From a virus, in IMG/VR virus record IMGVR_UViG_3300030331_006276: a stretch of 64,000 bases of DNA. One strand, given 5' to 3'. The stretch's first letter is position 1, and every line of letters starts with the position of its first letter. The notes below the pieces were generated by a model. That model was not told the origin of the DNA. It worked only from the letters and a program-made list of their open reading frames with translations, and searched no databases. This document shows, piece by piece, positions 1-64,000 of the stretch. The position numbers were made by a program, and so were the translations under genes.

Positions 1-3000
1 AATCCCCGCCTGTAGTAGCTCCTGTCGAAATACAATCACTACCTTGCTGAAAACGAATTTGTCCCTGATTACTTGACCCGCCAATTGTTACTAACTGGGT
101 ACCGCTTCTATGAAACTGAGCCAAAGTACCACCGGTAGAATTAACATGCAGTGGCGCTTCTGGTGCTACTGTACCAATACCCACTCTACCATTAAAATAA
201 TTAAAGGCGGAGCCTGTTGCACTTAATCCTCCATTAGCGCTTATATTACCTGAGACAGTAAGTTTTTCTCCAGGCGCTGAAGTACCAATACCAACTTTAT
301 CTGCTGAACCGTCAACAAACAATGCATGTGTATCTGCATCACCTTCAACTCTGAAGTCGTTGGGATTGCCATTGTCATTAATTATGATACCGCCGTTACA
401 CGCACGTATATGCTCTTCACCTCCTGTGCTTACTACGGCTATATCATTAGCTAGTTGTATAAAAGTATTGCTATCACCATCATGTATAATTTTATTTGCT
501 ACGCATATATCATCACTAAAAGTTTTTGCACCCGCAATACATTGTGTACCACTTGTACGAACAACAGTCGAGTCAACACAAACACACGCACAACCAGTGC
601 CATTATTAACAGTAATTCCATCACAACCAACTACGTCAGTAACAGTACCAACATTACTTGTTGTACAAAATATATCTGCTAAATCACGACCAGCTGAAAC
701 TATACCTCTGGTAGTATCAGTTGTATGTAAGCTAGCGCCGCTTAAAGCACCACTAGCGCATATATTACCATCTACAGTAAGTTTTTCAGTAGGCGACTGG
801 TTGCCAATCCCTACATTTGAAGTATCAGAATCTAACGTAAAGAAAAAGTCACTATTATCTCTAGAATAAAATTCAATCTTACCTGGTGTTGAGCCGTCAT
901 CAGGCATATACCATTGTAAAGATCCATTATTAAGCATTAACAACTCATGTCGAGGGTTACCTCCTGTATATGAATCATTTCCTATAGCAAACGCAAATTT
1001 ACCTTGATTCGCTACATTTACTTGTAACCGAGCTTGTGGGCTCGTAGTTCCAATGCCAGTATCACCAGCATCTGTAATTATTGCTCTATTTGTACCACTA
1101 TTATTTTTAAATAAAATACTACCACCTGCGGTACCAGCAGTTACTTGATTAACAACAGCAGCATTACCAACAAGACTTGCTGAAGATTTTATATCACCAA
1201 TAACGTCTAGAGGTTTAGAGGGACTAGTAGTACCAATACCAACATTACAAGCAAAATAACCAACACCGTTTGTAGCACTAAGACCACCACAAGCGCTTAT
1301 GTTACCAGCAACAGTTAGTTTTTGACCTGGTGCTGTATTACCGATACCTACATTACCTCCATTAAAGTATGAAACTCCATTTGTCTCTAGTCTTATAGTC
1401 TCTACTGCAGATGCATTAAAAATAGAAAATCTGGGATGATTGCTATTAAATGCGGAGTCAAGTACCTTACGGTTAGAGTTATCCGTGTTTGTTATAGAAA
1501 ATGGTGACTGACTATTTGTCGACCAGACTTCTAATCTAGATCCATCCAAAGTTCCATCTGCTTCACCGACTAGTAAATTACAATATACATTTGCAGTTGT
1601 AGAGTCGACTTCAATAATATCATTTGTACCAAGAGTCGCGGCTCTACTTATCTTAAAATTATTAGAAGCATCGTCATCAATACCCATGGAGTAATCAGAT
1701 CCACTATCTAATTTAAAATGAAGAAAAGGATCTCCATTACCATTATCAGATTCTATTCTCAATTGAGACTCGCTAGAATTACTACTAACATGAAGAAGGC
1801 TTTCCGGTCTATTTGTCCCGATACCTACATTACAATCAAAATAACCGGCGCCTTCTGTAGCGCTAAGACCACCGCAAGCACTTATGTTACCAGCTACAGT
1901 AAGTTTTTGTCCTGGTGATGAAGTACCGATACCAACTTTATCTGCTGAACCATCAACAAACAATGCATGTGTATCTCCATCTCCTTCAACTCTAAAGTCA
2001 TTTGCATTACCTGGTTGATTAATAATTACACCCGTAGTATCAGCTCTTATAGCCTCTTCACCACCAACACATGTTATTATAAGGTCATCAGAAAATGCTA
2101 TCCTGGTATCAGTATCACCTGTATGGAAAATGCTACCACCTACGCATATACTATCACAAAAGTTTTTAGTACCACCTATAGTTTGCGCACCAGTAGTTCT
2201 TACAACAGTAGAATCAACACATACACATGCACAACCTGTACCATTATTAACTGTAATACCATCACAACCTACAACTTCGGTAACAGTACCTGGATTACTT
2301 GTAGTACAAAATATATCTGCTAAATCGCGGCCGGCTGATACTATACCTCTTGTAGTGTCAGTTGTATGTAAGCTAGTACTGCTTAAAGAACCACTAGCGC
2401 ATATGTTTTGTGATGAGTCAATAGTTAGTGCATTAGTACCATTAGTAGTAAATCCTAAACAATTAGCTCCAACTCTAAACATGCCAGTATCAGTATCATC
2501 ACTAAAGGTATACGATGGTGCAGCTGCACTTCCATTTCTATTGAAAATACCAGTGCCAGCATAAATCTTTAATCCTGTTGATTGAAAGTTGGCGATCCAA
2601 CTCCCCCCTATGGCGACATTCAACTCCCCTGCTGTCCTGTTAAATAAGCCAGTGTCTGTGTCAGAAGAGAAGGTGAGCGACGGGCTACCTGCACTGCCAG
2701 CTGGTATAGTTAAAATATTACCTACACACACATTACCAGTTGTGTGTAAACTAGCACCGCTTAAAGACCCACATGCGCTTATGTTACCAGCAACAGTAAG
2801 TTTTTCGTTTGGATTATTCGTTCCTATACCAACGTCACCAGCTATTTGCAACGATCCTCCTCCTGTATTTACGGCGTTAAAGTCGTAGCCAATACCTAAT
2901 TTACCATTGGAAGGGTTAATGAAATTGACGGCATTTGTGTTAGCATTAAGAAGGATTTTTGAACTCCCACGCTCATATAACCTAAGCGCTCCATCTTCAG

Positions 3001-5968
3001 TGCTTTCAACGGAAAGTTTTGCTGCTAATCTATCGCTCCCGTCATAAAGAGCTAATGCTTTGCTGTCACCTTTCAGTGTTAACAAATCTGGTGGGCTAGT
3101 GCACCCTATACCAACATTACACGAAAAAAGAACATTTCCGTTAGTAGCGCTAAGACCACCATTAGCACTTACGCTTCCAGCTACAGTTAGTTGCGTACTG
3201 CTTTGACAAGCTATGCTGTTACCAATTGTATCTGTATCAGACCAAACTGGTATAAAGTTAGCTGTACCGGTACCATCAACATTACCTGAACTAGTTGCAA
3301 AGATATCAGCTAGATCTCTTCCAGCAGAAACAAAACCTCCATTGGTAGAGTTAGCACTAACAGAACAAGCTTGAACTGCATTACAAGCGCTTATGTTACC
3401 AGCTACTGTAAGCTTTTTATTTGGCGCTGTAGTACCTATACCAACTTTACCGGATGATGGCATTAGTACATTATAGGTTAATTGATTAACTCTAAATAAA
3501 TGAGTACCGTTACCTGCTTCTACTCTTAATCCATCAAAATTACCACTTGAACCACCACCACAAAATACTGCTAAATCTCTATCAATTGTTTTAAGAGCCG
3601 ATACTTGCAAATATGATGACGGTCGGTTTGTGTTAATTCCAACGTTACAAGCGAAAAAATTAGGAGCTTTTGTTGCGCTGAGGCCACCGCACGCACTTAT
3701 GTTACCAGAAACAGTAAGTTTTTGTCCTGGGCTCGTACTACCTATACCTACATTACCATCTCCATTGAAGAACATCTCTCTACGACCATCGGTAGAGTTA
3801 AAAATAGTTAAGCCACCACCTAGATTTCTAAATTCGTATGTATCATCCCCAGCTCTTTGTAAAACAAAACCGTATTGAGTTCCCGAGCCTTCTACTTTTA
3901 CACTACCATCTTTTACATGTAATGATGTAGTTGGACCAGTAGTACCTATACCAACATTGCATGCAAAGAAATTTTTTGCTTCTGAAGCACTAAGGCCACC
4001 GCATGCACTAATATTACCTTTTACAGTAACATTGCTATTAAATGTAGCAGCTCCGCAATTAGACATATCAAGTCTTAAAGCTTCAAAATTTCCAGAAGAA
4101 GCACCACAAAAGACCATGTCCTTATTATTAGATTTGGCATGTATTATTAAATTACAACTATTATTTGTAATTCTTCCATACTCAACACCATTATCTTTAA
4201 GTTTAATATTTCCGCCATCGCCATCGAGAATAATATCACCACCTGCATCTATAGTTAAATCACCTCCGTCAGATATGGTTGAATCATTTAGAGTTATATC
4301 ATCTACTGTTAAAGAACATAAAGTACCTAATGATGTTACACAGGGTTGTGCAGCAGTTTGTAATGTGCCAGTGATATTTGTACCAATAATATTTGTACCT
4401 TGAATATCACCACAAGCAGATATATCACCAACAACAGTAAGTTTTTCATTTGGTGTTGCAGTGCCAATACCAATATTGCCTCCATCAGTTATAGCAATAA
4501 AGCCTCTTTCAATTAATCCGGTATTTAAATAATGACCAAACTTAGCTACATTATTACTTCTATCAAATCTTATAGCAGCATATCTAAAGTTACCATCAAT
4601 TGCTGAAACACCAGCAAGGGAGTATCTATCATTTCCATCTGTGCTAAATGACAGAATATTTCCTACTGCCTGAAGTTGTGCAATACTGGACGGACTCGTT
4701 GTACCAATACCGACTTTACCATTTATAGTAATGCCTGTATCAATAGCTGATATTACACTATCACCTAAAGTATCCGTATCATTCCATTGTGATATCTTAA
4801 ACTTTGTACCCGACCCATCAACATTACCTGAGCTTGTAGCAAAGATGTCTGCTAAATCTCTTCCAGCGGAAACAAAACCATTGTGTGTTGATCTAGCACT
4901 AAGACCATCGAAAGCAGTAATACCGCGAGATGTAGTTATATTATTAGAAAATGTTTTAATACCACCTATAGTTTGTGTACCAGTAGTTCGAACTACAGAA
5001 CTATTAACACCAACGGTATTTGCATTTACAGTTATACCGTCACCAAAACCAACACCAAGGGAAACATCACCTGTACTTCCTCCTCCAGTTAACCCCGGTC
5101 CAGCAGTAACGCTAGTTATATCACCAATATTAGTTGTAAATATATCTGCAAGATCTCGACCAGCTGAAACAATACCATTATTTGTTGATGTTGCACTTAT
5201 TGAATTACCTACTAAAGTATTACTGCAAACTGAAGTTGTACCACATATAGCAGGGCTACAAACTGAAGTTGTACCGCATATAGCAGGACCACAAATTGCA
5301 GTTGTACCACATATAGCAGGACTACAAACTGAAGTTGTACCACATATAGCTGGACTACAAATTGCAACACTTGCGCTTAAAGACCCTGTGGTTCTAGTCA
5401 TATTAGAACCACCACTTAGTAAACTATCAGTTAGAACTGTAGATCCTGACCATGCTGGTATAAAGTTTGTAGTACCTGATCCACATACACTTCCAGAGGA
5501 AGCAGTAGTTACAAATATATCTGCAAGATCTCGACCAGCTGAAACAATACCATTATTTGTTGATGTGGCACTTAATGATAGACCTTTAATAAAACCTGTA
5601 GAACTTACATTACCAGCAATAGTAAGCTTTTCATTTGGTAATGCAGTATTAATACCTAAATTACCACTATCTGCAAAATTTATTACTCCCCCCTCTTGAT
5701 CAACAAATTCTGCGATAGGTTGATTTGCACCTTTTTGTCTTACATATAAAGCTGGTCCAGTACCATTATTAATAACTGACAGAGCAGAAGTCGACGTTAC
5801 AATAGTTTTCGTAAATGTGGCAGATGTTGCTTCAAACTCTGTTGCAGTTAATTTAGTAAACGTTGCGTTAGTACCAGTAAGAGCATTCAAGAAAGCATTA
5901 CCACCCACAGACAAATCCTGTGTGATAGTTGCACCATTCTTTACCTTAAAATCTTTGTTTAATGCCAT
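1..5968 (-). CDS. Long modular tail fibre/adhesin protein (>=1,989 aa, runs off window start; absent from ORF track)
   Basis: ATG at 5968 (MALNKDFKVKNG...). Same frame open at all points checked (5702, 4802, 3302, 1982, 362, 2). Repeated GNVGIGTxxPxxKLTVxGNISA and 6x SAGRDLADIF motifs. Late promoter ATAAATA at 5998-6004. Not every codon was checked. Confidence 0.85.
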   Translation of the reverse strand, partial: MALNKDFKVKNGATITQDLSVGGNAFLNALTGTNATFTKLTATEFEATSATFTKTIVTSTSALSVINNGTGPALYVRQKGANQPIAEFVDQEGGVINFADSGNLGINTALPNEKLTIAGNVSSTGFIKGLSLSATSTNNGIVSAGRDLADIFVTTASSGSVCGSGTTNFIPAWSGSTVLTDSLLSGGSNMTRTTGSLSASVAICSPAICGTTSVCSPAICGTTAICGPAICGTTSVCSPAICGTTSVCSNTLVGNSISATSTNNGIVSAGRDLADIFTTNIGDITSVTAGPGLTGGGSTGDVSLGVGFGDGITVNANTVGVNSSVVRTTGTQTIGGIKTFSNNITTSRGITAFDGLSARSTHNGFVSAGRDLADIFATSSGNVDGSGTKFKISQWNDTDTLGDSVISAIDTGITINGKVGIGTTSPSSIAQLQAVGNILSFSTDGNDRYSLAGVSAIDGNFRYAAIRFDRSNNVAKFGHYLNTGLIERGFIAITDGGNIGIGTATPNEKLTVVGDISACGDIQGTNIIGTNITGTLQTAAQPCVTSLGTLCSLTVDDITLNDSTISDGGDLTIDAGGDIILDGDGGNIKLKDNGVEYGRITNNSCNLIIHAKSNNKDMVFCGASSGNFEALRLDMSNCGAATFNSNVTVKGNISACGGLSASEAKNFFACNVGIGTTGPTTSLHVKDGSVKVEGSGTQYGFVLQRAGDDTYEFRNLGGGLTIFNSTDGRREMFFNGDGNVGIGSTSPGQKLTVSGNISACGGLSATKAPNFFACNVGINTNRPSSYLQVSALKTIDRDLAVFCGGGSSGNFDGLRVEAGNGTHLFRVNQLTYNVLMPSSGKVGIGTTAPNKKLTVAGNISACNAVQACSVSANSTNGGFVSAGRDLADIFATSSGNVDGTGTANFIPVWSDTDTIGNSIACQSSTQLTVAGSVSANGGLSATNGNVLFSCNVGIGCTSPPDLLTLKGDSKALALYDGSDRLAAKLSVESTEDGALRLYERGSSKILLNANTNAVNFINPSNGKLGIGYDFNAVNTGGGSLQIAGDVGIGTNNPNEKLTVAGNISACGSLSGASLHTTGNVCVGNILTIPAGSAGSPSLTFSSDTDTGLFNRTAGELNVAIGGSWIANFQSTGLKIYAGTGIFNRNGSAAAPSYTFSDDTDTGMFRVGANCLGFTTNGTNALTIDSSQNICASGSLSSTSLHTTDTTRGIVSAGRDLADIFCTTSNPGTVTEVVGCDGITVNNGTGCACVCVDSTVVRTTGAQTIGGTKNFCDSICVGGSIFHTGDTDTRIAFSDDLIITCVGGEEAIRADTTGVIINQPGNANDFRVEGDGDTHALFVDGSADKVGIGTSSPGQKLTVAGNISACGGLSATEGAGYFDCNVGIGTNRPESLLHVSSNSSESQLRIESDNGNGDPFLHFKLDSGSDYSMGIDDDASNNFKISRAATLGTNDIIEVDSTTANVYCNLLVGEADGTLDGSRLEVWSTNSQSPFSITNTDNSNRKVLDSAFNSNHPRFSIFNASAVETIRLETNGVSYFNGGNVGIGNTAPGQKLTVAGNISACGGLSATNGVGYFACNVGIGTTSPSKPLDVIGDIKSSASLVGNAAVVNQVTAGTAGGSILFKNNSGTNRAIITDAGDTGIGTTSPQARLQVNVANQGKFAFAIGNDSYTGGNPRHELLMLNNGSLQWYMPDDGSTPGKIEFYSRDNSDFFFTLDSDTSNVGIGNQSPTEKLTVDGNICASGALSGASLHTTDTTRGIVSAGRDLADIFCTTSNVGTVTDVVGCDGITVNNGTGCACVCVDSTVVRTSGTQCIAGAKTFSDDICVANKIIHDGDSNTFIQLANDIAVVSTGGEEHIRACNGGIIINDNGNPNDFRVEGDADTHALFVDGSADKVGIGTSAPGEKLTVSGNISANGGLSATGSAFNYFNGRVGIGTVAPEAPLHVNSTGGTLAQFHRSGTQLVTIGGSSNQGQIRFQQGSDCISTGATTGGD
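5226..5368. repeat. 33-bp tandem repeat, ~4.3 copies, coding SPAICGTTSVC
   Basis: Units start at 5226, 5259, 5292, 5325 and 5358 (partial). Confidence 0.95.
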
Positions 5969-5971
5969 ATC

Positions 5972-5993
5972 TACGAGTTCACTTTCCCCCGTA
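5972..5993 (-). promoter_or_regulatory. 5'UTR hairpin TACGGG-GGAAAGTGAA-CTCGTA
   Basis: 6-bp stem (one G-U) lying between the late promoter and the tail-fibre ATG. Confidence 0.45.
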
Positions 5994-6017
5994 AATATAT
6001 TTATGTTGCGTTATGAT

Positions 6018-6701
6018 TTAATAATGCGCAACACCATATATTGTTACAGTACAATTGGCTGTTGTTGTAATAACAAGATCTATTGTTGAAGAAATAGCTG
6101 TTGTTACTTCAGAAAGAAGAGATGTAGCTTGCGCATCCACTATACCATACGTCGTACCATCAGCTACACTTGCTCCATCATGTGTTACTAATATTTCAAA
6201 AGCTGTTCGCGCAGGTGTATTATTTGAAAGAGTAACTATGTATTTAGCAGTTTTAAAATCTGTTTTATTAAATGTATTTACAGTATTGACTCCAGTAGAT
6301 AAAGGACCTGTAAATACACTTGTCTTTGAAAAAACAATATTATTTGCTGCATATTCAATAATATCCCCCCTTACAATTAAATCACCACTAACTTCATTAT
6401 TATTAAAGGTAAAATCTTCCCCTGCGGTCATTTCATCCCACGTTGCATTACCGTCTCCTGTCGTCTTTAAAAAAAGACCTGCGGGCTGATTACTTGATTT
6501 TATATCAACACCCTCAACATGAACTTGCGAACTTGATAGTATATTACCGTTCCAAGAACCAAAGTAATCAACTGCAGAAACACTACCAGATAAAACACTT
6601 ATATTACCGGCTACAGTTAGTTTTTCGTCAGGAATAATTCCTAAACCAACATTACCTTCAAAATAACTTCTTCCGTCGTATGTTCTTATGGGCTTAGCCA
6701 T
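6018..6701 (-). CDS. Virion structural/tail-associated protein
   Basis: GNVGLG...EKLTVAGNIS fibre motif. C-terminal TAKYIVTL...FEILVTHDG...TTYG resembles a domain of marine T4-like structural proteins. Confidence 0.65.
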   Translation of the reverse strand: MAKPIRTYDGRSYFEGNVGLGIIPDEKLTVAGNISVLSGSVSAVDYFGSWNGNILSSSQVHVEGVDIKSSNQPAGLFLKTTGDGNATWDEMTAGEDFTFNNNEVSGDLIVRGDIIEYAANNIVFSKTSVFTGPLSTGVNTVNTFNKTDFKTAKYIVTLSNNTPARTAFEILVTHDGASVADGTTYGIVDAQATSLLSEVTTAISSTIDLVITTTANCTVTIYGVAHY

Positions 6702-7477
6702 TAAACATATTTAATCGGTATGCCTGATCTCTCAACAAATCCTCGTTGTTTGATATATGATGAGCTTGAAACTGCTAGATCGGCGCGTTTATCAGCAATA
6801 GGTCCAACTCGTGGCATATTTGGATTACCGTAAAAATGATAAACATACAATATATCACTAATATGTTTAACAGCAGAATAATCACCATCTCTTTGTCTTA
6901 GTTTATATAATAATGGTAAAATATAAGCGTGGTCAGTTCCCATTTGAAACCATTTATTATCATGATCTAAAAAATTAGCTTTAGGAATTGATAAAAGAGC
7001 TTTTACTTTAAAGGTTGACATATGGCTAGTAATCCAATCATCTTTATATGGATCCCAATCTTTTGAAGGTATAGATTTCGAAATACCAGGTTTATCATCA
7101 CTAGATAATCTATAGTTTGAATAAACGTATTCTAATTTTGGATTTTCATCATATGTCTTTTTTACAATAGATAGAGCGTCTTTTTTAGCTAACCAATCAT
7201 CACTATCAACTGCGCAAATAATATCTTCCGGATCTTTACTACAAGCATGATCAACAATATTTTTTAATCTATAATTTCGTGTTTCATTTTGAATTATTTT
7301 AATATATGAATTGCGATCTTTACACTTGTTTAATATATCTACAGTTTCTTGATCCGACATATCATCAACGATTATATGACTATCAGGTTGTAGCGTTTGT
7401 CTTTCAACGCTATCGATACAATTTAGAAGAAATGGACCGGGATTTCTCCCTGGAGATATAACATGTATCTTACTCAT
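6701..7477 (-). CDS. Glycosyltransferase family 2
   Basis: IIVDDMS, NYRLKNI, AVDSDDWL (DxD), GTDH motifs. Confidence 0.85.
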   Translation of the reverse strand: MSKIHVISPGRNPGPFLLNCIDSVERQTLQPDSHIIVDDMSDQETVDILNKCKDRNSYIKIIQNETRNYRLKNIVDHACSKDPEDIICAVDSDDWLAKKDALSIVKKTYDENPKLEYVYSNYRLSSDDKPGISKSIPSKDWDPYKDDWITSHMSTFKVKALLSIPKANFLDHDNKWFQMGTDHAYILPLLYKLRQRDGDYSAVKHISDILYVYHFYGNPNMPRVGPIADKRADLAVSSSSYIKQRGFVERSGIPIKYV

Positions 7478-8403
7478 TATTGTTTAGGAGTCTTAATATG
7501 AGGTACATCAACCATACTTAAAGTATGATGCATAAGTCTTTCATGTGATACTCTTTCAGGGTTAATATCAAGACCACCTCTACGAGCATATAGACAACGA
7601 ACAGCTAATTCATCAGGACTAATTGTATCCATAAGCCTTTTATAAATAGCTTCACAAATTTCTTCATGAAAATGACATTCATCTCTAAATGAAACGATAT
7701 ATTGCAATAACGAGATAGGATCAACAGTATTTTTACCTTTCATATAGATATAAACATCACCCCAATCAGGTTGCGAAGTTACCCTACAGTTTGACTTTAG
7801 CAATGAACTATGATAATAAACCTCTTCAGAAGGTGCATCTTCAATCTCTACTAGTAAATCAGGATCTTCTTGATATACAGAAAACTCAATATCTTCTACA
7901 GGATAATCATCTTCAAGAGTAATATACTTAGGGTGATTCCATTCTGCCTTAGCAGAAAAAATATTCGTATCACTAAGAACGTATTCGTTAGAATGAACTT
8001 TAACTTGAACTTCTGTTTCTAGATATTTACTTAAATCACTAGCAGCGCGCTTACTAATTTCTTGTCTAACTTCTTCAGCAGTATCGCCAAGTTTAGTCAT
8101 ATTAAAAGAGTTAAAATATAACTTAATAGATTTAGACTCAACAATATATTTACTAGAGCAAGGATAAACGCATTTAGCAACTCCTGTTACAGGAAGACCG
8201 TGATTAGTTAAAGCAGATACTTCATACGCATTCCAAGTATCATAACCTAAGAAAGGTAGTTGATCGTCATCAATATTAAGATGAGTTCTATTAGACTGAC
8301 GAGGCTCTCTAACTAAGAGTTTAGGATCGTAAGTAGATTTATATTTAGAAATAGCACCTAGATGCTTACTAATATTACTATTATCAAGAATTGCGTTAGC
8401 CAT
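7477..8403 (-). CDS. queF: NADPH-dependent 7-cyano-7-deazaguanine (preQ0) reductase, bimodular type
   Basis: DTWNAYEVS, IVESKSIKLYFNSFN, LLKSNCRVTSQPDWG, FHEEICE, YARRGGLDINP. Start taken at MANAI. Confidence 0.93.
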   Translation of the reverse strand: MANAILDNSNISKHLGAISKYKSTYDPKLLVREPRQSNRTHLNIDDDQLPFLGYDTWNAYEVSALTNHGLPVTGVAKCVYPCSSKYIVESKSIKLYFNSFNMTKLGDTAEEVRQEISKRAASDLSKYLETEVQVKVHSNEYVLSDTNIFSAKAEWNHPKYITLEDDYPVEDIEFSVYQEDPDLLVEIEDAPSEEVYYHSSLLKSNCRVTSQPDWGDVYIYMKGKNTVDPISLLQYIVSFRDECHFHEEICEAIYKRLMDTISPDELAVRCLYARRGGLDINPERVSHERLMHHTLSMVDVPHIKTPKQ

Positions 8404-8404
8404 A

Positions 8405-9001
8405 TTAAATTTTAATATCAAGGTTTAGTTTATCAAGAGTACTCTTAATAGTTTCTAATCTTTCTTTAACAGAACCTTCCAAGTATACTACTCGAGGTCC
8501 TTTCTCAATAATACTATACTGCAAGTACATATCAAAAAGACCAATAATATCTTCTCTAAAATGCTTATCGATACTTCTTTCTCCATCATCTACTAACTCA
8601 ACATCATCAGGACTAGTATAAAAAATAACATCATACTCGTTCCTAAGCTTTCTATAGATAAGATCACATGCATCGTAAGTAGTTCTATTTATCTTTCCTT
8701 TATCTAAAAGATAATGACTATAAACTATACCGTCTAAAGCGCATCTATCTAATATTTTATTAACACTTCTTATTAAATTATCCGTTCTACCTTTATAGAT
8801 ATTACGAATATGCTCAGTCATAATTAACATCTGAGTCATATCATCCCCACCTTCATTAATAGGAACTTCGTATTCACGCTTTACTAATCTAGTTACTTCG
8901 GGAATAAATTCAAAAGAATGACTACCTAAATTTTTACACTTTAAATGCTCAAGTAAAGTAGTTTTACCCGTACTTTGAGCTCCAGTAAACGAAAAGATCA
9001 T
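8405..9001 (-). CDS. P-loop nucleotide kinase-like ATPase (AAA_28/dNMP kinase-like)
   Basis: N-terminal GAQSTGKTT Walker A; LDRCALDG; DDGERS. Confidence 0.75.
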   Translation of the reverse strand: MIFSFTGAQSTGKTTLLEHLKCKNLGSHSFEFIPEVTRLVKREYEVPINEGGDDMTQMLIMTEHIRNIYKGRTDNLIRSVNKILDRCALDGIVYSHYLLDKGKINRTTYDACDLIYRKLRNEYDVIFYTSPDDVELVDDGERSIDKHFREDIIGLFDMYLQYSIIEKGPRVVYLEGSVKERLETIKSTLDKLNLDIKI

Positions 9002-9561
9002 ATAGTATTATATAAACGTTCCTTTAAAAAACTATACCAAGCATTTAATGATGTTTTTCTTAATGCATTGTACGTATCATCTAACGTTAAAATACTAGCA
9101 GTTGAAGTCTCACATACTGTCTCTACATTACCGGCATCTACTTCTTCTACAACTTTATGAACTACACTACCAACTTTATAGTACTTATGAAGATCGTCCC
9201 ACGCTCTTTTCTGCGGATCTTTTCCTTTTAGTTCTGGATACTTAGTAATAAGACCTGGATGACCATTATAGATATTATATCTTTCGCATTTATCTGGAGG
9301 GACTATTCTTAACCAACCATTAAGAGTTATAATAGTAGGTTCTATATCATCTACTACTTCGTCTAAAATATCTAAAGTTTTACTATCTTTACCAAAAGTA
9401 GTAAGCCATTTATATTCAACTCCTTTCAATATATTTTGAATTTTGCTAGGATGATTATTCGAAATAATTAAATCAGGTTTTCGTTGTATCTGTTCAGATA
9501 TATCTATGATCTCTTGACCAGTTTGAGAAAACAATGCTATCCATTTATTATATTTTTTCAT
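8998..9561 (-). CDS. PurN-like formyltransferase; candidate DpdN (dPreQ1 formyltransferase)
   Basis: GWLRIV, YNGHPGL, GSVVHKVVEEVDAG catalytic motifs; same operon as queF. Confidence 0.75.
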   Translation of the reverse strand: MKKYNKWIALFSQTGQEIIDISEQIQRKPDLIISNNHPSKIQNILKGVEYKWLTTFGKDSKTLDILDEVVDDIEPTIITLNGWLRIVPPDKCERYNIYNGHPGLITKYPELKGKDPQKRAWDDLHKYYKVGSVVHKVVEEVDAGNVETVCETSTASILTLDDTYNALRKTSLNAWYSFLKERLYNTI

Positions 9562-9562
9562 A

Positions 9563-9745
9563 TTATCTATTCTTAAATATCCATCTATCTACCCAGAAGA
9601 AAATATTAGCACCTACAAACTGAAAAGCAATAACACTAGTAGCAATACTCCAATTTAAATAGTCTTGAAAAAACCAAAGACAGGGATAGCAAATTATAAA
9701 ACCTAATTGCCATCTTATATTGTACTTAAGATATCTTTTTAGCAT
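9563..9745 (-). CDS. Small membrane protein (GtrA-like?)
   Basis: Two hydrophobic segments; ends FFWVDRWIFK. Confidence 0.45.
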   Translation of the reverse strand: MLKRYLKYNIRWQLGFIICYPCLWFFQDYLNWSIATSVIAFQFVGANIFFWVDRWIFKNR

Positions 9746-10126
9746 CTATAGGTATTTTAACGCCGTAAAGTTAATAAGCAAGTGGATAGTATTATCACAT
9801 GCAACTAAAAGCCATAAGGATAACCATTGCGGGACGTCTTTATGATACCCCGTCTCTTTACAATCTTCCCATTTATGCCAATACTTTTTAGGAGCTAATC
9901 GACTCTTAGCAAAGACTACATAGCGCGCTAATCTAAACCGATCAATAAAAAAATGAGTAACGCATATAACTGCAAATGCTTCAGCAGAGGGACATAGAAT
10001 TAAAAACGGTAACGAGTAAGTAACAGCATGTGCTGCAGCGGCTTTACTGCATTTCGTTTTATTGAGGGCCATCCAGTCGCTTTGAAGAAGATAGTCACCA
10101 ATTAGATGTAATATCAATTGGAGCAT
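9746..10126 (-). CDS. DUF3307-like membrane protein
   Basis: HLIGDYLLQSDWMA...H...THFFID pattern. Confidence 0.75.
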   Translation of the reverse strand: MLQLILHLIGDYLLQSDWMALNKTKCSKAAAAHAVTYSLPFLILCPSAEAFAVICVTHFFIDRFRLARYVVFAKSRLAPKKYWHKWEDCKETGYHKDVPQWLSLWLLVACDNTIHLLINFTALKYL

Positions 10127-10183
10127 TTATTTATTATTTTATACTCATACATCTAATTTTCAAGGTCTTTATTAAATAATTTT

Positions 10184-10465
10184 GTGGATGATTTTTTTAA
10201 ATTAGTTACCGAGGTAGGCTTTCCAATAGCTGGCGCTGTTGTATGTGGAACTTTTGTATTTATTATTCTTAAATTTATACTTAGTGAGATAACAAGCTCA
10301 GTTAAAGGCCTTGGTGGAATGATAAAATCATTAGAAAATAGAGTACAAACTATGAATAATGATATAGTTAAAATAGATACATTAGTTTCTTATGCTTTTA
10401 ATAAACACCCTAATTTAGATAGATTAGCTGCAAATGAAGGAAAGGAGGACGCAAGGAAAGACTAA
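10184..10465 (+). CDS. YvrJ-like small membrane protein (paralogue 1)
   Basis: LVTEVGFPIA + TM + coiled coil ending MNNDIVKIDT. Confidence 0.65.
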   Translation: MDDFFKLVTEVGFPIAGAVVCGTFVFIILKFILSEITSSVKGLGGMIKSLENRVQTMNNDIVKIDTLVSYAFNKHPNLDRLAANEGKEDARKD

Positions 10466-10752
10466 TGACAGAAACAATAGTAAAACTTATAAATGATTTT
10501 GGATTTCCAATATTCGCTGCTTTTGGTTTAGGTTATTTCGTTTATTATACATGGAATTGGGTAGTAAAAGAAATTAAACCTGTATTAGAAGAATCTACTG
10601 GAACACTTATAGGCTTAATAGATAGGATAAGAATGTTAGATAATGATATGATTAGACTTAATACAAAAATACAGATGATTCTCCAGGAAAAAGAGCAAAT
10701 AGAAAAAGAAAATTTAAAAAGAAATAGACGTATTTTGGATACAAAGCTCTAG
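10465..10752 (+). CDS. YvrJ-like small membrane protein (paralogue 2)
   Basis: LINDFGFPIF + TM + LDNDMIRLNT; clearly paralogous to the preceding ORF. Confidence 0.65.
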   Translation: MTETIVKLINDFGFPIFAAFGLGYFVYYTWNWVVKEIKPVLEESTGTLIGLIDRIRMLDNDMIRLNTKIQMILQEKEQIEKENLKRNRRILDTKL

Positions 10753-10782
10753 CAATATATATTAATGTAGGTAAATAGTGTT

Positions 10783-11256
10783 ATGAAATATATTTTATTG
10801 TTATTTCTTTTTTGTAGCAGCGCTTTAGCTGATCAATTAACGTTTAAGTTTAAGTCACCTTCGTTTAATGGTATCGGCTATAGCTCGCATAAAATTAATT
10901 TAGAGAATATTTCAGCTGCTAGAAAAAAGACTATAAAAGATGAAATTCGGTCATTACAGATTCAAGCTAATCTAGCTGCACAAAGAACTCCTTTGAATGT
11001 TTTTATGACTAATCTTCAGTCACGAATTTATTCAGAGCTTTCTAAGCAAGTTACTGAGCAGTTATTTGCTGATACGGGTTCAGATTCTGGTTCATTTGAT
11101 TTAGATGGGAATACTATTTCATGGTATAGAATTTCAAATCAAATTAATTTAACCGTTACAGATACTGACGGTGACATTACTGAAATTTTGATTCCAATAG
11201 GATCGCTCTTACTGCCAGAGCCTACAACTAATGAAGAAACTACTACTACTGACTAG
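10783..11256 (+). CDS. csgF: Curli assembly protein CsgF-like
   Basis: Signal peptide; LTFKFKSPSFNG; LQSRIYSELS; GSFDLDGNTI; directly upstream of csgG. Confidence 0.85.
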   Translation: MKYILLLFLFCSSALADQLTFKFKSPSFNGIGYSSHKINLENISAARKKTIKDEIRSLQIQANLAAQRTPLNVFMTNLQSRIYSELSKQVTEQLFADTGSDSGSFDLDGNTISWYRISNQINLTVTDTDGDITEILIPIGSLLLPEPTTNEETTTTD

Positions 11257-12028
11257 CTTAAGCTTATTGCTTTTAGGTGGTTGTAGTACTTTTCAAAATG
11301 GTCCAGATCAGCTTCCTATAGTAGCGCCTACTCCTCTTAATATAGAGCTAAATGAATTACCTATATTAGATGGTGATCCTATATATGTTGGAGTATCAGA
11401 TTTTAAAGACCTTACTGGTCAACGTAAACAATCAGATAATTACGCGAGTTTTTCTTCTGCTGTTACTCAAGGAGCAGAAGCATGGTTAATTGAATCTTTA
11501 TTAGAAACTGGTGATTGGTTTAAAGTTTTAGAGAGAGGTCAACTTGATAGTATTATGCGTGAACGCGCAGTAGTACAACAAACTAGAGAAGATTTTACTG
11601 ATGATGATGAAACGGGACTTAAACCTATGCTTTTCGCTGGGCTACTTATTCATGGTGGTATTATTGGATACGATACTAACTATGTTACTGGTGGTGTTGG
11701 AGCTTCATATTTAGGATTAGGAGCAGCTGAACAACATAGAAAAGATGTAGTAACTGTTTCTATAAGATTTGTTAGTACTTTAACAAGTGAAATTTTATTA
11801 TCTTCAACAGTATCTAAAACTATATATTCTACTTCATTAGGTAGCGATGTATTTAAATATGTTAAAAATGATATTAATCCGCTTGAAATAGAGTATGGAT
11901 TTGCAAAAAATGAAATGGTCTCAGTAGCTACTAGAGCAGCTATAGATTTAGCTATTATTAATTTAATTAATAAAGGCGAAGAAAAGGGTATGTGGAAATT
12001 TATAAATACCCCAGCAGAAGATAATTAA
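11231..12028 (+). CDS. csgG: Curli secretion channel lipoprotein CsgG
   Basis: Lipobox LGGC; FKDLTGQRK; FSSAVTQGA; WFKVLER; GGIIGYD; DVVTVSIRFVS. Confidence 0.92.
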   Translation: MKKLLLLTSLSLLLLGGCSTFQNGPDQLPIVAPTPLNIELNELPILDGDPIYVGVSDFKDLTGQRKQSDNYASFSSAVTQGAEAWLIESLLETGDWFKVLERGQLDSIMRERAVVQQTREDFTDDDETGLKPMLFAGLLIHGGIIGYDTNYVTGGVGASYLGLGAAEQHRKDVVTVSIRFVSTLTSEILLSSTVSKTIYSTSLGSDVFKYVKNDINPLEIEYGFAKNEMVSVATRAAIDLAIINLINKGEEKGMWKFINTPAEDN

Positions 12029-12055
12029 ATTACTGTTTTTTTAATAAATACTTTT

Positions 12056-12835
12056 ATGAAAACAAAAGTATTCCTTTTTAGTATACTTGCTTCAGCAGGC
12101 TTAACTCTGGGTAGTAATGAAATCTATTTAGATCAAGTTGGAAGTGCAGGTATTTTTAATATATCGCAAATTGGTTCTTCTAATAAATTAGGTGAAGGAA
12201 CTAATAGATCACGAATTGAAGGTGAAGAAGTTGTATTTAATGTTGCAACTATTGGTAATCAAAACTTAGTAGATATTGATTCTATTGGTAATGAAGAAGA
12301 AGTAAATCTTCAAGTTGAAGGTGATGCTAATGAATTTGTATTAGCTTTAGAAGGAGATCAAAATACTGTAAATGCTTTTGTAGCTGGTGATTCTAATAAT
12401 GTATTGATTGCTGGTAATCAAGAAGATACACAAAAAGCTACTGTTAATAATGGATTAATTAATTTAAATGTTGAAGGATCTACAAATGATGTTGAGTTGC
12501 TTTTATTTGATACTTCATATACCTTTACTGATTATTTTATAGGTGGTTCTTTAAATACTATTAGCTCATATCAAGAAGGTCACGGAGGTCTAATTGGTCA
12601 CTCTCAATTAGTTGATGTTTTCGGAAGTAGTAATAATTTATTAGTATCGCAAGTAGGTTCCGAAAGTCAATTCTTAGAACTTTCAATCTTAGGTAATGAA
12701 AACAATTATCAAATATTCCAAACTGATGGAGCGTTTGACCCAACATTTATGCCTGAGCAAACTGGCAACTCTGTTACTCCTGTTAATGAGTTCTCTAATC
12801 CAGATGGTCCCCCTCAGGGCAACGTTAATCCTTAG
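12056..12835 (+). CDS. Curlin-like (CsgA/CsgB-type) repeat protein
   Basis: Signal peptide; NEIYLDQVG; repeated Q/xxGxxN beta-solenoid units. Confidence 0.75.
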   Translation: MKTKVFLFSILASAGLTLGSNEIYLDQVGSAGIFNISQIGSSNKLGEGTNRSRIEGEEVVFNVATIGNQNLVDIDSIGNEEEVNLQVEGDANEFVLALEGDQNTVNAFVAGDSNNVLIAGNQEDTQKATVNNGLINLNVEGSTNDVELLLFDTSYTFTDYFIGGSLNTISSYQEGHGGLIGHSQLVDVFGSSNNLLVSQVGSESQFLELSILGNENNYQIFQTDGAFDPTFMPEQTGNSVTPVNEFSNPDGPPQGNVNP

Positions 12836-13724
12836 TATACTTTGTTTATTTGTTAGTACTAGTTTAGCTAAAGTTGGTAACGTAACTGCTCAAACAAGAG
12901 CAGCTCAGATCACCCGTAAAGGTGATAAGATTTTAACGGAAGTTGATACTCCTGTTGAAATGCGCGATCTTATACAGACGTTAAAAGGTAGAACTGATAT
13001 TAAATTTGTAGACGATACTAAGGTAAGTGTTACTGAATACTCTAAGCTTATTATAGATGAGTTTGTTTATAATCCGGAAAAGAAAACTGGTAAATTATCT
13101 CTTAAGGCTGCTTTAGGTACTATAAGATATTCTTCAGGTAAAATAGCTAGAAACTCTGGACAAAATGTAAAGATAAAATCTCCTACTGCATCAGTTTCGG
13201 TTAGAGGTACAGATTTTACTATGAATGTTCAAGAAGATGGAGCAAGTAGTTTTATACTTTTACCATCAGTAGATGACTCTGGTAAAAGTTATGTAGGTTC
13301 AATTGATGTATCTACTCTGGGAGGCAAGGTTACTTTAAATCAAGCTTATCAAGCTACTACAGTAACTACTGCTATTGCTCCTCCTACTCCACCTCAAATT
13401 ATAAAACAAGACGGACCAGGAGAGCCTAAGAAAAAAGATAATGTTGATAACGAAAATAACGCAGTAGAAAATGAAAATGAAGATAAAGAAAAAGATGATT
13501 TTGACGATATAAAAATTAAAAGAAAAGAAAAACAAATAATGAATACGTTTTTAAAAATGGAAGATGGTAGATATGTTTTCTTCTCTAAAGATAAAGATAA
13601 TATGATATCATTAATTGTTGAAGATGGTAGTAATGTTACTGTTAATTATGATAATAAAGGTAGTGTTATAAACGCTAAGTTTAATTCTGGTAACAACGTT
13701 CAATTTAATATAAAACAGCAATGA
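12804..13724 (+). CDS. Secreted FecR-domain protein
   Basis: Likely start MVPLRAT at 12804 with a signal peptide; IKFVDDTKVSVTEYSKLIIDEFVY; TASVSVRGTDF. Confidence 0.85.
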   Translation: MVPLRATLILSILCLFVSTSLAKVGNVTAQTRAAQITRKGDKILTEVDTPVEMRDLIQTLKGRTDIKFVDDTKVSVTEYSKLIIDEFVYNPEKKTGKLSLKAALGTIRYSSGKIARNSGQNVKIKSPTASVSVRGTDFTMNVQEDGASSFILLPSVDDSGKSYVGSIDVSTLGGKVTLNQAYQATTVTTAIAPPTPPQIIKQDGPGEPKKKDNVDNENNAVENENEDKEKDDFDDIKIKRKEKQIMNTFLKMEDGRYVFFSKDKDNMISLIVEDGSNVTVNYDNKGSVINAKFNSGNNVQFNIKQQ

Positions 13725-15778
13725 AATTTTTTAATATTAACAACTATGCTATATGCTTAGTTATAACAGTACTTTTAGCTTGTATAAGAATTCTTGATCC
13801 GTTTTTTATAGAAACTGCAAGACTAAAAGGTTTAGATTATTATCAAAATAAACAAGATAAAGTAAAATCTGAAAATATAGCTATTATAGAAATAGACGAA
13901 GATAGTTTAGATGAATATGGACAATGGCCTTGGAAACGAGATTTAATAGCTCAAGGTATTATAAAAGCTTATGAAAGTGGAGCTCAATTAGTTGTAGTGC
14001 CTATATTATTTGCAGAAAAAGATAGACTAGGCGGTGATCAAGAGCTTATAGACTTGCTTGCTGAAGCTCCGGTGATTATAGGTCAATCAGCAAGTACTAA
14101 AGGTAAAGGTGAACCTGTACCTAGAGGGTTAGCTACCATAGGTGAAAGTTTAGATGGTTGGTTGTATGACTATCCAGAAGCAATTGGCCCTGTAAAAGAA
14201 CTCGGTGAAGTAGCCGCGGGAGTAGGAATGATATTAACAGCTCCTGAACTCGATGGAGTAGTTAGAAGAATGCCTTTAGTTATTCAAATTAAAGGAGAAG
14301 CTTATCCAACTATACCTTTAGAAGTTATAAGGTTATTTGCTGGTGAACAGTCTTATCAAGCTAAGGTAAATTTAGCAGGGGTAGAAGCTATAAGAGTACC
14401 AGGTTTTGATCCTATAGTAACTGATGAAAACTCTAGAGTATGGATTAATTTTAAATATGAATTTGACAAAGTTTCATTTAAAGATGCTGATTGGTCAGCT
14501 GTGCAAGATAAGATAGCTATAATAGGTTTAACAGGAGAGGGTTTAGCAAATACTATAGCTACTTCTACAGGTATAAGTTATGGACATGAAGTTAATAGTC
14601 ATGCTTTACAAATGATTATAGATGAATCACGATTAGTTAGACCTGCTGAAGCTAAATTATTTGAAGTTGTAATTACTGCTGCTTTTTGCTCTCTTCTTAT
14701 ATTGGGAGCACTATTTTTATCATATAAATTTAGCTTTATAATTATAGTTCTTTCTTTAGCTGCTGGTCCTATAGCAGGAAATATTTTATTTGATAAACAT
14801 GGATGGTTAATCGATTATACTTGGCCTTTTGCTTGTATTTTTATAGTATGGTCATGCGCTACTTTTCTTCGTTATATAGCTGAAAGTAAAAGTAAAAAAT
14901 TGATTAAAAAGCAATTTGAACATTATCTTGCTCCTCCTATAGTAAAGCTTCTACAAAAAGATCCTTCGCAACTTAAACTAGGAGGCGATACTAGAGAGCT
15001 TTCTATACTCTTTAGTGATCTAAGAGGATTCACTACTATTAGTGAACATTTTAAATCTAATCCGCAAGGTTTAACTGAGTTAGTTAATAGATATTTAACA
15101 CCCATGACCGGTTGTGTAATCGACTATCAAGGTACAGTAGATAAATTTATTGGAGATGCTTTAATGGCTTTTTGGAACGCGCCTTTAGATATAAAGGATC
15201 ATAGAATTCATTCTATTCGATGTGGATTAAAAATGTTTGATCTATTAGCTGAACTTAATCGTGAAGTAATGAATGAAGGTATTAGCGAGCTAAAAATTGG
15301 AGTAGGTATTAATACAGGTGATGTTGTAGTTGGTAATATGGGTTCAGAGCAAAGATTTGATTATACTTGTTTAGGTGATGCAGTTAATTTATCATCTAGA
15401 TTAGAAGGCCAAACTAAAGAGTATAGAGTAGGTTTAATAGTAGGTGAAAATACTACATTAGGAATTACTTCTGTTTTTAATTTTGTTGAATTAGATAAAA
15501 TAGCAGTTAAAGGTAAAAAAGAAGGTATAAAAATATTTACAGTACTAAATGATACGGGATTAGCAGCTCATGGAGGCAATCCAAAAAAGCATAATATGTT
15601 TTTAGAATTATATAGATCACGTAAATGGAAATTAGCTTTAGAAAAAGCTAATGAAAATAAAAAAACTTATCCTGAATTAGTAGACTATTATGATATGATG
15701 ATTGAAAGGATAGAGCATCTTAAATTAGATGACCCTGGCAAAGATTGGGATACAATCTTTAGAGCTACTTCGAAATGA
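13721..15778 (+). CDS. CHASE2 sensor + class III adenylate cyclase
   Basis: GQWPWKRD and DGVVRRMPL (CHASE2); 3 TM; FSDLRGFT, DKFIGDA, RFDYTCLGDAVNLSSRLE. Confidence 0.95.
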   Translation: MKFFNINNYAICLVITVLLACIRILDPFFIETARLKGLDYYQNKQDKVKSENIAIIEIDEDSLDEYGQWPWKRDLIAQGIIKAYESGAQLVVVPILFAEKDRLGGDQELIDLLAEAPVIIGQSASTKGKGEPVPRGLATIGESLDGWLYDYPEAIGPVKELGEVAAGVGMILTAPELDGVVRRMPLVIQIKGEAYPTIPLEVIRLFAGEQSYQAKVNLAGVEAIRVPGFDPIVTDENSRVWINFKYEFDKVSFKDADWSAVQDKIAIIGLTGEGLANTIATSTGISYGHEVNSHALQMIIDESRLVRPAEAKLFEVVITAAFCSLLILGALFLSYKFSFIIIVLSLAAGPIAGNILFDKHGWLIDYTWPFACIFIVWSCATFLRYIAESKSKKLIKKQFEHYLAPPIVKLLQKDPSQLKLGGDTRELSILFSDLRGFTTISEHFKSNPQGLTELVNRYLTPMTGCVIDYQGTVDKFIGDALMAFWNAPLDIKDHRIHSIRCGLKMFDLLAELNREVMNEGISELKIGVGINTGDVVVGNMGSEQRFDYTCLGDAVNLSSRLEGQTKEYRVGLIVGENTTLGITSVFNFVELDKIAVKGKKEGIKIFTVLNDTGLAAHGGNPKKHNMFLELYRSRKWKLALEKANENKKTYPELVDYYDMMIERIEHLKLDDPGKDWDTIFRATSK

Positions 15779-15917
15779 TAAAGGAACAAATAGCCCATGC
15801 AGGACCTACTGTTAAAAATGTTCCAAGTATCCAAAAACCTAAGTATAACAAAAACCTCTTTAATGTACTATTTACTAAAGGAAAAAATTCCCTATCATTA
15901 GCTTTAGTAATAATCAT
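15765..15917 (-). CDS. 50-aa membrane peptide
   Basis: Hand-translated MIITKANDREFFPLVNSTLKRFLLYLGFWILG...; follows dpdA. Confidence 0.45.
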   Translation of the reverse strand: MIITKANDREFFPLVNSTLKRFLLYLGFWILGTFLTVGPAWAICSFIISK

Positions 15918-15943
15918 TTGCTGATTATCTTTCACTAATTTAT

Positions 15944-16756
15944 TTAATCTAAAAGAAGCTTTTTAAACTCAGAAGTATTATATAGAATATCTGCTCGCTG
16001 CTCTGCAGTAGCTTCAACTTTAATAAGATCAGCTAATAACACAGAAGGTTTATCTACTAAGCCAATACCTTTAAGATATCGTTCCCCAACAATACCAGCA
16101 ACTACAGGGTTAGAAGTATCTAAAGATCTTATACCTTTAATCCATTTATAATCTTTAAACTCACATGCTAGAGAACAACCAAGTAAATGATGAGGCTTAT
16201 TATAATTCCATACACCATCTTCAGTAAGCATTTTAATAAGACGCCTTCTACCTTTATATTGCCTATGTAATATTTGTTGTTTATAACTATAACGAGATCC
16301 AGAAACTAAAGAAGCAACTCCTTGATACCATGAATAGTCAAAAGAGATAGCAATATAATCAGCATTTTCATTCATATACTTATAACAATCAACTATTTCT
16401 TGATAGGTAGTACCTTGTACAACACCTATTTTTAAACCAGGTAGATCAGGATAGTTAAGACAAAACTTATGAAAAGAAGATATGGTAGCTTGACTATCTT
16501 CTAATACATCAGGCACTACATAATAAGTAGGTTTAAGCTCTTCAACATACTCAGCAAATTTTTTAGAATCGAAGGCCTTTCCAAGCTCAAAGATAGAGTT
16601 ATCAAGCAATACCTCTCTACCAAGAGTTAAAGAAACTTTAAAGAAGTTGTAATACTCAGGATATTTTTCAAATAGATGAACTAAAGCATAATCATAATCG
16701 TTATAATTACGCGATTCATCTAACATCGAAATAGGAGATTCATGACTTACTAGCAT
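15944..16756 (-). CDS. dpdA: DNA 7-deazaguanine transglycosylase (TGT fold, DpdA family; possibly DpdA3-like)
   Basis: LLDNSIFELG, VVPDVLED, GVVQG, AISFD, HHLLG, SLDTSNP motifs; same strand as the queF operon. Confidence 0.75.
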   Translation of the reverse strand: MLVSHESPISMLDESRNYNDYDYALVHLFEKYPEYYNFFKVSLTLGREVLLDNSIFELGKAFDSKKFAEYVEELKPTYYVVPDVLEDSQATISSFHKFCLNYPDLPGLKIGVVQGTTYQEIVDCYKYMNENADYIAISFDYSWYQGVASLVSGSRYSYKQQILHRQYKGRRRLIKMLTEDGVWNYNKPHHLLGCSLACEFKDYKWIKGIRSLDTSNPVVAGIVGERYLKGIGLVDKPSVLLADLIKVEATAEQRADILYNTSEFKKLLLD

Positions 16757-16804
16757 ACCTTATTATAGGTACTTGAGTTAAAGATTCAACGATTAAATAT
16801 ATTT

Positions 16805-17566
16805 GTGAGTGGTTTTGTAAGAGGCTCTAATTTAGGAAATGAATATAAAAGAGATGAGCAATCTTTTTTTAAAGGCATTGTTGTAAAAAATAGTGATCCA
16901 GAGCAACTACTCCGTGTTAAGGTCTATATTCCTGAAGTATCTAATCAACCTTTAGAAAATTGGTTAAAAGCATACGAGGATAGCAGTATTAATATTCGTT
17001 TTCCTGGGACAAATATTCCAGGATCTAGTTGGTCAGATACTAAAATTTTTGAAGACATATCAAAATTCTTACCTTGGGCTGAACCTGTTCTTCCAATTTT
17101 AGGGGAGAGTGGTCCTATGCGTTATAACGGTCCATCTGAATTAGGTATAAATTCTGAGACAAATTATAAAGAAGGGTGGCAAACTAATGATGAAACACCA
17201 CCTACAATAGAAGAAGGGTCGTTTGCACCAGCATATGCTTATGAAAATCTTGAAACAAATATAGGCGATGCATATACAAATCCAACAGACAATTTTACAG
17301 TAAATAATAATCCCTATGGTCAAGACTTTCAACCAATTAACTATACTAATGCACCAGCTGGTAATTATAGTATACCGAGAGTTGGAGCACATGTATGGGT
17401 ATTTCACTATAGAGGTAATTTAAATTTTCCAGTATATTTTGGTGGAAGAGTAAGTTATAGAGATACTGGACCAATCTTTGCTGATGGACCAGCTCCGGAA
17501 GGAGGGGGACCTGCTCCAAGTCAAGACTATCCAGATGAATTTGAAAATAAACCAGCAGTATCTTAA
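16805..17566 (+). CDS. Baseplate hub gp5/VgrG-like N-terminal OB-fold protein
   Basis: KGIVVKNSDPEQLLRVKVYIP ... IPRVGAHVWVFHYRGNLNFPVYFG. Confidence 0.8.
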   Translation: MSGFVRGSNLGNEYKRDEQSFFKGIVVKNSDPEQLLRVKVYIPEVSNQPLENWLKAYEDSSINIRFPGTNIPGSSWSDTKIFEDISKFLPWAEPVLPILGESGPMRYNGPSELGINSETNYKEGWQTNDETPPTIEEGSFAPAYAYENLETNIGDAYTNPTDNFTVNNNPYGQDFQPINYTNAPAGNYSIPRVGAHVWVFHYRGNLNFPVYFGGRVSYRDTGPIFADGPAPEGGGPAPSQDYPDEFENKPAVS

Positions 17567-19335
17567 TGAGTAGACAAGAAGCATCAGAACAAGAATATAG
17601 AAATAAGTTTGTTTGGAAACAAAAAGGCGGAGCTATAGAGATAAACAACTCTGATAATAGAGAAGCAGTTAATATATCACATTTTTCTGGCTCTAATGTT
17701 AAAATTAACAATAACGTTAACAGTGAATTAGCTACTAATAACAAACAAACTAAAGTTAATAATGATAGTTTTGAAACAGTATTAAATGATAAAAATGTAT
17801 ATACTGGTAAAGACTATATTGAAAGAGTTGTTGAAAATACTTACAAATATAAAGGCTTTAGTAATCAAGATGAAATTGATGCAGCAGAAGAATGGAAAGA
17901 ATTATATAGACCTATAGCTGAAAATAATGCCCAGTTTGAAATATTAAGAGGTGGTAAGAGTTACCCTAATGGAGTTGATACACCACAATCGGGAGGACGA
18001 GCTCCTAACTCTACAGTTCGTCAAGAACATTATGTTATAAATGATAGGTACCCAGGTTACGGTCTTCCTCCTATAGTAGATTTTGAAACAGATCAAGTAG
18101 AAGGGTATACACCTGTATCTCCGACAGTTAATCCCGGGGTACTGTTTGGCGTTAACCCTACTATTGCAGATATTGATACAGGTTCTGGACCTGGTGGATA
18201 TGCTTCAAACTCTGATGGTGTTGTAAAATATGGTCCAGCAGAAAATGCTGCTACAGAAGGCGGTGAATGGGCTTCAAACCCTGTACATACACGTTTACCG
18301 GATGATCTTCTAAAATTACAAGATGATCTTAATCCTGTTGAACAACGAATGGGTAATGGTGGCGATGAAGAAGAGTTTACTTATAGAAATAAGCTCGAAG
18401 TTGTTGGTGCTTCTACTAACGATTACCCATCAATACGTATTGATCCAGAAGGAAGATCTCAACCATCTGAAGTTAATGTAGGTATTGATACATCTTATGT
18501 TAATGTTGATAGTGTACCACATGTTGAGGAAGTAGATAATTCAAGCGCTTTTCCAGTTGGAAACTATACATTAAATGTTGGTAATAAGTATGACGTTATT
18601 GTAGGTTCAGGCGGTATACAGCTTAAAACTAGCGGGCCAATAGAGATAGGAGGTACGTCTTTAAAAGTATCTGCACATAAAATTAATTTACAGTCTGCTG
18701 CAGGTGTAAATATATCAAGTGAAAATTTAGTAGAGTTACAATCAGCAAAATCTATCTCATTGAGATCGAATAGACAAATTTTAATTGAACCGGGATTAGG
18801 GGTAAAGAATAATACTGTTATAGGTGGTTCGACTTATACTGAAGGTGAAACATATTTACATCATGTTACAGCCCCAGCTGAAGTTCAAAGAACAGAAGAA
18901 ACTATTGTCTTTTCAAAACTACTTAAAGATTTAAAATTTAAAGCTACAATAAAAGGATTTTCGCAATTAGAAGATCTCTTTACAGGTTCTACAACAGTTA
19001 CAATTACTTTAAAAGAGGATAGTAATGAAGGGTTTGTTGAAGCAGCACCGCATAGCCATCACTTTAAAAATTTACCATTAAGATTAACGGATGGTAATCG
19101 TAGTGTACGTACAATTGCACAAGGTGAAGGTATTAATATTAATGGGTATCAAGCGCAAGCGCAGCCTATTGTTCATGAATATAAAGAACCTACAAATGCA
19201 CCGACACCGCCTCGCGCTTTAACAGTAGAAGATGCTTTTGTTGATCCACACGATAGAACAAGATTGGAACCGGAAGGTCAAATATTACCAGAGCCGGCTG
19301 ATATACCAAAAGACGGAACAAATCCCGTTACATAA
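17566..19335 (+). CDS. Baseplate central spike, gp5 C-terminal-like
   Basis: Coupled to the preceding gene; beta-strand repeats; HVTAP and PHSHHF (HxH) motifs. Confidence 0.6.
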   Translation: MSRQEASEQEYRNKFVWKQKGGAIEINNSDNREAVNISHFSGSNVKINNNVNSELATNNKQTKVNNDSFETVLNDKNVYTGKDYIERVVENTYKYKGFSNQDEIDAAEEWKELYRPIAENNAQFEILRGGKSYPNGVDTPQSGGRAPNSTVRQEHYVINDRYPGYGLPPIVDFETDQVEGYTPVSPTVNPGVLFGVNPTIADIDTGSGPGGYASNSDGVVKYGPAENAATEGGEWASNPVHTRLPDDLLKLQDDLNPVEQRMGNGGDEEEFTYRNKLEVVGASTNDYPSIRIDPEGRSQPSEVNVGIDTSYVNVDSVPHVEEVDNSSAFPVGNYTLNVGNKYDVIVGSGGIQLKTSGPIEIGGTSLKVSAHKINLQSAAGVNISSENLVELQSAKSISLRSNRQILIEPGLGVKNNTVIGGSTYTEGETYLHHVTAPAEVQRTEETIVFSKLLKDLKFKATIKGFSQLEDLFTGSTTVTITLKEDSNEGFVEAAPHSHHFKNLPLRLTDGNRSVRTIAQGEGININGYQAQAQPIVHEYKEPTNAPTPPRALTVEDAFVDPHDRTRLEPEGQILPEPADIPKDGTNPVT

Positions 19336-19954
19336 TTTCGTCAACTAATCCTAATTCTAAACACGTCTTGCTATCAAACCACAAATCGTGCTTTAAAATT
19401 TCACTTAGCTTTTTCATAGGTACGTTAGTATGTGCTTTATAAATGGATTTAATAGTCTCCATTAAATGAGTATTGTTAACCATATCATCTTCAAGCTCGT
19501 TGTACTTACCGTAGGTAGTCGAACTTAACTGATGTATAAGCATCTTTGAATATTTACCCATTGATCTTTTTTTACAAGCAACAGATATAATAGTTGCAGC
19601 AGATGCAGCAGCTCCTTCAATTATAGAATGTACATCACTTTTTAAATTTCTAATAACATCTACAGTAGCTAGACCAGCAAATAAAGACCCTCCATAAGAA
19701 TTAATATGAAGATTAATAACAGGATTAATATCCAAAAATACATTTGTAATAACTAGTTTTTTATCTAATTCATTTAAAGTCGCGTTTAGCTCAAGTGCAT
19801 TAGCTTCTGTAATATCACCGTAAAAATAAATATTATTTTCTACTACTCTTGTTACTGCTCCAGAAGAAGCAGGAGCCGCGTTAATAATATATTGTGGTGA
19901 TGATGAAGGCTGTTCTTCAGTTTCTTCTTCTTGATTTATATATTTCCATTTCAT
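19328..19954 (-). CDS. clpP: ClpP-like serine protease
   Basis: IYFYGDI, INSYGG, AASAA (Ser), MLIHQ (His), DLWF...LGLVDEI; start taken at MKWKY. Confidence 0.85.
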   Translation of the reverse strand: MKWKYINQEEETEEQPSSSPQYIINAAPASSGAVTRVVENNIYFYGDITEANALELNATLNELDKKLVITNVFLDINPVINLHINSYGGSLFAGLATVDVIRNLKSDVHSIIEGAAASAATIISVACKKRSMGKYSKMLIHQLSSTTYGKYNELEDDMVNNTHLMETIKSIYKAHTNVPMKKLSEILKHDLWFDSKTCLELGLVDEIM

Positions 19955-19967
19955 TTTTAAAAAATTT

Positions 19968-21614
19968 TTAACCTTCACAGGAAGAACATTCATTCAATGA
20001 ACGCGCTAGCTCTTGCGCAGGATTTGCACTTCGTTGATAGTATAGAGACTTAATACCATTTTCCCAAGCCCATACAATAAGTTCATTTACTTCTTTAGGT
20101 TTAGTCTTAGGTGGTACTTGCATATTAATAGATTGACCTTGATCAATATATGGTTGTCGTTGAGCTGCTTGTATAAGTATTTCTTTTTGAGATATCTCAC
20201 CAAAAGTTTTAAATACCTCCTTTTCGTGATCTGTTAAAAATTTTAAATGTTGAACTGATCCTCCCTTTTGCAAAATACTTCTCCATGTAGAAACATCATC
20301 TTTTTCATAACTTTGAAGTACTTTAGTAAGTTCCGGATTTTTATAGGTAAATTTACCTTTAGCTAAATCTTTTGTAAAATAGTTACTATTAAGAGGTTCA
20401 ATAGAAGGACTAATTTGACCCAATATAAAAGAACTACTAGTAGTTGGAGCTACAGCAACTAAACAGCTATTGCGTAGACCATAACCTTCCATCAGAGAAG
20501 GTACTCCATACTCTATTGCCATTTCCTTTGAGGCTGCTGTAGTTCTTTCCTGAATAGTTTTAAAGATAAGAGAGTTTTGTAGTTTAGCTTCCATAGACTC
20601 AAAAGCAATATTTTCTTGCTGTAAATATGAATGCCAACCTAATACTCCAACTCCTAAAGCTCTTTGCGTTACTGCAAACTTATGAGGCGATTCCATATTT
20701 TTAACCCCTCTAGTTTTATTAATAAACTCAGTCATAACCGCATCGAGAAAGTATGTTAGAGTTTCTATAGCATCAGTTTCGACAATCTCTTTCCATTTAG
20801 CAAGATTGAGAGAAGAGAGATCGCATACAAAAGATTCATCTTCTTCCGCAGATAAAAAGATCTCAGTACATAAGTTTGAAGCATGAATACGTTTGTCTTT
20901 ATCTTTATATACTTGTGGAGCGTTGTTATTAGCATTATCGGAAAAAAATATATACGGGTATCCAGATTCATAACGCTTCTTTATAATTTTACCCCATAAA
21001 TTACGCTTCTTTTTATCACCTGCTATCATTGAATTCATCCATTCATCACTTACTGTAACTCCTATAGACAAATCTTGAATAGCATTACCCTCGCCTCTAA
21101 TACCTAAAAATTCTTCTATATCGCCATGATCAATAGGAAGATAAGCAGCAAAAGAACCCCTTCGTACATTGCTTTGTGAAATGTAATTAGTTAAGGCATC
21201 AAAAACAGTTAGTTGGTGATGTACTCCTGTAGATGTACCTCCTGTAGATATTTTAGCTCCTCTATGTCTTACATCTCCAAAATATGCAGATGTGCCCCCT
21301 CCCACTTTTGACATAGTGCCTACTTCAGCTATCTTACCTAAAATTTGTTCCATATCATCCGGAATGTAGGATCCAAAGCAAGAAATAGGCAGACCTCTAT
21401 CTCTGCCAAAATTTGACCAAATAGGAGATGAAAGAGAGTAGAAACCTCTATGCATATAATCTATAAATTTTTCTGCCCACCCATCAATGCCTAAATATTC
21501 TTGCGCTTTGTACGCAATATCTTCTATTCGTTTTTCGGGATCTTCACCGGGCAGTAAGTATCCTCTTTCAAGAAACTTACGAGAATCTTCGTTAAGCCAA
21601 TATATGTCACTCAT
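19968..21614 (-). CDS. nrdA: Class I ribonucleotide reductase alpha subunit
   Basis: PISCF, SNLCTEI, VCDLSSLN, APTTSSS, KSLYY, C-terminal CSSC; no intein or intron seen. Confidence 0.97.
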   Translation of the reverse strand: MSDIYWLNEDSRKFLERGYLLPGEDPEKRIEDIAYKAQEYLGIDGWAEKFIDYMHRGFYSLSSPIWSNFGRDRGLPISCFGSYIPDDMEQILGKIAEVGTMSKVGGGTSAYFGDVRHRGAKISTGGTSTGVHHQLTVFDALTNYISQSNVRRGSFAAYLPIDHGDIEEFLGIRGEGNAIQDLSIGVTVSDEWMNSMIAGDKKKRNLWGKIIKKRYESGYPYIFFSDNANNNAPQVYKDKDKRIHASNLCTEIFLSAEEDESFVCDLSSLNLAKWKEIVETDAIETLTYFLDAVMTEFINKTRGVKNMESPHKFAVTQRALGVGVLGWHSYLQQENIAFESMEAKLQNSLIFKTIQERTTAASKEMAIEYGVPSLMEGYGLRNSCLVAVAPTTSSSFILGQISPSIEPLNSNYFTKDLAKGKFTYKNPELTKVLQSYEKDDVSTWRSILQKGGSVQHLKFLTDHEKEVFKTFGEISQKEILIQAAQRQPYIDQGQSINMQVPPKTKPKEVNELIVWAWENGIKSLYYQRSANPAQELARSLNECSSCEG

Positions 21615-21628
21615 AATAATTAAATCTT

Positions 21629-22612
21629 CTAGAATAGATCATCTTCGTCAAATGACTGACTTTTCTTAGAATACTCTACAGGACGAGAGTGAAAGAAATC
21701 AGTCATATTGTTACCGAGAAGCTCTTCTTCAAACCACATTGTAGCCTCTAGAAGTTCATTATCAACGTCAAATACAGGTTTAAATCCTATTTGTTCAAGA
21801 GAAGAATTAATTCTATTCTTTATAAATTCTTTAACAGTTAGAGCATCAAGCCCAGGCTCTTTAATACCATTAATCATCCAATCAACTATCTTGGCTTCAG
21901 AATTATATGCTTCAACTGCTTCTCCTCTAATTCTTTCCTCTAGCTCTTCATCGAATAATTCCGGCATTTCATCTCTGATAGTATTAATAATTTTTATACC
22001 TACTAAAGCATGAATATTTTCTTCATTACGGGTATACTTAACTTGCTGATCAGTATCTTTTAATACATTTTTAAATCTAGCAAACCAATTTATTACATAA
22101 AATTGAGAAAATAAAGAAACGTTTTCAACAAATAAAGTAAATAGAGTTAATGCATATAGATATTGCTTTTTAGAACTGCTATAAAACTTATGAGTATATT
22201 TTCTGAGATACTTAACTCGACCTTGAATAAAGTCGAGTTTTAAATTTTCCTCAAAAATATCTTCCATATCAAGTACTGTTAAAAGTCTTTCATATGCATT
22301 GTTATGTATTACCTCAGTATTAGCCATAACATAACCTAAATCTTGAAGAGCAGGGTGAGGTAAATTTTCACCTAACTTAGCCCAAAAACTTTTAACTGCA
22401 ACTTCAATTTGACCAATAGCAGATAATACTCTTACAATAATTTCTCTTTCTTGCTCAGAAAGCTGCGTTTTAAATTGTTGGACATCAGACGTAAAAGAAA
22501 ACTCTTTATCGGTCCAGAAACCATTATGCATAGCTTCAATAAATTGTTCTGTCCAGGGGTAAAGATTAGGCTTGCGAGATAGCTGCTCTGTGAATATAGT
22601 ATTCCCGTCCAT
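21629..22612 (-). CDS. nrdB: Class I ribonucleotide reductase beta subunit
   Basis: HNGFW, EVIHNNAY, ENVSLFSQF, EENIH, DFFHSRPVEY. Confidence 0.97.
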   Translation of the reverse strand: MDGNTIFTEQLSRKPNLYPWTEQFIEAMHNGFWTDKEFSFTSDVQQFKTQLSEQEREIIVRVLSAIGQIEVAVKSFWAKLGENLPHPALQDLGYVMANTEVIHNNAYERLLTVLDMEDIFEENLKLDFIQGRVKYLRKYTHKFYSSSKKQYLYALTLFTLFVENVSLFSQFYVINWFARFKNVLKDTDQQVKYTRNEENIHALVGIKIINTIRDEMPELFDEELEERIRGEAVEAYNSEAKIVDWMINGIKEPGLDALTVKEFIKNRINSSLEQIGFKPVFDVDNELLEATMWFEEELLGNNMTDFFHSRPVEYSKKSQSFDEDDLF

Positions 22613-22635
22613 TCTTAATATTCCTATATTAAAGA

Positions 22636-22869
22636 TTAAACAGGTACTGTTGTTTTAAGACCACCACCAGGTAGAGAGAAGGTTTTTACTTGCTTTTTTC
22701 CTCCTGCGCTTTCTACCGTAACTGTCATTAAATGACCCGACATATATGGTTGTGAAACTATATTACCACCAACAGTAATAACTCTATATAACTTCCCTGT
22801 TCCTGCTTCGAATATTTTTACTGTACTATTCGAGCCCTGCTGTGCGATAAATTGTTTAGTCTTGTTCAT
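22636..22869 (-). CDS. Hypothetical protein
   Basis: 77-aa ORF packed in the operon. Confidence 0.65.
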   Translation of the reverse strand: MNKTKQFIAQQGSNSTVKIFEAGTGKLYRVITVGGNIVSQPYMSGHLMTVTVESAGGKKQVKTFSLPGGGLKTTVPV

Positions 22870-23224
22870 AGTTTCTGATATTATTTATAAAAGTAGTTAC
22901 CTCAGGATCGGATTTATGTGTAGCAAAGTTTAAAGTATTTGAGATTTTTTTAGCAGTTTGCGATGCTTGAACTTTATGAAATTCAATAAGTTCTGCAACC
23001 TCGGGAGAATCTGCATTTGGAAGACCTTCAATATCTACATTTAATATATTTCTTATTTCTTGTATTGAGTATCCTTTATTCAAATAATTTTTTGCTTTCT
23101 GTGTTATAAAATATTTCTTCAAGTTTGCTTCGTCCGTATAATCAGATACTTTTTTATCATAGTAATCTTGACCATACGTATAACTCTTCCCAGTAATTAA
23201 ACACGTAATTTTTCTACTAGCCAT
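22856..23224 (-). CDS. Hypothetical protein
   Basis: Start taken at MASRKITCLITGK. Confidence 0.65.
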   Translation of the reverse strand: MASRKITCLITGKSYTYGQDYYDKKVSDYTDEANLKKYFITQKAKNYLNKGYSIQEIRNILNVDIEGLPNADSPEVAELIEFHKVQASQTAKKISNTLNFATHKSDPEVTTFINNIRNYEQD

Positions 23225-23240
23225 ACCTTTATATTTTAAT

Positions 23241-23693
23241 CTATTCCCACGGAAAAACAATCCACTTGTCATCAGGTACTACCAGTCCATAATGATCTAT
23301 CCTATCAGTATGTTTTTCTTTAGTATAAATGCACGCTGTAGTATAGTTAATAGCTCCAAGTCCTAATCGTGTAGTAACTTCTTTCATAGTATCACCTGTA
23401 TCACAAATATCATCAACAATAAGAATATGCAAATTATCATTGTTTTCAGATAGTTCATAGAAATTTATAGACTGGGTTAAATGAAAATTTTCAGTCTTTT
23501 TTGTACCTTCGTACGAGCTAATACCATAAGATAAAAGAGGTTTATCTAATACATAACTAATTATTGTGGCTGGAATTAAACCACCTCTCGCAAGCCCAAC
23601 AACATGAGTAATGTTATCTTTCAGCCTTTCTGCTATTGTACGTGCATAAAAATTAATTTCATTATAAGAAACTAAAAATTCTTTCATATACAA
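23241..23693 (-). CDS. Type I phosphoribosyltransferase (xanthine/guanine PRT-like)
   Basis: GLARGGLIPA, LIVDDICDTGDT (PRPP loop), WIVFPWE. Confidence 0.9.
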   Translation of the reverse strand: MYMKEFLVSYNEINFYARTIAERLKDNITHVVGLARGGLIPATIISYVLDKPLLSYGISSYEGTKKTENFHLTQSINFYELSENNDNLHILIVDDICDTGDTMKEVTTRLGLGAINYTTACIYTKEKHTDRIDHYGLVVPDDKWIVFPWE

Positions 23694-23742
23694 ATTATAT
23701 TATTAACCTTTTATTTTTCAATCGTTTGCAATAAATATATAC

Positions 23743-24135
23743 GTGAGCAACGACTTTGAAAAGATACAACAGATTTACGAAGAAGGCTTTCGAGGTCAAT
23801 ACGCACAGTTAAGAAACTATGGTCCAAATTTAAAATATACTCCTGGTGAAGCTCCTCCAGGTTATACGTTAACTAATACACCTGGGCACCTACCTTTTCA
23901 AAATCCTTACTCTGGTTATCAACGCCCTGCTGGTGGTGAAGGAGCGTTACAAGGAATAACTGCCCCTATCGATGAAGAAATTAAAGCAGTTCAGATCTTA
24001 AATAAAGATGTTATTCAAAAAATTGAAGAGTTACAAGAGGAAGCAGATGAAGATGGAATGGGCTATGCAAATATACTTTTAGGTAGATTAAAGGAATATA
24101 TTAAAGATGATCTTACTCCGAAGGGTACACCTTAG
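23743..24135 (+). CDS. Late hypothetical protein (possible internal head protein)
   Basis: ATAAATA promoter then GTG; acidic. Confidence 0.6.
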   Translation: MSNDFEKIQQIYEEGFRGQYAQLRNYGPNLKYTPGEAPPGYTLTNTPGHLPFQNPYSGYQRPAGGEGALQGITAPIDEEIKAVQILNKDVIQKIEELQEEADEDGMGYANILLGRLKEYIKDDLTPKGTP

Positions 24136-24391
24136 ATAATAATATACTATTAATAAGGTATAAAAAATAACAAGTGGCGCTACTGTATAAAGCAAATATT
24201 ATACAATTATAATTAGTTAAAGCGCCTATACTTAACCCAGTCCAAAAACCTGTACATAACGAACAATTAAGTAAATTTTTAAAAAAAGAAATCTTACAAA
24301 GGCGATCTCTAAAAAAGTTTAAAATTTTACCCTCCATTAATATATAACAGAGGCCATAAGATGCAAAAGTATAAAATAATAAATTAGCCAT
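24113..24391 (-). CDS. DUF1360-like membrane protein
   Basis: LLNCSLCTGFW within TM segments. Confidence 0.6.
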   Translation of the reverse strand: MANLLFYTFASYGLCYILMEGKILNFFRDRLCKISFFKNLLNCSLCTGFWTGLSIGALTNYNCIIFALYSSATCYFLYLINSILLSKVYPSE

Positions 24392-24584
24392 TTAAGAGCT
24401 GTTGATCGTCGTCAATGGTATTAACAGCATCGCCCATAAGTTTGAGCTCTTCTTTTTTCACAACAATAGCATTACCATCATCATCAGTTACCTTATAGTG
24501 GTCGTCGTCAATTTTTTCAACAACCGGGCAACCAGACTTCCCGCAACATACTCTTACACTACTTTCTGTGAGTCTTTTAATCAT
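24384..24584 (-). CDS. Hypothetical protein
   Basis: CCGKSGCP motif; late promoter upstream. Confidence 0.6.
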   Translation of the reverse strand: MIKRLTESSVRVCCGKSGCPVVEKIDDDHYKVTDDDGNAIVVKKEELKLMGDAVNTIDDDQQLLNG

Positions 24585-24588
24585 ATAA

Positions 24589-25329
24589 TTATTTATTAAA
24601 AGCTGCTTGTAATGCACTTTTTATTCGATCTTCTGCACGAGAATCTACATCATCTTTTCTACCTGGAGAAATTTCTCTATGTGTAGTTACGGTTGATAAA
24701 TCTTTAGGCCATCCCCATTTTTCAAATCTTGGTACTAACCACTCAATAGCTGAAGCAACTTCATCATCAGTTAATTCCCTTGTATTAGTATTACCGCTAA
24801 ATGATAACCCAAGTAAAAAACCATTACAATTAGTTCTACCATTAAAATTAGATTTACCTGCGTGCCAACATCTACGATCATCATCAGCAAAAATTGTTCT
24901 TTCTCCATTTGTATCTATAATGCAATGGTATGATACTTGTGACTTAGATTGACATATCCAGCTTACTGACCCAGCATAAGAACCAGATGAATGATGTAGT
25001 ACAACTCCTTCAGGTCTAATTTTAGAGGAAGAAATATTAGGTGAGGGTTTACTTACTTCTGGATACGATCCATCAACAGCACTCGAGGTAATTTCTACAA
25101 CAGCAGGTTTTTCAGTTAACCCTAGTGCTTCTAAAATAGTATTTGCTGTATTGGGTCCATAAGCTCCATCTACTAAAGAATCTGTTTTCTTTTGAATTAT
25201 TTTTGTTAATTCTTCTTTTGTAAAATTTAATTTACTAATAATTTTTGTAGCGGTATTTTTACCATACACACCATCTGCTGTCGCTCCAACAGCTTCTTGA
25301 ATTTTTTTTGTTGTATCTTTAAGTGCCAT
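24589..25329 (-). CDS. N-acetylmuramoyl-L-alanine amidase endolysin with PG-binding repeats
   Basis: DGVYGKNT/DGAYGPNT; VLHHS; SYHCII; CWHAG; HREISPGRKDD. Confidence 0.92.
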   Translation of the reverse strand: MALKDTTKKIQEAVGATADGVYGKNTATKIISKLNFTKEELTKIIQKKTDSLVDGAYGPNTANTILEALGLTEKPAVVEITSSAVDGSYPEVSKPSPNISSSKIRPEGVVLHHSSGSYAGSVSWICQSKSQVSYHCIIDTNGERTIFADDDRRCWHAGKSNFNGRTNCNGFLLGLSFSGNTNTRELTDDEVASAIEWLVPRFEKWGWPKDLSTVTTHREISPGRKDDVDSRAEDRIKSALQAAFNK

Positions 25330-25382
25330 ATAATTATTTATTTAACATGTTGTAAAATGTACTATTGCGGATAAATACTTTT

Positions 25383-25640
25383 ATGGATATGATACTTGAC
25401 TTTATTAGTGAAAAGCCTTGGTTCGGTTTAGTAGCAGCTATTATTGCTGCTGCTGCTGCTTTTTGTGCTGCAACACCAACACCTAAAGAAGGTACTTGGG
25501 TTTCAAAAATTTACAAAGCTGTAGAATTTTTAGCACTCAATATCGGTAAAGCAAAAGCAAAAGCCGCAGTAGAAGAAAAAGTTGAAGATACTGTAAAAGA
25601 TGCAGTTGCTGACGCTGTTAAAAAAGCTACTAAAAAGTAA
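25383..25640 (+). CDS. Putative holin-like membrane protein
   Basis: Hydrophobic N-terminus; AATPTPKE...YKAVEFLALNIGKAK; next to the endolysin. Confidence 0.55.
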   Translation: MDMILDFISEKPWFGLVAAIIAAAAAFCAATPTPKEGTWVSKIYKAVEFLALNIGKAKAKAAVEEKVEDTVKDAVADAVKKATKK

Positions 25641-25646
25641 TTAACT

Positions 25647-25919
25647 ATGGCTGGTGGTTTAATAAAAGGTGCTTTACGTGCCTTAGTAGCGTACTTTGAA
25701 TTAAGAAATAGAACGCATTATCACCGAGTAGTTACTGAATCTAGAGACAAACAAAAAAAACTTATTAATGAAATTGAAACATTACGCACTGCTGGTGACG
25801 TCGATTCTAATGATAGGGCTGACATCTTGCGGGACGAGCTCCTCGACGAAAAGCGGCACCTTGAACATCTATCAGCCTTCTACCTTAAATCTGTCGAAGG
25901 GAGTTCCGATACAAAGTAA
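25647..25919 (+). CDS. Putative inner-membrane spanin (Rz-like)
   Basis: N-terminal anchor and helical body; overlapped by a lipoprotein ORF. Confidence 0.55.
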   Translation: MAGGLIKGALRALVAYFELRNRTHYHRVVTESRDKQKKLINEIETLRTAGDVDSNDRADILRDELLDEKRHLEHLSAFYLKSVEGSSDTK

Positions 25920-26019
25920 AGAAGGAGTTTACACTCCACAAACAGATGAAGTATGGCATTCTGATGCCCGATTTCGAAAGCTTGAAAGACAGCTTTATTT
26001 CGCACCTTCAGGTAAATAA
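25768..26019 (+). CDS. Putative outer-membrane lipoprotein spanin (Rz1-like)
   Basis: Lipobox LTSC; 152-bp overlap with the previous ORF in another frame. Confidence 0.65.
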   Translation: MKLKHYALLVTSILMIGLTSCGTSSSTKSGTLNIYQPSTLNLSKGVPIQSKEGVYTPQTDEVWHSDARFRKLERQLYFAPSGK

Positions 26020-26219
26020 TGGGTAAAGGAGACAAACCTAGACCGTTATCAATAACATATAAAAAATATAGCGATAACTGGGAAGCTATATTTGGTAAAA
26101 AACAAGATGATGTTATTGAGGAAGAAGCTCTTTGGGATGAAGAGAAAAGTGAAAAGCGTATTGACATTATAGGTAAAAACGGTAATGACGGTCTTCATTA
26201 TGATAAAATAGATGAATGA
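26019..26219 (+). CDS. Small phage protein
   Basis: MGKGDKPRP...NWEAIFG. Confidence 0.65.
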   Translation: MGKGDKPRPLSITYKKYSDNWEAIFGKKQDDVIEEEALWDEEKSEKRIDIIGKNGNDGLHYDKIDE

Positions 26220-26415
26220 TTTAGAAGAGCTTATACTACCACAAGATCTTAAAATGTGGGCTAAAAGTGCAGGTCGTAAATTTTTAGAAGCGCAAGAAAA
26301 AATAAAAAGCTTATCTACAAAAAATATATCTGCTAGTGCTTATTGGATTAAAGATAGTAATGTTGCAATTTTAACTGAAGATGGTAAAATGTATACGTAT
26401 GGCAAAAAAGACTAA
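26212..26415 (+). CDS. Hypothetical protein
   Basis: Overlapping operon ORF. Confidence 0.55.
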   Translation: MNDLEELILPQDLKMWAKSAGRKFLEAQEKIKSLSTKNISASAYWIKDSNVAILTEDGKMYTYGKKD

Positions 26416-26539
26416 CAGCACAACTTGGAAAGTAAACGATAAGAAACCCAAAAAAACACGCCAGGGTATAAGTAGAAATTCTAAGGGGCATAAAAAATAT
26501 CGCGGTCAAGGAGGCCGGCCAAAACGAAGAAATAAGTAG
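26399..26539 (+). CDS. 46-aa basic protein
   Basis: Hand-translated MAKKTNSTTWK...KKYRGQGGRPKRRNK. Confidence 0.6.
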   Translation: MAKKTNSTTWKVNDKKPKKTRQGISRNSKGHKKYRGQGGRPKRRNK

Positions 26540-26570
26540 TTTTCTACGTTAAAGACATATAAATATTGTT

Positions 26571-28313
26571 ATGGTTAAAGCTATAACAATATTTTTGTGT
26601 TTATTTTGTTCAAATATATTAGCTGATCAATCTATTAACTATAGTAGAGAAATAGATAAAATAATTGCTAATGATTTAAGGAATAAAAAAATTGAATTGC
26701 CTGTTGTTGTTAATCCATACGTATTTGTTAGAAGAGCATATATCGATATAGCAGGTAGAATACCAACATATGAAGAGTGGAAAGCATTTTTAAAAAGACC
26801 TGATCGTAAAAAACTAATTGAGGATCTACAAAATTCAAAAGGTTATACAGAAAATATGTTTAACTTTTATGCTGATCTTTTAAGAATTAAAAGAAGGCTA
26901 TCTAATAATATAGATGGTGATACGTATATATCATGGGTAAAAGATGAAATAGCTAACAATACCCCATATGATAAATTTATTACCAAGCTACTAACAGCAA
27001 AAGGTAATATATGGAGTAATCCTGAAGTAGGTTACTTTCTTAGAGATGATGGCATGCTGCTAGATAATGTAAGTAATACTTTTCAAGCTTTTGCTGGTAT
27101 GAATATAAATTGTGCTCAGTGTCATGATCATCCGTTTGATGATTGGACGCAAATGGATTATTATAATATGACAGCATTTTTTACACAACTTAATACAAGA
27201 GGGGATAAAGAAAGTAAAAAACAATTTCAAAGGTTAAGAAAAGAAGCTGAAGTATTAGATAAATCAGGTAAACAAAAAGGAGCTATAAATAGAGTTGGTC
27301 AATTTTATAGACATGGTTATCAACCTACTATAGTTGAAGATAAAAATAAAGAACTCAAACTTCCACATGATTATAAGTATAGAGATGCAGATCCAGGAGA
27401 AGTAGTTAAAGCAGAAACAGCTCTAGGAGATAGAGTAAAAGAAAAACGTAAAAGAGAAGGTCTTAGAGAAAGCTTTGCTGTATGGTTAACTAGTGAGAAT
27501 CATCCTACATTCGCTGCTAATATAGTAAATCGTTTATGGAATAGAGCATTTGGATTTCCTCTTATAGATAATTTAAATGAGGTTGCTTTATTTGATGAAT
27601 TAAAAGAAAGTCGTAATACAAGATTGACAGAATATTTAATTCGTACTATAAAAGAAGTAAATTACGATATAAAGAAATTTAATTCAATACTTTATAATAC
27701 TAAATTTTATCAAGCTAAAATAGATACCGAAAATAAATTTCAAGGCCCGGTATTGAGAAGAATGACTAGTGCTCAATTATGGGATTCAATAGTTACTCTA
27801 TATCAAGGTGATCCAGATAAATGGCAACCAAAAGATAAAAAACAAGATTATATTAATTTATTCTCTAACTTAGAATCAATTACTGCTGAAGAAGCTCTTA
27901 AAAAATGGGATGAATATGGTAAGATAAAAGGAAGTTATTATAATGGTGCTCCAAAAATAAAAGGTCAATTAGTAGTTAGATCTTCTCAAATATTTGAAGG
28001 TAAACATTCTAACTTTATGAGAGAGTTTGGAAGATCAGATAGAGAGCTTATTGAGACAGGAAATGAACAGCCTAATATTACGCAAATTTTAAACTTAATG
28101 AATGGCGAAATAACAAAAGCTTTACAGGATACTAATAGTTATATTGCTAATCAAGCTAAAGACGTAGAGCGAGATATAGGAATGAATATTATTTTTGTAT
28201 CTTATATTGGTAGAGCTCCTAATGATAGAGAAAGAGAATTATTTAAAGATGCCACTTTTGCAGATATAGTATGGATATTAATTAACTCGCATGAATTTAA
28301 ACTTATAAACTAA
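26571..28313 (+). CDS. DUF1549/DUF1553 (PSD1/PSD2) PVC-type secreted protein
   Basis: Signal peptide; FVRRAYIDIAGRIPT; NCAQCHDHPFDDWTQ; NIVNRLW; FGRSDRE; LILNSHEF-like C-terminus. Confidence 0.92.
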   Translation: MVKAITIFLCLFCSNILADQSINYSREIDKIIANDLRNKKIELPVVVNPYVFVRRAYIDIAGRIPTYEEWKAFLKRPDRKKLIEDLQNSKGYTENMFNFYADLLRIKRRLSNNIDGDTYISWVKDEIANNTPYDKFITKLLTAKGNIWSNPEVGYFLRDDGMLLDNVSNTFQAFAGMNINCAQCHDHPFDDWTQMDYYNMTAFFTQLNTRGDKESKKQFQRLRKEAEVLDKSGKQKGAINRVGQFYRHGYQPTIVEDKNKELKLPHDYKYRDADPGEVVKAETALGDRVKEKRKREGLRESFAVWLTSENHPTFAANIVNRLWNRAFGFPLIDNLNEVALFDELKESRNTRLTEYLIRTIKEVNYDIKKFNSILYNTKFYQAKIDTENKFQGPVLRRMTSAQLWDSIVTLYQGDPDKWQPKDKKQDYINLFSNLESITAEEALKKWDEYGKIKGSYYNGAPKIKGQLVVRSSQIFEGKHSNFMREFGRSDRELIETGNEQPNITQILNLMNGEITKALQDTNSYIANQAKDVERDIGMNIIFVSYIGRAPNDRERELFKDATFADIVWILINSHEFKLIN

Positions 28314-29515
28314 TGAAAAGAAGAACATTTATACACACCCTCGCAGCATCTACATACGGCTTAAAAGCAATAGATGCAAAAGAAGTTCCTATAGCTTCAA
28401 AAGCTAAAAATGTAATTTATATTTGTTTAGATGGGGGCATGAGCCATATCGATACTTTCGACCCTAAAGATGATAAAGATGTAATGGGTAATACTACAAA
28501 AATTAGTACCAATGTTAGTGGTATTGAATTAGGTAATCGATTACCAAAATTAGCTAATATAGTAGATAAGATGTCAATTATACGCTCTACTACCTCTAAG
28601 ACAGGGGCTCACGAGCAAGCTCAATATTTAAATAGAACTTCTTATAGACAAATAGGTTCTATAGTACATCCAAGCTTAGGGTCGTGGGTAGCACATATTC
28701 AAGATAGAGAAAGAGATATACCTGATTATGTTTTGATATCAGGTTCATCAGCTCACCCTAACTCGGGCTTTTTGCCAAAAGTAAAGTCTCCTCTACCTAT
28801 AGTGGATCCTCAGGGGGGTTTAAAAAATAGTAAAGTAGATAGTAAACTTGAAGAGCGTATGCGTATACTACGAGAGCTTAATAGCAGCTTAAAGGCTCCG
28901 CTTGCTTCAGAGTATAATCAGTTCTATGATAATACTGTTAGATTTTTAAAGTCTAAAGATTTAGAGCTATTTGATTTAACTAAAGAAAGTTCAGACATTC
29001 GTGCGAAATATGGGGATACTAGATTAGGTCAAGGTTGCTTACTAGCTAAGAGACTTATTAAAGGTGATATAAAATTTATAGAGATTAATAATGGAGGATG
29101 GGATACGCATGTTGATAACTTTACTAAGTTAGATAATAAGCTTAAAGAAGTAGATGATGCACTAAGCGCATTAGTTTTAGATTTAGATAGTGAAGGTTTA
29201 TTAGATTCAACTCTTATTGCTTTAGTAACTGAATTTGGAAGAACTCCAAATATTAACGTTAATGAAGGTAGAGATCACCATCCTCAATGTTACTCTACTG
29301 TTCTTATAGGTGCTGGGGTGAAGGGTGGTTATATAGCTGGAGAAACTAATAAAACTGCTTCTAAAGTAACCAAAGATCCTTATACTATATCTGATATAAA
29401 TGCTACTATAGCTCATTTACTAGGTATACAAACTGAAGAAGATAGATTATCACCTAGTGGTCGTCCATTTAAAGTTGCTAATAAGGGGGATGTTATAAAA
29501 GATATATTAGGATAA
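28313..29515 (+). CDS. DUF1501 family protein
   Basis: Tat-like MKRRTF; LDGGMSHIDTFDPK; GGWDTH; EFGRTP; GRDHHP. Confidence 0.93.
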   Translation: MKRRTFIHTLAASTYGLKAIDAKEVPIASKAKNVIYICLDGGMSHIDTFDPKDDKDVMGNTTKISTNVSGIELGNRLPKLANIVDKMSIIRSTTSKTGAHEQAQYLNRTSYRQIGSIVHPSLGSWVAHIQDRERDIPDYVLISGSSAHPNSGFLPKVKSPLPIVDPQGGLKNSKVDSKLEERMRILRELNSSLKAPLASEYNQFYDNTVRFLKSKDLELFDLTKESSDIRAKYGDTRLGQGCLLAKRLIKGDIKFIEINNGGWDTHVDNFTKLDNKLKEVDDALSALVLDLDSEGLLDSTLIALVTEFGRTPNINVNEGRDHHPQCYSTVLIGAGVKGGYIAGETNKTASKVTKDPYTISDINATIAHLLGIQTEEDRLSPSGRPFKVANKGDVIKDILG

Positions 29516-29516
29516 T

Positions 29517-29759
29517 ATGAGGAAAGGTACAACGCTAATTGAAAATATAACTGTAATTTTATGTATTGCTGTTTTAATTTCAATTTTAGTACCTGCAGCA
29601 GGAAAAGTCTATTATATTTTTCAGCGTATGATGATTGATGATAAACTATATACAGATAAAGAAGATCCTAATAATTATATTAAAAGAGAAAGTGATGGTC
29701 TTTTTTATCACTTAAACTATCATAATAAAAAAAGCGGCTTTCGCGGAGAAGGCTTCTAG
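29517..29759 (+). CDS. Prepilin-type N-terminal cleavage/methylation peptide
   Basis: MRKG|TTLIE followed by a hydrophobic helix ...ISILVPA. Confidence 0.65.
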   Translation: MRKGTTLIENITVILCIAVLISILVPAAGKVYYIFQRMMIDDKLYTDKEDPNNYIKRESDGLFYHLNYHNKKSGFRGEGF

Positions 29760-29762
29760 TTC

Positions 29763-29801
29763 AATAAAAAAAGCGGCCCGCGAACGGACCGCTTCTAGTT
29801 C
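29763..29801 (-). terminator. Intrinsic terminator of the beta-barrel gene; second of two 39-bp tandem units (29724-29762, 29763-29801)
   Basis: AAGCGGTCCG-TTCG-CGGGCCGCTT followed by a T run on the minus strand. Confidence 0.8.
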
Positions 29802-29815
29802 TTTATTGAAGTTAT

Positions 29816-30289
29816 TTAAAACTTAAACGATACACCAACACGAAGCTCGGTATCATTATCGGACGCTTCAAAATCATAACCGAAGGTATATGTAGCAAAA
29901 ACTGCTTTTCCTTCAGCGAAAGGATAAGAAACACCAGCACCGATACGAACGTCAAATCCGACATCATCTGTATCAATCCAGTTAAGTCCAACACCGCCTA
30001 CAGCAGAAACAGTAGCTCCATAAACCTCACCAATATCGTAACCGACATTAAGGTCAAGAACAACATCATCACCGTTCCAACCAAGGACAGGCTTTAGATC
30101 GACTTCCACTCCAGCAAGAGCGATTGGAGCAGTTGCTCCAAGCGAGAACGTAAGATCGCCATCCTTTTTAGTGGCTCCAACGTTCCAGTCAGTTAGTTCA
30201 ACACCTGCGACAGTTGCCGCTGTAGCAGGTCCAGCAAATGCCACAAAAGCGAAAGCCATTGCAGCAAGTAATGTAGTTACTTTTTTCAT
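29816..30289 (-). CDS. Outer-membrane beta-barrel protein
   Basis: Start MKKVTT with a signal peptide; alternating amphipathic strands; C-terminal VGVSFKF. Confidence 0.8.
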   Translation of the reverse strand: MKKVTTLLAAMAFAFVAFAGPATAATVAGVELTDWNVGATKKDGDLTFSLGATAPIALAGVEVDLKPVLGWNGDDVVLDLNVGYDIGEVYGATVSAVGGVGLNWIDTDDVGFDVRIGAGVSYPFAEGKAVFATYTFGYDFEASDNDTELRVGVSFKF

Positions 30290-30335
30290 ATACATATTTA
30301 TTATAATAACAAAAAATTTATAGTCAACTAATTTA

Positions 30336-30677
30336 TTACTTATTCGGAATAACATAGCTGTCATCTGCAACAGGAAAGCTTGGAGGATTAGTTATAACTG
30401 ATTCAACTTGAGAATTAAACACATTATCCCAACCACCTGATATAGTGCTTAAAAGAGTAATAAGCTGGGCTCTTGTCCAAGAGCTTTCCTTTTTAGGTAC
30501 AAATGCACCAAATTCAGAATCAACTGCAGTAGATACAATATTAGAACTGAAAACAGATTCATAGAAATCAGCTTGTCCGGAAACAGAATTAGTATAGGTC
30601 ATACCTAATTCCCATTCAACCACTTTACCACCACTTAAATACGGTACTGCAACATTAAAAGTTTTTGTAATAGCCAT
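30336..30677 (-). CDS. Hypothetical virion/tail-associated protein
   Basis: Late promoter; FVPKKESSWTRAQL resembles the C-terminus of 37657..38019. Confidence 0.55.
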   Translation of the reverse strand: MAITKTFNVAVPYLSGGKVVEWELGMTYTNSVSGQADFYESVFSSNIVSTAVDSEFGAFVPKKESSWTRAQLITLLSTISGGWDNVFNSQVESVITNPPSFPVADDSYVIPNK

Positions 30678-30688
30678 AAACTTATTTA

Positions 30689-31495
30689 TTATTTACTAGC
30701 AAGTATACCAGCATTACGCTCCATTCTCTTTACTACACCATCTCTCCCTTTTGCTTTTCTTCTTTTATATTCTTTATGATCAAGATATTCATTAGCTGCA
30801 GCTTTGTTTTTACCTTTTTTAAGTAAATCTACCCATTGCATTTTAGGGAGTAAATCACCTCGATAACTAATATCAACCAATACTGCTGCTTGCTCGTTAC
30901 TTAAATTATCAATTTCAAATATATCTTTAACTCTATCTAAATGAAAAGAGAGTTGCTTATCAAATAGCTTTTCTGCAAATTGTGGAGATATAGAACTACC
31001 ATACTTTTTTACCCACTTATTTTTAGCTGCTCTTGTACCATCACCAATTTTATGACCAATACCTATAGTATAAATACCCACATCATCTGTATAAGGTCTT
31101 AAAAATTTTCTATTTCTAGGGTCTCCTATATCTGTACCATAAATTTCAGACGGCTTGATTAAATTACTAGCTAAATTTTTTATCTTACTTTCCGATCTTT
31201 CTGGAGGTGCCTCTTGAATTTTACGGTTAGGTTTAACCTTAACAGGTTCAGGCGGTGTATCTTCTATCTGTTTAAGTTCAGCTTCATACTGTTTAAACAC
31301 CCTATCTACTGCTCTTTTAAAACTCGGAGCTTCAATATGTTCATCAGCTACTTTTAACGCGGTTATTTTTTGCTCAATTGGAGCTGGATCGTTATTAAGA
31401 ATATTTTCGATCTTTTGAGCCGAATAAGGAGCAGTACCTACTGCAATAAGTCCAAGAAGAATCTCTTTCATACCTTCATCAAATTGTTGAGTCAC
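30689..31495 (-). CDS. Lysozyme-like (GH24) muramidase with N-terminal extension
   Basis: PYTDDVGIYTIGIGH, LVDISY, RRKAK...E. Start is GTG at 31495; the upstream part of the listed ORF is tmRNA. Confidence 0.75.
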   Translation of the reverse strand: MTQQFDEGMKEILLGLIAVGTAPYSAQKIENILNNDPAPIEQKITALKVADEHIEAPSFKRAVDRVFKQYEAELKQIEDTPPEPVKVKPNRKIQEAPPERSESKIKNLASNLIKPSEIYGTDIGDPRNRKFLRPYTDDVGIYTIGIGHKIGDGTRAAKNKWVKKYGSSISPQFAEKLFDKQLSFHLDRVKDIFEIDNLSNEQAAVLVDISYRGDLLPKMQWVDLLKKGKNKAAANEYLDHKEYKRRKAKGRDGVVKRMERNAGILASK

Positions 31496-31524
31496 GTATA
31501 TATTTATTATAAAGAGGTTCCTAT

Positions 31525-31935
31525 TGGTGGAGGTGAGGGGGATCGAACCCCTGTCCATTAAGTTATCATAATAACTTTCTACATACTTAGATATATTCTA
31601 TTTTAAGGATATACGGTTATATCAACCATCCTACATTTCTTTAAATTAGTAATGCTCTAATCTAGCTGTTTATTACGCTAATCGCTATATTAACAACTCA
31701 TTTCGTTACCCAAACACTTTAATGAGAATCCATGCTTGTTTGTTATGCGGCGAGAAGCGCATCTTCTTGAACCAAGAACGCGTCTGGGTTGTTGAAGATG
31801 GCTTCTGCTTCCGCAAGAAGGTCTGCTTCTTCTTGTTCTGCAGTTAGGTTTTTAATCGGCTTTTAACGTGGCCAACCGATCAACCACGATATGCGAGCTA
31901 TAAATCCTACATAATGTCGAATCCATGGCACCCCC
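31525..31935 (-). ncRNA. ssrA: tmRNA (411 nt); tag AEQEEADLLAEAEAIFNNPDAFLVQEDALLAA*
   Basis: 5' GGGGGTGCCATGGATTCGAC; 3' GGGGTTCGATCCCCCTCACCTCCACCA; resume context CTAACT-GCA at 31841; stop at 31743-31745. Confidence 0.95.
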
Positions 31936-31942
31936 AAAAATT

Positions 31943-32317
31943 TTATTTCTTTTTGCTATCTTTTTTACCTTTCTTTCTTTCAAGCTTGGCGCGCTGCCCT
32001 TCAGGCTTTCTACCAGCTCTACGCTTTCTAACAGCCTCAGCTGCTGCTTTCTTTTCTTCTTCACAAAGCTTACCGTCTTTATTCTTATCAAATCTTTTAA
32101 GAAGCATTTTCTTTCTTGTTTCAGCTGCTACTTTTCGTTCTTCTTCGCAAAGCTTACCGTCTTTATTCTTATCAAATTTTTTGAGCCACTCTTTGCTAAA
32201 GGGTGCAGAAATACCAGGTTCACCTCTACTTTTTCTTTTTTCTTCTTTTTCTGGTGTTCCACTAGCCGTAGCGAGTCCTGCTGTAATTGCAATTAGAGCA
32301 ATAAATTTACTTTTCAT
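31943..32317 (-). CDS. Secreted EF-hand-like protein
   Basis: Signal peptide; 2x FDKNKDGKLCEEE (84-bp period). Confidence 0.75.
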   Translation of the reverse strand: MKSKFIALIAITAGLATASGTPEKEEKRKSRGEPGISAPFSKEWLKKFDKNKDGKLCEEERKVAAETRKKMLLKRFDKNKDGKLCEEEKKAAAEAVRKRRAGRKPEGQRAKLERKKGKKDSKKK

Positions 32318-32349
32318 ATAATACATTATAACTACTATTTATAAATAAT

Positions 32350-32877
32350 CTACTTAAAAACTGGATCTAATAAGAGATCAACAAATCTCTTAATAGTCCG
32401 ATATATTTTTGACTTAGTAGTAAACCCCCATCTTTTAGGAGCAGTAACTCTAATAAAAGATCTAAAATCTGTACCCATTTCTGATTGACGAGCATGCCAG
32501 TCACAAACCATCTCAGCAATCTGTTCATCATTCATTGCTGTAATACCGTCCACATGATATTCAGGGTGGTGATCATTTGTTTGTTGATGTTGATGTATAG
32601 CTAGCTTTAGCGCACTTTCATCTTCATCTCTATGCAGTGTATCCCACTCTATGCCTTGAAATTTAGATAAATCATGTCTACTGCATCGCTGAAGAAGGCG
32701 TCTAGCTAACTCTAAATCGTTTTTAGTTTCAGCATTATCTATAAGACGTGTAGATAATTTTACTGCAGCTGCTCTTACTGCTTGAGTATGCTCCCAAACA
32801 GAAAGTAATTTTCTTCTATATTCTTCTCTAACTTCCAACGGAAGGATAGATGGACCATCATTTTCATCTTTGTCCAT
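32350..32877 (-). CDS. DUF5662-like HD-fold protein
   Basis: HDLSKF, HQH...NDHHPEYH, EMVCDW. Confidence 0.75.
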   Translation of the reverse strand: MDKDENDGPSILPLEVREEYRRKLLSVWEHTQAVRAAAVKLSTRLIDNAETKNDLELARRLLQRCSRHDLSKFQGIEWDTLHRDEDESALKLAIHQHQQTNDHHPEYHVDGITAMNDEQIAEMVCDWHARQSEMGTDFRSFIRVTAPKRWGFTTKSKIYRTIKRFVDLLLDPVFK

Positions 32878-32885
32878 AACATAAC

Positions 32886-33230
32886 TTACCCATATTTAAC
32901 TATGTCTCTTATGTCAGCGAGAGCTGCTGCAGCAGAAGCATCTGTTTCTGCTTCATCTATTAGCATCCGTATATACTTCATTGCTAATTTTGCAGTAGAA
33001 TGCTCTTCAGCATCTTCTTCAACTTTAACAGGCTCCTCTTTATGTGGAGCACGAGGTCCTCGATAAAATTTTTCTCTCTGCGCTTCTTTATGCAAAAGAC
33101 GCTTCCACCTTGGCATATCGTAATCATGATCTTGATTATGTGCTTCTGTTAAAGGTTTTTCTTTACTAGCAGGATTATACATTTCAGTATAAATGTTTGC
33201 AAGGTTATTAACATACTGTGGATCAGTCAT
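32886..33230 (-). CDS. Late hypothetical protein (possible internal head protein)
   Basis: ATAAATA promoter; EDAE motif. Confidence 0.6.
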   Translation of the reverse strand: MTDPQYVNNLANIYTEMYNPASKEKPLTEAHNQDHDYDMPRWKRLLHKEAQREKFYRGPRAPHKEEPVKVEEDAEEHSTAKLAMKYIRMLIDEAETDASAAAALADIRDIVKYG

Positions 33231-33265
33231 ACTATTATTTATTCATAATAGAATATTTTAGTAAT

Positions 33266-33604
33266 CTAACCCCATGGAGCAGTTGGTTTTATTTCAATCT
33301 CTTTTTCTACTATATTACCATCATCGTCTATTTCAGGTACCCCATCTTTTACCAACTCTACAGCTATTCGTATTCCAAAAATTGACATTAATGTAATAAA
33401 AGATATTACACATAGCAAAATAAATGCTGCAAAGCTTAAGGGTACAATAACGATACAAGGTATAAAAAATAAAATTGAAAAAATAGATCTAGTAATTAAT
33501 TTTTCTTTATCTGAAGCAAGCATTGCTCCGAGTGTAGCAGCTAAAAGCAACGATGTAATAACCCAACAAACAACTCCAACAATAATACAAGTTTCAATTA
33601 ACAT
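33266..33604 (-). CDS. Membrane protein
   Basis: Multiple hydrophobic segments. Confidence 0.6.
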   Translation of the reverse strand: MLIETCIIVGVVCWVITSLLLAATLGAMLASDKEKLITRSIFSILFFIPCIVIVPLSFAAFILLCVISFITLMSIFGIRIAVELVKDGVPEIDDDGNIVEKEIEIKPTAPWG

Positions 33605-33635
33605 ACTCTTAATTATAGTATAGACATAAGAAAAA

Positions 33636-34160
33636 TCAACATTGGTAAATTTGATTATGACGTCTATAGCATTGTTTTAATACTGTTTGCGCTACAGATT
33701 TTCCATGCCATTCACCAACTTCAACAAAACTATTATTTAAATCTTTATAATGCTTAAAAAAATAAGAAGCTATTTTTATAAACATAGGATCAATATCTTT
33801 CAATGATCTGTAGTTCCTTACATGAGAAGTAGGAGCGCCTAGTATTTTCCAATCCCTACCCCCACTATCAGTCATATCTAAAGCACCTATAATGTTACAT
33901 TCAACTAAAGTTCCTCTATTAATAGGAGTTTCATTGTATATTAATATATCTAGAGGATCAGCATCTTCTGCTAAAGTAGAAGGAATAAAACCATAGGAAC
34001 ATGGATATACCATAGAACTCGGTAAACATCGATCTAATTGGAACGTATCTATTTTTGGATTATATTCGTATTTAGCAGATGTTCCTTTAGGTATTTCTAC
34101 TATAGCATTAACAATTTGAGGCGATTGTTTATGGGGTTCTATAAGTTCTAAGTTCCTCAC
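33636..34160 (-). CDS. ppa: Soluble family I inorganic pyrophosphatase
   Basis: EIPKG, KYE, LDR, YGFIPSTLAEDADPLDIL, DWKIL, FFKHYKDL. Confidence 0.95.
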   Translation of the reverse strand: MRNLELIEPHKQSPQIVNAIVEIPKGTSAKYEYNPKIDTFQLDRCLPSSMVYPCSYGFIPSTLAEDADPLDILIYNETPINRGTLVECNIIGALDMTDSGGRDWKILGAPTSHVRNYRSLKDIDPMFIKIASYFFKHYKDLNNSFVEVGEWHGKSVAQTVLKQCYRRHNQIYQC

Positions 34161-34193
34161 CTACATATTTACTCATGTAAGTAAACATGTCAA

Positions 34194-34547
34194 TCATAGC
34201 TTTTCTCCTTTACCTACAGGAGGCAATACAATATCTTCAGGGTTTTTACCTGACATAGTTTTAACTTGAAAAGTATTACTTGGTGCTGAAGAAGTAGATA
34301 AATGAACATCATCTTGGGCTATAATAACACCTGGCTGTTGTTGTGGTGGTGCAACCGGTGCATGATGTCCGTTGCCAAATTTTACTTTAGCAGCAGTATG
34401 AGCTCCTACATTACCACCAACATATATACCAAATACCCACTTCATCATATCTGCCCATCCTGTAAAGTCAGTATGGTTAGTAAAAACAAAAGCAGTAGAA
34501 GCTATAAACAAAGCTAAACCTGCTATAAATTTACGTGACTTAATCAT
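34194..34547 (-). CDS. Membrane protein (holin-like N-terminus)
   Basis: SRKF + 2 TM + YVGGNV. Confidence 0.55.
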   Translation of the reverse strand: MIKSRKFIAGLALFIASTAFVFTNHTDFTGWADMMKWVFGIYVGGNVGAHTAAKVKFGNGHHAPVAPPQQQPGVIIAQDDVHLSTSSAPSNTFQVKTMSGKNPEDIVLPPVGKGEKL

Positions 34548-34816
34548 TAGAGTGGTGTATCTTCGTCAACCTCTTTAAAACCTTCTGCCTCGTCAGTTAT
34601 ACCTATATCTTCTTTACCTTCAGCATCTTCCGGCAAAGCAGCAGAAATACCTATAAGCTTATCTAAATTTGGACATCCCTCTTCATCTTCGATATCAGGA
34701 TCTAACTCTGCCATAGGACCGGGCAATTCACCTTCAGCATCGTAGGTATCGGCATCTGGATTTCTGCGCTCATTAATGAGAGCTCCCCAAATAAGCTTAT
34801 CGTCGTCTTTAATCAT
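34547..34816 (-). CDS. Acidic late protein
   Basis: DDKLIW N-terminus; EDAE motif. Confidence 0.6.
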   Translation of the reverse strand: MIKDDDKLIWGALINERRNPDADTYDAEGELPGPMAELDPDIEDEEGCPNLDKLIGISAALPEDAEGKEDIGITDEAEGFKEVDEDTPL

Positions 34817-35256
34817 TAGTCAGTTGCGTGACCTTTTCCTGAGCCAGTGAAACCATGAGCTGCGCCCATCTTGTTCATCTTCTGCTCATATGACTCGTCC
34901 TCATGATGGCCTTCTGCATCTTCATGATCTTTAGCTAACTTCCTTTCAGCAGCGCCATAAGCATCTCTTGCAAGAGCATCTCTTTCATGATCAGTAAGAG
35001 ATCCTTCTTTTTTAAGCCGCTCTTTAGCAGCATCGATTAAACGATCACCAGCAGTGCCCATTCCTTCGACTTTCTTAAGAAGATCAGCATCTGACAGCTT
35101 ACCTGTCTTATCATGTTCAGCGTCTTCTTCTGCCATATGGTCGGCAGCTTGTTGAGCTAATCCTCCCATACTCATGTGTGCTCCACCCATCATAGCGCCA
35201 TATGCTTCGCTAAGTAGGTCTATATCTTTTTTGAAACTTCTGTGTTGTTTGCCCAT
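34816..35256 (-). CDS. Acidic late protein (possible internal head protein)
   Basis: DLLSEAY; 2x EDAE; TATAAATA upstream. Confidence 0.6.
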   Translation of the reverse strand: MGKQHRSFKKDIDLLSEAYGAMMGGAHMSMGGLAQQAADHMAEEDAEHDKTGKLSDADLLKKVEGMGTAGDRLIDAAKERLKKEGSLTDHERDALARDAYGAAERKLAKDHEDAEGHHEDESYEQKMNKMGAAHGFTGSGKGHATD

Positions 35257-35285
35257 AGTAATATTATTTATACTAACTGATTAAA

Positions 35286-36035
35286 TTATACAACTTTTTT
35301 TACAACTGCAAGTGCATAGTCACGATTAAGCTTAGCTATATTAACAGCAGGTATATCTTTCGGGCATACAGCTTCACATTCATAATGGTTACTACAACCA
35401 CCAAACCCTTCTTCATCCATAGCTTTTACCATTCTTATAGCTCTTCTATCTTTCTCAGGCTTACCTTGAGGTAGACTATTAAGATGAGTAACCTTAGCAC
35501 TTACAAACAACATAGCACTAGAGTTCTTACAAGCAGCTACGCAAGCACCGCAACCAATACAAGCAGCAGATTCAAATGCATGATCAGCATCTTCTTTAAC
35601 AATAGGTATACTATTAGCATCAGGAGCAGAGCCAGTACGTACGGAAACGTAACCTCCAGCTTGAATAATACGATCTAAAGCAGATCTATCTACAGCTAAG
35701 TCTTTTAATATAGGAAATGCTTTAGCTCTGAAAGGCTCAATCCATATAGTACTACCATCTTCGAAATGACGCATATGAAGCTGACAGGTAGTAGTAGCAT
35801 GCTCTCTACTATGAGGTACTCCGTTAATAGTTAACGAACACATACCACATATACCTTCTCTACAATCATGATCGAAATGGATAGGCATATCGCCCGAAGT
35901 AATAAGATCCTCGTTAACTATATCAAGCATCTCTAAGAAAGAACACTCAGCAGGTATATTCTTAGCATCGTAATCTTCTATACGACCTTTATCATCTGCG
36001 CTATCCTGGCGCCATACCTTAAGCTTCAGATCCAT
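35286..36035 (-). CDS. sdhB: Succinate dehydrogenase/fumarate reductase Fe-S subunit
   Basis: [10 protein letters not shown]...[26 protein letters not shown]: all three cluster motifs present. Confidence 0.95.
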
Positions 36036-36118
36036 AGCTAAACATATTTAATCATAAAGGATCGAAGATCACTCGGCAAAAAATTTCTCCTTTGGTCTCT
36101 TTGGTCTTAAATATTTAT

Positions 36119-36349
36119 ATGGCAGAAAAAGAAAACAAATATACAGATAATGTACCTGGCCCATATTACGTAGATGAAATGTGTATTGATTGTGATGCTT
36201 GCCGTCAAACTGCACCAGATAACTTCACGCGAAATGATGATGAAGGATATTCATACGTATATAAGCAGCCAGTGAATGCTGATGAAGAAGAGCTATGCTT
36301 AGAAGCTTTAGAAGGATGTCCTGTAGATGCTATAGGAAATGACGGTTAA
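36119..36349 (+). CDS. Ferredoxin
   Basis: CIDCDAC...CPVDAI; start MAEKEN. Confidence 0.92.
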   Translation: MAEKENKYTDNVPGPYYVDEMCIDCDACRQTAPDNFTRNDDEGYSYVYKQPVNADEEELCLEALEGCPVDAIGNDG

Positions 36350-37320
36350 ACGTCAATAACTGTTTCAGATTGTCCTCCTAACTTAGCATAGGCGGCAACT
36401 AAGTCGTCGTATCTATCTGAACTACTATCTAAAAGATACTCTACTGTTAATGGAGTATTATGATAATCTTTTACAGCCTTATCGTACTCTTTCTCAATCA
36501 TGCGCATACCTCTTTGATATGGATGATTACTCATAAAGTCTTCTAGCTTATCTATCTCATCGTTAAGCTTGTTCATCTCATCCTCTTTACCTTCTCTACG
36601 CGCCTTGTTACGATCCATACTTAATTTTGTCTTATTATATCTAGCTTCTCTATATGAGTCGTAATCATTCTCCCTTTTAAACTCTTCTGTCTCATATTCC
36701 CTTTCTTTAGGTCTCTTCTTACCTATATCTCTATTAACAAATTGCACTAGCTTATTAGCAAAGTCCATAGCGTCTCTATCACTGCCTTCTCTCTGACCAC
36801 CAATACCGTGCTTATTGCTCATGTATAAAGACATGTAAGAGTTATCATCTAAGATCTGTTTAATTGTCTTACCTTCTAAAGATCTAAGAAAATCCTCAAG
36901 GGTACCCCCTTTCGGTATTAGAGCTGTAGTTCTATCTTCTTCCATCTCACCATGCGTCTTATTAGATGGTGCACTAGGAGGTCGGGTACGTCTATATCTA
37001 CCCCCAGAGCCATCTCTAGCTGCATCTACATTACTAGGTGCACCGCCTCTAGACATATCAAATGATTTACCTTTAGGTGCCTTCGATGTACCTTTCTCCC
37101 AATTCTCTTTTAAAAGCTTATCTTTAAGACCAAAGTCTTTTACAGCTTTCTGTATCATAAAGCAATTACAATGTGGACAATCATCACCGCATTTACACTC
37201 CATTACTGGAGAGCCGCAGCAATCTTTAGAACACATCAATACTCCGTTTACAGCCTTCTCTATAAGGAGCTTAGTATCGTAAGCTTCGGCTAAAAATCTA
37301 AATTCGTTTTTTGCACGCAT
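36346..37320 (-). CDS. Late protein with Cys-rich N-terminal segment
   Basis: FLAEAY; CSKDCCG...CKCGDDCPHCNC. Confidence 0.7.
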   Translation of the reverse strand: MRAKNEFRFLAEAYDTKLLIEKAVNGVLMCSKDCCGSPVMECKCGDDCPHCNCFMIQKAVKDFGLKDKLLKENWEKGTSKAPKGKSFDMSRGGAPSNVDAARDGSGGRYRRTRPPSAPSNKTHGEMEEDRTTALIPKGGTLEDFLRSLEGKTIKQILDDNSYMSLYMSNKHGIGGQREGSDRDAMDFANKLVQFVNRDIGKKRPKEREYETEEFKRENDYDSYREARYNKTKLSMDRNKARREGKEDEMNKLNDEIDKLEDFMSNHPYQRGMRMIEKEYDKAVKDYHNTPLTVEYLLDSSSDRYDDLVAAYAKLGGQSETVIDV

Positions 37321-37326
37321 TATTTA

Positions 37327-37661
37327 TATTTATGCTAATTGTTATTTTATTTGCCACTGGTTATATAATCCATATCTTCTGGGTCAAATATATCAGTAAG
37401 TGCCCCAACTAATTCTTTAAGTGCATCAGCTACTTCATTGACGTTAATATCTTCTGGGTGTCCATCGATGCGAAGCTCGTCTTTAAACATCTCTAACGCT
37501 TCATGAACCTTTTTAATACCCTTGGCATGATCTGAATCATATTCAGCATCTTCATCTTTATAGATGTTATCATAAGCTTCTGCCATTAAATGAGCTTCTC
37601 GGGCATTCTTATTATAAATTTTATCTGCCATAATATTATTTATGCTAATTGTTATTTTATT
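37327..37661. repeat. 25-bp direct repeats (37327-37351 and 37637-37661) containing the late promoter
   Basis: tatttatgctaattgttattttatt occurs twice, 310 bp apart. Confidence 0.9.
37347..37631 (-). CDS. Acidic late protein
   Basis: Start MADKIY; LMAEAY; EDAE. Confidence 0.6.
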   Translation of the reverse strand: MADKIYNKNAREAHLMAEAYDNIYKDEDAEYDSDHAKGIKKVHEALEMFKDELRIDGHPEDINVNEVADALKELVGALTDIFDPEDMDYITSGK

Positions 37662-38019
37662 CCCAAGGTACAGCACATAAACCAATAGTTGGAGTTTGTC
37701 TGGTATCTTCTATACTACCAGTTAAGTAAGACATTAGAGACCAATAACGATTGGTAGCAAATAGGAACTGCTTACAATCATCTTCTGTTAAACCAGATAA
37801 AGGAACGAATCCCGCGGGAGAGGGAGGTGGTATCTCTATTGTAATATTATTAAGTGAATCACCAAAGGTTCCGTTCCAATTAGCACTAAGAGTACAATTG
37901 ATACCTAATACAACGTTATCTAATTCCCCACTAGTTCTCCATTCCCCCATATCTTTATTATAGAAATACTTAAACTGAACTTCTAGATCATATATATGAA
38001 CTGATGTATTATACGCCAT
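37657..38019 (-). CDS. Hypothetical tail-associated protein
   Basis: LDNVV...FVPLSGLTEDD pattern. Confidence 0.6.
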   Translation of the reverse strand: MAYNTSVHIYDLEVQFKYFYNKDMGEWRTSGELDNVVLGINCTLSANWNGTFGDSLNNITIEIPPPSPAGFVPLSGLTEDDCKQFLFATNRYWSLMSYLTGSIEDTRQTPTIGLCAVPWE

Positions 38020-38252
38020 ATACATATTTATTACTACCCCCTATATAGGAACTTTCGCGGGAGCGCTAAAAAATTTTTTTGAGACATGTCAAACCCAAGG
38101 TTAAGGAACACCCTCTCTATATAACCAATCTGGAGCGCTGACTGTCTCTAGCAGGGGGTCTCTCTGAGAGGGGGGCACTCGAGAGGCAAGGCCCCTCTCG
38201 CTCAGTTGCCCGAAACGAGAGGGGTGTTTGTTATGCCGATGAGAAAGTTATA

Positions 38253-39158
38253 TTAGATCTTCTTCCATACTGCGTTAGAACCTCTGCCGTACTTCTTAAG
38301 CTTCTTATCATCTACTAGAGCCTTAAGCGCTACGTAGGTCTGACCTTTAGTTAAGTTGAAGGTAGACATTACCCGCTGCTCAGTAATATTAGGCGGGTCC
38401 ATCTTAAGGATATTCTTTTTAAGTTCAGCCTTCCTATCCTTCTTAGACTTAATCTTCTTACCAGTCGTTACCTTATCGCCGATATGGAAGCCTTTATGAC
38501 CCATAATAGCCTGAACGTCGATACACTGACCGAACCTATTCTTCGATACTGAGATAATACGAGTAGTATCATCGTCGTTCTCGAGGTCATGAGTAATCAT
38601 CATATTAACATCCACACTATGCGGTACGAGGGTCGATCCCTTCAGCTGGCCGTTCTTAGTAAGATGCATAATAAAGATCAACACACACTCGGTCTCCTTA
38701 GCTTTATTACAAAGAGTACTGATAGCGTACTGCTCGAGCTGCCTACTATTCATCTTAGTCTTAGTAGTCAGGGCCTGGAACGAATCGACGACCATCACAT
38801 CGTTATCCTCCATAGCCTTAGCGATCGTATCGATATCGGTAACGTTAGCGATCTTAACGTTCTTAACAGCAAGGCGCCTACAAGTAAAGGCGAGCTGGAA
38901 GCAGTTCTCCTCCCCGGAAGCATATCCAGTAGAGTAGCCAGCCTGCGACAAATGCTCAAGAAGCTGCAGGGCAAAGGTAGTCTTACCGCACCCAGCCTGA
39001 GCCGTCAGCGTAATAGAGGCCCCCGGGAGTAACCCTTCGCCAAAAAGCTTATCGAAGTCCTGTACTCCGGACTTCATCCGATTAAAAAAGATCTCAGGGA
39101 TCTCGATCTTACCTACTGCGGTAAAATCAGTCTGGTCAATACCTAGTTTCATCTGCAT
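38253..39158 (-). CDS. RadA/Sms-like RecA-fold ATPase (no Zn finger, no Lon domain)
   Basis: AQAGCGKTT, SGEE, VVDSFQ, HSVDV, KNRFG. Confidence 0.88.
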   Translation of the reverse strand: MQMKLGIDQTDFTAVGKIEIPEIFFNRMKSGVQDFDKLFGEGLLPGASITLTAQAGCGKTTFALQLLEHLSQAGYSTGYASGEENCFQLAFTCRRLAVKNVKIANVTDIDTIAKAMEDNDVMVVDSFQALTTKTKMNSRQLEQYAISTLCNKAKETECVLIFIMHLTKNGQLKGSTLVPHSVDVNMMITHDLENDDDTTRIISVSKNRFGQCIDVQAIMGHKGFHIGDKVTTGKKIKSKKDRKAELKKNILKMDPPNITEQRVMSTFNLTKGQTYVALKALVDDKKLKKYGRGSNAVWKKI

Positions 39159-39179
39159 AACAATATTATAGTATAGTTC

Positions 39180-39359
39180 CTAAAGCCAATCCTGGCACCT
39201 TGCCTCTTCGTGATCCTTCAGCGCCTTCTTCAGCCGCTCGTTAATAACCCTATCATCGGGATTATTATTAGTATAACCAACAAGCCACATAAGCTCGTCT
39301 CTAAGTAGGGTAGCGGCTGAGCGCTCCTCCGTAAGTTTTTCAAAGTCTGTTTTCGGCAT
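39180..39359 (-). CDS. 59-aa early protein
   Basis: Hand-translated MPKTDFEKL...; own AGGAACT promoter. Confidence 0.65.
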   Translation of the reverse strand: MPKTDFEKLTEERSAATLLRDELMWLVGYTNNNPDDRVINERLKKALKDHEEARCQDWL

Positions 39360-39380
39360 ACTCTTATTATAGTATAGTTC

Positions 39381-39539
39381 CTATTGAGTCAGTTTATCTT
39401 CCAAAACATTCAACATTATCTCACAATCTTCATTGATCGCTTCTGCCTCGGTCCTGGTCACTCCTTCGATCGTATCGATGAAATCAACGATCAGCTCGGC
39501 AGCCTTAATGACTTCTTTGTTAGTAATCTTCTCTCTCAT
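39381..39539 (-). CDS. 52-aa early protein (MREK paralogue 1)
   Basis: Own AGGAACT promoter. Confidence 0.65.
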   Translation of the reverse strand: MREKITNKEVIKAAELIVDFIDTIEGVTRTEAEAINEDCEIMLNVLEDKLTQ

Positions 39540-39563
39540 CCCTTTTATTATATCAGAGTTCCT

Positions 39564-39719
39564 TTACCACTTCAACCTATCCTCTAAATTACACAACTGA
39601 TTTTCTAACCTCTCACTCCACAATCCATCCTCTTCAGTATCATCATCCAAAAATCTCATAATCAGACGACAAGCATCAATAACCTCTTCTTCTCTATCAA
39701 TCATACTTTTCTCTCTCAT
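39564..39719 (-). CDS. 51-aa early protein (MREK paralogue 2)
   Basis: Own AGGAACT promoter. Confidence 0.65.
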   Translation of the reverse strand: MREKSMIDREEEVIDACRLIMRFLDDDTEEDGLWSERLENQLCNLEDRLKW

Positions 39720-39741
39720 CTCCTCTATTATATCAGAGTTC

Positions 39742-40077
39742 CTAAAGCAGGCCCTTCTTCAGATATTGATCAGCAGTGCCTATGGCGTTCTTGAGATAGG
39801 TGAGGTCGACCAGGATATCGTCCAGCATCTCCCTAGCATGCATACAGTCGCGACCCGCTTCGATGTTGCCGCCTACTAGGTCCATGATGTGCTCGATGAG
39901 TTTATCGTGTTCGGGGTACTGCCGATCCTCTGGGGGCAGCGGTAGCTTCGCACCGGCGATGCCGTTGCTCGCTCCGAGATACTCCTCCTCCAGCCCAGTC
40001 CGGATAGCGCGTTGAGCTGCTATTTCTTTCCGCATGTTAATTCTGGCAGCATAGTGATCGACGTTATTCTTCGGCAT
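39742..40077 (-). CDS. Early hypothetical protein
   Basis: Start MPKNNV, 6 nt after TATAAT. Confidence 0.7.
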   Translation of the reverse strand: MPKNNVDHYAARINMRKEIAAQRAIRTGLEEEYLGASNGIAGAKLPLPPEDRQYPEHDKLIEHIMDLVGGNIEAGRDCMHAREMLDDILVDLTYLKNAIGTADQYLKKGLL

Positions 40078-40105
40078 ACTCTTATTATAGGCTAGTTCCT
40101 TTTCC

Positions 40106-40198
40106 ACATATCGATCAGATCGACCTATTACCAACACATATCGAAATTCCCCTGTTTTTTCGACCTATGTTGCGGACATGTCGATCAGATCAACCTAT
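40106..40198. repeat. Iteron-like direct repeats in a non-coding block
   Basis: acatatcgatcagatcgacctat (40106) and acatgtcgatcagatcaacctat (40176), with half-copies between. Confidence 0.7.
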
Positions 40199-40438
40199 AC
40201 GTCTTAACGGTTATTATAACGTCGACGAAATTATTTCCCCGGGAAAAGTTATTTCACATGTATTGTTGTATTTCGGAGACTCTCCTTCTACGGCAGATCT
40301 GGTTTGTGCAAAAGGAACTCTTAACATAACCCTTTGATTTATAATGGTTTTGGGCAGTTTTTAGCCGTTCACGTTGTTGGCTAGACTTGCCCAGGTCTCT
40401 ACTGCAAACTCCCCTTTTTGGGAAGATTCTTCGTTTTT

Positions 40439-40720
40439 CTACGATTTTTTCTTAATTTCTGCTCTCTTTTTCTTAGAGACCTTAGTAAACTTCCTTACTG
40501 TCTTAGCTGATACTTGATCATATGTCTCAAGCTTCTTAGCTAGTTCGTTTACTTGTTTTACTGACGTAGCAGCTTTAAGTGTTTCGATAATTCCTAGTTT
40601 CTTTTTCATATTATTTGATTGTCTCCGCTCTTCTGCTTTAGTTATTTCATGCTGCATACACATATCATTGTAATCGCATGTTACAGGGAACTCACACGTC
40701 TTTTCGATACATTTCATCAT
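40439..40720 (-). CDS. Hypothetical protein
   Basis: ORF in the early array; start uncertain. Confidence 0.55.
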   Translation of the reverse strand: MMKCIEKTCEFPVTCDYNDMCMQHEITKAEERRQSNNMKKKLGIIETLKAATSVKQVNELAKKLETYDQVSAKTVRKFTKVSKKKRAEIKKKS

Positions 40721-40982
40721 AGAGCTTATCTGCTATTTCAAGTTGTGCTTCTACCCACTTAATTTCTTCTTTGCTAATCTGCTCATCCTGTGCTTCTAAA
40801 GTAGCTTCATACAAGCTATCTAACCACTCTTTCTCCTTCTCTAATGAAAAATTATCTATTGTACTTTGAACCTTATCTATCTTTTGTTCTTTATTAAGAA
40901 TAATCTGTTTATGAGCTTCTTCTAGAGATATTTTATTATCAATAGCGTAATCTACGACGCGTTTAGGGTAGTGTTTATCCAT
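40692..40982 (-). CDS. Hypothetical protein
   Basis: ORF in the early array. Confidence 0.6.
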   Translation of the reverse strand: MDKHYPKRVVDYAIDNKISLEEAHKQIILNKEQKIDKVQSTIDNFSLEKEKEWLDSLYEATLEAQDEQISKEEIKWVEAQLEIADKLYDEMYRKDV

Positions 40983-41053
40983 TTTTCGAATTTTTTTGCC
41001 GGGCCCCTACGAGGGTTTTAACTGCTTTATTATATACTAGGGAACTCATATCT

Positions 41054-41305
41054 CTACTGTGAAGAAGGAAAGCGGTTGCCTGGGCGGCCTCTTCGTTTAT
41101 CCTGACTGTAGAGCTCATCAAGATATTCATTTCGAGATATTCCGCGCTGATCAGCTTCATATTCTATGAGAACCATTTCCTCGAGATTCTTAAGTGTTCT
41201 TTTAAGATTATTCTTAAAGTTACCAGGTGTTTCGGACTGCTGGTGAGTCCAGGCATAAAAATAATCTACGAGATTGCGCATTGAATAAGGATTTTTCTTT
41301 TCCAT
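41054..41305 (-). CDS. Hypothetical protein
   Basis: ORF in the early array. Confidence 0.6.
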   Translation of the reverse strand: MEKKNPYSMRNLVDYFYAWTHQQSETPGNFKNNLKRTLKNLEEMVLIEYEADQRGISRNEYLDELYSQDKRRGRPGNRFPSSQ

Positions 41306-41313
41306 AATACTAT

Positions 41314-41559
41314 TTAATCCAGAACAGTAACTTGCGATACACTCAATATAAACGTTTCATCGTGCACTGCTTTAAAGATTCCAATCTCTCTTTGATCAGC
41401 TTGTCTATCGTAGACGTCTTTGTTTCGGAGGTAGAATTCTTCGCATTCTTCTGCAGAGTTAAACATCGGGGAATGAGCTAACCTAGTCCAATAATCTTTA
41501 TAAATAGAGCCTTCGACTCCGCTGATCTTGTATTTAAGAATATAATATTCTCTTCTCAT
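41314..41559 (-). CDS. Hypothetical protein
   Basis: ORF in the early array. Confidence 0.6.
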   Translation of the reverse strand: MRREYYILKYKISGVEGSIYKDYWTRLAHSPMFNSAEECEEFYLRNKDVYDRQADQREIGIFKAVHDETFILSVSQVTVLD

Positions 41560-41563
41560 ATCA

Positions 41564-41884
41564 CTAACATTTAACGCCTGCCATGGCAGAACCTTGAGTA
41601 AGAAAGAGCTCAGGACTTACTTTATAAACCCATCTGCGTCCTACTTTTTCTCTACTTCCTCCGAGAAGTAAAACAGATCTATAGATATGACGGTTCATTC
41701 TATCGTTAAAGCTATCCCAGTTCCAACTTACAGAAGGCTTTTCCTTCCTATAAAGCTTATCAAGATAACTCCTGTCAAGCAATTTATTATTAACATCAGT
41801 AGAGTTAAACTCTCCTCCGTTTACAAAAGCAATGCGCTTAAGTTGCTCTCCAAGATACTCATCAAACTTCCATTTCTTTGCCAT
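41564..41884 (-). CDS. Hypothetical protein
   Basis: ATG 6 nt after the promoter TATAAT. Confidence 0.7.
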   Translation of the reverse strand: MAKKWKFDEYLGEQLKRIAFVNGGEFNSTDVNNKLLDRSYLDKLYRKEKPSVSWNWDSFNDRMNRHIYRSVLLLGGSREKVGRRWVYKVSPELFLTQGSAMAGVKC

Positions 41885-41905
41885 ACTATTATTATATTAG
41901 AGTTC

Positions 41906-42106
41906 CTATTGATGTACTAGAGTAAATGCAACTCGATCTTCTCCTGGAATCGCTTGAATATCGGCATCAATGATTGGTACTTGAACTTCTTCTCCATCCA
42001 TAGTTCCGCAAGTTCCAATCTTTCCGATAATTATCTCAGAAAAATCATTAACGTAATTATGCTTCTCAAAGAATTTGATATGCTCTTTTAGCTCACCTAA
42101 TCTCAT
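41906..42106 (-). CDS. Hypothetical protein
   Basis: ATG 6 nt after the promoter TATAAT. Confidence 0.7.
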   Translation of the reverse strand: MRLGELKEHIKFFEKHNYVNDFSEIIIGKIGTCGTMDGEEVQVPIIDADIQAIPGEDRVAFTLVHQ

Positions 42107-42200
42107 ACTATTATTATATCTAAGTTCCTTACTCCCACCTAGCCTCTCCCTTTCGGGTTGTAGGCGTGAAGATTTTGACGCCTCGTTAATTGCTAGGAGC

Positions 42201-42323
42201 AGACCTGGGCAGGATTCGAACCTGCATTCCTTCTATAGACGCACCGGTGCGCGCATCGCGGCGTATGGTACCGTTCGCCGCTTGGTTTTTTACAGAAGGT
42301 CTTCCCTATTAGATGACCGGGTC
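42201..42323 (-). ncRNA. tRNA-like RNA (123 nt) with a 53-nt structured insert replacing the anticodon loop
   Basis: Acceptor GACCCGG/CCAGGTC; D-arm-like ATCT-AATAGGGA-AGAC; 9-bp CCTTCTGTA/TATAGAAGG stem; perfect T arm GCAGG-TTCGAAT-CCTGC; own promoter. Confidence 0.75.
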
Positions 42324-42344
42324 ATATTTTATTCTTATATTATA

Positions 42345-42539
42345 TCAGAGTTCGTATGCTTCTTCTTCTTCTGATTTCCAATAAAGGTTGTTCCAGTATT
42401 TCGGATCAGAAGATTCAGATTGAACTAAACTAATTATCCTATTAATTATTGCATTTCTAGCAATATCAGAATCAAGATTAACATCATTGAAATCCTTCAA
42501 TACATCATGCATTTTATCTCGTATATTTCTATGCTTCAT
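42345..42539 (-). CDS. Hypothetical protein
   Basis: ORF in the early array. Confidence 0.6.
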   Translation of the reverse strand: MKHRNIRDKMHDVLKDFNDVNLDSDIARNAIINRIISLVQSESSDPKYWNNLYWKSEEEEAYEL

Positions 42540-42748
42540 GATAGATAATTATCTATTGTTTCGTTATGAATAGCTCTAAGATCACCTTCAAGCTCAATTA
42601 AAAAATCTAACAAATGCTCTTCAAAATCGTAAATGTCTCCGCCTCTCCCGATGATTTCATCTAAGCTTTTATTTACAATATCTCCGTAACCATCAGTCGA
42701 TATCGTCGAATCCTCCTCCGAATCGTTTCCATGGTTGACGGCAGACAT
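42536..42748 (-). CDS. Hypothetical acidic protein
   Basis: ORF in the early array. Confidence 0.6.
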   Translation of the reverse strand: MSAVNHGNDSEEDSTISTDGYGDIVNKSLDEIIGRGGDIYDFEEHLLDFLIELEGDLRAIHNETIDNYLS

Positions 42749-42792
42749 GAACTAATAAAGTAAAGGTTAAAAGTAATAAGAACAATAGCATA

Positions 42793-43008
42793 TTATCGAT
42801 ACTCCTTTCGGTCTCCATGAAATGCAGCATCATCCCATCCAAGCTTATAAGCTTCAACTTCCTCTTCAGTCATATTACTCTCTTCAACTTTAGCAGAGTT
42901 ATAAGTATCACCAATATAATAATGTGGAGCGTAAGGTCTGCTATAATAATAATCAGCACTTCCCCTATCAAAGGCTCCACCATGTCTTGTATGTATCTTC
43001 TTCGGCAT
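42793..43008 (-). CDS. Small phage protein
   Basis: HGGAFDRGSADYYYSR...AY..GW; leaderless promoter. Confidence 0.75.
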   Translation of the reverse strand: MPKKIHTRHGGAFDRGSADYYYSRPYAPHYYIGDTYNSAKVEESNMTEEEVEAYKLGWDDAAFHGDRKEYR

Positions 43009-43031
43009 ATCTTTATTATATCAGAGTTCCT

Positions 43032-43223
43032 TTAGTTGTTGTAATATTCTCCAACAGCTTTGTAATGATCAACTACTTCTTTCTCCGTGATTGTTGCTAG
43101 CATTCCACTCTTCATAAGGTTGCTATGAACAACATGCGCTTGCTTATATCCAACAGGTCCAACTTGACCTAGTGGTTGAAAGCTCGTACTAAAAATCTCT
43201 ACAATATATTCTTTATTTGACAT
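43032..43223 (-). CDS. Hypothetical protein
   Basis: Start MSNKEY after the promoter. Confidence 0.65.
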   Translation of the reverse strand: MSNKEYIVEIFSTSFQPLGQVGPVGYKQAHVVHSNLMKSGMLATITEKEVVDHYKAVGEYYNN

Positions 43224-43340
43224 ATCTTTATTATAGCTTAGTTCCTTATTAGCCTGTTGCGCAAAGTGCAATAACTACAACAACAAGAAACACTAAACAA
43301 CCAAATGTTACAGTTTCGAAAAACTCTCGATCTCGTTTTT

Positions 43341-43556
43341 TCATGCTACAGAAGCGGGGTAAAGTTCATTCCAGTCTTCAGGAGATATTCCTGACATGAG
43401 AAACTCTCTTTCATCAACACTAAGATATGGAAGAGCATCTTGAATATTTGTTTCTCTTTTCTGCCATCTAACGTAATCGTTAGGATTCATCTTAATCTCC
43501 ATCGTATTGACTTTTCCAGTCAACGGAGAAGTTTTTTCGATCTCATACACTTGCAT
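43341..43556 (-). CDS. Small phage protein
   Basis: IQDALPYLSVDEREFLMSGISPEDW; promoter. Confidence 0.75.
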   Translation of the reverse strand: MQVYEIEKTSPLTGKVNTMEIKMNPNDYVRWQKRETNIQDALPYLSVDEREFLMSGISPEDWNELYPASVA

Positions 43557-43578
43557 ATCTTAATTATAGCTAGGTTCC

Positions 43579-43941
43579 TTATGAATGTGGAGGGTCAGGT
43601 ACTATGATTGGATCTGGTGGAGGTATGAGTTCGAGTTGAATTTCTTCCTTTTCAATATCTTTACAGCTTGCCATTAACAATGCTGCAGCGCCTACTCCTG
43701 CTCCTGACATCCAGCTTAATGAACCTTTAGGAGCTCTTTTCTGAACATCATGTTTCATCTCCATGTAACTCTCTTGATGATATCCTCTTTCAAGTTCGAT
43801 ACAACGCTTCAATGTTAGAGGTATATAGTCACCTACGATGAAATGGGTTCCTACTAGCGTCTTGCCAATATCAAAATGACCTTTGTAAATCTCTCGATAC
43901 CACCCTAACCTAATACAAAGTCTATGTAGTTTGTTTTTCAT
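43579..43941 (-). CDS. Hypothetical protein
   Basis: ORF in the early array. Confidence 0.55.
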   Translation of the reverse strand: MKNKLHRLCIRLGWYREIYKGHFDIGKTLVGTHFIVGDYIPLTLKRCIELERGYHQESYMEMKHDVQKRAPKGSLSWMSGAGVGAAALLMASCKDIEKEEIQLELIPPPDPIIVPDPPHS

Positions 43942-44017
43942 AAAAATATGAGCAGTTTAGTTTATAAGGTACATGCTTAGGTCCTTTTATTTATTGTTGT
44001 TGTTGGAATATTGTAAA

Positions 44018-44278
44018 TTAATTATAGCTAAGTTCTTTTTTCTCTCTTCTCTTTTCTTTTCGTTTTATCTTTTCAACGTCCTCTTTTATCGTTTTTCTGA
44101 GCTCTTTACACATATCGTAAAGTTTAGGAAGATAGACGATATCGTCATCCATATATTTTACTCCGTTTTCAAGATAAGCTAATAGTAAATCTTGAAGAAA
44201 GAAATGAGCATCTCCAATATAGCCTCCTAAAGCTAATCGTTCAGCTCTATTTGCATGTCTTTTACTTTTTCTTACCAT
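44018..44278 (-). CDS. Hypothetical protein
   Basis: ORF in the early array. Confidence 0.55.
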   Translation of the reverse strand: MVRKSKRHANRAERLALGGYIGDAHFFLQDLLLAYLENGVKYMDDDIVYLPKLYDMCKELRKTIKEDVEKIKRKEKRREKKELSYN

Positions 44279-44442
44279 TTTATGCGACAGTTATATTGCG
44301 GTACATCACGATAAAGCTGTCTGCGCTTTTCTCTTTGCTTTCGCTCCCATTCTCCTTCTTTATGATAAAGATTAGTATAGGATCCTTCAGTTACACGTTT
44401 AATCGTATTTGATCTGATTGCTTGTTTTGCATGCTTACCCAT
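44272..44442 (-). CDS. Small basic protein
   Basis: Start MGKHAK after the promoter. Confidence 0.6.
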   Translation of the reverse strand: MGKHAKQAIRSNTIKRVTEGSYTNLYHKEGEWERKQREKRRQLYRDVPQYNCRIKW

Positions 44443-44464
44443 AATGCTTATTATAATAGAGTTC

Positions 44465-44896
44465 CTATGTTTGGTTATACTTTTTATTAGATTCTTTGAG
44501 TAGTAAAAGATGCCACGTTCCATCAGGCCAAGTGTTAGGTAAACTTACCTTTTTGTCGCTTTTAGGTTTAGGAAGTTTTGTTGACTTCTTTGTTACTTTC
44601 CACACTCTAAGCTTTGTATCTGTAATAGCTTGTTTAACTTCTCTTCTAGTAATATTATCTAAAGGTGAAATAAAGATAAGCTCGTGCCACCCATTTTTCC
44701 TTTCCTTTACCTTAATTCCATTAGCCTGAAACTCTTTTTTAAATAACGGCTCGAGAACAGGTAGATGTTTTTCTTGTTCTAGTTCTGAAACTACAACAGT
44801 ATACTCTCGCATATTAGCATGAACGGGAATAGACAATGCTGCAGTTAGTAGTAGTACTGTTAATGATGTTAGCAATGGTATGTTTGTCGTTTTCAT
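44465..44896 (-). CDS. Secreted hypothetical protein
   Basis: Start MKTTN; signal peptide ...PVHA. Confidence 0.65.
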   Translation of the reverse strand: MKTTNIPLLTSLTVLLLTAALSIPVHANMREYTVVVSELEQEKHLPVLEPLFKKEFQANGIKVKERKNGWHELIFISPLDNITRREVKQAITDTKLRVWKVTKKSTKLPKPKSDKKVSLPNTWPDGTWHLLLLKESNKKYNQT

Positions 44897-44907
44897 ATTA
44901 TTATTAT

Positions 44908-45088
44908 AGAAAGTCTTCAGGAGATGTCCACCGTGCCACATGGATTAAGCGTCAAGGCACTGGCCGACTCGTAAGTCAATCTCGCCATCTCCACGCTAGA
45001 ATTCTCTGAGGGCTCTAGACTGGACCCACCTTCCTTGATTATTTTATGACTTATGGAAGGCTTAACCGTGTTTATACTCACTTGTCAG
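44908..45088 (-). ncRNA. Candidate structured non-coding RNA (~180 nt)
   Basis: AGGAACT promoter with no ATG after it; stems CCTTCC/GGAAGG, GGAGATG/CATCTCC, GACT-TACG-AGTC, GTGCC/GGCAC. Confidence 0.6.
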
Positions 45089-45379
45089 ATACTATTATAT
45101 GCTAGTTCCTTTTGTTTTTCTCTCTTCTAAGTAAGAAAAAGCCAAATTAAGTATTATCATACTACTCGATATTGCATAAAGTAAAAGACTATGAAATACA
45201 ATCGATAGTAAAAAAAGAGTCTGTCCAAGCCCAGCTAATGTCATTAATGAAATTCAATACCTCCGTCGTTCCAAAATATATCCATTTCTAGTTCAGGCCA
45301 GTTTTCTTCCATCCATTTAGATTCACTAGACCACCAAACTATTAATAATATGATTATTATTATTAAAAATAGATGAAAT

Positions 45380-45709
45380 TTACTCATACCGCTTTCCGTC
45401 AAATACGCATACAAAATAAAGAGGATACTCTTCTGTATTCTTTACCTTATGAAACACACCATCTGGAATTAAAACAGTTTCCCCGCCTGTAACCGGAAAC
45501 GTTTCATCGCCTAAAGTCATTTCTCCATGCCCATAGTGGAAGAAATAAACTTCTTCTTGCCCATCATGACTGTGACCTCTAGTTTCTTTACCTGGTAGCA
45601 GGAGCGTACTACTAACTACAAGATTGTTAAGAAGTTTGTTATCTCTGAGTAGATAAGTTTCATTATCCTTAACTATTTCTCCGCCAATATTATTAGTGGG
45701 TACTTTCAT
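45380..45709 (-). CDS. Cupin domain protein
   Basis: GHSHDGQEEVYFF...G; IPDGVFHKV. Confidence 0.9.
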   Translation of the reverse strand: MKVPTNNIGGEIVKDNETYLLRDNKLLNNLVVSSTLLLPGKETRGHSHDGQEEVYFFHYGHGEMTLGDETFPVTGGETVLIPDGVFHKVKNTEEYPLYFVCVFDGKRYE

Positions 45710-45747
45710 ATATTTAATATATGGTGGTTCTCTTAAATATCAACTAA

Positions 45748-45942
45748 TTATTCTATACGCCAAATTTTATTCATTGCCATAAATGGCTTACCTGCAAAGA
45801 TTATACCAGCTACTAATTTATTTAAATTATTATCACTTAATGTCTCTAAAACTTCTTTAATTGTACGTATTTGTTCTTCACTTGCGGAGGATTTTTCTGT
45901 AAAAAAATTAATTAACTTGTCAATTTTTTCCTCCTTATTCAT
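45748..45942 (-). CDS. Hypothetical protein
   Basis: Late-promoter-like upstream sequence. Confidence 0.55.
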   Translation of the reverse strand: MNKEEKIDKLINFFTEKSSASEEQIRTIKEVLETLSDNNLNKLVAGIIFAGKPFMAMNKIWRIE

Positions 45943-45950
45943 ACAATTAT

Positions 45951-46316
45951 TTAATTCTTAGCCATATAATATTCTTTAAAAGATCTTAAGGTTTTTGGTA
46001 TTTCTTCATCAGAAATAGCTCTATAAATTTGATTAGCTATTTGTTTATGTCTTTTTTTAGATAAGCTAGGATTTTGATAATAAACTTTCATATAAATACC
46101 ATTCTTAGTAAATTTTTTACCTTTTTCAACCTTCACTTTATAATCTTTTCCTTTATAAACTTTTACCTTATCTGATTTTTCCTCTTCGTTCTCTTTCTTT
46201 TTACCGGCTTTACTAAGAGCTATAGCTACAGCTTGATCTTGAGGATAACCTTCATCACGTAACTTACTAATGTTACTTCCTATAGTCTTTTGGGATGAAC
46301 CTCTTTTTAATGGCAT
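45951..46316 (-). CDS. Basic phage protein
   Basis: Start [16 protein letters not shown]...[11 protein letters not shown], a recurrent phage motif. Confidence 0.7.
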
Positions 46317-46332
46317 ACTATTATTTATGTTA

Positions 46333-46527
46333 CTAGTCAGAATATTTTGGATCAAGTCCTTCTCGTTCACGTTTAGCAATTTGCACCATACAAATACCAG
46401 TAGCTCCGAGTACTGGGACTATTGTTGCAAGAAGAAAAAATATTGACCACCCTGCAGCGTCGCCTCCCCCTTCTTGAAAAGACTTTGCACATGTGGTGCA
46501 TGCAGAATAAAGAGATTGATGAAACAT
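46333..46527 (-). CDS. Small membrane protein with CxxC (host-like)
   Basis: ACTTCA...[10 protein letters not shown] + TM. Confidence 0.6.
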
Positions 46528-46540
46528 AGATTAGCGATGT

Positions 46541-47962
46541 TTAAGTTATAATTTCTGTAATAGCATCTGCACCTTCAACTCCTACTAGCTTTTCATCTAA
46601 TCCATTATGAAAATAACTTAATACATTAGGATCTAAACCTAATTGAGTTAAGATAGTAGCATGAAGATTTTTAACTAAAAGAGGCTTCTCTACAGCTGCG
46701 CTTCCTAATTCATCAGTACTTCCAACACTAGCTCCTCCCTTTATTCCTCCTCCTGCCATCCACATAGTAAAGCCCATTGAGTTATGATCTCTTCCTGTAC
46801 CCTTAGCATATTCTGCTGTAGGTTGTCTTCCAAACTCCCCTCCCCAAACTACGATAGTTTCTTCTAATAACCCTCTTTGCTTTAAATCTTTGAGTAATCC
46901 TGCAATAGGTTTGTCAGTTCTACCAGCATGATAATCATGATTCTTTTTTAAGTCTCCATGAGCATCCCAGTTAGAATCATTATGAGCTCCTCCCGAATAA
47001 ACTTGAATAAATCTAACTCCTCTTTCAACTAGTCTTCGTGATAGAATCAACTTACGAGCAAACTCTTCAGTTCTATCATCGTTAAGTCCATACAAGTCTT
47101 TTATATGTTCTGGTTCTTTATCGACATCAATAGCCTCAGGAGCTTCTGTCTGCATTTTAAATGCTAATTCATAGCTGCTTATCCTTGAAGATAGATCTGT
47201 ATTATCTTTTCTATCAGCTAAGTGAATACCGTTTAAATGATTAAGTGAGTTAATAATAGTCCTTTGCTGCCCTCTAGATATACCGTAAGGATTTTTTAAA
47301 TTTAGAATGGGGTCTCCTTCTGATCTAAATACAGTACCAGCATAACTAGCTGGCATATAACCTGAAGTCCAGTTCTTAGCACCTGAAATAGGTCCTCCAG
47401 ACTTATCAAGCATTACCACATAACCTGGTAGACCTTCATTAAATGAACCTAAGCCATAATTAACCCATGAACCAAGAGAAGGTTTACCGCTTATTAGTGA
47501 TCCGCTATTCATCATAAGCATAGCTGATCCGTGAATAGGAGAGTCAGCTTCCATTGAATGAATAAAAGCTATATCATCTGCCATTGAACCTACTTCAGGA
47601 AAGAGATCAGATATCATCTTTCCGCTTTGCCCGTACGGTTTAAAGCCCCATTTAGGCCCAACTACCCTACCTTGATTTTTCTTTCCTCCTCTTCCAAACG
47701 TTTTAACATCAATAGTCTTATCATTTAACTCATACAGTTTAGGTTTATAATCAAATGTATCAACGTGACTAGGTCCGCCATACATAAAAAGAAAGATAAC
47801 AGACTTAGCTTTGCCTGGAATCATTTTCGATTTAGGGGCAAGAGGATTACTATATCCATCTTGTGCTAACATTCCCGCTAAAGCTAAACTAGGAAAAGCT
47901 CCTCCAACTGTATGAAGAAACTCTCTTCTAGTTTGACCGCAGAAGGTATTCTTTGGATTCAT
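46541..47962 (-). CDS. DUF1501 family protein (second, Tat-exported)
   Basis: TRREFL; MYGGPSHVDTFDYKP; KPSLGSW; LVERGVRFIQ; WDAH; EFGRQP; GRDHN. Confidence 0.95.
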   Translation of the reverse strand: MNPKNTFCGQTRREFLHTVGGAFPSLALAGMLAQDGYSNPLAPKSKMIPGKAKSVIFLFMYGGPSHVDTFDYKPKLYELNDKTIDVKTFGRGGKKNQGRVVGPKWGFKPYGQSGKMISDLFPEVGSMADDIAFIHSMEADSPIHGSAMLMMNSGSLISGKPSLGSWVNYGLGSFNEGLPGYVVMLDKSGGPISGAKNWTSGYMPASYAGTVFRSEGDPILNLKNPYGISRGQQRTIINSLNHLNGIHLADRKDNTDLSSRISSYELAFKMQTEAPEAIDVDKEPEHIKDLYGLNDDRTEEFARKLILSRRLVERGVRFIQVYSGGAHNDSNWDAHGDLKKNHDYHAGRTDKPIAGLLKDLKQRGLLEETIVVWGGEFGRQPTAEYAKGTGRDHNSMGFTMWMAGGGIKGGASVGSTDELGSAAVEKPLLVKNLHATILTQLGLDPNVLSYFHNGLDEKLVGVEGADAITEIIT

Positions 47963-48315
47963 CGCTTTCCTCCGTGATACTCTACAGCATGGCCCTCCTC
48001 TAGAAGCATTTGATTAGCGTTCTTTTTTCCATCAGAACTTACTAACTCTCCAAGTAATCTACCAAACTTACCTTTTTTATCAATAGATGTTCTAATGATA
48101 AACTTGTCACCCCATGACGCTAAGATATCAAATAGTCTTTCTTTAGCTGCTAACCCTTTTGCTTTCTCTTCTAAATCTCTTGTTCTGCATTCAGGAGTGT
48201 TGATACCTTTTAATCTAACTCTCTCTTTAATGTGCATTTTGAATCCACAATCTATAGTTACGTCAACAGTATCACCATCAACTACTCTCCTTAACTCTGC
48301 AAAGTATTCGTACAT
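47959..48315 (-). CDS. Thermonuclease (SNase-like)
   Basis: VVDGDTV, RVRLKGINTPE, GKFGRLL, NQMLLEEGHA. Confidence 0.9.
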   Translation of the reverse strand: MYEYFAELRRVVDGDTVDVTIDCGFKMHIKERVRLKGINTPECRTRDLEEKAKGLAAKERLFDILASWGDKFIIRTSIDKKGKFGRLLGELVSSDGKKNANQMLLEEGHAVEYHGGKR

Positions 48316-48461
48316 AATTATATTTATTTAATCTTAAAACGGTCCACATCCAAGGGCTATAGTACCGAATACCATTGCTGCAACTACGCTACCAATTGCT
48401 GCAATAGTAATTAAAGCTGCTAAGATACAAATACTAATTAGTTTAATTGCATTCAACATAA

Positions 48462-48692
48462 TTAGTAACGACAATGACGTCGTGTTGGTCTCCAGTTACC
48501 GCCATATCTCATCCAATCTGGACGAACATCATAATGATAATATCTCGTAGCGCGGTAAATAGCAGGTTGATGTAAAGGCCTATAAGTAGGATAACTAACA
48601 GCACTTACTCCAAAGCTTGCACTATCAAGCGTACAGGAAGAAAGTGAAACTGCTGCTAATACTACTAAAAAGATAGATTTTATTTTTTTCAT
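48462..48692 (-). CDS. Lipoprotein
   Basis: Lipobox LSSC; Pro/Tyr/Arg-rich. Confidence 0.65.
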   Translation of the reverse strand: MKKIKSIFLVVLAAVSLSSCTLDSASFGVSAVSYPTYRPLHQPAIYRATRYYHYDVRPDWMRYGGNWRPTRRHCRY

Positions 48693-48719
48693 CTTTATTA
48701 CTTATTGTAGTTTAGTTCG

Positions 48720-49868
48720 TTATGATTTAGTATTGAACATTTCAAGTTTTTGTAATCTTAAAGGATTAGTAAGCTTACGAATAGCTTTAGCTTCTATCTG
48801 TCTAATTCTTTCTCTCGTTACTTCAAATCTATCTCCTACTTCCTCTAGAGTTCTCCTTACACCGTCTAACATTCCAAATCGCATCTCCATAACACCCATT
48901 TCACGATCATTGAGAGACGATACAGCATCAGCAATTTTCTCTCTCATACCATCAAGAGCTTCAATATCAACTCCTTGATATTCTTTTTCATCTTCAATAA
49001 AGTCAGCAATAGTTGTATTACCATCACCAACTGGCGTTTGCAATGAAATAGGATGCATTGCAACTTTAAGTATAGTCTTAACACGACTTACAGGTAAATC
49101 GATTTCTTCAGCAATTTCTTCTGGACTAGGCTCACAACCCCCAGCTTGAACTAACTGTCTTTGAATCCTAAATACTTTATTAATAGTATCAATCATATGC
49201 ATAGGTACGCGAATAGTTCTCCCCGTTTCACCTACACATTTAGTAATCGCTTGACGTATCCACCACGTAGCATAAGTAGAAAACTTATAACCACGTTTAT
49301 ATTCGAATTTTTCAACAGCTTTAATTAATCCAAGATTACCTTCTTGAATAAGATCTAGCAAAGCTACACCTCTATTCGTATATTTCTTTGCATTAGCAAC
49401 TACTAATCTTAGGTTAGCTTTAACCATTTCATCTTTTGCAATTCGTAATTCGCGAAGAGTTTTAATCATTAGAGGCATTCCTTCTTTAGCAATATCTTCA
49501 CACCAGCTATCGATAATTGATTGCTTCAAGTAAAATCGCTTATATAAAGTTTTAAGCTTCGAAATAGAATTTCCCTTCTTCGTTAGCGTAGCAACTAGCT
49601 TAGGAAGCCCTTTCATAAACTTTTCCTTAGAATCACTATCAATAGTATCTTCGAATCTTTGTTTACCTTCAATTAGATCGCAACCCAATCGATTAAAGAG
49701 CATTAAAGTATTATCTACTTTACAAAGAATATTAAACGCTTTTTTCTGAGATTTTTCAATTCTTTTAAATATCTCTACTTCTTGCTCTTTAGTTAAAAGC
49801 TCCGTCTGACCCATTTGCTTCATATAGGCGCGTATCGGATCATCTACGCGTTCATTTATTTTAGGCAT
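48720..49868 (-). CDS. rpoD: RpoD-like primary sigma-70 factor (regions 1.2-4)
   Basis: DDPIRAYM, ANLRLVV, DLIQEGNLGL, KFSTYATWWIRQAI, TLEEVG...VTRERIRQIEAKA; start MPKIN. Confidence 0.95.
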   Translation of the reverse strand: MPKINERVDDPIRAYMKQMGQTELLTKEQEVEIFKRIEKSQKKAFNILCKVDNTLMLFNRLGCDLIEGKQRFEDTIDSDSKEKFMKGLPKLVATLTKKGNSISKLKTLYKRFYLKQSIIDSWCEDIAKEGMPLMIKTLRELRIAKDEMVKANLRLVVANAKKYTNRGVALLDLIQEGNLGLIKAVEKFEYKRGYKFSTYATWWIRQAITKCVGETGRTIRVPMHMIDTINKVFRIQRQLVQAGGCEPSPEEIAEEIDLPVSRVKTILKVAMHPISLQTPVGDGNTTIADFIEDEKEYQGVDIEALDGMREKIADAVSSLNDREMGVMEMRFGMLDGVRRTLEEVGDRFEVTRERIRQIEAKAIRKLTNPLRLQKLEMFNTKS

Positions 49869-49948
49869 TATCTTATTATATCTGAGTTCCTTTAGTAATA
49901 TAATATCTTTTGATACTATGTTCAACTAAAGATTAAAGTTTTTTTTAG

Positions 49949-49970
49949 AGTTCCTTATGCATAAGGAACT
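49949..49970. promoter_or_regulatory. Perfect 22-bp palindrome formed by two AGGAACT boxes
   Basis: AGTTCCTTATGCATAAGGAACT. Confidence 0.7.
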
Positions 49971-49976
49971 TTTAAA

Positions 49977-50053
49977 TGGTAGGAGCGGTGGGACTCGAAC
50001 CCACACTGGACGGATTTTAAGTCCGTTGTCTCTGCCAATTGGACTACGCTCCC
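49977..50053 (-). tRNA. tRNA-Leu(TAA), short variable loop
   Basis: GGGAGCG...ACGGA-CTTAAAA-TCCGT...GGTTCGAGTCC...CTACCA. Confidence 0.92.
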
Positions 50054-50055
50054 TT

Positions 50056-50131
50056 TGGTGCGCCCGGCTGGACTTGAACCAGCGACCTGCCGATTATGAG
50101 TCGGATGCTCTAACCACTGAGCTACAAGCGC
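50056..50131 (-). tRNA. tRNA(CAT), Ile2-type
   Basis: CCGACTCATAATCGG; GGTCGCTGGTTCAAGTCCAGC as in ileX-type tRNAs; CCA end. Confidence 0.88.
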
Positions 50132-50167
50132 TTTCATAATCATATTATATCTGAGTTCCTTTAGTAT

Positions 50168-50239
50168 TACTCCTACCAAGAATCGAACTTGGATCTAAGC
50201 ATTAGAAGTGCCTTGTTTTATCCGTTAAACTATAGGAGC
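50168..50239 (-). tRNA. tRNA-Arg(TCT), CCA not encoded
   Basis: AGGCA-CTTCTAA-TGCTT; CCAAG-TTCGATT-CTTGG. Confidence 0.88.
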
Positions 50240-50283
50240 ATAATATTATTATATCGAAATTTCTAGATTTTCAAACAATAAAC

Positions 50284-50291
50284 TATAAATA
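50284..50291 (+). promoter_or_regulatory. T4-type late promoter TATAAATA
   Basis: Exact match 5 nt before the ATG at 50297; similar ATAAATA sites precede many late genes. Confidence 0.8.
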
Positions 50292-50296
50292 AACAT

Positions 50297-50752
50297 ATGA
50301 GACAGTTCGATAAAACAGCTAATGCAATCTTAAAAAGATTAAATGAAAATTTTATTAACAGCGCTGATGACGCTATTCAACATCAATGAGCTAAGACTAT
50401 TGCACACCCAGGTCTGGGTGAAGAAGATGAAGAGTTTCGTGTGATTGATCATAGCTTAACTGCTGATGGAGTTGTAGAAGAGTACTATGTTGATTATAAT
50501 GACGAGTTAATCTCAGTGCCGGCTGGTGAAGCTACAATTGTAGTTATAGAAGAGCATGATGAAGAAACTAAGATGCCTAAGCATAAAAAGAAAGAAGACG
50601 AGGAAAAGAAGAAGAAGAAGCATGACAAAGATCATGACGAAGACGAGGAAGAACTTAACTCTATTCGCGAAGCTTATGGGCTTTCTAAAAAGAGAAAAGG
50701 TCCTCATGGAGAGAAACCTAAACTTAACTGTAGATCAGTCCACAGTCTTTAA
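50297..50752 (+). CDS. Candidate selenoprotein (151 aa, in-frame UGA at codon 31)
   Basis: ATG 50297 -> ...QHQ-TGA(50387-50389)-AKTIAHP..., in frame with the listed ORF 50441..50752; SECIS-like hairpin downstream. Confidence 0.75.
50405..50420 (+). promoter_or_regulatory. Bacterial SECIS-like hairpin CACCCA-GGTC-TGGGTG
   Basis: Stem begins 15 nt after UGA; apical CAGGUCUG identical to the E. coli fdhF SECIS core. Confidence 0.72.
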
Positions 50753-50766
50753 TTTAACTTAAACAT

Positions 50767-50797
50767 AAAAAAAAGCCTCCTTTCGGAGGCTTTTTTT
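50767..50797. terminator. Bidirectional intrinsic terminator
   Basis: A8-GCCTCC-TTTC-GGAGGC-T7 between convergent genes. Confidence 0.92.
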
Positions 50798-51053
50798 ATG
50801 AACAGACGTTTCTACTAAAGTTCTTCAACGCCGATCGCGCACCGTTCGGAGTAAAGTACTTCTTATTTTCATTCCAACTCTCCTCAGAGAGTATCTCAAT
50901 CTCGGCACCAGTCTTATGACTATATACCATTCTACCTTTCGGTCGAGAGACATCAGGGCCCGAATGCGCGCAAATCGAACAGTTTTTATATCCAAACTCG
51001 ACTCTAGGCTCTTCAACTTCTCTTCCACAACCACAAATAATATTTTCTACCAT
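50796..51053 (-). CDS. Zn-finger protein (DksA/TraR C4-like)
   Basis: CGCG...PR...CSIC. Confidence 0.55.
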   Translation of the reverse strand: MVENIICGCGREVEEPRVEFGYKNCSICAHSGPDVSRPKGRMVYSHKTGAEIEILSEESWNENKKYFTPNGARSALKNFSRNVCS

Positions 51054-51235
51054 GCTGCGTAAATAGCTTGCGGACTATTCTCAAAGTCCATTCGTTCTTT
51101 TTCTTGCATTTGATACCAAGTAACCATCATCTCTTCTTCTCGAATCATATCTTCCTTAAAGTCTCTCATTTCTCCGAAAGTAAGACCATGCTGCTTAGCG
51201 TACTCTTTATCACTATCAGTAAGTTCTATCGTCAT
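51047..51235 (-). CDS. Hypothetical protein
   Basis: Leaderless promoter. Confidence 0.7.
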   Translation of the reverse strand: MTIELTDSDKEYAKQHGLTFGEMRDFKEDMIREEEMMVTWYQMQEKERMDFENSPQAIYAAW

Positions 51236-51429
51236 ACTATTATTATAGCAGAGTTCCTTATTATTGCTCTACTTTCTTAGAATACCAATCCATTATTTCA
51301 TAATGAAATGTTTTCTCATCTATATCACGACCTACAGGAATATACCAGGTAGGTTCTGAACCCTCTCCTCGCTGATAGACAGAAATTCTACTTAATTCGT
51401 TATCCAATTCAAACGTGAATTCTCCAATT

Positions 51430-51669
51430 TTACCATTCATTTTTTAGCTCTTTTAGTTCCTCTGTTATTAATTTAGTAAGATATAAGTGAGAAACAATAT
51501 CTAATTCATCAGCTATATCTTTACCAACTTCTTTCTTATGTACATAATAGACTCGCATATTAGTTATGCAAGGTACAGAATGCTCAAATTCATAATAAGA
51601 GTGAACTAGTATCCCGGGCCCGTGCTCGGACTCCGGGATATAAGTTCTATGAATATTTATCCGGCCCAC
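51430..51669 (-). CDS. Hypothetical protein
   Basis: Operon ORF. Confidence 0.55.
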   Translation of the reverse strand: MGRINIHRTYIPESEHGPGILVHSYYEFEHSVPCITNMRVYYVHKKEVGKDIADELDIVSHLYLTKLITEELKELKNEW

Positions 51670-52496
51670 TGGATCTTAGGCTCCTTCAGTACCCTAAGTG
51701 CTTTAGTTGAGAGCGTATTACCCATCAGAGATCTTACGAGCTTCTCAGGAGACTGCTTACGGTTATGAGTTTCAAACTCAGTGAAAGCATTCAGAGCATC
51801 CCAGCGAGACTCTCCTACGTTACCTCGACCGTTCGCGTAGAGTTCTACGATACCCTCGCGCTGATTAACCCTGCGAGTAGACTCGTCCTTCTCAACCGGA
51901 ATAAGCTTTTGAGTAAGCTTAACCATCTGGTCACGTGAAAACTTATTGCTCTTCAAGAACTCAACAGTAGAGTTAAAGCCTTTGAAGTCTTCAATATTTT
52001 TAGCAATCCTATGAACCATACGCTCAACGTTTGCATCGAAGGTAGCTGAGTGACGGAGATTATCTCCACGACGCTTCTCAATCAAGTGAAGAGCATTATC
52101 GCAAGCAATCCTCGTAGTAGAAGGAGCACATTTATTAGAGCTCATTCCAGTATTATCGATGATAGTATAGAAGTAACCATCTACTTTATCACCTTCAACG
52201 TCAATCGGCTCACCGAGCTTAGACTGAACAACGACTCGTTTACCGTCACCGGCAAAGGTAAATCCTTTATGCTCAATACCGCCTACCTTATCACTAGCCG
52301 TATCAAGAATATCAAACATCTCTTCCATTTGAATTGGACGATATTTTCTTCCGCAACTACCAAGGTGTGCGCCATTATCAGAGCGTTCAAGAGCGAATAC
52401 TCCGTTATGTTCGCCGCGATCATTTTTAAGCGGCACTTTATTTACCTCAAAGCGAGGTACTTCTTCTAGCGTTTCGATTTCAGTTAAGAATCCCAT
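51657..52496 (-). CDS. DUF932 family protein
   Basis: YRPIQ, GDGKRV, TTRIACDNAL, RHS, SRWDALNAFTE. Confidence 0.85.
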   Translation of the reverse strand: MGFLTEIETLEEVPRFEVNKVPLKNDRGEHNGVFALERSDNGAHLGSCGRKYRPIQMEEMFDILDTASDKVGGIEHKGFTFAGDGKRVVVQSKLGEPIDVEGDKVDGYFYTIIDNTGMSSNKCAPSTTRIACDNALHLIEKRRGDNLRHSATFDANVERMVHRIAKNIEDFKGFNSTVEFLKSNKFSRDQMVKLTQKLIPVEKDESTRRVNQREGIVELYANGRGNVGESRWDALNAFTEFETHNRKQSPEKLVRSLMGNTLSTKALRVLKEPKIQWAG

Positions 52497-52536
52497 TTTT
52501 TTTATTTTTTAGTTTGTTTCGTTCTACCCTTTTATT

Positions 52537-52989
52537 TTAACCTAGTTCCTTTAGATTAAATCTTTCAAATTTTTCTTCAGCTTTCTTAAATGAATCATAA
52601 ATTTTTATTAATTCAGTAGTCAACTTCTCTTGTTTTCTAGCGTCTCTTTCTTCTTGAGAGTTATAGTAAGCATTATAAGTAGCAAATCTCGCTATATGAG
52701 TAAAGTTAAATACGTATTCTTGAAAAGCATGCCTTAATTCATGGAGAATAGTACCAAATATATATCGTCTATTACCAGAAGTATCTAAGTTCATCTTATA
52801 GTATCGCATACTTCTAGAAGTACGCTCCATAGTTGATTGCTCCTTTACTTTACTCTTCCATATTACTACTTCAATATTGATTCTTCTCTCGAACCCCTTT
52901 TCAAATATATTAGAACAGATCGTTCCAAGTAAATCAAAATCAATTTTAGTATCGTTAATTATCCCTGTTGAAGGTAAAAACTTAATCAT
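52537..52989 (-). CDS. Putative zinc metallopeptidase-like protein
   Basis: ILHELRHAFQ (HExxH)...EERDAR-like. Confidence 0.65.
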   Translation of the reverse strand: MIKFLPSTGIINDTKIDFDLLGTICSNIFEKGFERRINIEVVIWKSKVKEQSTMERTSRSMRYYKMNLDTSGNRRYIFGTILHELRHAFQEYVFNFTHIARFATYNAYYNSQEERDARKQEKLTTELIKIYDSFKKAEEKFERFNLKELG

Positions 52990-53174
52990 CCTATTTTTTT
53001 AATAACTGGTTCATGATAGCCTTCCCGTAATAATTTTTCCCGGATTTTTTCAGCATCTTTGTAATTATCTATGCGTTCCTTATAGAATCTAAGTAGACCT
53101 GCTTTCTCTTCACGATACTCAATCAGATACTTACCATATTCGAATGGCTTTATGGGAGGTCTACGTTTAGGCAT
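52986..53174 (-). CDS. Hypothetical protein
   Basis: Start MPKRR after the promoter. Confidence 0.65.
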   Translation of the reverse strand: MPKRRPPIKPFEYGKYLIEYREEKAGLLRFYKERIDNYKDAEKIREKLLREGYHEPVIKKIG

Positions 53175-53225
53175 TTCCTTCTTATTATATGCTAGTTCCT
53201 TAGCCATGGCAACATAAATAATTAT

Positions 53226-53702
53226 GTGTTCGAACAGATTATATTAGAAAATAGCTCAGAAAAACAAGCTAAGCTTTTGGGTCCCGCGCAACGTGCTCAT
53301 AAGAAGCCGGATATTGGTGTTGAGATCCAGAATAAATCAGCCTATTATGTTATTAGAGACTGCGCAATGATTACGCAAAAGTATCTTGTTCATCACATCT
53401 GGAGTTCATATTCAGACCCTTTTAAAGCTCTAAAAGGAAAGTTTACAAAAGACGATGTAACAGATTTTCTAAAGAGAGCGGAAAAAGATGACCCTGTAAA
53501 GCAACTCAAGCATACCATTATCGGTGATATTAAAACAAAGTTTGATACTACCGTAACAACGTCAACTAACTTCGACTATAGTATGGAAGAAGAGGATATC
53601 TACAAATATTATAGCGATACAGAAGAAACAGAAAATGAAACTATAGTAGAAACAGAAATGACTGAAGAGGAGATGCTTTTAAAATTTTTTAATGTTGATT
53701 AA
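53226..53702 (+). CDS. Late hypothetical protein
   Basis: ATAAATA promoter; acidic tail. Confidence 0.65.
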   Translation: MFEQIILENSSEKQAKLLGPAQRAHKKPDIGVEIQNKSAYYVIRDCAMITQKYLVHHIWSSYSDPFKALKGKFTKDDVTDFLKRAEKDDPVKQLKHTIIGDIKTKFDTTVTTSTNFDYSMEEEDIYKYYSDTEETENETIVETEMTEEEMLLKFFNVD

Positions 53703-53708
53703 TAATCT

Positions 53709-54677
53709 CTAAGATCGATATTTTTCAACGTAATATTTTACAGTTGATGATAAACTAAATTTCTTTTGCTTTTTTATAGCATCCAATTTATGTTTAGTAG
53801 CTAGCTGATATTTGAAGTCGTGTCCTTTTCTATCAGGTACAAATTCAATATATTCATCTTTCTTTCTTTTATAGTTTGGAAATTGATGCTCTACTTCTTT
53901 AATAATTTTATTAATTAGCTCTAAATTATTGCATACTAAATTGCCTGGTAAGTTATGTACTTGACAGCTATCAGTATGTAAAACTTCTAGAATAGATTTA
54001 GCATGATCTTCAGCGTTAATCCATTCGCGTATATTTTCTCCTGTACCGTAAACTGGTATTTTATTTCCTTTAATAATAGATCTAATTACTGTAGGAATTA
54101 ATTTTTCATCATCTTGCCGCGGTCCGTAATTATTACAACATCTAGTAATTGAAGCATTAATATTAAACGTTTCAATATAAGACTGTACTAATAAATCTGA
54201 ACCGGCCTTAGTTGCTGAGTATGGTGATCTTGGAGCAAGAGAACTCTCTTCTGTAAATGGAGGGTCGTCCTTTCCTAAATGACCATACACTTCATCAGTT
54301 GATACATGAACCATTCTAGATCTATGTTTTCTTACTAACTCTAATATATTAGCTGTACCTTTTAAATTTGAATCAACAAACGATAAAGGGTTATCAATAG
54401 AACGATCAACATGCGACTCAGCAGCTAAATGAATAACATAATTGATATCTTCAGATATAAAATCTAAAGGATGCGACATATGTAGCCTCCAAGCATCATC
54501 ATTAGCAATATCCATAAAATGATTTTCGACGCGATCATCTTCTACAATATTTTCTTTAGATGAGCCGATACCCATCTTATCGATATTGTATATAAAAATA
54601 TCTTCTTTTTTGAGAAGCTCTTTGATTACATATGATCCAATAAAACCACAACCTCCAGTTACAACATATGTATTCAT
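53709..54677 (-). CDS. rmlB: NDP-glucose 4,6-dehydratase
   Basis: TGGCGFIG, HLAAESHVDRSI, STDEVYG, PYSATK, NNYGP, DRKGHD. Confidence 0.95.
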   Translation of the reverse strand: MNTYVVTGGCGFIGSYVIKELLKKEDIFIYNIDKMGIGSSKENIVEDDRVENHFMDIANDDAWRLHMSHPLDFISEDINYVIHLAAESHVDRSIDNPLSFVDSNLKGTANILELVRKHRSRMVHVSTDEVYGHLGKDDPPFTEESSLAPRSPYSATKAGSDLLVQSYIETFNINASITRCCNNYGPRQDDEKLIPTVIRSIIKGNKIPVYGTGENIREWINAEDHAKSILEVLHTDSCQVHNLPGNLVCNNLELINKIIKEVEHQFPNYKRKKDEYIEFVPDRKGHDFKYQLATKHKLDAIKKQKKFSLSSTVKYYVEKYRS

Positions 54678-55114
54678 TTCTTTAAAACGTCAGGATTCTG
54701 CTTTATTGTCTGCTTTGTAATAAGATCTTTTAGTCGCGTAGTAGACCACCCATGAGAACGTGTCGTATATATTACTTTAGGAGGTAAATCATCACCAGTA
54801 AATGATTCTTTTTCAATATAATCTTCTCCTAAGATACGAATATCCGGTTTCCAAAACTTAATCAAGCTATAAAGCTCTTCTTCTGTTTGATACGTATATA
54901 CATCATCAATATATCTAATAGCCATTAACGCTTCATATCTATTGTATAAAGATATAACAGGTTTATATTTACTCTTTCTATGAAGAGAAGGATCTTTCTG
55001 CAAAAAAACAATAAATCTATCACAATGTCTTTTAGCTTCCCTAAAGCATCTAATATACCCAGGGTGTAATAAATCAAAATTGCCTGCAGTAAAACCTACT
55101 ATTTCTTTATTCAT
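54674..55114 (-). CDS. Cytidylyltransferase (TagD/RfaE-like)
   Basis: AGNFDLLHPGY (HxGH-like); GEDY; STT. Confidence 0.88.
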   Translation of the reverse strand: MNKEIVGFTAGNFDLLHPGYIRCFREAKRHCDRFIVFLQKDPSLHRKSKYKPVISLYNRYEALMAIRYIDDVYTYQTEEELYSLIKFWKPDIRILGEDYIEKESFTGDDLPPKVIYTTRSHGWSTTRLKDLITKQTIKQNPDVLKK

Positions 55115-55961
55115 CCTTTATTATCTTATTCAATGCACCGCGAATAGCAACCTCTTCCTTTATTGGATAAAATCCATACTTTGATCCTATCTTTGAAGTA
55201 TCTAATACGCAATTAGATCTATTTGCTCTACAATTTAATTCTTCAAACTGTACCCATTCCCAGTTACTGTTACCAAGATTATAAGTTTTCATTAGCGATA
55301 CAATATCATCTGTACGGAGTGGTTCAGGTTGAACAAAATTAATTATATCTTTTTCTTTTGCTTCCTGCCCTGAAGCAATAAACTCACTTACAAATTGAGT
55401 TAGTGAAGGTATATAAGTTTTAGAGTTAGTTAAATTGATTAAGTTATCATATTTTTTAATTTTAGTTAGATATGATCTTTCATGAAGCTTATCGCAAAAT
55501 GGCATTCTTACTCTAAAAATTAGACCATAATCACATCCTAGCTCATACGCGTGTTTGCTTTTAGAATAGGTAGAAGATTCTTCATCATGAAAACCAAAAT
55601 TAGGAATATCATCTTCTTCATAAGGCTTGTCGTATCCTGTATAAATACACCCTGAAGAAATATGAATATAATTTATACCTAAGCACTGACATATAGTACT
55701 AACTCTTAAAGGAGCAAAAGTATTTAACTCATAACATAATTCAGGCTCTAGTTCACCTTGATCAACATTCGGTCTACCAGTAAAACCAAAAGCATTAATA
55801 ACATAATCAAATTTAGAACTACAAAGATATTTTATTAGATCGTTAGCGTTAGTATAGTCTAAAAATTCTCTTCTTACAATTTCTACATCATTATCTTTTT
55901 TTAATTTGCTGTAGAGGTATCCCCCAACGTATCCATATCCGAGTATAAGTATCTTTTTCAT
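55107..55961 (-). CDS. NDP-4-keto-6-deoxyglucose epimerase/reductase (RmlD/UER1-like)
   Basis: GYGYVG, GFTGRPNVD, SSGCIY, YSKSK, RVRMP, RSNCVLD. Confidence 0.85.
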   Translation of the reverse strand: MKKILILGYGYVGGYLYSKLKKDNDVEIVRREFLDYTNANDLIKYLCSSKFDYVINAFGFTGRPNVDQGELEPELCYELNTFAPLRVSTICQCLGINYIHISSGCIYTGYDKPYEEDDIPNFGFHDEESSTYSKSKHAYELGCDYGLIFRVRMPFCDKLHERSYLTKIKKYDNLINLTNSKTYIPSLTQFVSEFIASGQEAKEKDIINFVQPEPLRTDDIVSLMKTYNLGNSNWEWVQFEELNCRANRSNCVLDTSKIGSKYGFYPIKEEVAIRGALNKIIKDE

Positions 55962-57013
55962 TATATTTCTAAAGTATTAGCTTCATATATTTTACTATGA
56001 GTATTTGTACATCTTATAAACGTTGCGCATTTGCTAAGATGTCTAAGTTGATTAGCTCCAACGTAAGTACATGTACTTCTTAAACCTCCTAGAATATCTT
56101 GTACTACGTTCTTAATTTCTCCTCTATAGGGTAGTAGAACTCTTCTACCTTCTGAAGTCCTATAATCTTTAAGACCGCCATTATGTTTTTCATTAGCGAC
56201 TTTACTACTCATTCCATAGAACTCTACATATTCTTTACCGTCAATTTTAACTATTTTACCACCTCCTTCTTTACAGCCGGCTAACATTGAACCGAGCATA
56301 ACAAAATCAGCTCCAGCACCAAAAGCTTTTGCTACATCACCAGGAGAAGTACAACCCCCATCAGCTACTATATGACCGTTAAGACCATGAGCAGCATCAG
56401 CGCATTCAGCAATACTACTAAATTGAGGATAACCTACTCCAGTTTTAATTCGCGTTGTACATACACTTCCAGATCCAATACCAACTTTAATAATATCAGC
56501 ACCGGCTAGTAAAAGCTCTTCAACCATCTCTCCAGTAACCACATTACCTGCTATAATATTGGCATAAGGTATTTCATCTCTTACTTCTTTAATAAAATCA
56601 ACAAAACTCTGACTATAACCATTTGCTACATCAACGCATATATATTTTAATTTATAACAAGGTGAAAGCTCTTTAACTATTCTCTTGAGCTTTTGTAGGT
56701 CATCCTTATTTCTACCTACAGTAACTGCAAGATTATTACCTTCGGTAGCTTTTAATTCCTTAATGAGAAATTTTTCACTTAAAGATTTTCTTAAGCAAGT
56801 AAATAATCCTAAATCTCCTATCTCTTTTGAAACATCTAAAGTTCCTACCCCATCCATATTAGCAGCCATAATAGGAATGCCAAAATACGTTCCGCCATGT
56901 TTAAACTTATATGATCTATGCAAATCAACTTCTTTTCTTGATTTTAAAGTCGATCGCTTAGGACGGATAAGTACGTCATCAAAATCGTACTTAAGTTCAG
57001 TTTCTATTCTCAT
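55961..57013 (-). CDS. guaC: GMP reductase
   Basis: DDVLIRPKRSTLKSR, DVANGYS, GSGSVCTTR, FYGMSS, SEGR, GGLRSTCTY. Confidence 0.95.
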   Translation of the reverse strand: MRIETELKYDFDDVLIRPKRSTLKSRKEVDLHRSYKFKHGGTYFGIPIMAANMDGVGTLDVSKEIGDLGLFTCLRKSLSEKFLIKELKATEGNNLAVTVGRNKDDLQKLKRIVKELSPCYKLKYICVDVANGYSQSFVDFIKEVRDEIPYANIIAGNVVTGEMVEELLLAGADIIKVGIGSGSVCTTRIKTGVGYPQFSSIAECADAAHGLNGHIVADGGCTSPGDVAKAFGAGADFVMLGSMLAGCKEGGGKIVKIDGKEYVEFYGMSSKVANEKHNGGLKDYRTSEGRRVLLPYRGEIKNVVQDILGGLRSTCTYVGANQLRHLSKCATFIRCTNTHSKIYEANTLEI

Positions 57014-57045
57014 GCCTATCTAATTATAGTGCATATTAAATATTT

Positions 57046-57249
57046 TCAACCTATTATTTGATCTCTTATATCTTCAAGTTTAATATCACCTTCTTCAATA
57101 ATTTCAGCTATTTGATCTAAAAATCGATTTCCTAAGTCTGAAAGTTCAAAATCATCTGAACTTTCTAAAAGGTCTTTCATCTTGTAAAGCTGTTCCCATA
57201 AGTCTGCTGTTTGCTTATCAAACTTTTTGAGTAAAGAATTTCGTTTCAT
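57046..57249 (-). CDS. Hypothetical protein
   Basis: Late promoter upstream. Confidence 0.6.
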   Translation of the reverse strand: MKRNSLLKKFDKQTADLWEQLYKMKDLLESSDDFELSDLGNRFLDQIAEIIEEGDIKLEDIRDQIIG

Positions 57250-57277
57250 ATCGCTATTTATTTAATAAATATAATCA

Positions 57278-57904
57278 ATGAAGTTCTTAAATCAAGTAGA
57301 TTTGCTTTTAGAAGAAGTAAGTACATATAAACCTATAGTCTTGCCTTATTCTTTAAATGCTTTAGAACCCATAGTTAATAGACAAACTACCGATTTTCAT
57401 TATAATGATCATTATAAGGGGTATGTTAAAAAGCTTAATACTGCTATGAGTAGTAAGAGAAAGCCAGCCTTAGTTGAATTAGTTAAAGAGATATCAAAAT
57501 ATAATGATCATATAAAAGATAATGCCGGTGGAGCTTATAACCATCAGCTGTTTTTTAATATGATGAAGCCTGGGGGTAGTGACTTTAATGGTGAAATAAA
57601 AGATAGAATACTAAAACGATTTGGTACTTTTTCAAAGTTTAAAAAAGAATTTATTGATAATGCAGCTGGGCAGTTTGGTTCTGGCTGGGGATGGTTGGTA
57701 GAGAAAAATGATAAATTAGATTTAGTAAGAACACCTAATCAAGATAATCCTTTAATGTTTAATTTAGGTAAGCCTATTCTCGGTGTTGATGTATGGGAGC
57801 ATAGTTATTATCTAATGTATGGTCCTAAAAGAAAAGAATGGTTAAGCAATTTTTTCGATATTGTTAACTGGGACTTCTGCTCCGCTCTGTTGCATACTAG
57901 CTAA
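57278..57904 (+). CDS. sod: Mn/Fe superoxide dismutase with N-terminal extension
   Basis: LPYSLNALEP, HYNDH, NHQLF, FGSGWGWL, DVWEHSYY. Confidence 0.95.
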   Translation: MKFLNQVDLLLEEVSTYKPIVLPYSLNALEPIVNRQTTDFHYNDHYKGYVKKLNTAMSSKRKPALVELVKEISKYNDHIKDNAGGAYNHQLFFNMMKPGGSDFNGEIKDRILKRFGTFSKFKKEFIDNAAGQFGSGWGWLVEKNDKLDLVRTPNQDNPLMFNLGKPILGVDVWEHSYYLMYGPKRKEWLSNFFDIVNWDFCSALLHTS

Positions 57905-58567
57905 GATAGCTTCTACTTCTGCTTTCATATAGTTTACATGATAAGACAAAAATCTATCATCTTTCAAATAATAGATAACACATTTTCTACATCTCTTACT
58001 AGTCATTCTCTCGTAGAGATAAGCATACATAGATAGCTGCAATCCATATAAATTAAACTCGCAGTTATGTAAATGACTTACTGGATCCTTTAATCTTTCG
58101 CTAAATGGAGAACTAAATCTGAATCGTTTATTAGTTTTAAAGTCACCTATAGTAAACTCATTTTTATGTTCATAGATAAGATCAGCTGTACCAGCCACCT
58201 TATATTCCTCATCATATAAAAGATTCTCACATAATACATTTTTAAATGAATCTATAGATCGCTCAGCAGCTTTATCATATGATTTACATAACCACCCATA
58301 GTTATCTTTAACATCACCAAAGCTAATATAATCTTCTAAGATCTTATGAATATCTGTACCGCGGTTGCAAGCTCGTACCTTTTCCTTTTCCCACATTTCT
58401 AAAACAAGCTCCTGCGATACTCCTTCTCTATCAGCTACTCTTTTAGAATGACCTTCTCTATCAAAAGGTTGTTTGTATTTGCCAAGTAGAGTAGTTACTG
58501 AAATAAACTTTTCTTTTGTATCTTTATGCGTATAAGTATGAGACGCTTCATCAAACTTTATCTTCAC
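57842..58567 (-). CDS. PD-(D/E)xK (Cas4-like) exonuclease
   Basis: SVTT, RGTDIH, AGTADL, GDFKT, QLSMY. Confidence 0.85.
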   Translation of the reverse strand: MKIKFDEASHTYTHKDTKEKFISVTTLLGKYKQPFDREGHSKRVADREGVSQELVLEMWEKEKVRACNRGTDIHKILEDYISFGDVKDNYGWLCKSYDKAAERSIDSFKNVLCENLLYDEEYKVAGTADLIYEHKNEFTIGDFKTNKRFRFSSPFSERLKDPVSHLHNCEFNLYGLQLSMYAYLYERMTSKRCRKCVIYYLKDDRFLSYHVNYMKAEVEAILASMQQSGAEVPVNNIEKIA

Positions 58568-58655
58568 TATCTAATATTATATACGGAATAATTATAAATC
58601 AATAATAAATTTACAACTCTCTAGAACTACGCAGATTTTAATATAAATATATAAA

Positions 58656-58973
58656 ATGGAACCTGAAAAATCCCTGCTAAAAGAGTTCCTCCAAGGAGGC
58701 TGGGTCGTACCTTTGATCGGTGCTGGCGCGATGCTTGCTCGTCTACTATCTGGAGAAAATAATTATACTTGGGGACAACAACTTAAAAAGATATTTACTG
58801 CTGGTCTTTCAGCAGGTATAGCATGGTTTATACTAGAGCAAACAGAAATCTCGTCTCTTTATAAAGCTGTTACCTACGGTATTATTGGTGTTATCTCCCC
58901 AGAAGTAATAGCAGGTATTGTTAAACTTGGTAAAAAATTCGCTGATAGTCCCGAAAAAATTCTTAAAAAATGA
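58656..58973 (+). CDS. Membrane protein (holin-like)
   Basis: 3-4 TM segments. Confidence 0.55.
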   Translation: MEPEKSLLKEFLQGGWVVPLIGAGAMLARLLSGENNYTWGQQLKKIFTAGLSAGIAWFILEQTEISSLYKAVTYGIIGVISPEVIAGIVKLGKKFADSPEKILKK

Positions 58974-59209
58974 AACCAAGGTATCTAGTATATATTCTAT
59001 CTGCTATAATCTTAACTTTTGTTATAAGAGGCTATACTTGCGCGGAAGAATTAAAGCTTTCGTTAGAGGCTATTCAAGTCAGTGGAAATAAAGCTACAGA
59101 CTTCAATAGCCTTTGCACAACGGTTGATGGATTTAAGAAACATTTACTATTCTCTGGAATTTTTGCAATAGTTATTGCTATTTGTTGCAGGCTAAAAGCG
59201 CCGAAGTAA
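58970..59209 (+). CDS. Membrane protein
   Basis: 2 TM segments. Confidence 0.55.
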   Translation: MKPRYLVYILSAIILTFVIRGYTCAEELKLSLEAIQVSGNKATDFNSLCTTVDGFKKHLLFSGIFAIVIAICCRLKAPK

Positions 59210-59221
59210 ATAAATATACAT

Positions 59222-61627
59222 ATGGGTAAAAAGATTACTGAGCTCAATGAAGGCGTTATACCATATACCGGAACCGAAGAGGTAGCATTAGTCGACGACG
59301 CACAAACTCGACGCGCTTCTCTGAGCTCAATTACAAATTATCTTTCAGGTGCAACTTACCAAACAGCAGCAGGTCAGCCAATCGATAGACCTATAGCCTC
59401 TCCACTGGGTAATAATTTCTTTCAAAAAACTCAATCAACAGTAGGAGACTTAAGTGCTACAGGAAGATTGTTTATTGGTGAGAGTATTGTAAGTAGTGGT
59501 ACTCTAGCCTCTGTTGTTGGTGGAACTGGTAACAGCGCAACAGGTGGTTGTTCTGTTGTCGGCGGTCAACAGAACTCAGCTACTCAAGCTAATACTAATA
59601 TTGGAGGAGGTCGATCAAACTTTGCATGTGGTGCATGCTCGACTGTAGGTGGTGGATTTAGTAACAAGGCCGGGTCTGGTGGCTGTGCAACTGTCGGTGG
59701 TGGTCAAGCTAATGATGCGTCTGGCGCCAGTGCGAGTATTTTAGGCGGTAGGCTAAATTGCGCTAGTGGTGTTTGTTCTACAGTAGGAGGAGGGTTTAAG
59801 AATAGTTCTAGTGGCTCTCAAGATGTTGTAGCGGGTGGTTTTTATAATATAGCTAATGGCAACCAAGCTTTTGTAGGTGGGGGTAAGAATAATCAAGCAA
59901 ACGCGGACTTTTCTACAGCTGTAGGTGGTCTTAGTTCATGCGCAAGATCAGATTATGCTTTTGTTGGTGGTGGTTTTGATAACTGCGCTAGTCAACAATA
60001 TGCAGCTGTTGTCAGTGGAGGTGCAAATACTGCATCAGGTTTAAGTTCATTTATTGGTGGTGGTGAATGCAATACAGCTTCAGGTAACTGTGGTTCAGTT
60101 GTTGTTGGAGGTATGAAGAGTAGTGCGACTGGCTTAAGTTCATTCATTGGAGGGGGTCAGTGTAATACAGCTGGCTCTGAAGGTAGTGCTGTAGTTGGAG
60201 GACATACTAATTCGGTAGGATCTACACTCGGTTTTATCGGCGGTGGTGTTGGTAATAATGTTAATGGAGCTAAGAGCGTTATTACTGGTGGGCAATCAAA
60301 TTCCATTTGTGGGCGCCATTCTACTATTGGTGGAGGTTGTAGTAATATTGCTTCTGATTGCGGATGCTTTTCTACTGTTGCAGGAGGAAGTAATAATAGA
60401 GCTGCGAATATTGGATTCGTTGGAGGAGGGGAATGCAATATTGGGGCTAGTACTTGTTGTTATGATACAGTTGTTGGTGGTTTAAGAAACTGTGCATGCG
60501 GTGGTAAATCTTTTGTAGGTGGTGGTGAGGGTAATAGCTCCTCTGGAACGTGTAGCATTATTGTAGGAGGTGGCTTTAATACTGTGACAAGCACTAATGG
60601 CAGTATAGGGGGTGGTGACGGCAATAAAGTTACAGGTGATGCTGGAACTGTTGCAGGTGGTAAACATAATCACATTACAGCGTCGTGTGTATTTATCGGT
60701 GGTGGTTTTGCTCTTTCAGCAGCAGATCTTTTTTCAACAATTGTTGGTGGTAATAAAAATAATGTACCTGCAACAGGAGGTGGTGCTCGAGCAAGCTTTA
60801 TAGGCGGAGGGGAAGAAAATGTTGTTACATGTGGTAGGCAAGCAGTGATTGTAGGTGGTAGTAAAAATACTACTACTGGTGACGCTAAAAATGGAGTGGT
60901 AGTTGGTGGTTTTTCGAATGTAGTTGGAACAAGTGCTTTTGCAGGCGGCGGTACTAATAACTCTGCATGTGGATCAACTAGTGTAGTTGTTGGTGGTAGG
61001 AATAATAGAGCTCATGGATGTTTTTCAAACATTGTAGGAGGTTGCAATAACGTAGCGCGTAATTGTTACTCTACAGTTGTAGGTGGTCAGTCTTTATCTG
61101 CAGCAGGAAATTGTGCATTTATAGGTGGAGGTACTGCTAACTGTACTACGACAGATCAAGCTGCACTCGTTGGTGGTTTTTGTAATGCTATTTTAAAAGG
61201 AGGCTGTCTGAGTATAATAGGTGGTGGTAGTAATCACACCACATGTGCAAAAAATAGCGTTGTTATTGGTGGAGATGCAAATCAGTTAAACTCCTGTGGA
61301 TGCTTTTCATCTATAGCTGGTGGTCAGCGAAGTTGCATATGTACTAATTTTAGTTTTATTGGCGGTGGGCTTTGTAATACTATTGGTGGCGTTGGTACCG
61401 CATCATCTCCACGACCAGGTGGTGGATCCGGAGCGAGCCGAGCATGTTTTTGTCATTCTTCAATATTAGGTTCTGATATTGTTGCAGTTTCTGGTCATAT
61501 GCTTCATACTAATAGACTCTTTCTTAGTGCTGATTGCTCTGGTTGTGGTATACCAACAAGTGATCCAAAAGTTGCGGGTGTTGTCTGGCGTTCCGGAACT
61601 GACTTAAAGATCTCTGTTGGACCATAA
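59222..61627 (+). CDS. Gly/Cys-rich beta-solenoid tail fibre/adhesin
   Basis: Dozens of ~14-15-aa (V/I)GGGxxNxA repeats; KKITEL N-terminal attachment motif. Confidence 0.8.
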   Translation: MGKKITELNEGVIPYTGTEEVALVDDAQTRRASLSSITNYLSGATYQTAAGQPIDRPIASPLGNNFFQKTQSTVGDLSATGRLFIGESIVSSGTLASVVGGTGNSATGGCSVVGGQQNSATQANTNIGGGRSNFACGACSTVGGGFSNKAGSGGCATVGGGQANDASGASASILGGRLNCASGVCSTVGGGFKNSSSGSQDVVAGGFYNIANGNQAFVGGGKNNQANADFSTAVGGLSSCARSDYAFVGGGFDNCASQQYAAVVSGGANTASGLSSFIGGGECNTASGNCGSVVVGGMKSSATGLSSFIGGGQCNTAGSEGSAVVGGHTNSVGSTLGFIGGGVGNNVNGAKSVITGGQSNSICGRHSTIGGGCSNIASDCGCFSTVAGGSNNRAANIGFVGGGECNIGASTCCYDTVVGGLRNCACGGKSFVGGGEGNSSSGTCSIIVGGGFNTVTSTNGSIGGGDGNKVTGDAGTVAGGKHNHITASCVFIGGGFALSAADLFSTIVGGNKNNVPATGGGARASFIGGGEENVVTCGRQAVIVGGSKNTTTGDAKNGVVVGGFSNVVGTSAFAGGGTNNSACGSTSVVVGGRNNRAHGCFSNIVGGCNNVARNCYSTVVGGQSLSAAGNCAFIGGGTANCTTTDQAALVGGFCNAILKGGCLSIIGGGSNHTTCAKNSVVIGGDANQLNSCGCFSSIAGGQRSCICTNFSFIGGGLCNTIGGVGTASSPRPGGGSGASRACFCHSSILGSDIVAVSGHMLHTNRLFLSADCSGCGIPTSDPKVAGVVWRSGTDLKISVGP

Positions 61628-61667
61628 TAAGTATTGATCTTTTTTTACAAGGTCATATATATAACGT

Positions 61668-62564
61668 ATGGCTACTACTGTATTTCACATTGAAGGAGGC
61701 ATTGGAAAAAATGTTGCCGCAACTGCTGTAACGCATGCGTATAAAAAAGCAAATCCAAAGCGTAAGATTATTGTTGTTTCGGCTTGGCCTGAAGTATGGG
61801 TTAAAAATAAAGATATTGCTAGATTTTATAGAATAGGAAATACACCATATTTTTATCAAGATGTTATCAAAGGTAAAGATGTAAAAGTATTCGCTCAAGA
61901 CCCATATAAGCAGACAAACCATATTACAAAAAAGACACACTTAATTGACACATGGTGTGATATGGTTGGTATAAAATATAATAGTGAAGAACTTGTCCTT
62001 AATTTTAATTTTAGAGAAATAGAAGAAGCACGAGCATATATGAGTCAGTTTGCTGTTGATCAAAAACCTTTACTAGTATTCCAACCATTTGGAGGACCTG
62101 GCCCTGATCATCAACAGCATCCTTACTCTTGGACAAGAGATATGCACCCTGCTCAAGCACAAGAAGTGGTTGATGGGTTAGCAGAAAAATATAACATTGT
62201 TCATATATGTTATGAATTTCACCCTAAGTTAAATAACTGTCATAGATTTGACAAAACGATTGGTAAAAAGCCATTATTTGCAATGATTGCTCATGCTGAA
62301 AAACGAATCTTTGTTGATTCTTCTTTACAACATGCAGCTGCAGCTCTTAAACTACCTTCCGTGGTGTGCTGGGTTAATACACAACCAAAAGTTTTTGGGT
62401 ATGATATTCATACAAATATCCTTACAAAGGTTGCTAAAGATAACGGTACGGTTGATTCTTATTTTTACGATTATGATTTCGGAGGAACAATACATCAATG
62501 CCCGTATGATAGTTTAGATGAACTACATGATGTTCAAACTATTATTAAAGCAGTTGAAGCTTAA
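61668..62564 (+). CDS. GT9-like glycosyltransferase
   Basis: EGGIG, IFVDSSLQHAAAALKLPSVV (GT-B fold). Confidence 0.7.
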   Translation: MATTVFHIEGGIGKNVAATAVTHAYKKANPKRKIIVVSAWPEVWVKNKDIARFYRIGNTPYFYQDVIKGKDVKVFAQDPYKQTNHITKKTHLIDTWCDMVGIKYNSEELVLNFNFREIEEARAYMSQFAVDQKPLLVFQPFGGPGPDHQQHPYSWTRDMHPAQAQEVVDGLAEKYNIVHICYEFHPKLNNCHRFDKTIGKKPLFAMIAHAEKRIFVDSSLQHAAAALKLPSVVCWVNTQPKVFGYDIHTNILTKVAKDNGTVDSYFYDYDFGGTIHQCPYDSLDELHDVQTIIKAVEA

Positions 62565-63382
62565 TAATACGACCCGTAAATATCAGTATCGTTAACATCC
62601 ATATCAGTAACTTGAGTTTTTGATACTTCATTTATATCATAAGGATCATGCACATTAGGATACGTCTTATCTTCTGATGCTGATTGACTAAAGAAGGTTG
62701 TAGATAGTATACCACTCTTTGTACTATCATAAATTTGTTCATTAACAGGCTCACTAGATAAGCCTGACTCAAATGAGTAGTTAAACCTCTTACCACGAAG
62801 TCTATAAACGTAGTGACCAAGTATAGGGTTTAAAGTAGATAAGTCTTGATCCATTCTTTCTGTTACTTGAAACATAACAGAACCTCTTTGATTAGGTCGA
62901 TCGCAACCTAACACTTTAAGATCAATTACATCACCTGCTTTTGGTTCTATTGCTTGTGCTACAGCTGAATAATCAAAATAGGCTGAAGCTGTAGATTGAA
63001 AACTACTTATATGTACAAAGGCAGTAAATTCATCATCTGGATCAAAACCAAATCTAGAAAGATTTACTGCATCATCAGATAATTCAACATACATTTGCAT
63101 ACCTGATAGAGGTCCTTGATATTGCCTTCTGTTGGTTTCATTACCAAAATCTTCTCCATAAAGTAAATCAGCTGCAGATAGATTAAAAGTATTAATATAA
63201 TAATCAACTGGTATACCAAAATTATTAATTAAGTCATTATATGCTTGATCAAAAATTAACTGCTCTGCTTGTAAATTAAATGGATTAACAAGCTGACCAC
63301 ATGAAGGTATTGCAGTCGCTGCTAAAACTTCCTCTGGGAGGCAGTTTAATCTATTTTGATTACATGGAGGGGTTGATGGCAT
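62561..63382 (-). CDS. T4 gp14-like neck protein
   Basis: LINNFGIPVDY, LYGED, LSRFG...F, EPKAGDVI, VYRLR...FNYS. Confidence 0.8.
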   Translation of the reverse strand: MPSTPPCNQNRLNCLPEEVLAATAIPSCGQLVNPFNLQAEQLIFDQAYNDLINNFGIPVDYYINTFNLSAADLLYGEDFGNETNRRQYQGPLSGMQMYVELSDDAVNLSRFGFDPDDEFTAFVHISSFQSTASAYFDYSAVAQAIEPKAGDVIDLKVLGCDRPNQRGSVMFQVTERMDQDLSTLNPILGHYVYRLRGKRFNYSFESGLSSEPVNEQIYDSTKSGILSTTFFSQSASEDKTYPNVHDPYDINEVSKTQVTDMDVNDTDIYGSYY

Positions 63383-63383
63383 T

Positions 63384-64000
63384 TTACTTTTTTCTTAACA
63401 TTCCACAAGGTGAACCTTCGTTATCTTCAAACATTTGTACTTCTACACCTGAGTTTCCTAAGCTATTAGTTACACCAGGTTTGTAATCTACTTCATATGC
63501 TGCTAGAGTATCTAATAAAGGTCTACCCATAAGTTGTATTTGGTGAGCTGACCCATTAACAATATTATCTACATGTGGACATTTATGTTTATACTTTTTT
63601 GGTAAAGTGTTTAAGTTCTTTTTTGTTATTCCTACCCTGTTAATATTTTTACCACTACGCATATGAGGATTCATAATTGAGTTACCTTGAAAATATTCAA
63701 AAAATGTCATAAATTTTTCTGAATAAATTTTATCATAAGATGTAGAAATTATATCTATTAGATCACCAATAGCTTCGGTATTACGAAGCACTTTAAAAGC
63801 TAAATTTTCAACACTGAATTCCCCTTCACGCGCTAGCCCACGCTTGCGCATTTTAGATATTTTTTCTTTTAACTTTTTTGCCCTCTCATGTAGCTTTCTA
63901 GCTTCTTCACTATCTGCTTTTGATATTTTATCTTTTAAAATATCTATATCTGTCTCAATAGCTTTAGCTTTTTTAAATACATCTTTTGTATCTATTGAAG
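63384..64000 (-). CDS. Nucleotidyltransferase-like protein, C-terminal part (starts outside the window)
   Basis: Frame open to 64000; MRKRGL...GEFSVENLAFKVLRN. Confidence 0.65.
   Translation of the reverse strand, partial: SIDTKDVFKKAKAIETDIDILKDKISKADSEEARKLHERAKKLKEKISKMRKRGLAREGEFSVENLAFKVLRNTEAIGDLIDIISTSYDKIYSEKFMTFFEYFQGNSIMNPHMRSGKNINRVGITKKNLNTLPKKYKHKCPHVDNIVNGSAHQIQLMGRPLLDTLAAYEVDYKPGVTNSLGNSGVEVQMFEDNEGSPCGMLRKK

Follow-up and report, generated by a model that had tools for sequence, protein, structure and literature searches.

Our results indicate that the tRNA-shaped stretch at 42201-42323 (minus strand) of a phage DNA window of 64,000 nucleotides, by which we mean the whole stretch that was analysed, is probably the 5' part of a phage small-RNA gene that consists of two halves, a general reading that includes inferred steps. 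As far as its sequence can tell, the RNA encoded there is a genuine, expressed-looking, non-decoding tRNA mimic. A preliminary description had presented it as a stand-alone gene of 123 nt, which does not hold, since the more conserved half of the unit lies directly 3', at 42136-42199. RNAs of the tRNA-like kind are already known, and it is the widespread, invariant partner domain that is unexpected. The core of this domain was found at at least 191 loci in IMG/VR and metagenomes, and in exact form in 3 of ~185,000 species-representative prokaryote genomes, all three being MAG contigs. Literature searches by sequence and keyword found no description of the RNA family.

The window is phage DNA, encoding a ribonucleotide reductase, a sigma factor and PHROG-only proteins, and the contigs closely related to it, up to 171 kb long, are viral ones from IMG/VR. 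Searches at the DNA and protein level (blastn, tblastn) found no cultured-phage match to the neighbourhood, and the exact 24-mer of T arm plus acceptor stem was not found in IMG/VR. Upstream of the RNA stands an early-type promoter box, ACGAACT-N4-TATAAT (42339-42355, minus strand), in agreement with the promoter reported in the preliminary description; it is one of 21 copies on the minus strand of the window, where 0.39 would be expected by chance, and the box is retained upstream of homologues. The stretch from TATAAT to G1 (42324-42338, minus strand) was read from the sequence, and its last ~8 nt would constitute a 5' leader. Homologues have a comparable A-rich leader before the tRNA-like module, ending in AAAAUAU/C, and a conserved 5' leader, UAGUUCUUUUGAUA, is found in the group-2 relatives. 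The 3' limit of the unit is marked by the promoter box of the next gene (42113-42129, minus strand; ORF 41906-42106), and no terminator is present between the two.

The elements that had been described for the tRNA-shaped module are all present in the sequence. On the minus strand, the 7-bp acceptor stem (42323-42317 with 42208-42202; GACCCGG/CCAGGUC) contains one C.A mismatch, the D arm (42313-42300) combines a 3-bp stem with a loop containing GG, and the T arm (42225-42209; GCAGG-UUCGAAU-CCUGC) is perfect. An extended 'anticodon' stem of 9 bp, including one G.U pair (42299-42291 with 42237-42229; CCUUCUGUA/UAUAGAAGG), encloses exactly 53 nt (42290-42238), and both hairpins reported for this insert, GCGGCG/CGCCGC and GCGC(A)/(U)GCGU, were recovered. 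The discriminator is U42201, with no CCA encoded after it, position 3-70 is C3-G70 rather than G3-U70, and the window copy has no 7-nt anticodon loop, so that the reported absence of CCA, G3-U70 and a canonical anticodon was borne out. The MFE structure of the module reproduces the proposed cloverleaf, fork of the anticodon arm included (z = -3.3), and was matched in stability by 0/200 shuffles of the sequence.

Neither ARAGORN nor Infernal searches of Rfam assigned the module to a known family. ARAGORN called 3 ordinary tRNAs and 1 tmRNA in the whole window, all at other sites, and nothing at the module. Against Rfam 15 there was no match at gathering thresholds, and at E up to 10 there were only chance-level matches, to SpF41 and YrlA; with the tRNA model (RF00005, gathering threshold 29 bits) the window copy gave none even when E was relaxed to 10. 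The window RNA nevertheless shares with tRNA the acceptor, D and T arms as well as the bases of the elbow. Among other mimics, YrlA (RF02553), the tmRNA domain (RF00023) and SpF41 (RF02435) likewise keep the T arm and elbow and have the anticodon end replaced. The consensus of SpF41, a Streptococcus sRNA, even has a tetraloop capping the 'anticodon' stem, like the insert-less alleles discussed below, but its model (threshold 52) scored 16.7 bits on the window and 22.9 bits on the insert-less relative L039. In YrlA the acceptor stem is closed and the RNA opens at its other end, its 5' and 3' ends forming the Ro-binding stem, whereas the window RNA ends at the acceptor stem. The statements in the preliminary description that the RNA is not a group I intron and is not permuted like YrlA (14.4 bits with a model whose threshold is 69) stand. 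A tRNA-Sec was considered and rejected, with no UCA in any loop, an acceptor stem of 7 bp and no Rfam tRNA-Sec match.

Covariation among homologues, a check that the preliminary description had itself named, was found in every stem. Pattern scans collected 37 distinct sequences, referred to as group 1, in whose alignment 93% of the cells are paired and 18 pairs have changed on both sides, namely 4/7 in the acceptor stem, 2/3 in the D stem, 4/9 in the anticodon stem, 3/6 in hairpin 1, 4/5 in hairpin 2 and 1/5 in the T stem. This pairing and covariation was matched by 0/500 shuffles, controls with slid positions were 38-48% paired, and RNAalifold independently finds the acceptor stem, the T arm, hairpin 2 and the downstream helices. 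The first homologue, L008, illustrates how the structure is kept while the sequence changes. Its tRNA-like half is ~83% identical to the window, and in its acceptor stem an A-U pair has become G-C, a G-C pair has become A-U and the C.A mismatch is repaired to U-A; in the T stem an A-U pair has become G-C, the anticodon stem has lost one base pair on both strands, and hairpin 1 still forms from a wholly different sequence. Conservation of U8, A14, G18G19, A21 and T54-T55-C56-A58 is complete or reaches at least 90% among the 37 homologues, and the L-shape and its elbow are therefore under selection. Frequent G.U pairs are found on the minus strand only, which argues for selection on the RNA rather than on the DNA.

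Selection for a tRNA-like shape does not extend to a tRNA identity, since neither the acceptor stem nor the discriminator holds one constant across relatives. More than 50 different acceptor stem variants were counted, the discriminator is U in 69% and A in 22%, and G3-U70 is rare. It could still be argued that the gene encodes a decoding tRNA whose short intron is removed post-transcriptionally, as the insertion is at the usual tRNA intron position and the bodies of some relatives are very tRNA-like (L015 scores 49.7 bits with the Rfam tRNA model). Phage tRNA genes with inserts have also been published, the tRNAs of Lak megaphages carrying 'enigmatic introns' at the same insertion site (PMC6784885). 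However, the window RNA would have no anticodon loop even if its insert were taken out, and natural insert-less alleles point the same way. L039 has the stem-loop CCUCC-UAAU-GGAGG, L118 and L129 have CUUC-UAUA-GAAG, and L082 has the loop CGCA, that is, a 4-nt loop and not the 7-nt anticodon loop of a canonical tRNA. Precise excision of the insert to give a canonical tRNA, which the preliminary description had named as an outcome that would overturn its proposal, is thus not what these alleles show. L039 passes the Rfam tRNA model at 32.2 bits with only the anticodon loop deleted, and its body is therefore tRNA-derived but headless. In addition, ARAGORN with introns allowed gave differing anticodons and intron limits in close relatives, or no gene at all, and the window insert is not flanked by a U33-NNN-purine context. 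Judged from these alignments, the intron reading is largely refuted, and we give it hardly any credence.

The tip of the anticodon arm (42238-42290, minus strand) is Y-shaped and consists of an A-rich linker and two hairpins whose stems covary, hairpin 1 (42258-42281) with the loop palindrome GGUACC at 42267-42272 and hairpin 2 (42239-42252) with the loop palindrome ACCGGU at 42243-42248. The 53-nt domain had been regarded as a fixed replacement of the anticodon loop, but it varies with lineage, from a tetraloop to three hairpins, with two hairpins in most relatives and three in L138. Since four group-1 alleles have none, the hairpins are not essential in that lineage. At least two palindromic hexamer clusters occur in 66 of the 80 distinct inserts, against ~26% of shuffles, and not one of the 80 is free of 6-nt palindrome clusters, against 36% of shuffles. 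In hairpins with a 5-bp stem and a 7-nt loop, the palindrome occupies loop positions 2-7 in 31/68, where 1.6% would be expected. The hexamers also change without ceasing to be palindromic. One loop site reads UCUAGA, ACUAGU, CCUAGG, ACAUGU, GGUACC or GUGCAC, the first four at the centre of the 12-14-nt loop of hairpin A in the second large group of relatives, and two paralogues on contig L040 differ by GUGCAC versus GGUACC in loop A. The other site reads UGAUCA, UAGCUA, UAAUUA or ACCGGU, and in the second large group hairpin B has a 5-bp stem with the 7-nt loop YUGAUCA, UAGCUA or UAAUUA. Loops that remain palindromic while changing would be expected if each paired with a second copy of itself, and we infer such pairing from the loop sequences. 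Perfect palindromic tips could instead arise from templated mutation in quasi-palindromes, and would then not be selected pairing surfaces.

As the hairpin tips are perfect palindromes in the DNA too, and the unit shifts between genomic contexts like a cassette, a DNA-level element was also considered, be it a set of palindromic sites for protein binding, a recombination site or an origin, as was a decaying tRNA pseudogene. Compensatory changes and strand-specific G.U pairs in all stems, the retained tRNA tertiary bases, conservation across at least 191 loci in very different phages and the unit's own promoter make both very improbable.

The strict retention of the acceptor, T-arm and elbow half next to an anticodon end that is free to vary also bears on the possibility that the RNA is an anti-defence or host-takeover decoy for a host factor that identifies tRNAs by their acceptor end or elbow. 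An early-type promoter would suit such a role, and the rapid divergence of inserts among close relatives and the two L040 paralogues fit an arms race. Candidates for the factor include toxins that modify the acceptor end, tRNA-processing enzymes and tRNA-modifying enzymes. The preliminary description had suggested a decoy for anticodon nucleases or other tRNA-sensing defences, and the former target is disfavoured by the variable tip and the complete absence of an anticodon loop, which leaves the known anticodon nucleases without a target. The decoy explanation as a whole is improbable in our judgement, because more than 50 acceptor stems and a varied discriminator mean that no specific tRNA identity is mimicked, no linked defence or counter-defence gene was found, and the invariant 3' domain would be left unexplained.

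This 3' domain is the second half of the two-part gene that we favour. A linker G at 42200 (minus strand) separates the discriminator from the first, conserved C of helix P1; the linker position is G in 93/106 (88%) and the second position after the discriminator is C in 101/106 (95%). The domain itself (42136-42199, minus strand; 52.5 bits with our covariance model R1) is a three-way junction closed by P1 (8 bp, 42192-42199 with 42136-42143), which covaries extensively. Within it follow the junction AAUUAAC (42185-42191), the invariant hairpin P2 (42160-42184; GAGGCGU-loop-ACGCCUAC), the junction AA (42158-42159), the covarying hairpin P3 (42148-42157; CCC-GAAA-GGG) and the junction AGAG (42144-42147). 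After P1 comes a 3' tail, GGAGUA (42130-42135, minus strand), which is invariant in the 37 group-1 sequences, and GG directly follows P1 in ~90% of all members. In L008 the junction domain is ~99% identical to that of the window, in contrast to the 17% divergence of its tRNA-like half.

Across the family the domain measures 58-75 nt and its junction bases are invariant irrespective of the GC content of the host. A fourth helix, P1a, is optional; it has GUAG...GAAC on its flanks and covaries like P1 and P3 (97% and 92% of cells paired; shuffles as good, 0/500). In P3 the pairs CCC/GGG, UCC/GGA, UGC/GCA, ACC/GGU and CCA/UGG occur, with GNRA or UUCG loops. The sequence of P2 is constant among the matches listed, even in a scan that left P2 free, although part of this invariance comes from the collection, in which most search patterns fixed P2; a covariance-model search with R1 of all listed loci found no P2 variant and no second diverged copy at any locus. 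When the whole RNA of 194 nt is folded, the MFE structure contains a different outer helix (42201-42194 with 42137-42130), which includes the discriminator and competes with P1; covariation does not separate the two, because the tail is invariant in group 1. A four-way alignment of the window copy returned by R1, pairing the 3' strand of the acceptor with the 3' tail, was rejected, since the tail stays invariant where the acceptor stem varies, so that the two do not covary. Mimicry of rRNA was rejected as well, given that local alignment to an E. coli rrn operon scored at shuffle level, and blastn against E. coli genomes found nothing. Resemblances to the flanks of the sarcin-ricin loop and to the L1 stalk are covered by the same shuffle-level alignment.

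The two halves are closely associated. A tRNA-shaped module stands just before P1 in 94/121 of the distinct domain copies listed, counting copies with enough upstream sequence and a gap of 2-5 nt to the innermost 7 bp, and the linker between module and domain is 1-2 nt long. The unit is usually found in tRNA or early-gene regions, for example on contigs with 16 and 21 tRNA genes. The upstream partner is practically never an ordinary decoding tRNA. The P2 hairpin also occurs in the tRNA regions of the cultured phages Psa21, pEa_SNUABM_29 and Jgk1, and the MFE fold of the Psa21 sequence, judged by eye, has the same layout, in which a UG linker joins a tRNA-shaped module to a four-way junction. 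The junction domain is also found ahead of tRNAs, and in Tetrasphaera phage TJE1 it is solitary and has its own promoter. Given these separate occurrences, the two halves may act as one RNA or may only be co-transcribed. No conserved neighbouring protein gene suggesting a partner was found; clustering of the neighbourhoods (3,963 ORFs) yielded only DUF932, GP88, L5 gp82-like and DUF7249 families and no RNA enzyme.

The place of the domain recalls the HDV-like theta ribozymes, which lie no farther than +/-1-5 nt from the 3' ends of phage tRNAs (Kienbeck et al. 2024, PMC10879173). In both cases a small structured RNA, whose first base is usually G, starts a few nucleotides past the 3' end of a phage tRNA or its look-alike, and by analogy this position suggests a role for the junction domain in 3'-end formation. 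The domain might be a new small self-cleaving ribozyme whose cleavage site is its own 5' boundary, between the discriminator and the linker G. Such a cut would make the 3' end of a tRNA-like RNA without CCA, with no need for host enzymes. The fixed short linker to the tRNA-shaped module in the 94/121 copies listed, the conserved bases around the putative site (N73, then G, then C), the theta precedent (PMC10879173) and the small-ribozyme pattern of a 58-75-nt RNA in which the helices covary and the junction bases do not change are all consistent with this possibility. Yet HDV-type and other ribozyme models of Rfam gave no match on the junction domain at E up to 10. The domain is a plain three- or four-way junction, unlike the theta ribozymes with their double pseudoknot, and an HDV-like fold was rejected when threading by eye onto the nested double pseudoknot failed. 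That pseudoknot comprises P1, P1.1, P2, P3 and P4, with a catalytic C in J4/2 and cleavage 5' of G1, whereas the junction domain has no conserved sequence 3' of its P1 from which P2/P4 could form. The partners differ too, as theta ribozymes accompany ordinary or suppressor tRNAs and the junction domain a non-decoding mimic, essentially never an ordinary decoding tRNA. Moreover, the present family comes mainly from marine, freshwater and soil phages, whereas theta ribozymes come from gut phages, and in TJE1 the domain stands by itself after a promoter of its own. Self-cleavage is accordingly an unlikely, though conceivable, explanation.

One upstream partner directs attention to tmRNA. In L149 the module before the junction domain is the tRNA-like domain of a tmRNA alone, which scores 64.5 bits with the Rfam tmRNA model, with 312 model positions missing, and has G3-U70. 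The long stem that replaces the anticodon arm also recalls the tmRNA layout, and the window RNA might be imagined as a ribosome-rescue or ribosome-binding RNA in which a long stem leads to a small functional domain. A tmRNA, however, has G3-U70, a D loop without a stem, a tag reading frame and pseudoknots, and the window RNA has none of these, showing instead C3-G70 and a true D stem. Neither ARAGORN nor the Rfam tmRNA model calls it, and a full tmRNA is already encoded elsewhere in this phage, at 31525-31935. We consider a tmRNA-like function very unlikely. A tag-coding mini-tmRNA or a coding 3' domain was rejected separately, since the reading frames vary between groups.

Non-decoding tRNA look-alikes of phages T4 and T5 have been known for about fifty years without an assigned function. 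Among them, T4 RNA C (species 1 RNA, rnaC) and T5 RNA1 are the closest known systems to the window RNA, a likeness that is descriptive and not one of homology. T4 rnaC has a canonical T arm, an acceptor-like closing stem, long extra arms and no anticodon, and together with its neighbour RNA D and with T5 RNA1 it belongs to the stable small RNAs encoded in or beside tRNA clusters, a location that the present unit shares. T5 RNA1, a 'tRNA-like stable RNA with unknown functions', lies immediately before further stable structured RNAs, RNAI and RNAIII, an arrangement reminiscent of the two-part layout seen here. Read at the level of the genes, the window RNA shows the features by which phage tRNA-like stable RNAs are described, being phage-encoded, having a T arm, an acceptor-type stem and no anticodon, and lying in a tRNA or early region beside another structured RNA. 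There are also clear differences. The T4 and T5 RNAs have no sequence similarity to the present family, R1 finds nothing in the T4 and T5 regions, and both phages are without the invariant core AAC-GAGGCGU...ACGCCUAC-AA-P3-AGAG. In the present family, unlike in those RNAs, the D arm is regular, and the anticodon arm forks and carries palindromic loops. The proposal of a 'new tRNA-mimic class' is hence correct in so far as the RNA is a non-decoding mimic outside the Rfam families, but 'new' is too strong for the tRNA-like half alone, because phage tRNA-like stable RNAs such as T4 rnaC and T5 RNA1 have long been known.

Large phage-associated RNAs such as ROOL and GOLLD often lie beside tRNA genes and are reported to self-assemble. 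They share with the present RNA that they are phage-borne, tRNA-adjacent and elaborately structured. At ~190 nt the present RNA is much smaller and has no Rfam match to either of them, and its putative self-association is suggested by the loop sequences.

On these grounds we propose the following course for the two-part gene. The unit would be transcribed early from the phage promoter box, and since no terminator is present, transcription would read through it. Host RNase P would cut at G1 (42323), and a 3' tRNA-processing endonuclease of the RNase Z/BN or RNase E type would cut after U42201, both cuts being predicted from the shape alone; alternatively, the junction domain may remain attached, or may itself separate or trim the halves. 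The L-shaped body would persist as a stable tRNA-like non-decoding RNA in the manner of T4 RNA C and T5 RNA1, its tRNA shape giving it stability and access to the machinery that handles tRNAs, and loop-loop pairing between the self-complementary loops would bring two or more copies together. The working surface would be the invariant P2 hairpin with the flanking AAC, AA and AGAG junction bases, which may act on a partner conserved across bacterial phyla or may be a catalytic core. Because phages infecting high-GC Actinobacteria and phages with AT-rich marine hosts have the same core, the partner of the core must be universal in bacteria, or else be the RNA itself, through catalysis. It is possible to go further and see in these RNAs one undescribed, widespread phage RNA class, with a scaffold that self-assembles via two covarying loops and a core that is either a new catalyst or a ligand of a host component whose conservation extends from Actinobacteria to marine Proteobacteria. 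We put this fuller version forward tentatively and hold it to be rather doubtful as a whole.

Examination of this RNA family could make the question of what the T4 and T5 look-alikes do accessible to experiment. It offers a large and diverse alignment, of at least 191 loci, with clear structural constraints, and in P2 and the junction bases a sharply defined candidate working surface. Probable relatives are present in culturable phages, namely Tetrasphaera phage TJE1, Pseudomonas phage Psa21, Erwinia phage pEa_SNUABM_29 and E. coli phage Jgk1, and deletion, end mapping, pull-down and self-cleavage experiments are therefore feasible. All genes of the family are currently overlooked by annotation pipelines. 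If the junction domain were catalytic, it would represent a new small ribozyme class tied to tRNA-end processing, and if assembly through the loops were true, the family would provide a compact natural case of RNA self-association on a tRNA scaffold.

The invariant hairpin AACGAGGCGUC...CACGCCUAC, which belongs to the conserved junction domain at the 3' side of the two-part RNA, was found in three cultured phages: Psa21, pEa_SNUABM_29 and Jgk1. In Pseudomonas phage Psa21 (locus L204, 291-480, corresponding to about 295129-295418 of NC_062581) and in Erwinia phage pEa_SNUABM_29 (L205) it lies in an annotated tRNA region, and in E. coli phage Jgk1 (L203) in a record without annotation. Judged by eye from the minimum-free-energy fold, the Psa21 hairpin appears to sit within a four-way junction, directly 3' of a tRNA-shaped module that seems to carry a plain hairpin instead of a T arm. 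The junction domain also stands alone in Tetrasphaera phage TJE1 (L022, 2502-2560; NC_019930, 37777-37835), in an unannotated 1.7-kb gap, with its own TTGACA-type promoter upstream and, downstream, about 130 nt followed by a terminator.

On a high-GC viral contig (L149), the junction domain lies immediately 3' of a 'mini-tmRNA' (3111-3191, minus strand) that comprises nothing but the tRNA-like domain; this RNA matches the Rfam tmRNA model at 64.5 bits with 312 model positions deleted and has G3-U70. On a 117-kb viral contig (L154), where a tRNA array follows the junction domain, ARAGORN reports a tRNA at 3736-3806 whose anticodon is CUA (amber suppressor-type). The window itself has a full-length tmRNA gene on the minus strand at 31525-31935 (Rfam, 133.7 bits), coding for an unusually long tag of 32 residues with the C-terminal end ALLAA. 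In a relative (L004), a homologous gene at 17080-17495 encodes a related tag.

The promoter-like box AGGAACT-N4-TATAAT occurs 21 times in the window (at 39165-53200 and elsewhere), every copy on the minus strand, against 0.39 expected. Several of these boxes are interspersed with the tRNA genes at 49977-50240 or follow them.

Among the relatives with hairpins A and B at the tip of the anticodon arm (group 2, e.g. L013-L016), a conserved 5' leader, UAGUUCUUUUGAUA, follows the promoter and precedes the tRNA-like module by about 30 nt; in some members this leader is able to pair with the acceptor 3' strand via G.U pairs. One group-2 viral contig (L016) also has a manA RNA at 1094-1304 (Rfam, 88.1 bits). 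The hairpin-A loop motif of group 2, UAUUCUAGAUA, is closely similar to the loop UAUUCUAGAA of a hairpin in the phage T5 stable RNAIII (L202, 485-590, minus strand). One contig (L040) carries the complete two-part RNA twice, as paralogues 2 kb apart (about 360-600 and 2420-2617) that share loop B but differ in the loop-A palindrome, GUGCAC versus GGUACC.

In the window RNA, a predicted alternative helix, UGCUCCUA/UGGGAGUA (42130-42201, minus strand), would compete with P1, the outer helix of the junction domain, and sequester the discriminator. This helix could constitute a two-state switch in the window-type homologues (group 1).

What the first reader, a model, noticed from the sequence alone, without database searches (positions are those of the whole stretch)
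50284..50752. Candidate phage-encoded selenoprotein: in-frame UGA followed by an fdhF-type SECIS
Seen: a TATAAATA late promoter precedes ATG 50297. The frame reads MRQFDKTANAILKRLNENFINSADDAIQHQ-[TGA 50387]-AKTIAHPGLG... and continues into the listed ORF to 50752. A hairpin CACCCA-GGTC-TGGGTG starts 15 nt after the UGA. Established: bacterial Sec insertion needs such a hairpin just 3' of UGA with a G-containing apical loop bound by SelB; its CAGGUCUG core is the same as in E. coli fdhF. Inference from memory, not a search: the protein resembles a marine T4-like family with H-x-C-A-K...H...G...H-x-L...DG-x-V...Y...VP...E-x-H, and the UGA falls on the Cys. TGA is a normal stop elsewhere in this window. 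This points to a late, possibly virion-packaged, His/Sec metal- or redox-active protein using host Sec machinery. I know of no characterised phage selenoprotein, but did not check the literature.
Basis: partly seen in the sequence, partly recalled or inferred. Interest (0 to 1): 0.93.

Follow-up and report, generated by a model that had tools for sequence, protein, structure and literature searches.

The report
Phage gene encoding a selenocysteine protein
A small late gene of an uncultured marine T4-like phage has an internal UGA "stop" that all 59 related phage copies examined keep at a spot where other relatives have cysteine, followed by the RNA hairpin bacteria use to insert selenocysteine, so it is most likely a phage-encoded selenoprotein, which I found reported in no paper I could search.

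Summary
In detail: ATG 50297, in-frame TGA 50387-50389, hairpin CACCCA-GGTC-TGGGTG 50405-50420, stop TAA 50753.

- All 60 copies with a stop at this codon (31 distinct sequences, down to about 30% protein identity) have TGA there. None has TAA, TAG or TGG.
- The "W" in public protein catalogues is an artefact of code-4 gene calling. All six such proteins checked translate only with TGA=W.
- 63 cluster representatives, including cultured cyanomyoviruses, have Cys in the same H-x-[C/U]-A motif.
- Every UGA form has a 4-8 bp hairpin with a G-U apical loop starting 18-24 nt after the UGA. At least nine different stems occur.
- The hairpin is missing from 51 distinct Cys forms (mean best stem -7.1 against -0.6 kcal/mol).
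- TGA is an ordinary stop elsewhere in the window.

The domain is a small SH3-like beta-barrel with invariant His29, Sec31 and His52 and near-invariant His87. Its function is unknown; I infer a metal or redox site.

The main gap is the host, which is unknown. No selA, selB, selC or selD was found in related phage records.

This scan has flagged the same family before on other DNA (e1-5319761, e1-5805851).

The parts
50284..50291 (+). TATAAATA box (T4-type late-promoter-like), 5 nt before the ATG
   Evidence: Read. A TAAATA-like upstream sequence is seen in close relatives (upstream translations). The motif is not enriched in the window (16 found, 15 expected), so promoter function is only inferred.
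50297..50755 (+). Coding sequence of the 151-residue candidate selenoprotein (Sec at codon 31), including the TAA stop at 50753-50755
   Evidence: Translation. About 150 homologues span the UGA in frame. In close relatives, 7 of the 8 variable codon columns in the 17 codons after the UGA change only synonymously.
50387..50389 (+). In-frame UGA, proposed selenocysteine codon (residue 31, motif H29-Q-U31-A32)
   Evidence: TGA in all 60 copies with a stop at this codon (31 distinct contexts). Relatives have TGT or TGC in 51 distinct contexts. 63 Cys against 13 'W' (= TGA in every one checked) cluster representatives.
50405..50420 (+). SECIS-type hairpin: 6-bp stem CACCCA/UGGGUG, apical loop GGUC at +22..+25 after the UGA
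   Evidence: A hairpin with a GU loop is present in all 31 distinct UGA forms, with at least 9 different stems, and absent from the Cys forms. Codons CCA GGT CTG GGT show no synonymous change while flanking codons do. It shares CAGGUCUG with E. coli fdhF.
50381..50557 (+). Conserved small beta-barrel domain (residues 29-87) with invariant His29, Sec/Cys31, Ala32, His52, Gly58 and near-invariant Tyr63, Val65, His87
   Evidence: Alignments A3 and A7. AlphaFold2 domain model with pLDDT 80 and five strands. Only generic SH3/Tudor/KOW-like matches, Z 4.8 or less. The best matches in BFVD, made with the full-length model, are cyanophage proteins of the Cys form.
50558..50695 (+). Low-complexity Lys/Glu/Asp-rich linker
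   Evidence: Length and sequence vary among relatives. pLDDT is below 50.
50696..50752 (+). Conserved C-terminal tail KGPHGEKPKLNCRSVHSL. Distant relatives read HG[AV][RK]PKL.G[VI]...
   Evidence: Alignment A3. The motif recurs in distant UGA forms. Its function is unknown.
50768..50797 (.). Two-way intrinsic terminator: A-run, GC-rich hairpin, T-run

Best explanation
The gene encodes a 151-residue phage protein whose codon 31, UGA, is read as selenocysteine. During infection the mRNA is translated by host ribosomes. The hairpin 15 nt downstream (loop GGUC) would be bound by the host's SelB-GTP-Sec-tRNA(Sec) complex, which delivers Sec to the UGA in place of release factor 2, as in E. coli fdhF. 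The product is a small SH3-like beta-barrel in which Sec31 is conserved together with His29, His52 and His87. I infer that this cluster forms a metal-binding or redox-active centre, and that selenium replaces the sulphur of the Cys form found in cyanophages.

Shown:
- deep conservation of the UGA;
- pairing of UGA forms with Cys forms at the same column;
- a hairpin specific to the UGA forms that keeps its shape while its sequence changes;
- protein-level selection on both sides of the UGA;
- TGA used as a normal stop elsewhere.

Inferred:
- SelB dependence and actual selenium insertion;
- the nature of the His/Sec site;
- late expression;
- possible packaging into the capsid.
For: 1. UGA conservation. 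All 60 copies with a stop at this codon (window, three short contigs L003-L005, 49 IMG/VR loci, L061-L064 and three further loci met) have TGA, in 31 distinct contexts. None has TAA, TAG or TGG. The proteins diverge to about 30% identity.
2. The Trp is an artefact. All 31 database homologues aligned show 'W'. Each of the six such proteins looked up (P0002, P0003, P0192, P0212, P0220, P0135) translates only with TGA=W.
3. Cys forms exist. A profile search of 1.84 billion representatives finds 63 with Cys and 13 with 'W' in the motif H-x-[C/W]-A-x-x-[hydrophobic] (mostly A-x-H-V/I). 51 distinct DNA contexts have TGT or TGC. hhalign places the S-H25 Cys on the UGA column (83% probability, E 9e-6).
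4. The hairpin goes with the UGA. Best perfect stem with its loop near +15..+30: UGA forms average -7.07 kcal/mol, 90% are at or below -5, and all 31 have GU in the loop. Cys forms average -0.55 and none reaches -5. An MFE-based test gives Mann-Whitney p about 1e-6.
5. The stems differ in sequence and in the residues they encode. Examples are CACCCA/UGGGUG, GC[G/A]CC/GGUGC, CUCCUC/GGGGAG, AGUGGAA/UUCCGCU, CUGUACAC/GUGUACGG and AGUGGC/GCCACU.
6. Within close relatives the hairpin codons never change synonymously while flanking codons do. The one change, CAC to CAU, keeps the pair.
7. Synonymous recoding gives weaker hairpins than observed in all 20 sequences tested.
8. TGA is a normal stop in the window. 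It is also the terminal stop of the same gene in some relatives.
9. There is no suppressor tRNA or tRNA-Sec in the window.
10. On a tree of the domain, 29 of 30 UGA forms fall on one side, which spans long branches. The UGA has therefore been kept for a long time.
11. It is the only such configuration in 64 kb.
Against: - The host is unknown and no whole genome is held, so the presence of selA/B/C/D cannot be checked.
- The nearest cultured phages, at 40% identity in one protein, infect SAR11 and OM43. A preprint states that 135 complete Pelagibacter genomes lack selC (10.64898/2026.04.03.716425).
- Related phage records, one of them 93% complete, carry no tRNA-Sec, selB, selD or selA.
- The hairpin is short (6 bp) and has no bulged U in the stem, a feature I recall (not checked here) as needed by E. 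coli SelB. Its loop lies 3 nt further from the UGA than in fdhF.
- Alone, the region does not fold better than shuffles.
- Per-sequence synonymous-recoding p-values are modest (0.001-0.4), because Pro and Gly codons partly pair by themselves.
- UGA forms are essentially one clade, so the contrast between UGA and Cys forms rests on only 1-2 independent transitions.
- There is no protein-level or selenium evidence.
Confidence: 0.8

Rival explanations
1. Programmed leaky termination. UGA is mostly a stop, giving a 30-residue peptide, and is occasionally read through by a near-cognate tRNA (Trp, Cys or Arg), as at the coat-gene UGA of phage Q-beta. The hairpin would stimulate read-through or slow the ribosome, with no selenium involved.
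For: The host may lack Sec machinery, and the nearest cultured relatives infect SAR11 and OM43. No sel genes were found in related phage records. UGA is the leakiest stop codon in bacteria (established knowledge).
Against: The codon aligns with an invariant Cys in 63 representative relatives, within an invariant H-x-C-A context. Trp or Arg there would destroy the conserved site. All 31 hairpin loops carry the G-U that SelB recognises, at SECIS-like spacing. No relative has replaced TGA by a sense codon other than Cys.
Confidence: 0.1
2. Two separate genes. A short upstream ORF ends at TGA and the downstream part is translated on its own by re-initiation.
For: Mechanical ORF lists show a 30-aa ORF and a 103-aa ORF starting at GTG 50441. 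Some database entries are downstream fragments that start after the TGA.
Against: The 17 codons between TGA and GTG 50441 are the best-conserved part of the protein and change almost only synonymously. There is no in-frame start between the TGA and this segment. The frame is continuous in all relatives. In Cys forms the same segment is plainly one domain.
Confidence: 0.03
3. The TGA codon is reassigned, either genome-wide or only in late genes (code 4 or 25, or a phage suppressor tRNA), and is read as Trp or Gly.
For: Public gene callers translated relatives with code 4.
Against: TGA ends 9 of 66 long ORFs in the window. It also ends this same gene in several relatives. Only one convincing in-frame TGA exists in 64 kb. 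No tRNA with anticodon UCA is present in the window.
Confidence: 0.02
4. A nonsense mutation, pseudogene or assembly error.
For: A single G-to-A change from TGG, or a change from TGT/TGC, would create TGA.
Against: The same TGA occurs in 60 independent copies from many samples and assemblers, with the frame intact on both sides.
Confidence: 0.01

Closest known systems
Bacterial selenoprotein genes with an in-ORF SECIS read by SelB (prototype E. coli fdhF)
   Same: An in-frame UGA, a stem-loop just downstream inside the coding sequence, a small apical loop containing G-U, and Cys-containing homologues. The octamer CAGGUCUG is even identical to fdhF.
   Different: The gene is carried by a virus of bacteria. 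The stem is a perfect 6-bp helix; I recall (not checked here) that E. coli SelB needs a bulged U in the stem. The loop lies 3 nt further from the UGA. The protein family is unrelated to any known selenoprotein family. The decoding machinery has not been located.
Cys-form relatives in T4-like cyanophages and other marine phages (PHROG 764, 11470, 22379; S-H25 QIN97280.1; S-RIM8 YP_007518263.1, annotated 'cytidyltransferase')
   Same: The same domain and motif: H-x-C-A-x-H-V ... H-x-L ... DG-x-V-x-(H/Y)-Y ... H-x-H.
   Different: They have TGT or TGC instead of TGA and no SECIS-like hairpin. In them the domain is often part of proteins of 200-800 residues. The 'cytidyltransferase' name has no support from Pfam.
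Selenoproteins of eukaryotic viruses (glutathione peroxidases of molluscum contagiosum virus and fowlpox virus; PMC1802603, PMC6769590)
   Same: A virus encodes a protein that needs the host's Sec machinery.
   Different: Those are captured host GPx genes with eukaryotic SECIS elements. This is a phage-specific family with a bacterial-type SECIS.
Q-beta A1 read-through protein (UGA read by tRNA-Trp)
   Same: A phage gene with a functional in-frame UGA.
   Different: There the UGA separates two functional parts and the inserted residue is not critical. Here the UGA sits on an invariant Cys position inside a domain.
T4 internal proteins with an N-terminal capsid-targeting sequence (MKTYQEFIAE, from memory)
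   Same: Small, highly charged proteins, possibly late-expressed. Some relatives begin MKTFQEM, MKTYKEF, MKTFREF or MKSFSEF. An invariant L-x-E lies at residues 15-17 in the window's subgroup.
   Different: The window protein begins MRQFDK, only a weak match. Packaging and cleavage are untested.

Membership tests
Bacterial-type selenoprotein gene (UGA + bSECIS + SelB) | In-frame UGA conserved among homologues | tested here: met
   TGA in all 60 copies with a stop at this codon, 31 distinct contexts. All six database 'W' proteins looked up are TGA.
Bacterial-type selenoprotein gene (UGA + bSECIS + SelB) | Homologues with Cys aligned to the UGA | tested here: met
   63 Cys representatives, 51 distinct TGT/TGC contexts, and hhalign to S-H25.
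Bacterial-type selenoprotein gene (UGA + bSECIS + SelB) | Stem-loop inside the ORF, with the apical loop about 16-37 nt after the UGA and a G (G-U) in the loop. The criteria are recalled from the bSECISearch consensus; the legend in PMC2398784 notes conserved loop guanosines. | tested here: met
   Loops start at +18..+24, and all 31 contain GU with G at loop position 1 or 2.
Bacterial-type selenoprotein gene (UGA + bSECIS + SelB) | Hairpin maintained by selection and specific to the UGA forms | tested here: met
   At least nine different stems. UGA forms average -7.07 against -0.55 kcal/mol for Cys forms. Mann-Whitney p about 1e-6. Hairpin codons show no synonymous change. Caveat: there are few independent Cys/Sec transitions.
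Bacterial-type selenoprotein gene (UGA + bSECIS + SelB) | Sec machinery (selA, selB, selC, selD) available in the cell | not testable with these tools
   The host is unknown and no whole genome is held. Related phage records lack all four. No bacterial genome carries the family.
Bacterial-type selenoprotein gene (UGA + bSECIS + SelB) | Selenium incorporated at the UGA | not testable with these tools
   Needs 75Se labelling or mass spectrometry.
E. coli fdhF-type SECIS in the strict sense | Spacing from UGA to hairpin as in fdhF, plus a bulged U in the upper stem (the bulge recalled from memory) | tested here: not met
   The window hairpin starts 15 nt after the UGA and is a perfect 6-bp stem without a bulge. 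In fdhF the helix-loop segment starts 11 nt after the UGA. The loop is at +22 in the window and +19 in fdhF. The GGUC loop and the CAGGUCUG core are shared.
Phage H-x-C-A-x-H small beta-barrel domain (PHROG 764 / 11470 / 22379) | Sequence homology to the family at profile level | tested here: met
   The window protein gives no direct PHROG hit. The profile of UGA forms finds Cys forms at E from 2e-11 to 1e-3, and those hit these PHROGs. hhalign gives 83%. The best BFVD fold matches are the same cyanophage proteins.
T4-type capsid-targeted internal proteins | N-terminal capsid-targeting sequence and prohead-protease site | tested here: inconclusive
   13 of 63 distinct N-termini fit M[KR]x[FYL], against 5 of 66 window ORFs. 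MKT[FY]xE[FM] occurs in one subgroup. The window has MRQFDK and LNE at residues 15-17. There are no virion data.
Stop-codon reassignment (code 4/25 or phage late-gene recoding) | TGA is not used as a stop, many in-frame TGAs occur, and a suppressor tRNA is present | tested here: not met

The most novel reading that the evidence does not exclude
The protein is packed into the phage head as cargo, like T4 internal proteins, so that these marine phages build and inject a selenium-containing His3-Sec metalloprotein. The need for host Sec machinery would then tie this phage clade to selenium-using hosts and to selenium supply in the sea. A more radical variant is that the hosts lack selABCD and the UGA and hairpin are decoded by an unknown route.
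Probability: 0.25. Interest if true: 0.92.

Novelty: new variant of a known kind. Interest (0 to 1): 0.86.

Why it matters
Selenocysteine insertion is known in bacteria, archaea, eukaryotes and a few eukaryotic viruses. I found no report of a selenoprotein encoded by a bacteriophage in eight full-text searches. The Global Ocean Sampling (GOS) marine selenoproteome paper does not list this family.

If the reading is true, then:
- an abundant group of marine T4-like phages exploits the host's most elaborate recoding system for one of its own proteins;
- selenium use can serve as a marker for the hosts of uncultured phages;
- a family of gene-calling errors in public catalogues is explained, namely truncated genes or a false Trp;
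- a new conserved His/Sec site on a small beta-barrel is defined, with natural Cys and Sec versions ready for comparison.

The claim can be tested directly with reporters, 75Se labelling and metaproteomics.

Tried and rejected
- **Trp at the site.** The first alignment showed W in every homologue, which would have refuted the finding. Contig look-ups showed the W is TGA translated by code 4.
- **Column-wise covariation.** This failed on the codon-anchored DNA alignment A2 because the hairpins of different subgroups are out of register by 1-6 nt. I scored the best local stem per sequence instead.
- **Single-sequence fold.** Not better than shuffles (z -0.39).
- **Synonymous-recoding test.** Consistent in direction but only modest per sequence.
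- **S-H25 and S-RIM8.** RNAfold finds an imperfect, bulged hairpin at the same place (-6.5 to -8.3 kcal/mol). Across 51 Cys forms no comparable perfect stem exists.
- **Family libraries.** Pfam gave nothing for UGA or Cys forms beyond a sub-threshold low-complexity hit. PHROGs gave nothing for the UGA forms.
- **Fold searches.** Only generic SH3/Tudor/KOW-like small barrels, Z 4.8 or less and Foldseek E above 0.1. No function follows from them.
- **Host inference.**
  - No whole genome is held.
  - The family is in no bacterial species genome.
  - A scan with the phage sigma factor returned one irrelevant hit.
- I did not try either by another route.
- **Literature.** Searches for phage selenoproteins found only eukaryotic-virus cases. 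The families GOS_A, GOS_B and GOS_C of PMC2398784 are different proteins.
- **Other in-frame TGA candidates.** Those at 1884-2561 (+) and 38484-39029 (+) did not pass the hairpin filter. The second overlaps a long minus-strand ORF.

Full report
**1. The observation**

The sequence is as described.
- TATAAATA at 50284-50291 and ATG at 50297.
- 30 sense codons ending ...AIQHQ, then TGA at 50387-50389.
- The same frame stays open for 120 more codons to TAA at 50753.
- The hairpin CACCCA-GGTC-TGGGTG lies at 50405-50420, 15 nt after the UGA.
- A two-way intrinsic terminator follows at 50768-50797.

I read the fdhF SECIS of E. coli K-12 from NC_000913.3. It shares the octamer CAGGTCTG and the GGTC loop, which lies 3 nt closer to the UGA there.

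TGA ends 9 of 66 long ORFs in the window. The window has no tRNA with a UCA anticodon and no tRNA-Sec.

Taken alone the stretch is not remarkable. It folds no better than shuffles (z -0.39), and TATAAATA is not enriched in this 35% G+C DNA. The case rests on comparison with relatives.

**2. The apparent refutation and why it fails**

A search of 5.8 billion proteins gave about 150 homologues that span the UGA. All 31 that I aligned showed Trp at the UGA column.

The Trp is not real. The closest proteins lie on short metagenome contigs whose genes translate only if TGA is read as W. The same holds for four distant 'W' proteins found later. The gene callers had chosen code 4 because it gave a longer ORF.

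**3. Conservation of the UGA**
- 49 IMG/VR loci encode relatives at 31-78% identity.
- Every one has an in-frame stop at this codon, within H-x-stop-A-x-x-[I/V], and it is always TGA.
- With later loci the count is 60 copies and 31 distinct sequence contexts.
- In one subgroup the same gene also ends with TGA. TGA is therefore both a stop and this special codon within a single gene.
- Within the window's subgroup, 7 of the 8 variable codon columns in the 17 codons after the UGA change only synonymously. The segment before the UGA is likewise conserved as protein. Both sides are translated in one frame.
- No in-frame start codon lies between the UGA and this conserved segment.

**4. Cys homologues**
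- Weak tblastn hits led to a roughly 560-residue protein of the cultured cyanomyoviruses S-H25 and S-RIM8. Its N-terminal part reads KGHDCAKLVKY...LEDGTVTHYDI...EKHEH.
- hhalign places this Cys on the UGA column (83% probability, E 9e-6).
- A profile of 24 diverse UGA forms (A3) was searched against 1.84 billion representative proteins and gave 122 hits.
- In the motif H-x-[C/W]-A-x-x-[hydrophobic] (mostly A-x-H-V/I), 63 have Cys and 13 have 'W'. Every 'W' that I checked is TGA.
- At the DNA level, 51 distinct contexts carry TGT or TGC.
- The position is therefore Cys or UGA and never anything else, which is the classical signature of a selenoprotein family.

**5. The hairpin**
- Every UGA form has a 4-8 bp stem whose apical loop starts 18-24 nt after the UGA.
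- The loops are GGUC, AGUU, UGUUU, CGUUU, GUU, CGUGA and GGUCA. All contain G-U, the dinucleotide that I recall (not checked here) SelB recognises.
- The stems differ completely between subgroups. Three distant forms (L061-L063) lack the Pro...Gly residues that could give a hairpin as a by-product of the protein sequence.
- Best perfect stem in this position: UGA forms average -7.07 kcal/mol and 90% are at or below -5. Cys forms average -0.55 and none reaches -5.
- An MFE and z-score comparison gives Mann-Whitney p about 1e-6.
- In the window's subgroup the four codons that form the loop and 3' arm (CCA GGT CTG GGT) never vary, while neighbouring codons vary synonymously. The single change in the 5' arm, CAC to CAU, keeps the pair.
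- Synonymous recoding of the same peptides gives weaker structures in all 20 cases.

Caveats:
- The sequences are related, and 29 of 30 UGA forms lie on one side of the domain tree. The contrast between UGA and Cys forms therefore rests on one or two historical switches.
- What is independent is that the hairpin persists, with changing sequence, throughout a clade whose proteins have diverged to about 30% identity.

**6. What the protein is**
- No Pfam family matches.
- The Cys forms belong to PHROGs 764, 11470 and 22379. All three are phage families without a tested function, and the label 'cytidyltransferase' is unsupported.
- Across 73 UGA and Cys forms the invariant residues are His29, Cys/Sec31, Ala32, His52 and Gly58. 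Tyr63, Val65 and His87 are nearly invariant (A7).
- AlphaFold2 models the domain as a five-stranded small barrel (pLDDT 80). It follows an N-terminal helix and precedes a disordered charged tail.
- Structure searches give only generic SH3/Tudor/KOW-like matches, Z 4.8 or less. In BFVD the full-length model's best matches are the cyanophage Cys forms.
- There is one Sec, three conserved His and no conserved partner Cys. I therefore infer a metal-binding or His-assisted redox centre rather than a thiol-selenol couple. This is inference only.
- Some relatives begin MKTFQEM, MKTYKEF or MKSFSEF, which resembles the T4 capsid-targeting leader as I remember it. The window's subgroup has an invariant L-x-E at residues 15-17. 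Packaging as head cargo is possible but untested, and the window's own N-terminus (MRQFDK) is a weak match.

**7. The phage and its host**
- The window carries a CHASE2 cyclase that is 40% identical to those of Pelagibacter phage HTVC008M and Methylophilales phage Melnitz.
- It also has a tmRNA and, according to other readers' notes, a curli-type module. These are traits described for that group (PMC7029224, PMC9004378).
- Neither cultured phage has a homologue of this gene.
- The window and a 93%-complete related record of 197 kb carry a one-piece tmRNA. Melnitz has a two-piece tmRNA of alphaproteobacterial lineage, closest to those of SAR11 and its myophages. This hints at a host outside SAR11.
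- A preprint reports that Pelagibacter lacks selC whereas Actinomarina has the full machinery.
- Related phage records have no tRNA-Sec, selB, selD or selA, so the phage would depend on its host.
- The host could not be identified. This is the main open point.

**8. Novelty**
- Eight full-text searches found no phage-encoded selenoprotein, only GPx genes of eukaryotic viruses.
- The GOS selenoproteome paper lists seven new families. Its hypothetical families GOS_A and GOS_B read differently, and no sequence with the EEYYV motif appears in its supplement.
- This scan has noted the same family before on other DNA (e1-5319761, e1-5805851), and other candidate phage selenoproteins as well. Those are unchecked AI notes and I did not use them as evidence.

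**9. Verdict**
- The UGA is functional and ancient.
- Selenocysteine insertion through a bacterial-type SECIS is by far the best explanation (about 0.8).
- The mechanism is a known kind. Its use by a bacteriophage, and the protein family itself, appear to be new.

Noticed in passing
window 31525-31935 (-): A complete one-piece tmRNA (Rfam RF00023, 133.7 bits). ARAGORN predicts an unusually long 32-residue tag ending ALLAA. A related 197-kb phage record has one too (132.5 bits), and neither shows an alpha-type two-piece tmRNA. The cultured relative Melnitz is described as carrying a two-piece form.
   Followed up: partly
window 49977-50240 (-): A cluster of three tRNA genes, Leu(TAA), Met(CAT) and Arg(TCT), directly upstream of the selenoprotein gene on the other strand. 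None can read UGA.
   Followed up: yes
window 48720-49925 (-): A phage-encoded RpoD-like sigma factor with regions 1.2, 2, 3 and 4 (401 aa). It is about 50-56% identical to bacterial RpoD over regions 2-4, which is unusual for a T4-like phage.
   Followed up: partly
window 42201-42323 (-): Another reader noted a tRNA-shaped element with a 53-nt GC-rich insert in place of the anticodon loop. I read the sequence. It has a good T-arm (GGTTCGAATCC), but neither ARAGORN nor Rfam at gathering score calls it, and I saw no TCA anticodon context. I found no link to UGA decoding.
   Followed up: partly
window 46541-47962 (-); 26571-29515 (+): A DUF1501 protein (E 1e-143) is carried by the phage. The two ORFs at 26571-29515 gave no PHROG match. 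Another reader reads them as a DUF1549/DUF1553 + DUF1501 pair.
   Followed up: no
window 7477-8421 (-), 53709-54677 (-), 55107-55961 (-), 55961-57013 (-): Auxiliary metabolic genes: QueF-type nitrile reductase, two NAD-dependent sugar epimerase/dehydratases, and a GMP reductase/IMPDH-family protein.
   Followed up: no
public protein catalogues (P0001-P0120, P0123-P0137, etc.): Gene callers on short metagenome contigs switched to code 4 for this gene. The catalogues therefore hold about 150 entries with a false Trp at the UGA, plus many truncated entries that start after it. This is a systematic annotation artefact that hides the family.
   Followed up: yes
window 50696-50752 (+) and relatives (A3 columns about 325-355): A C-terminal tail, HG-x-[RK]-PKL-x-[GC]-[VIR]..., is conserved between very distant UGA forms although the linker before it is not. 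Shorter relatives end in a poly-Lys run instead.
   Followed up: no
window 1884-2561 (+), TGA at 2016: A second frame with a single in-frame TGA (44 codons before, 181 after). It lacks a SECIS-like hairpin by my filter and lies in the repeat-rich fibre region.
   Followed up: no
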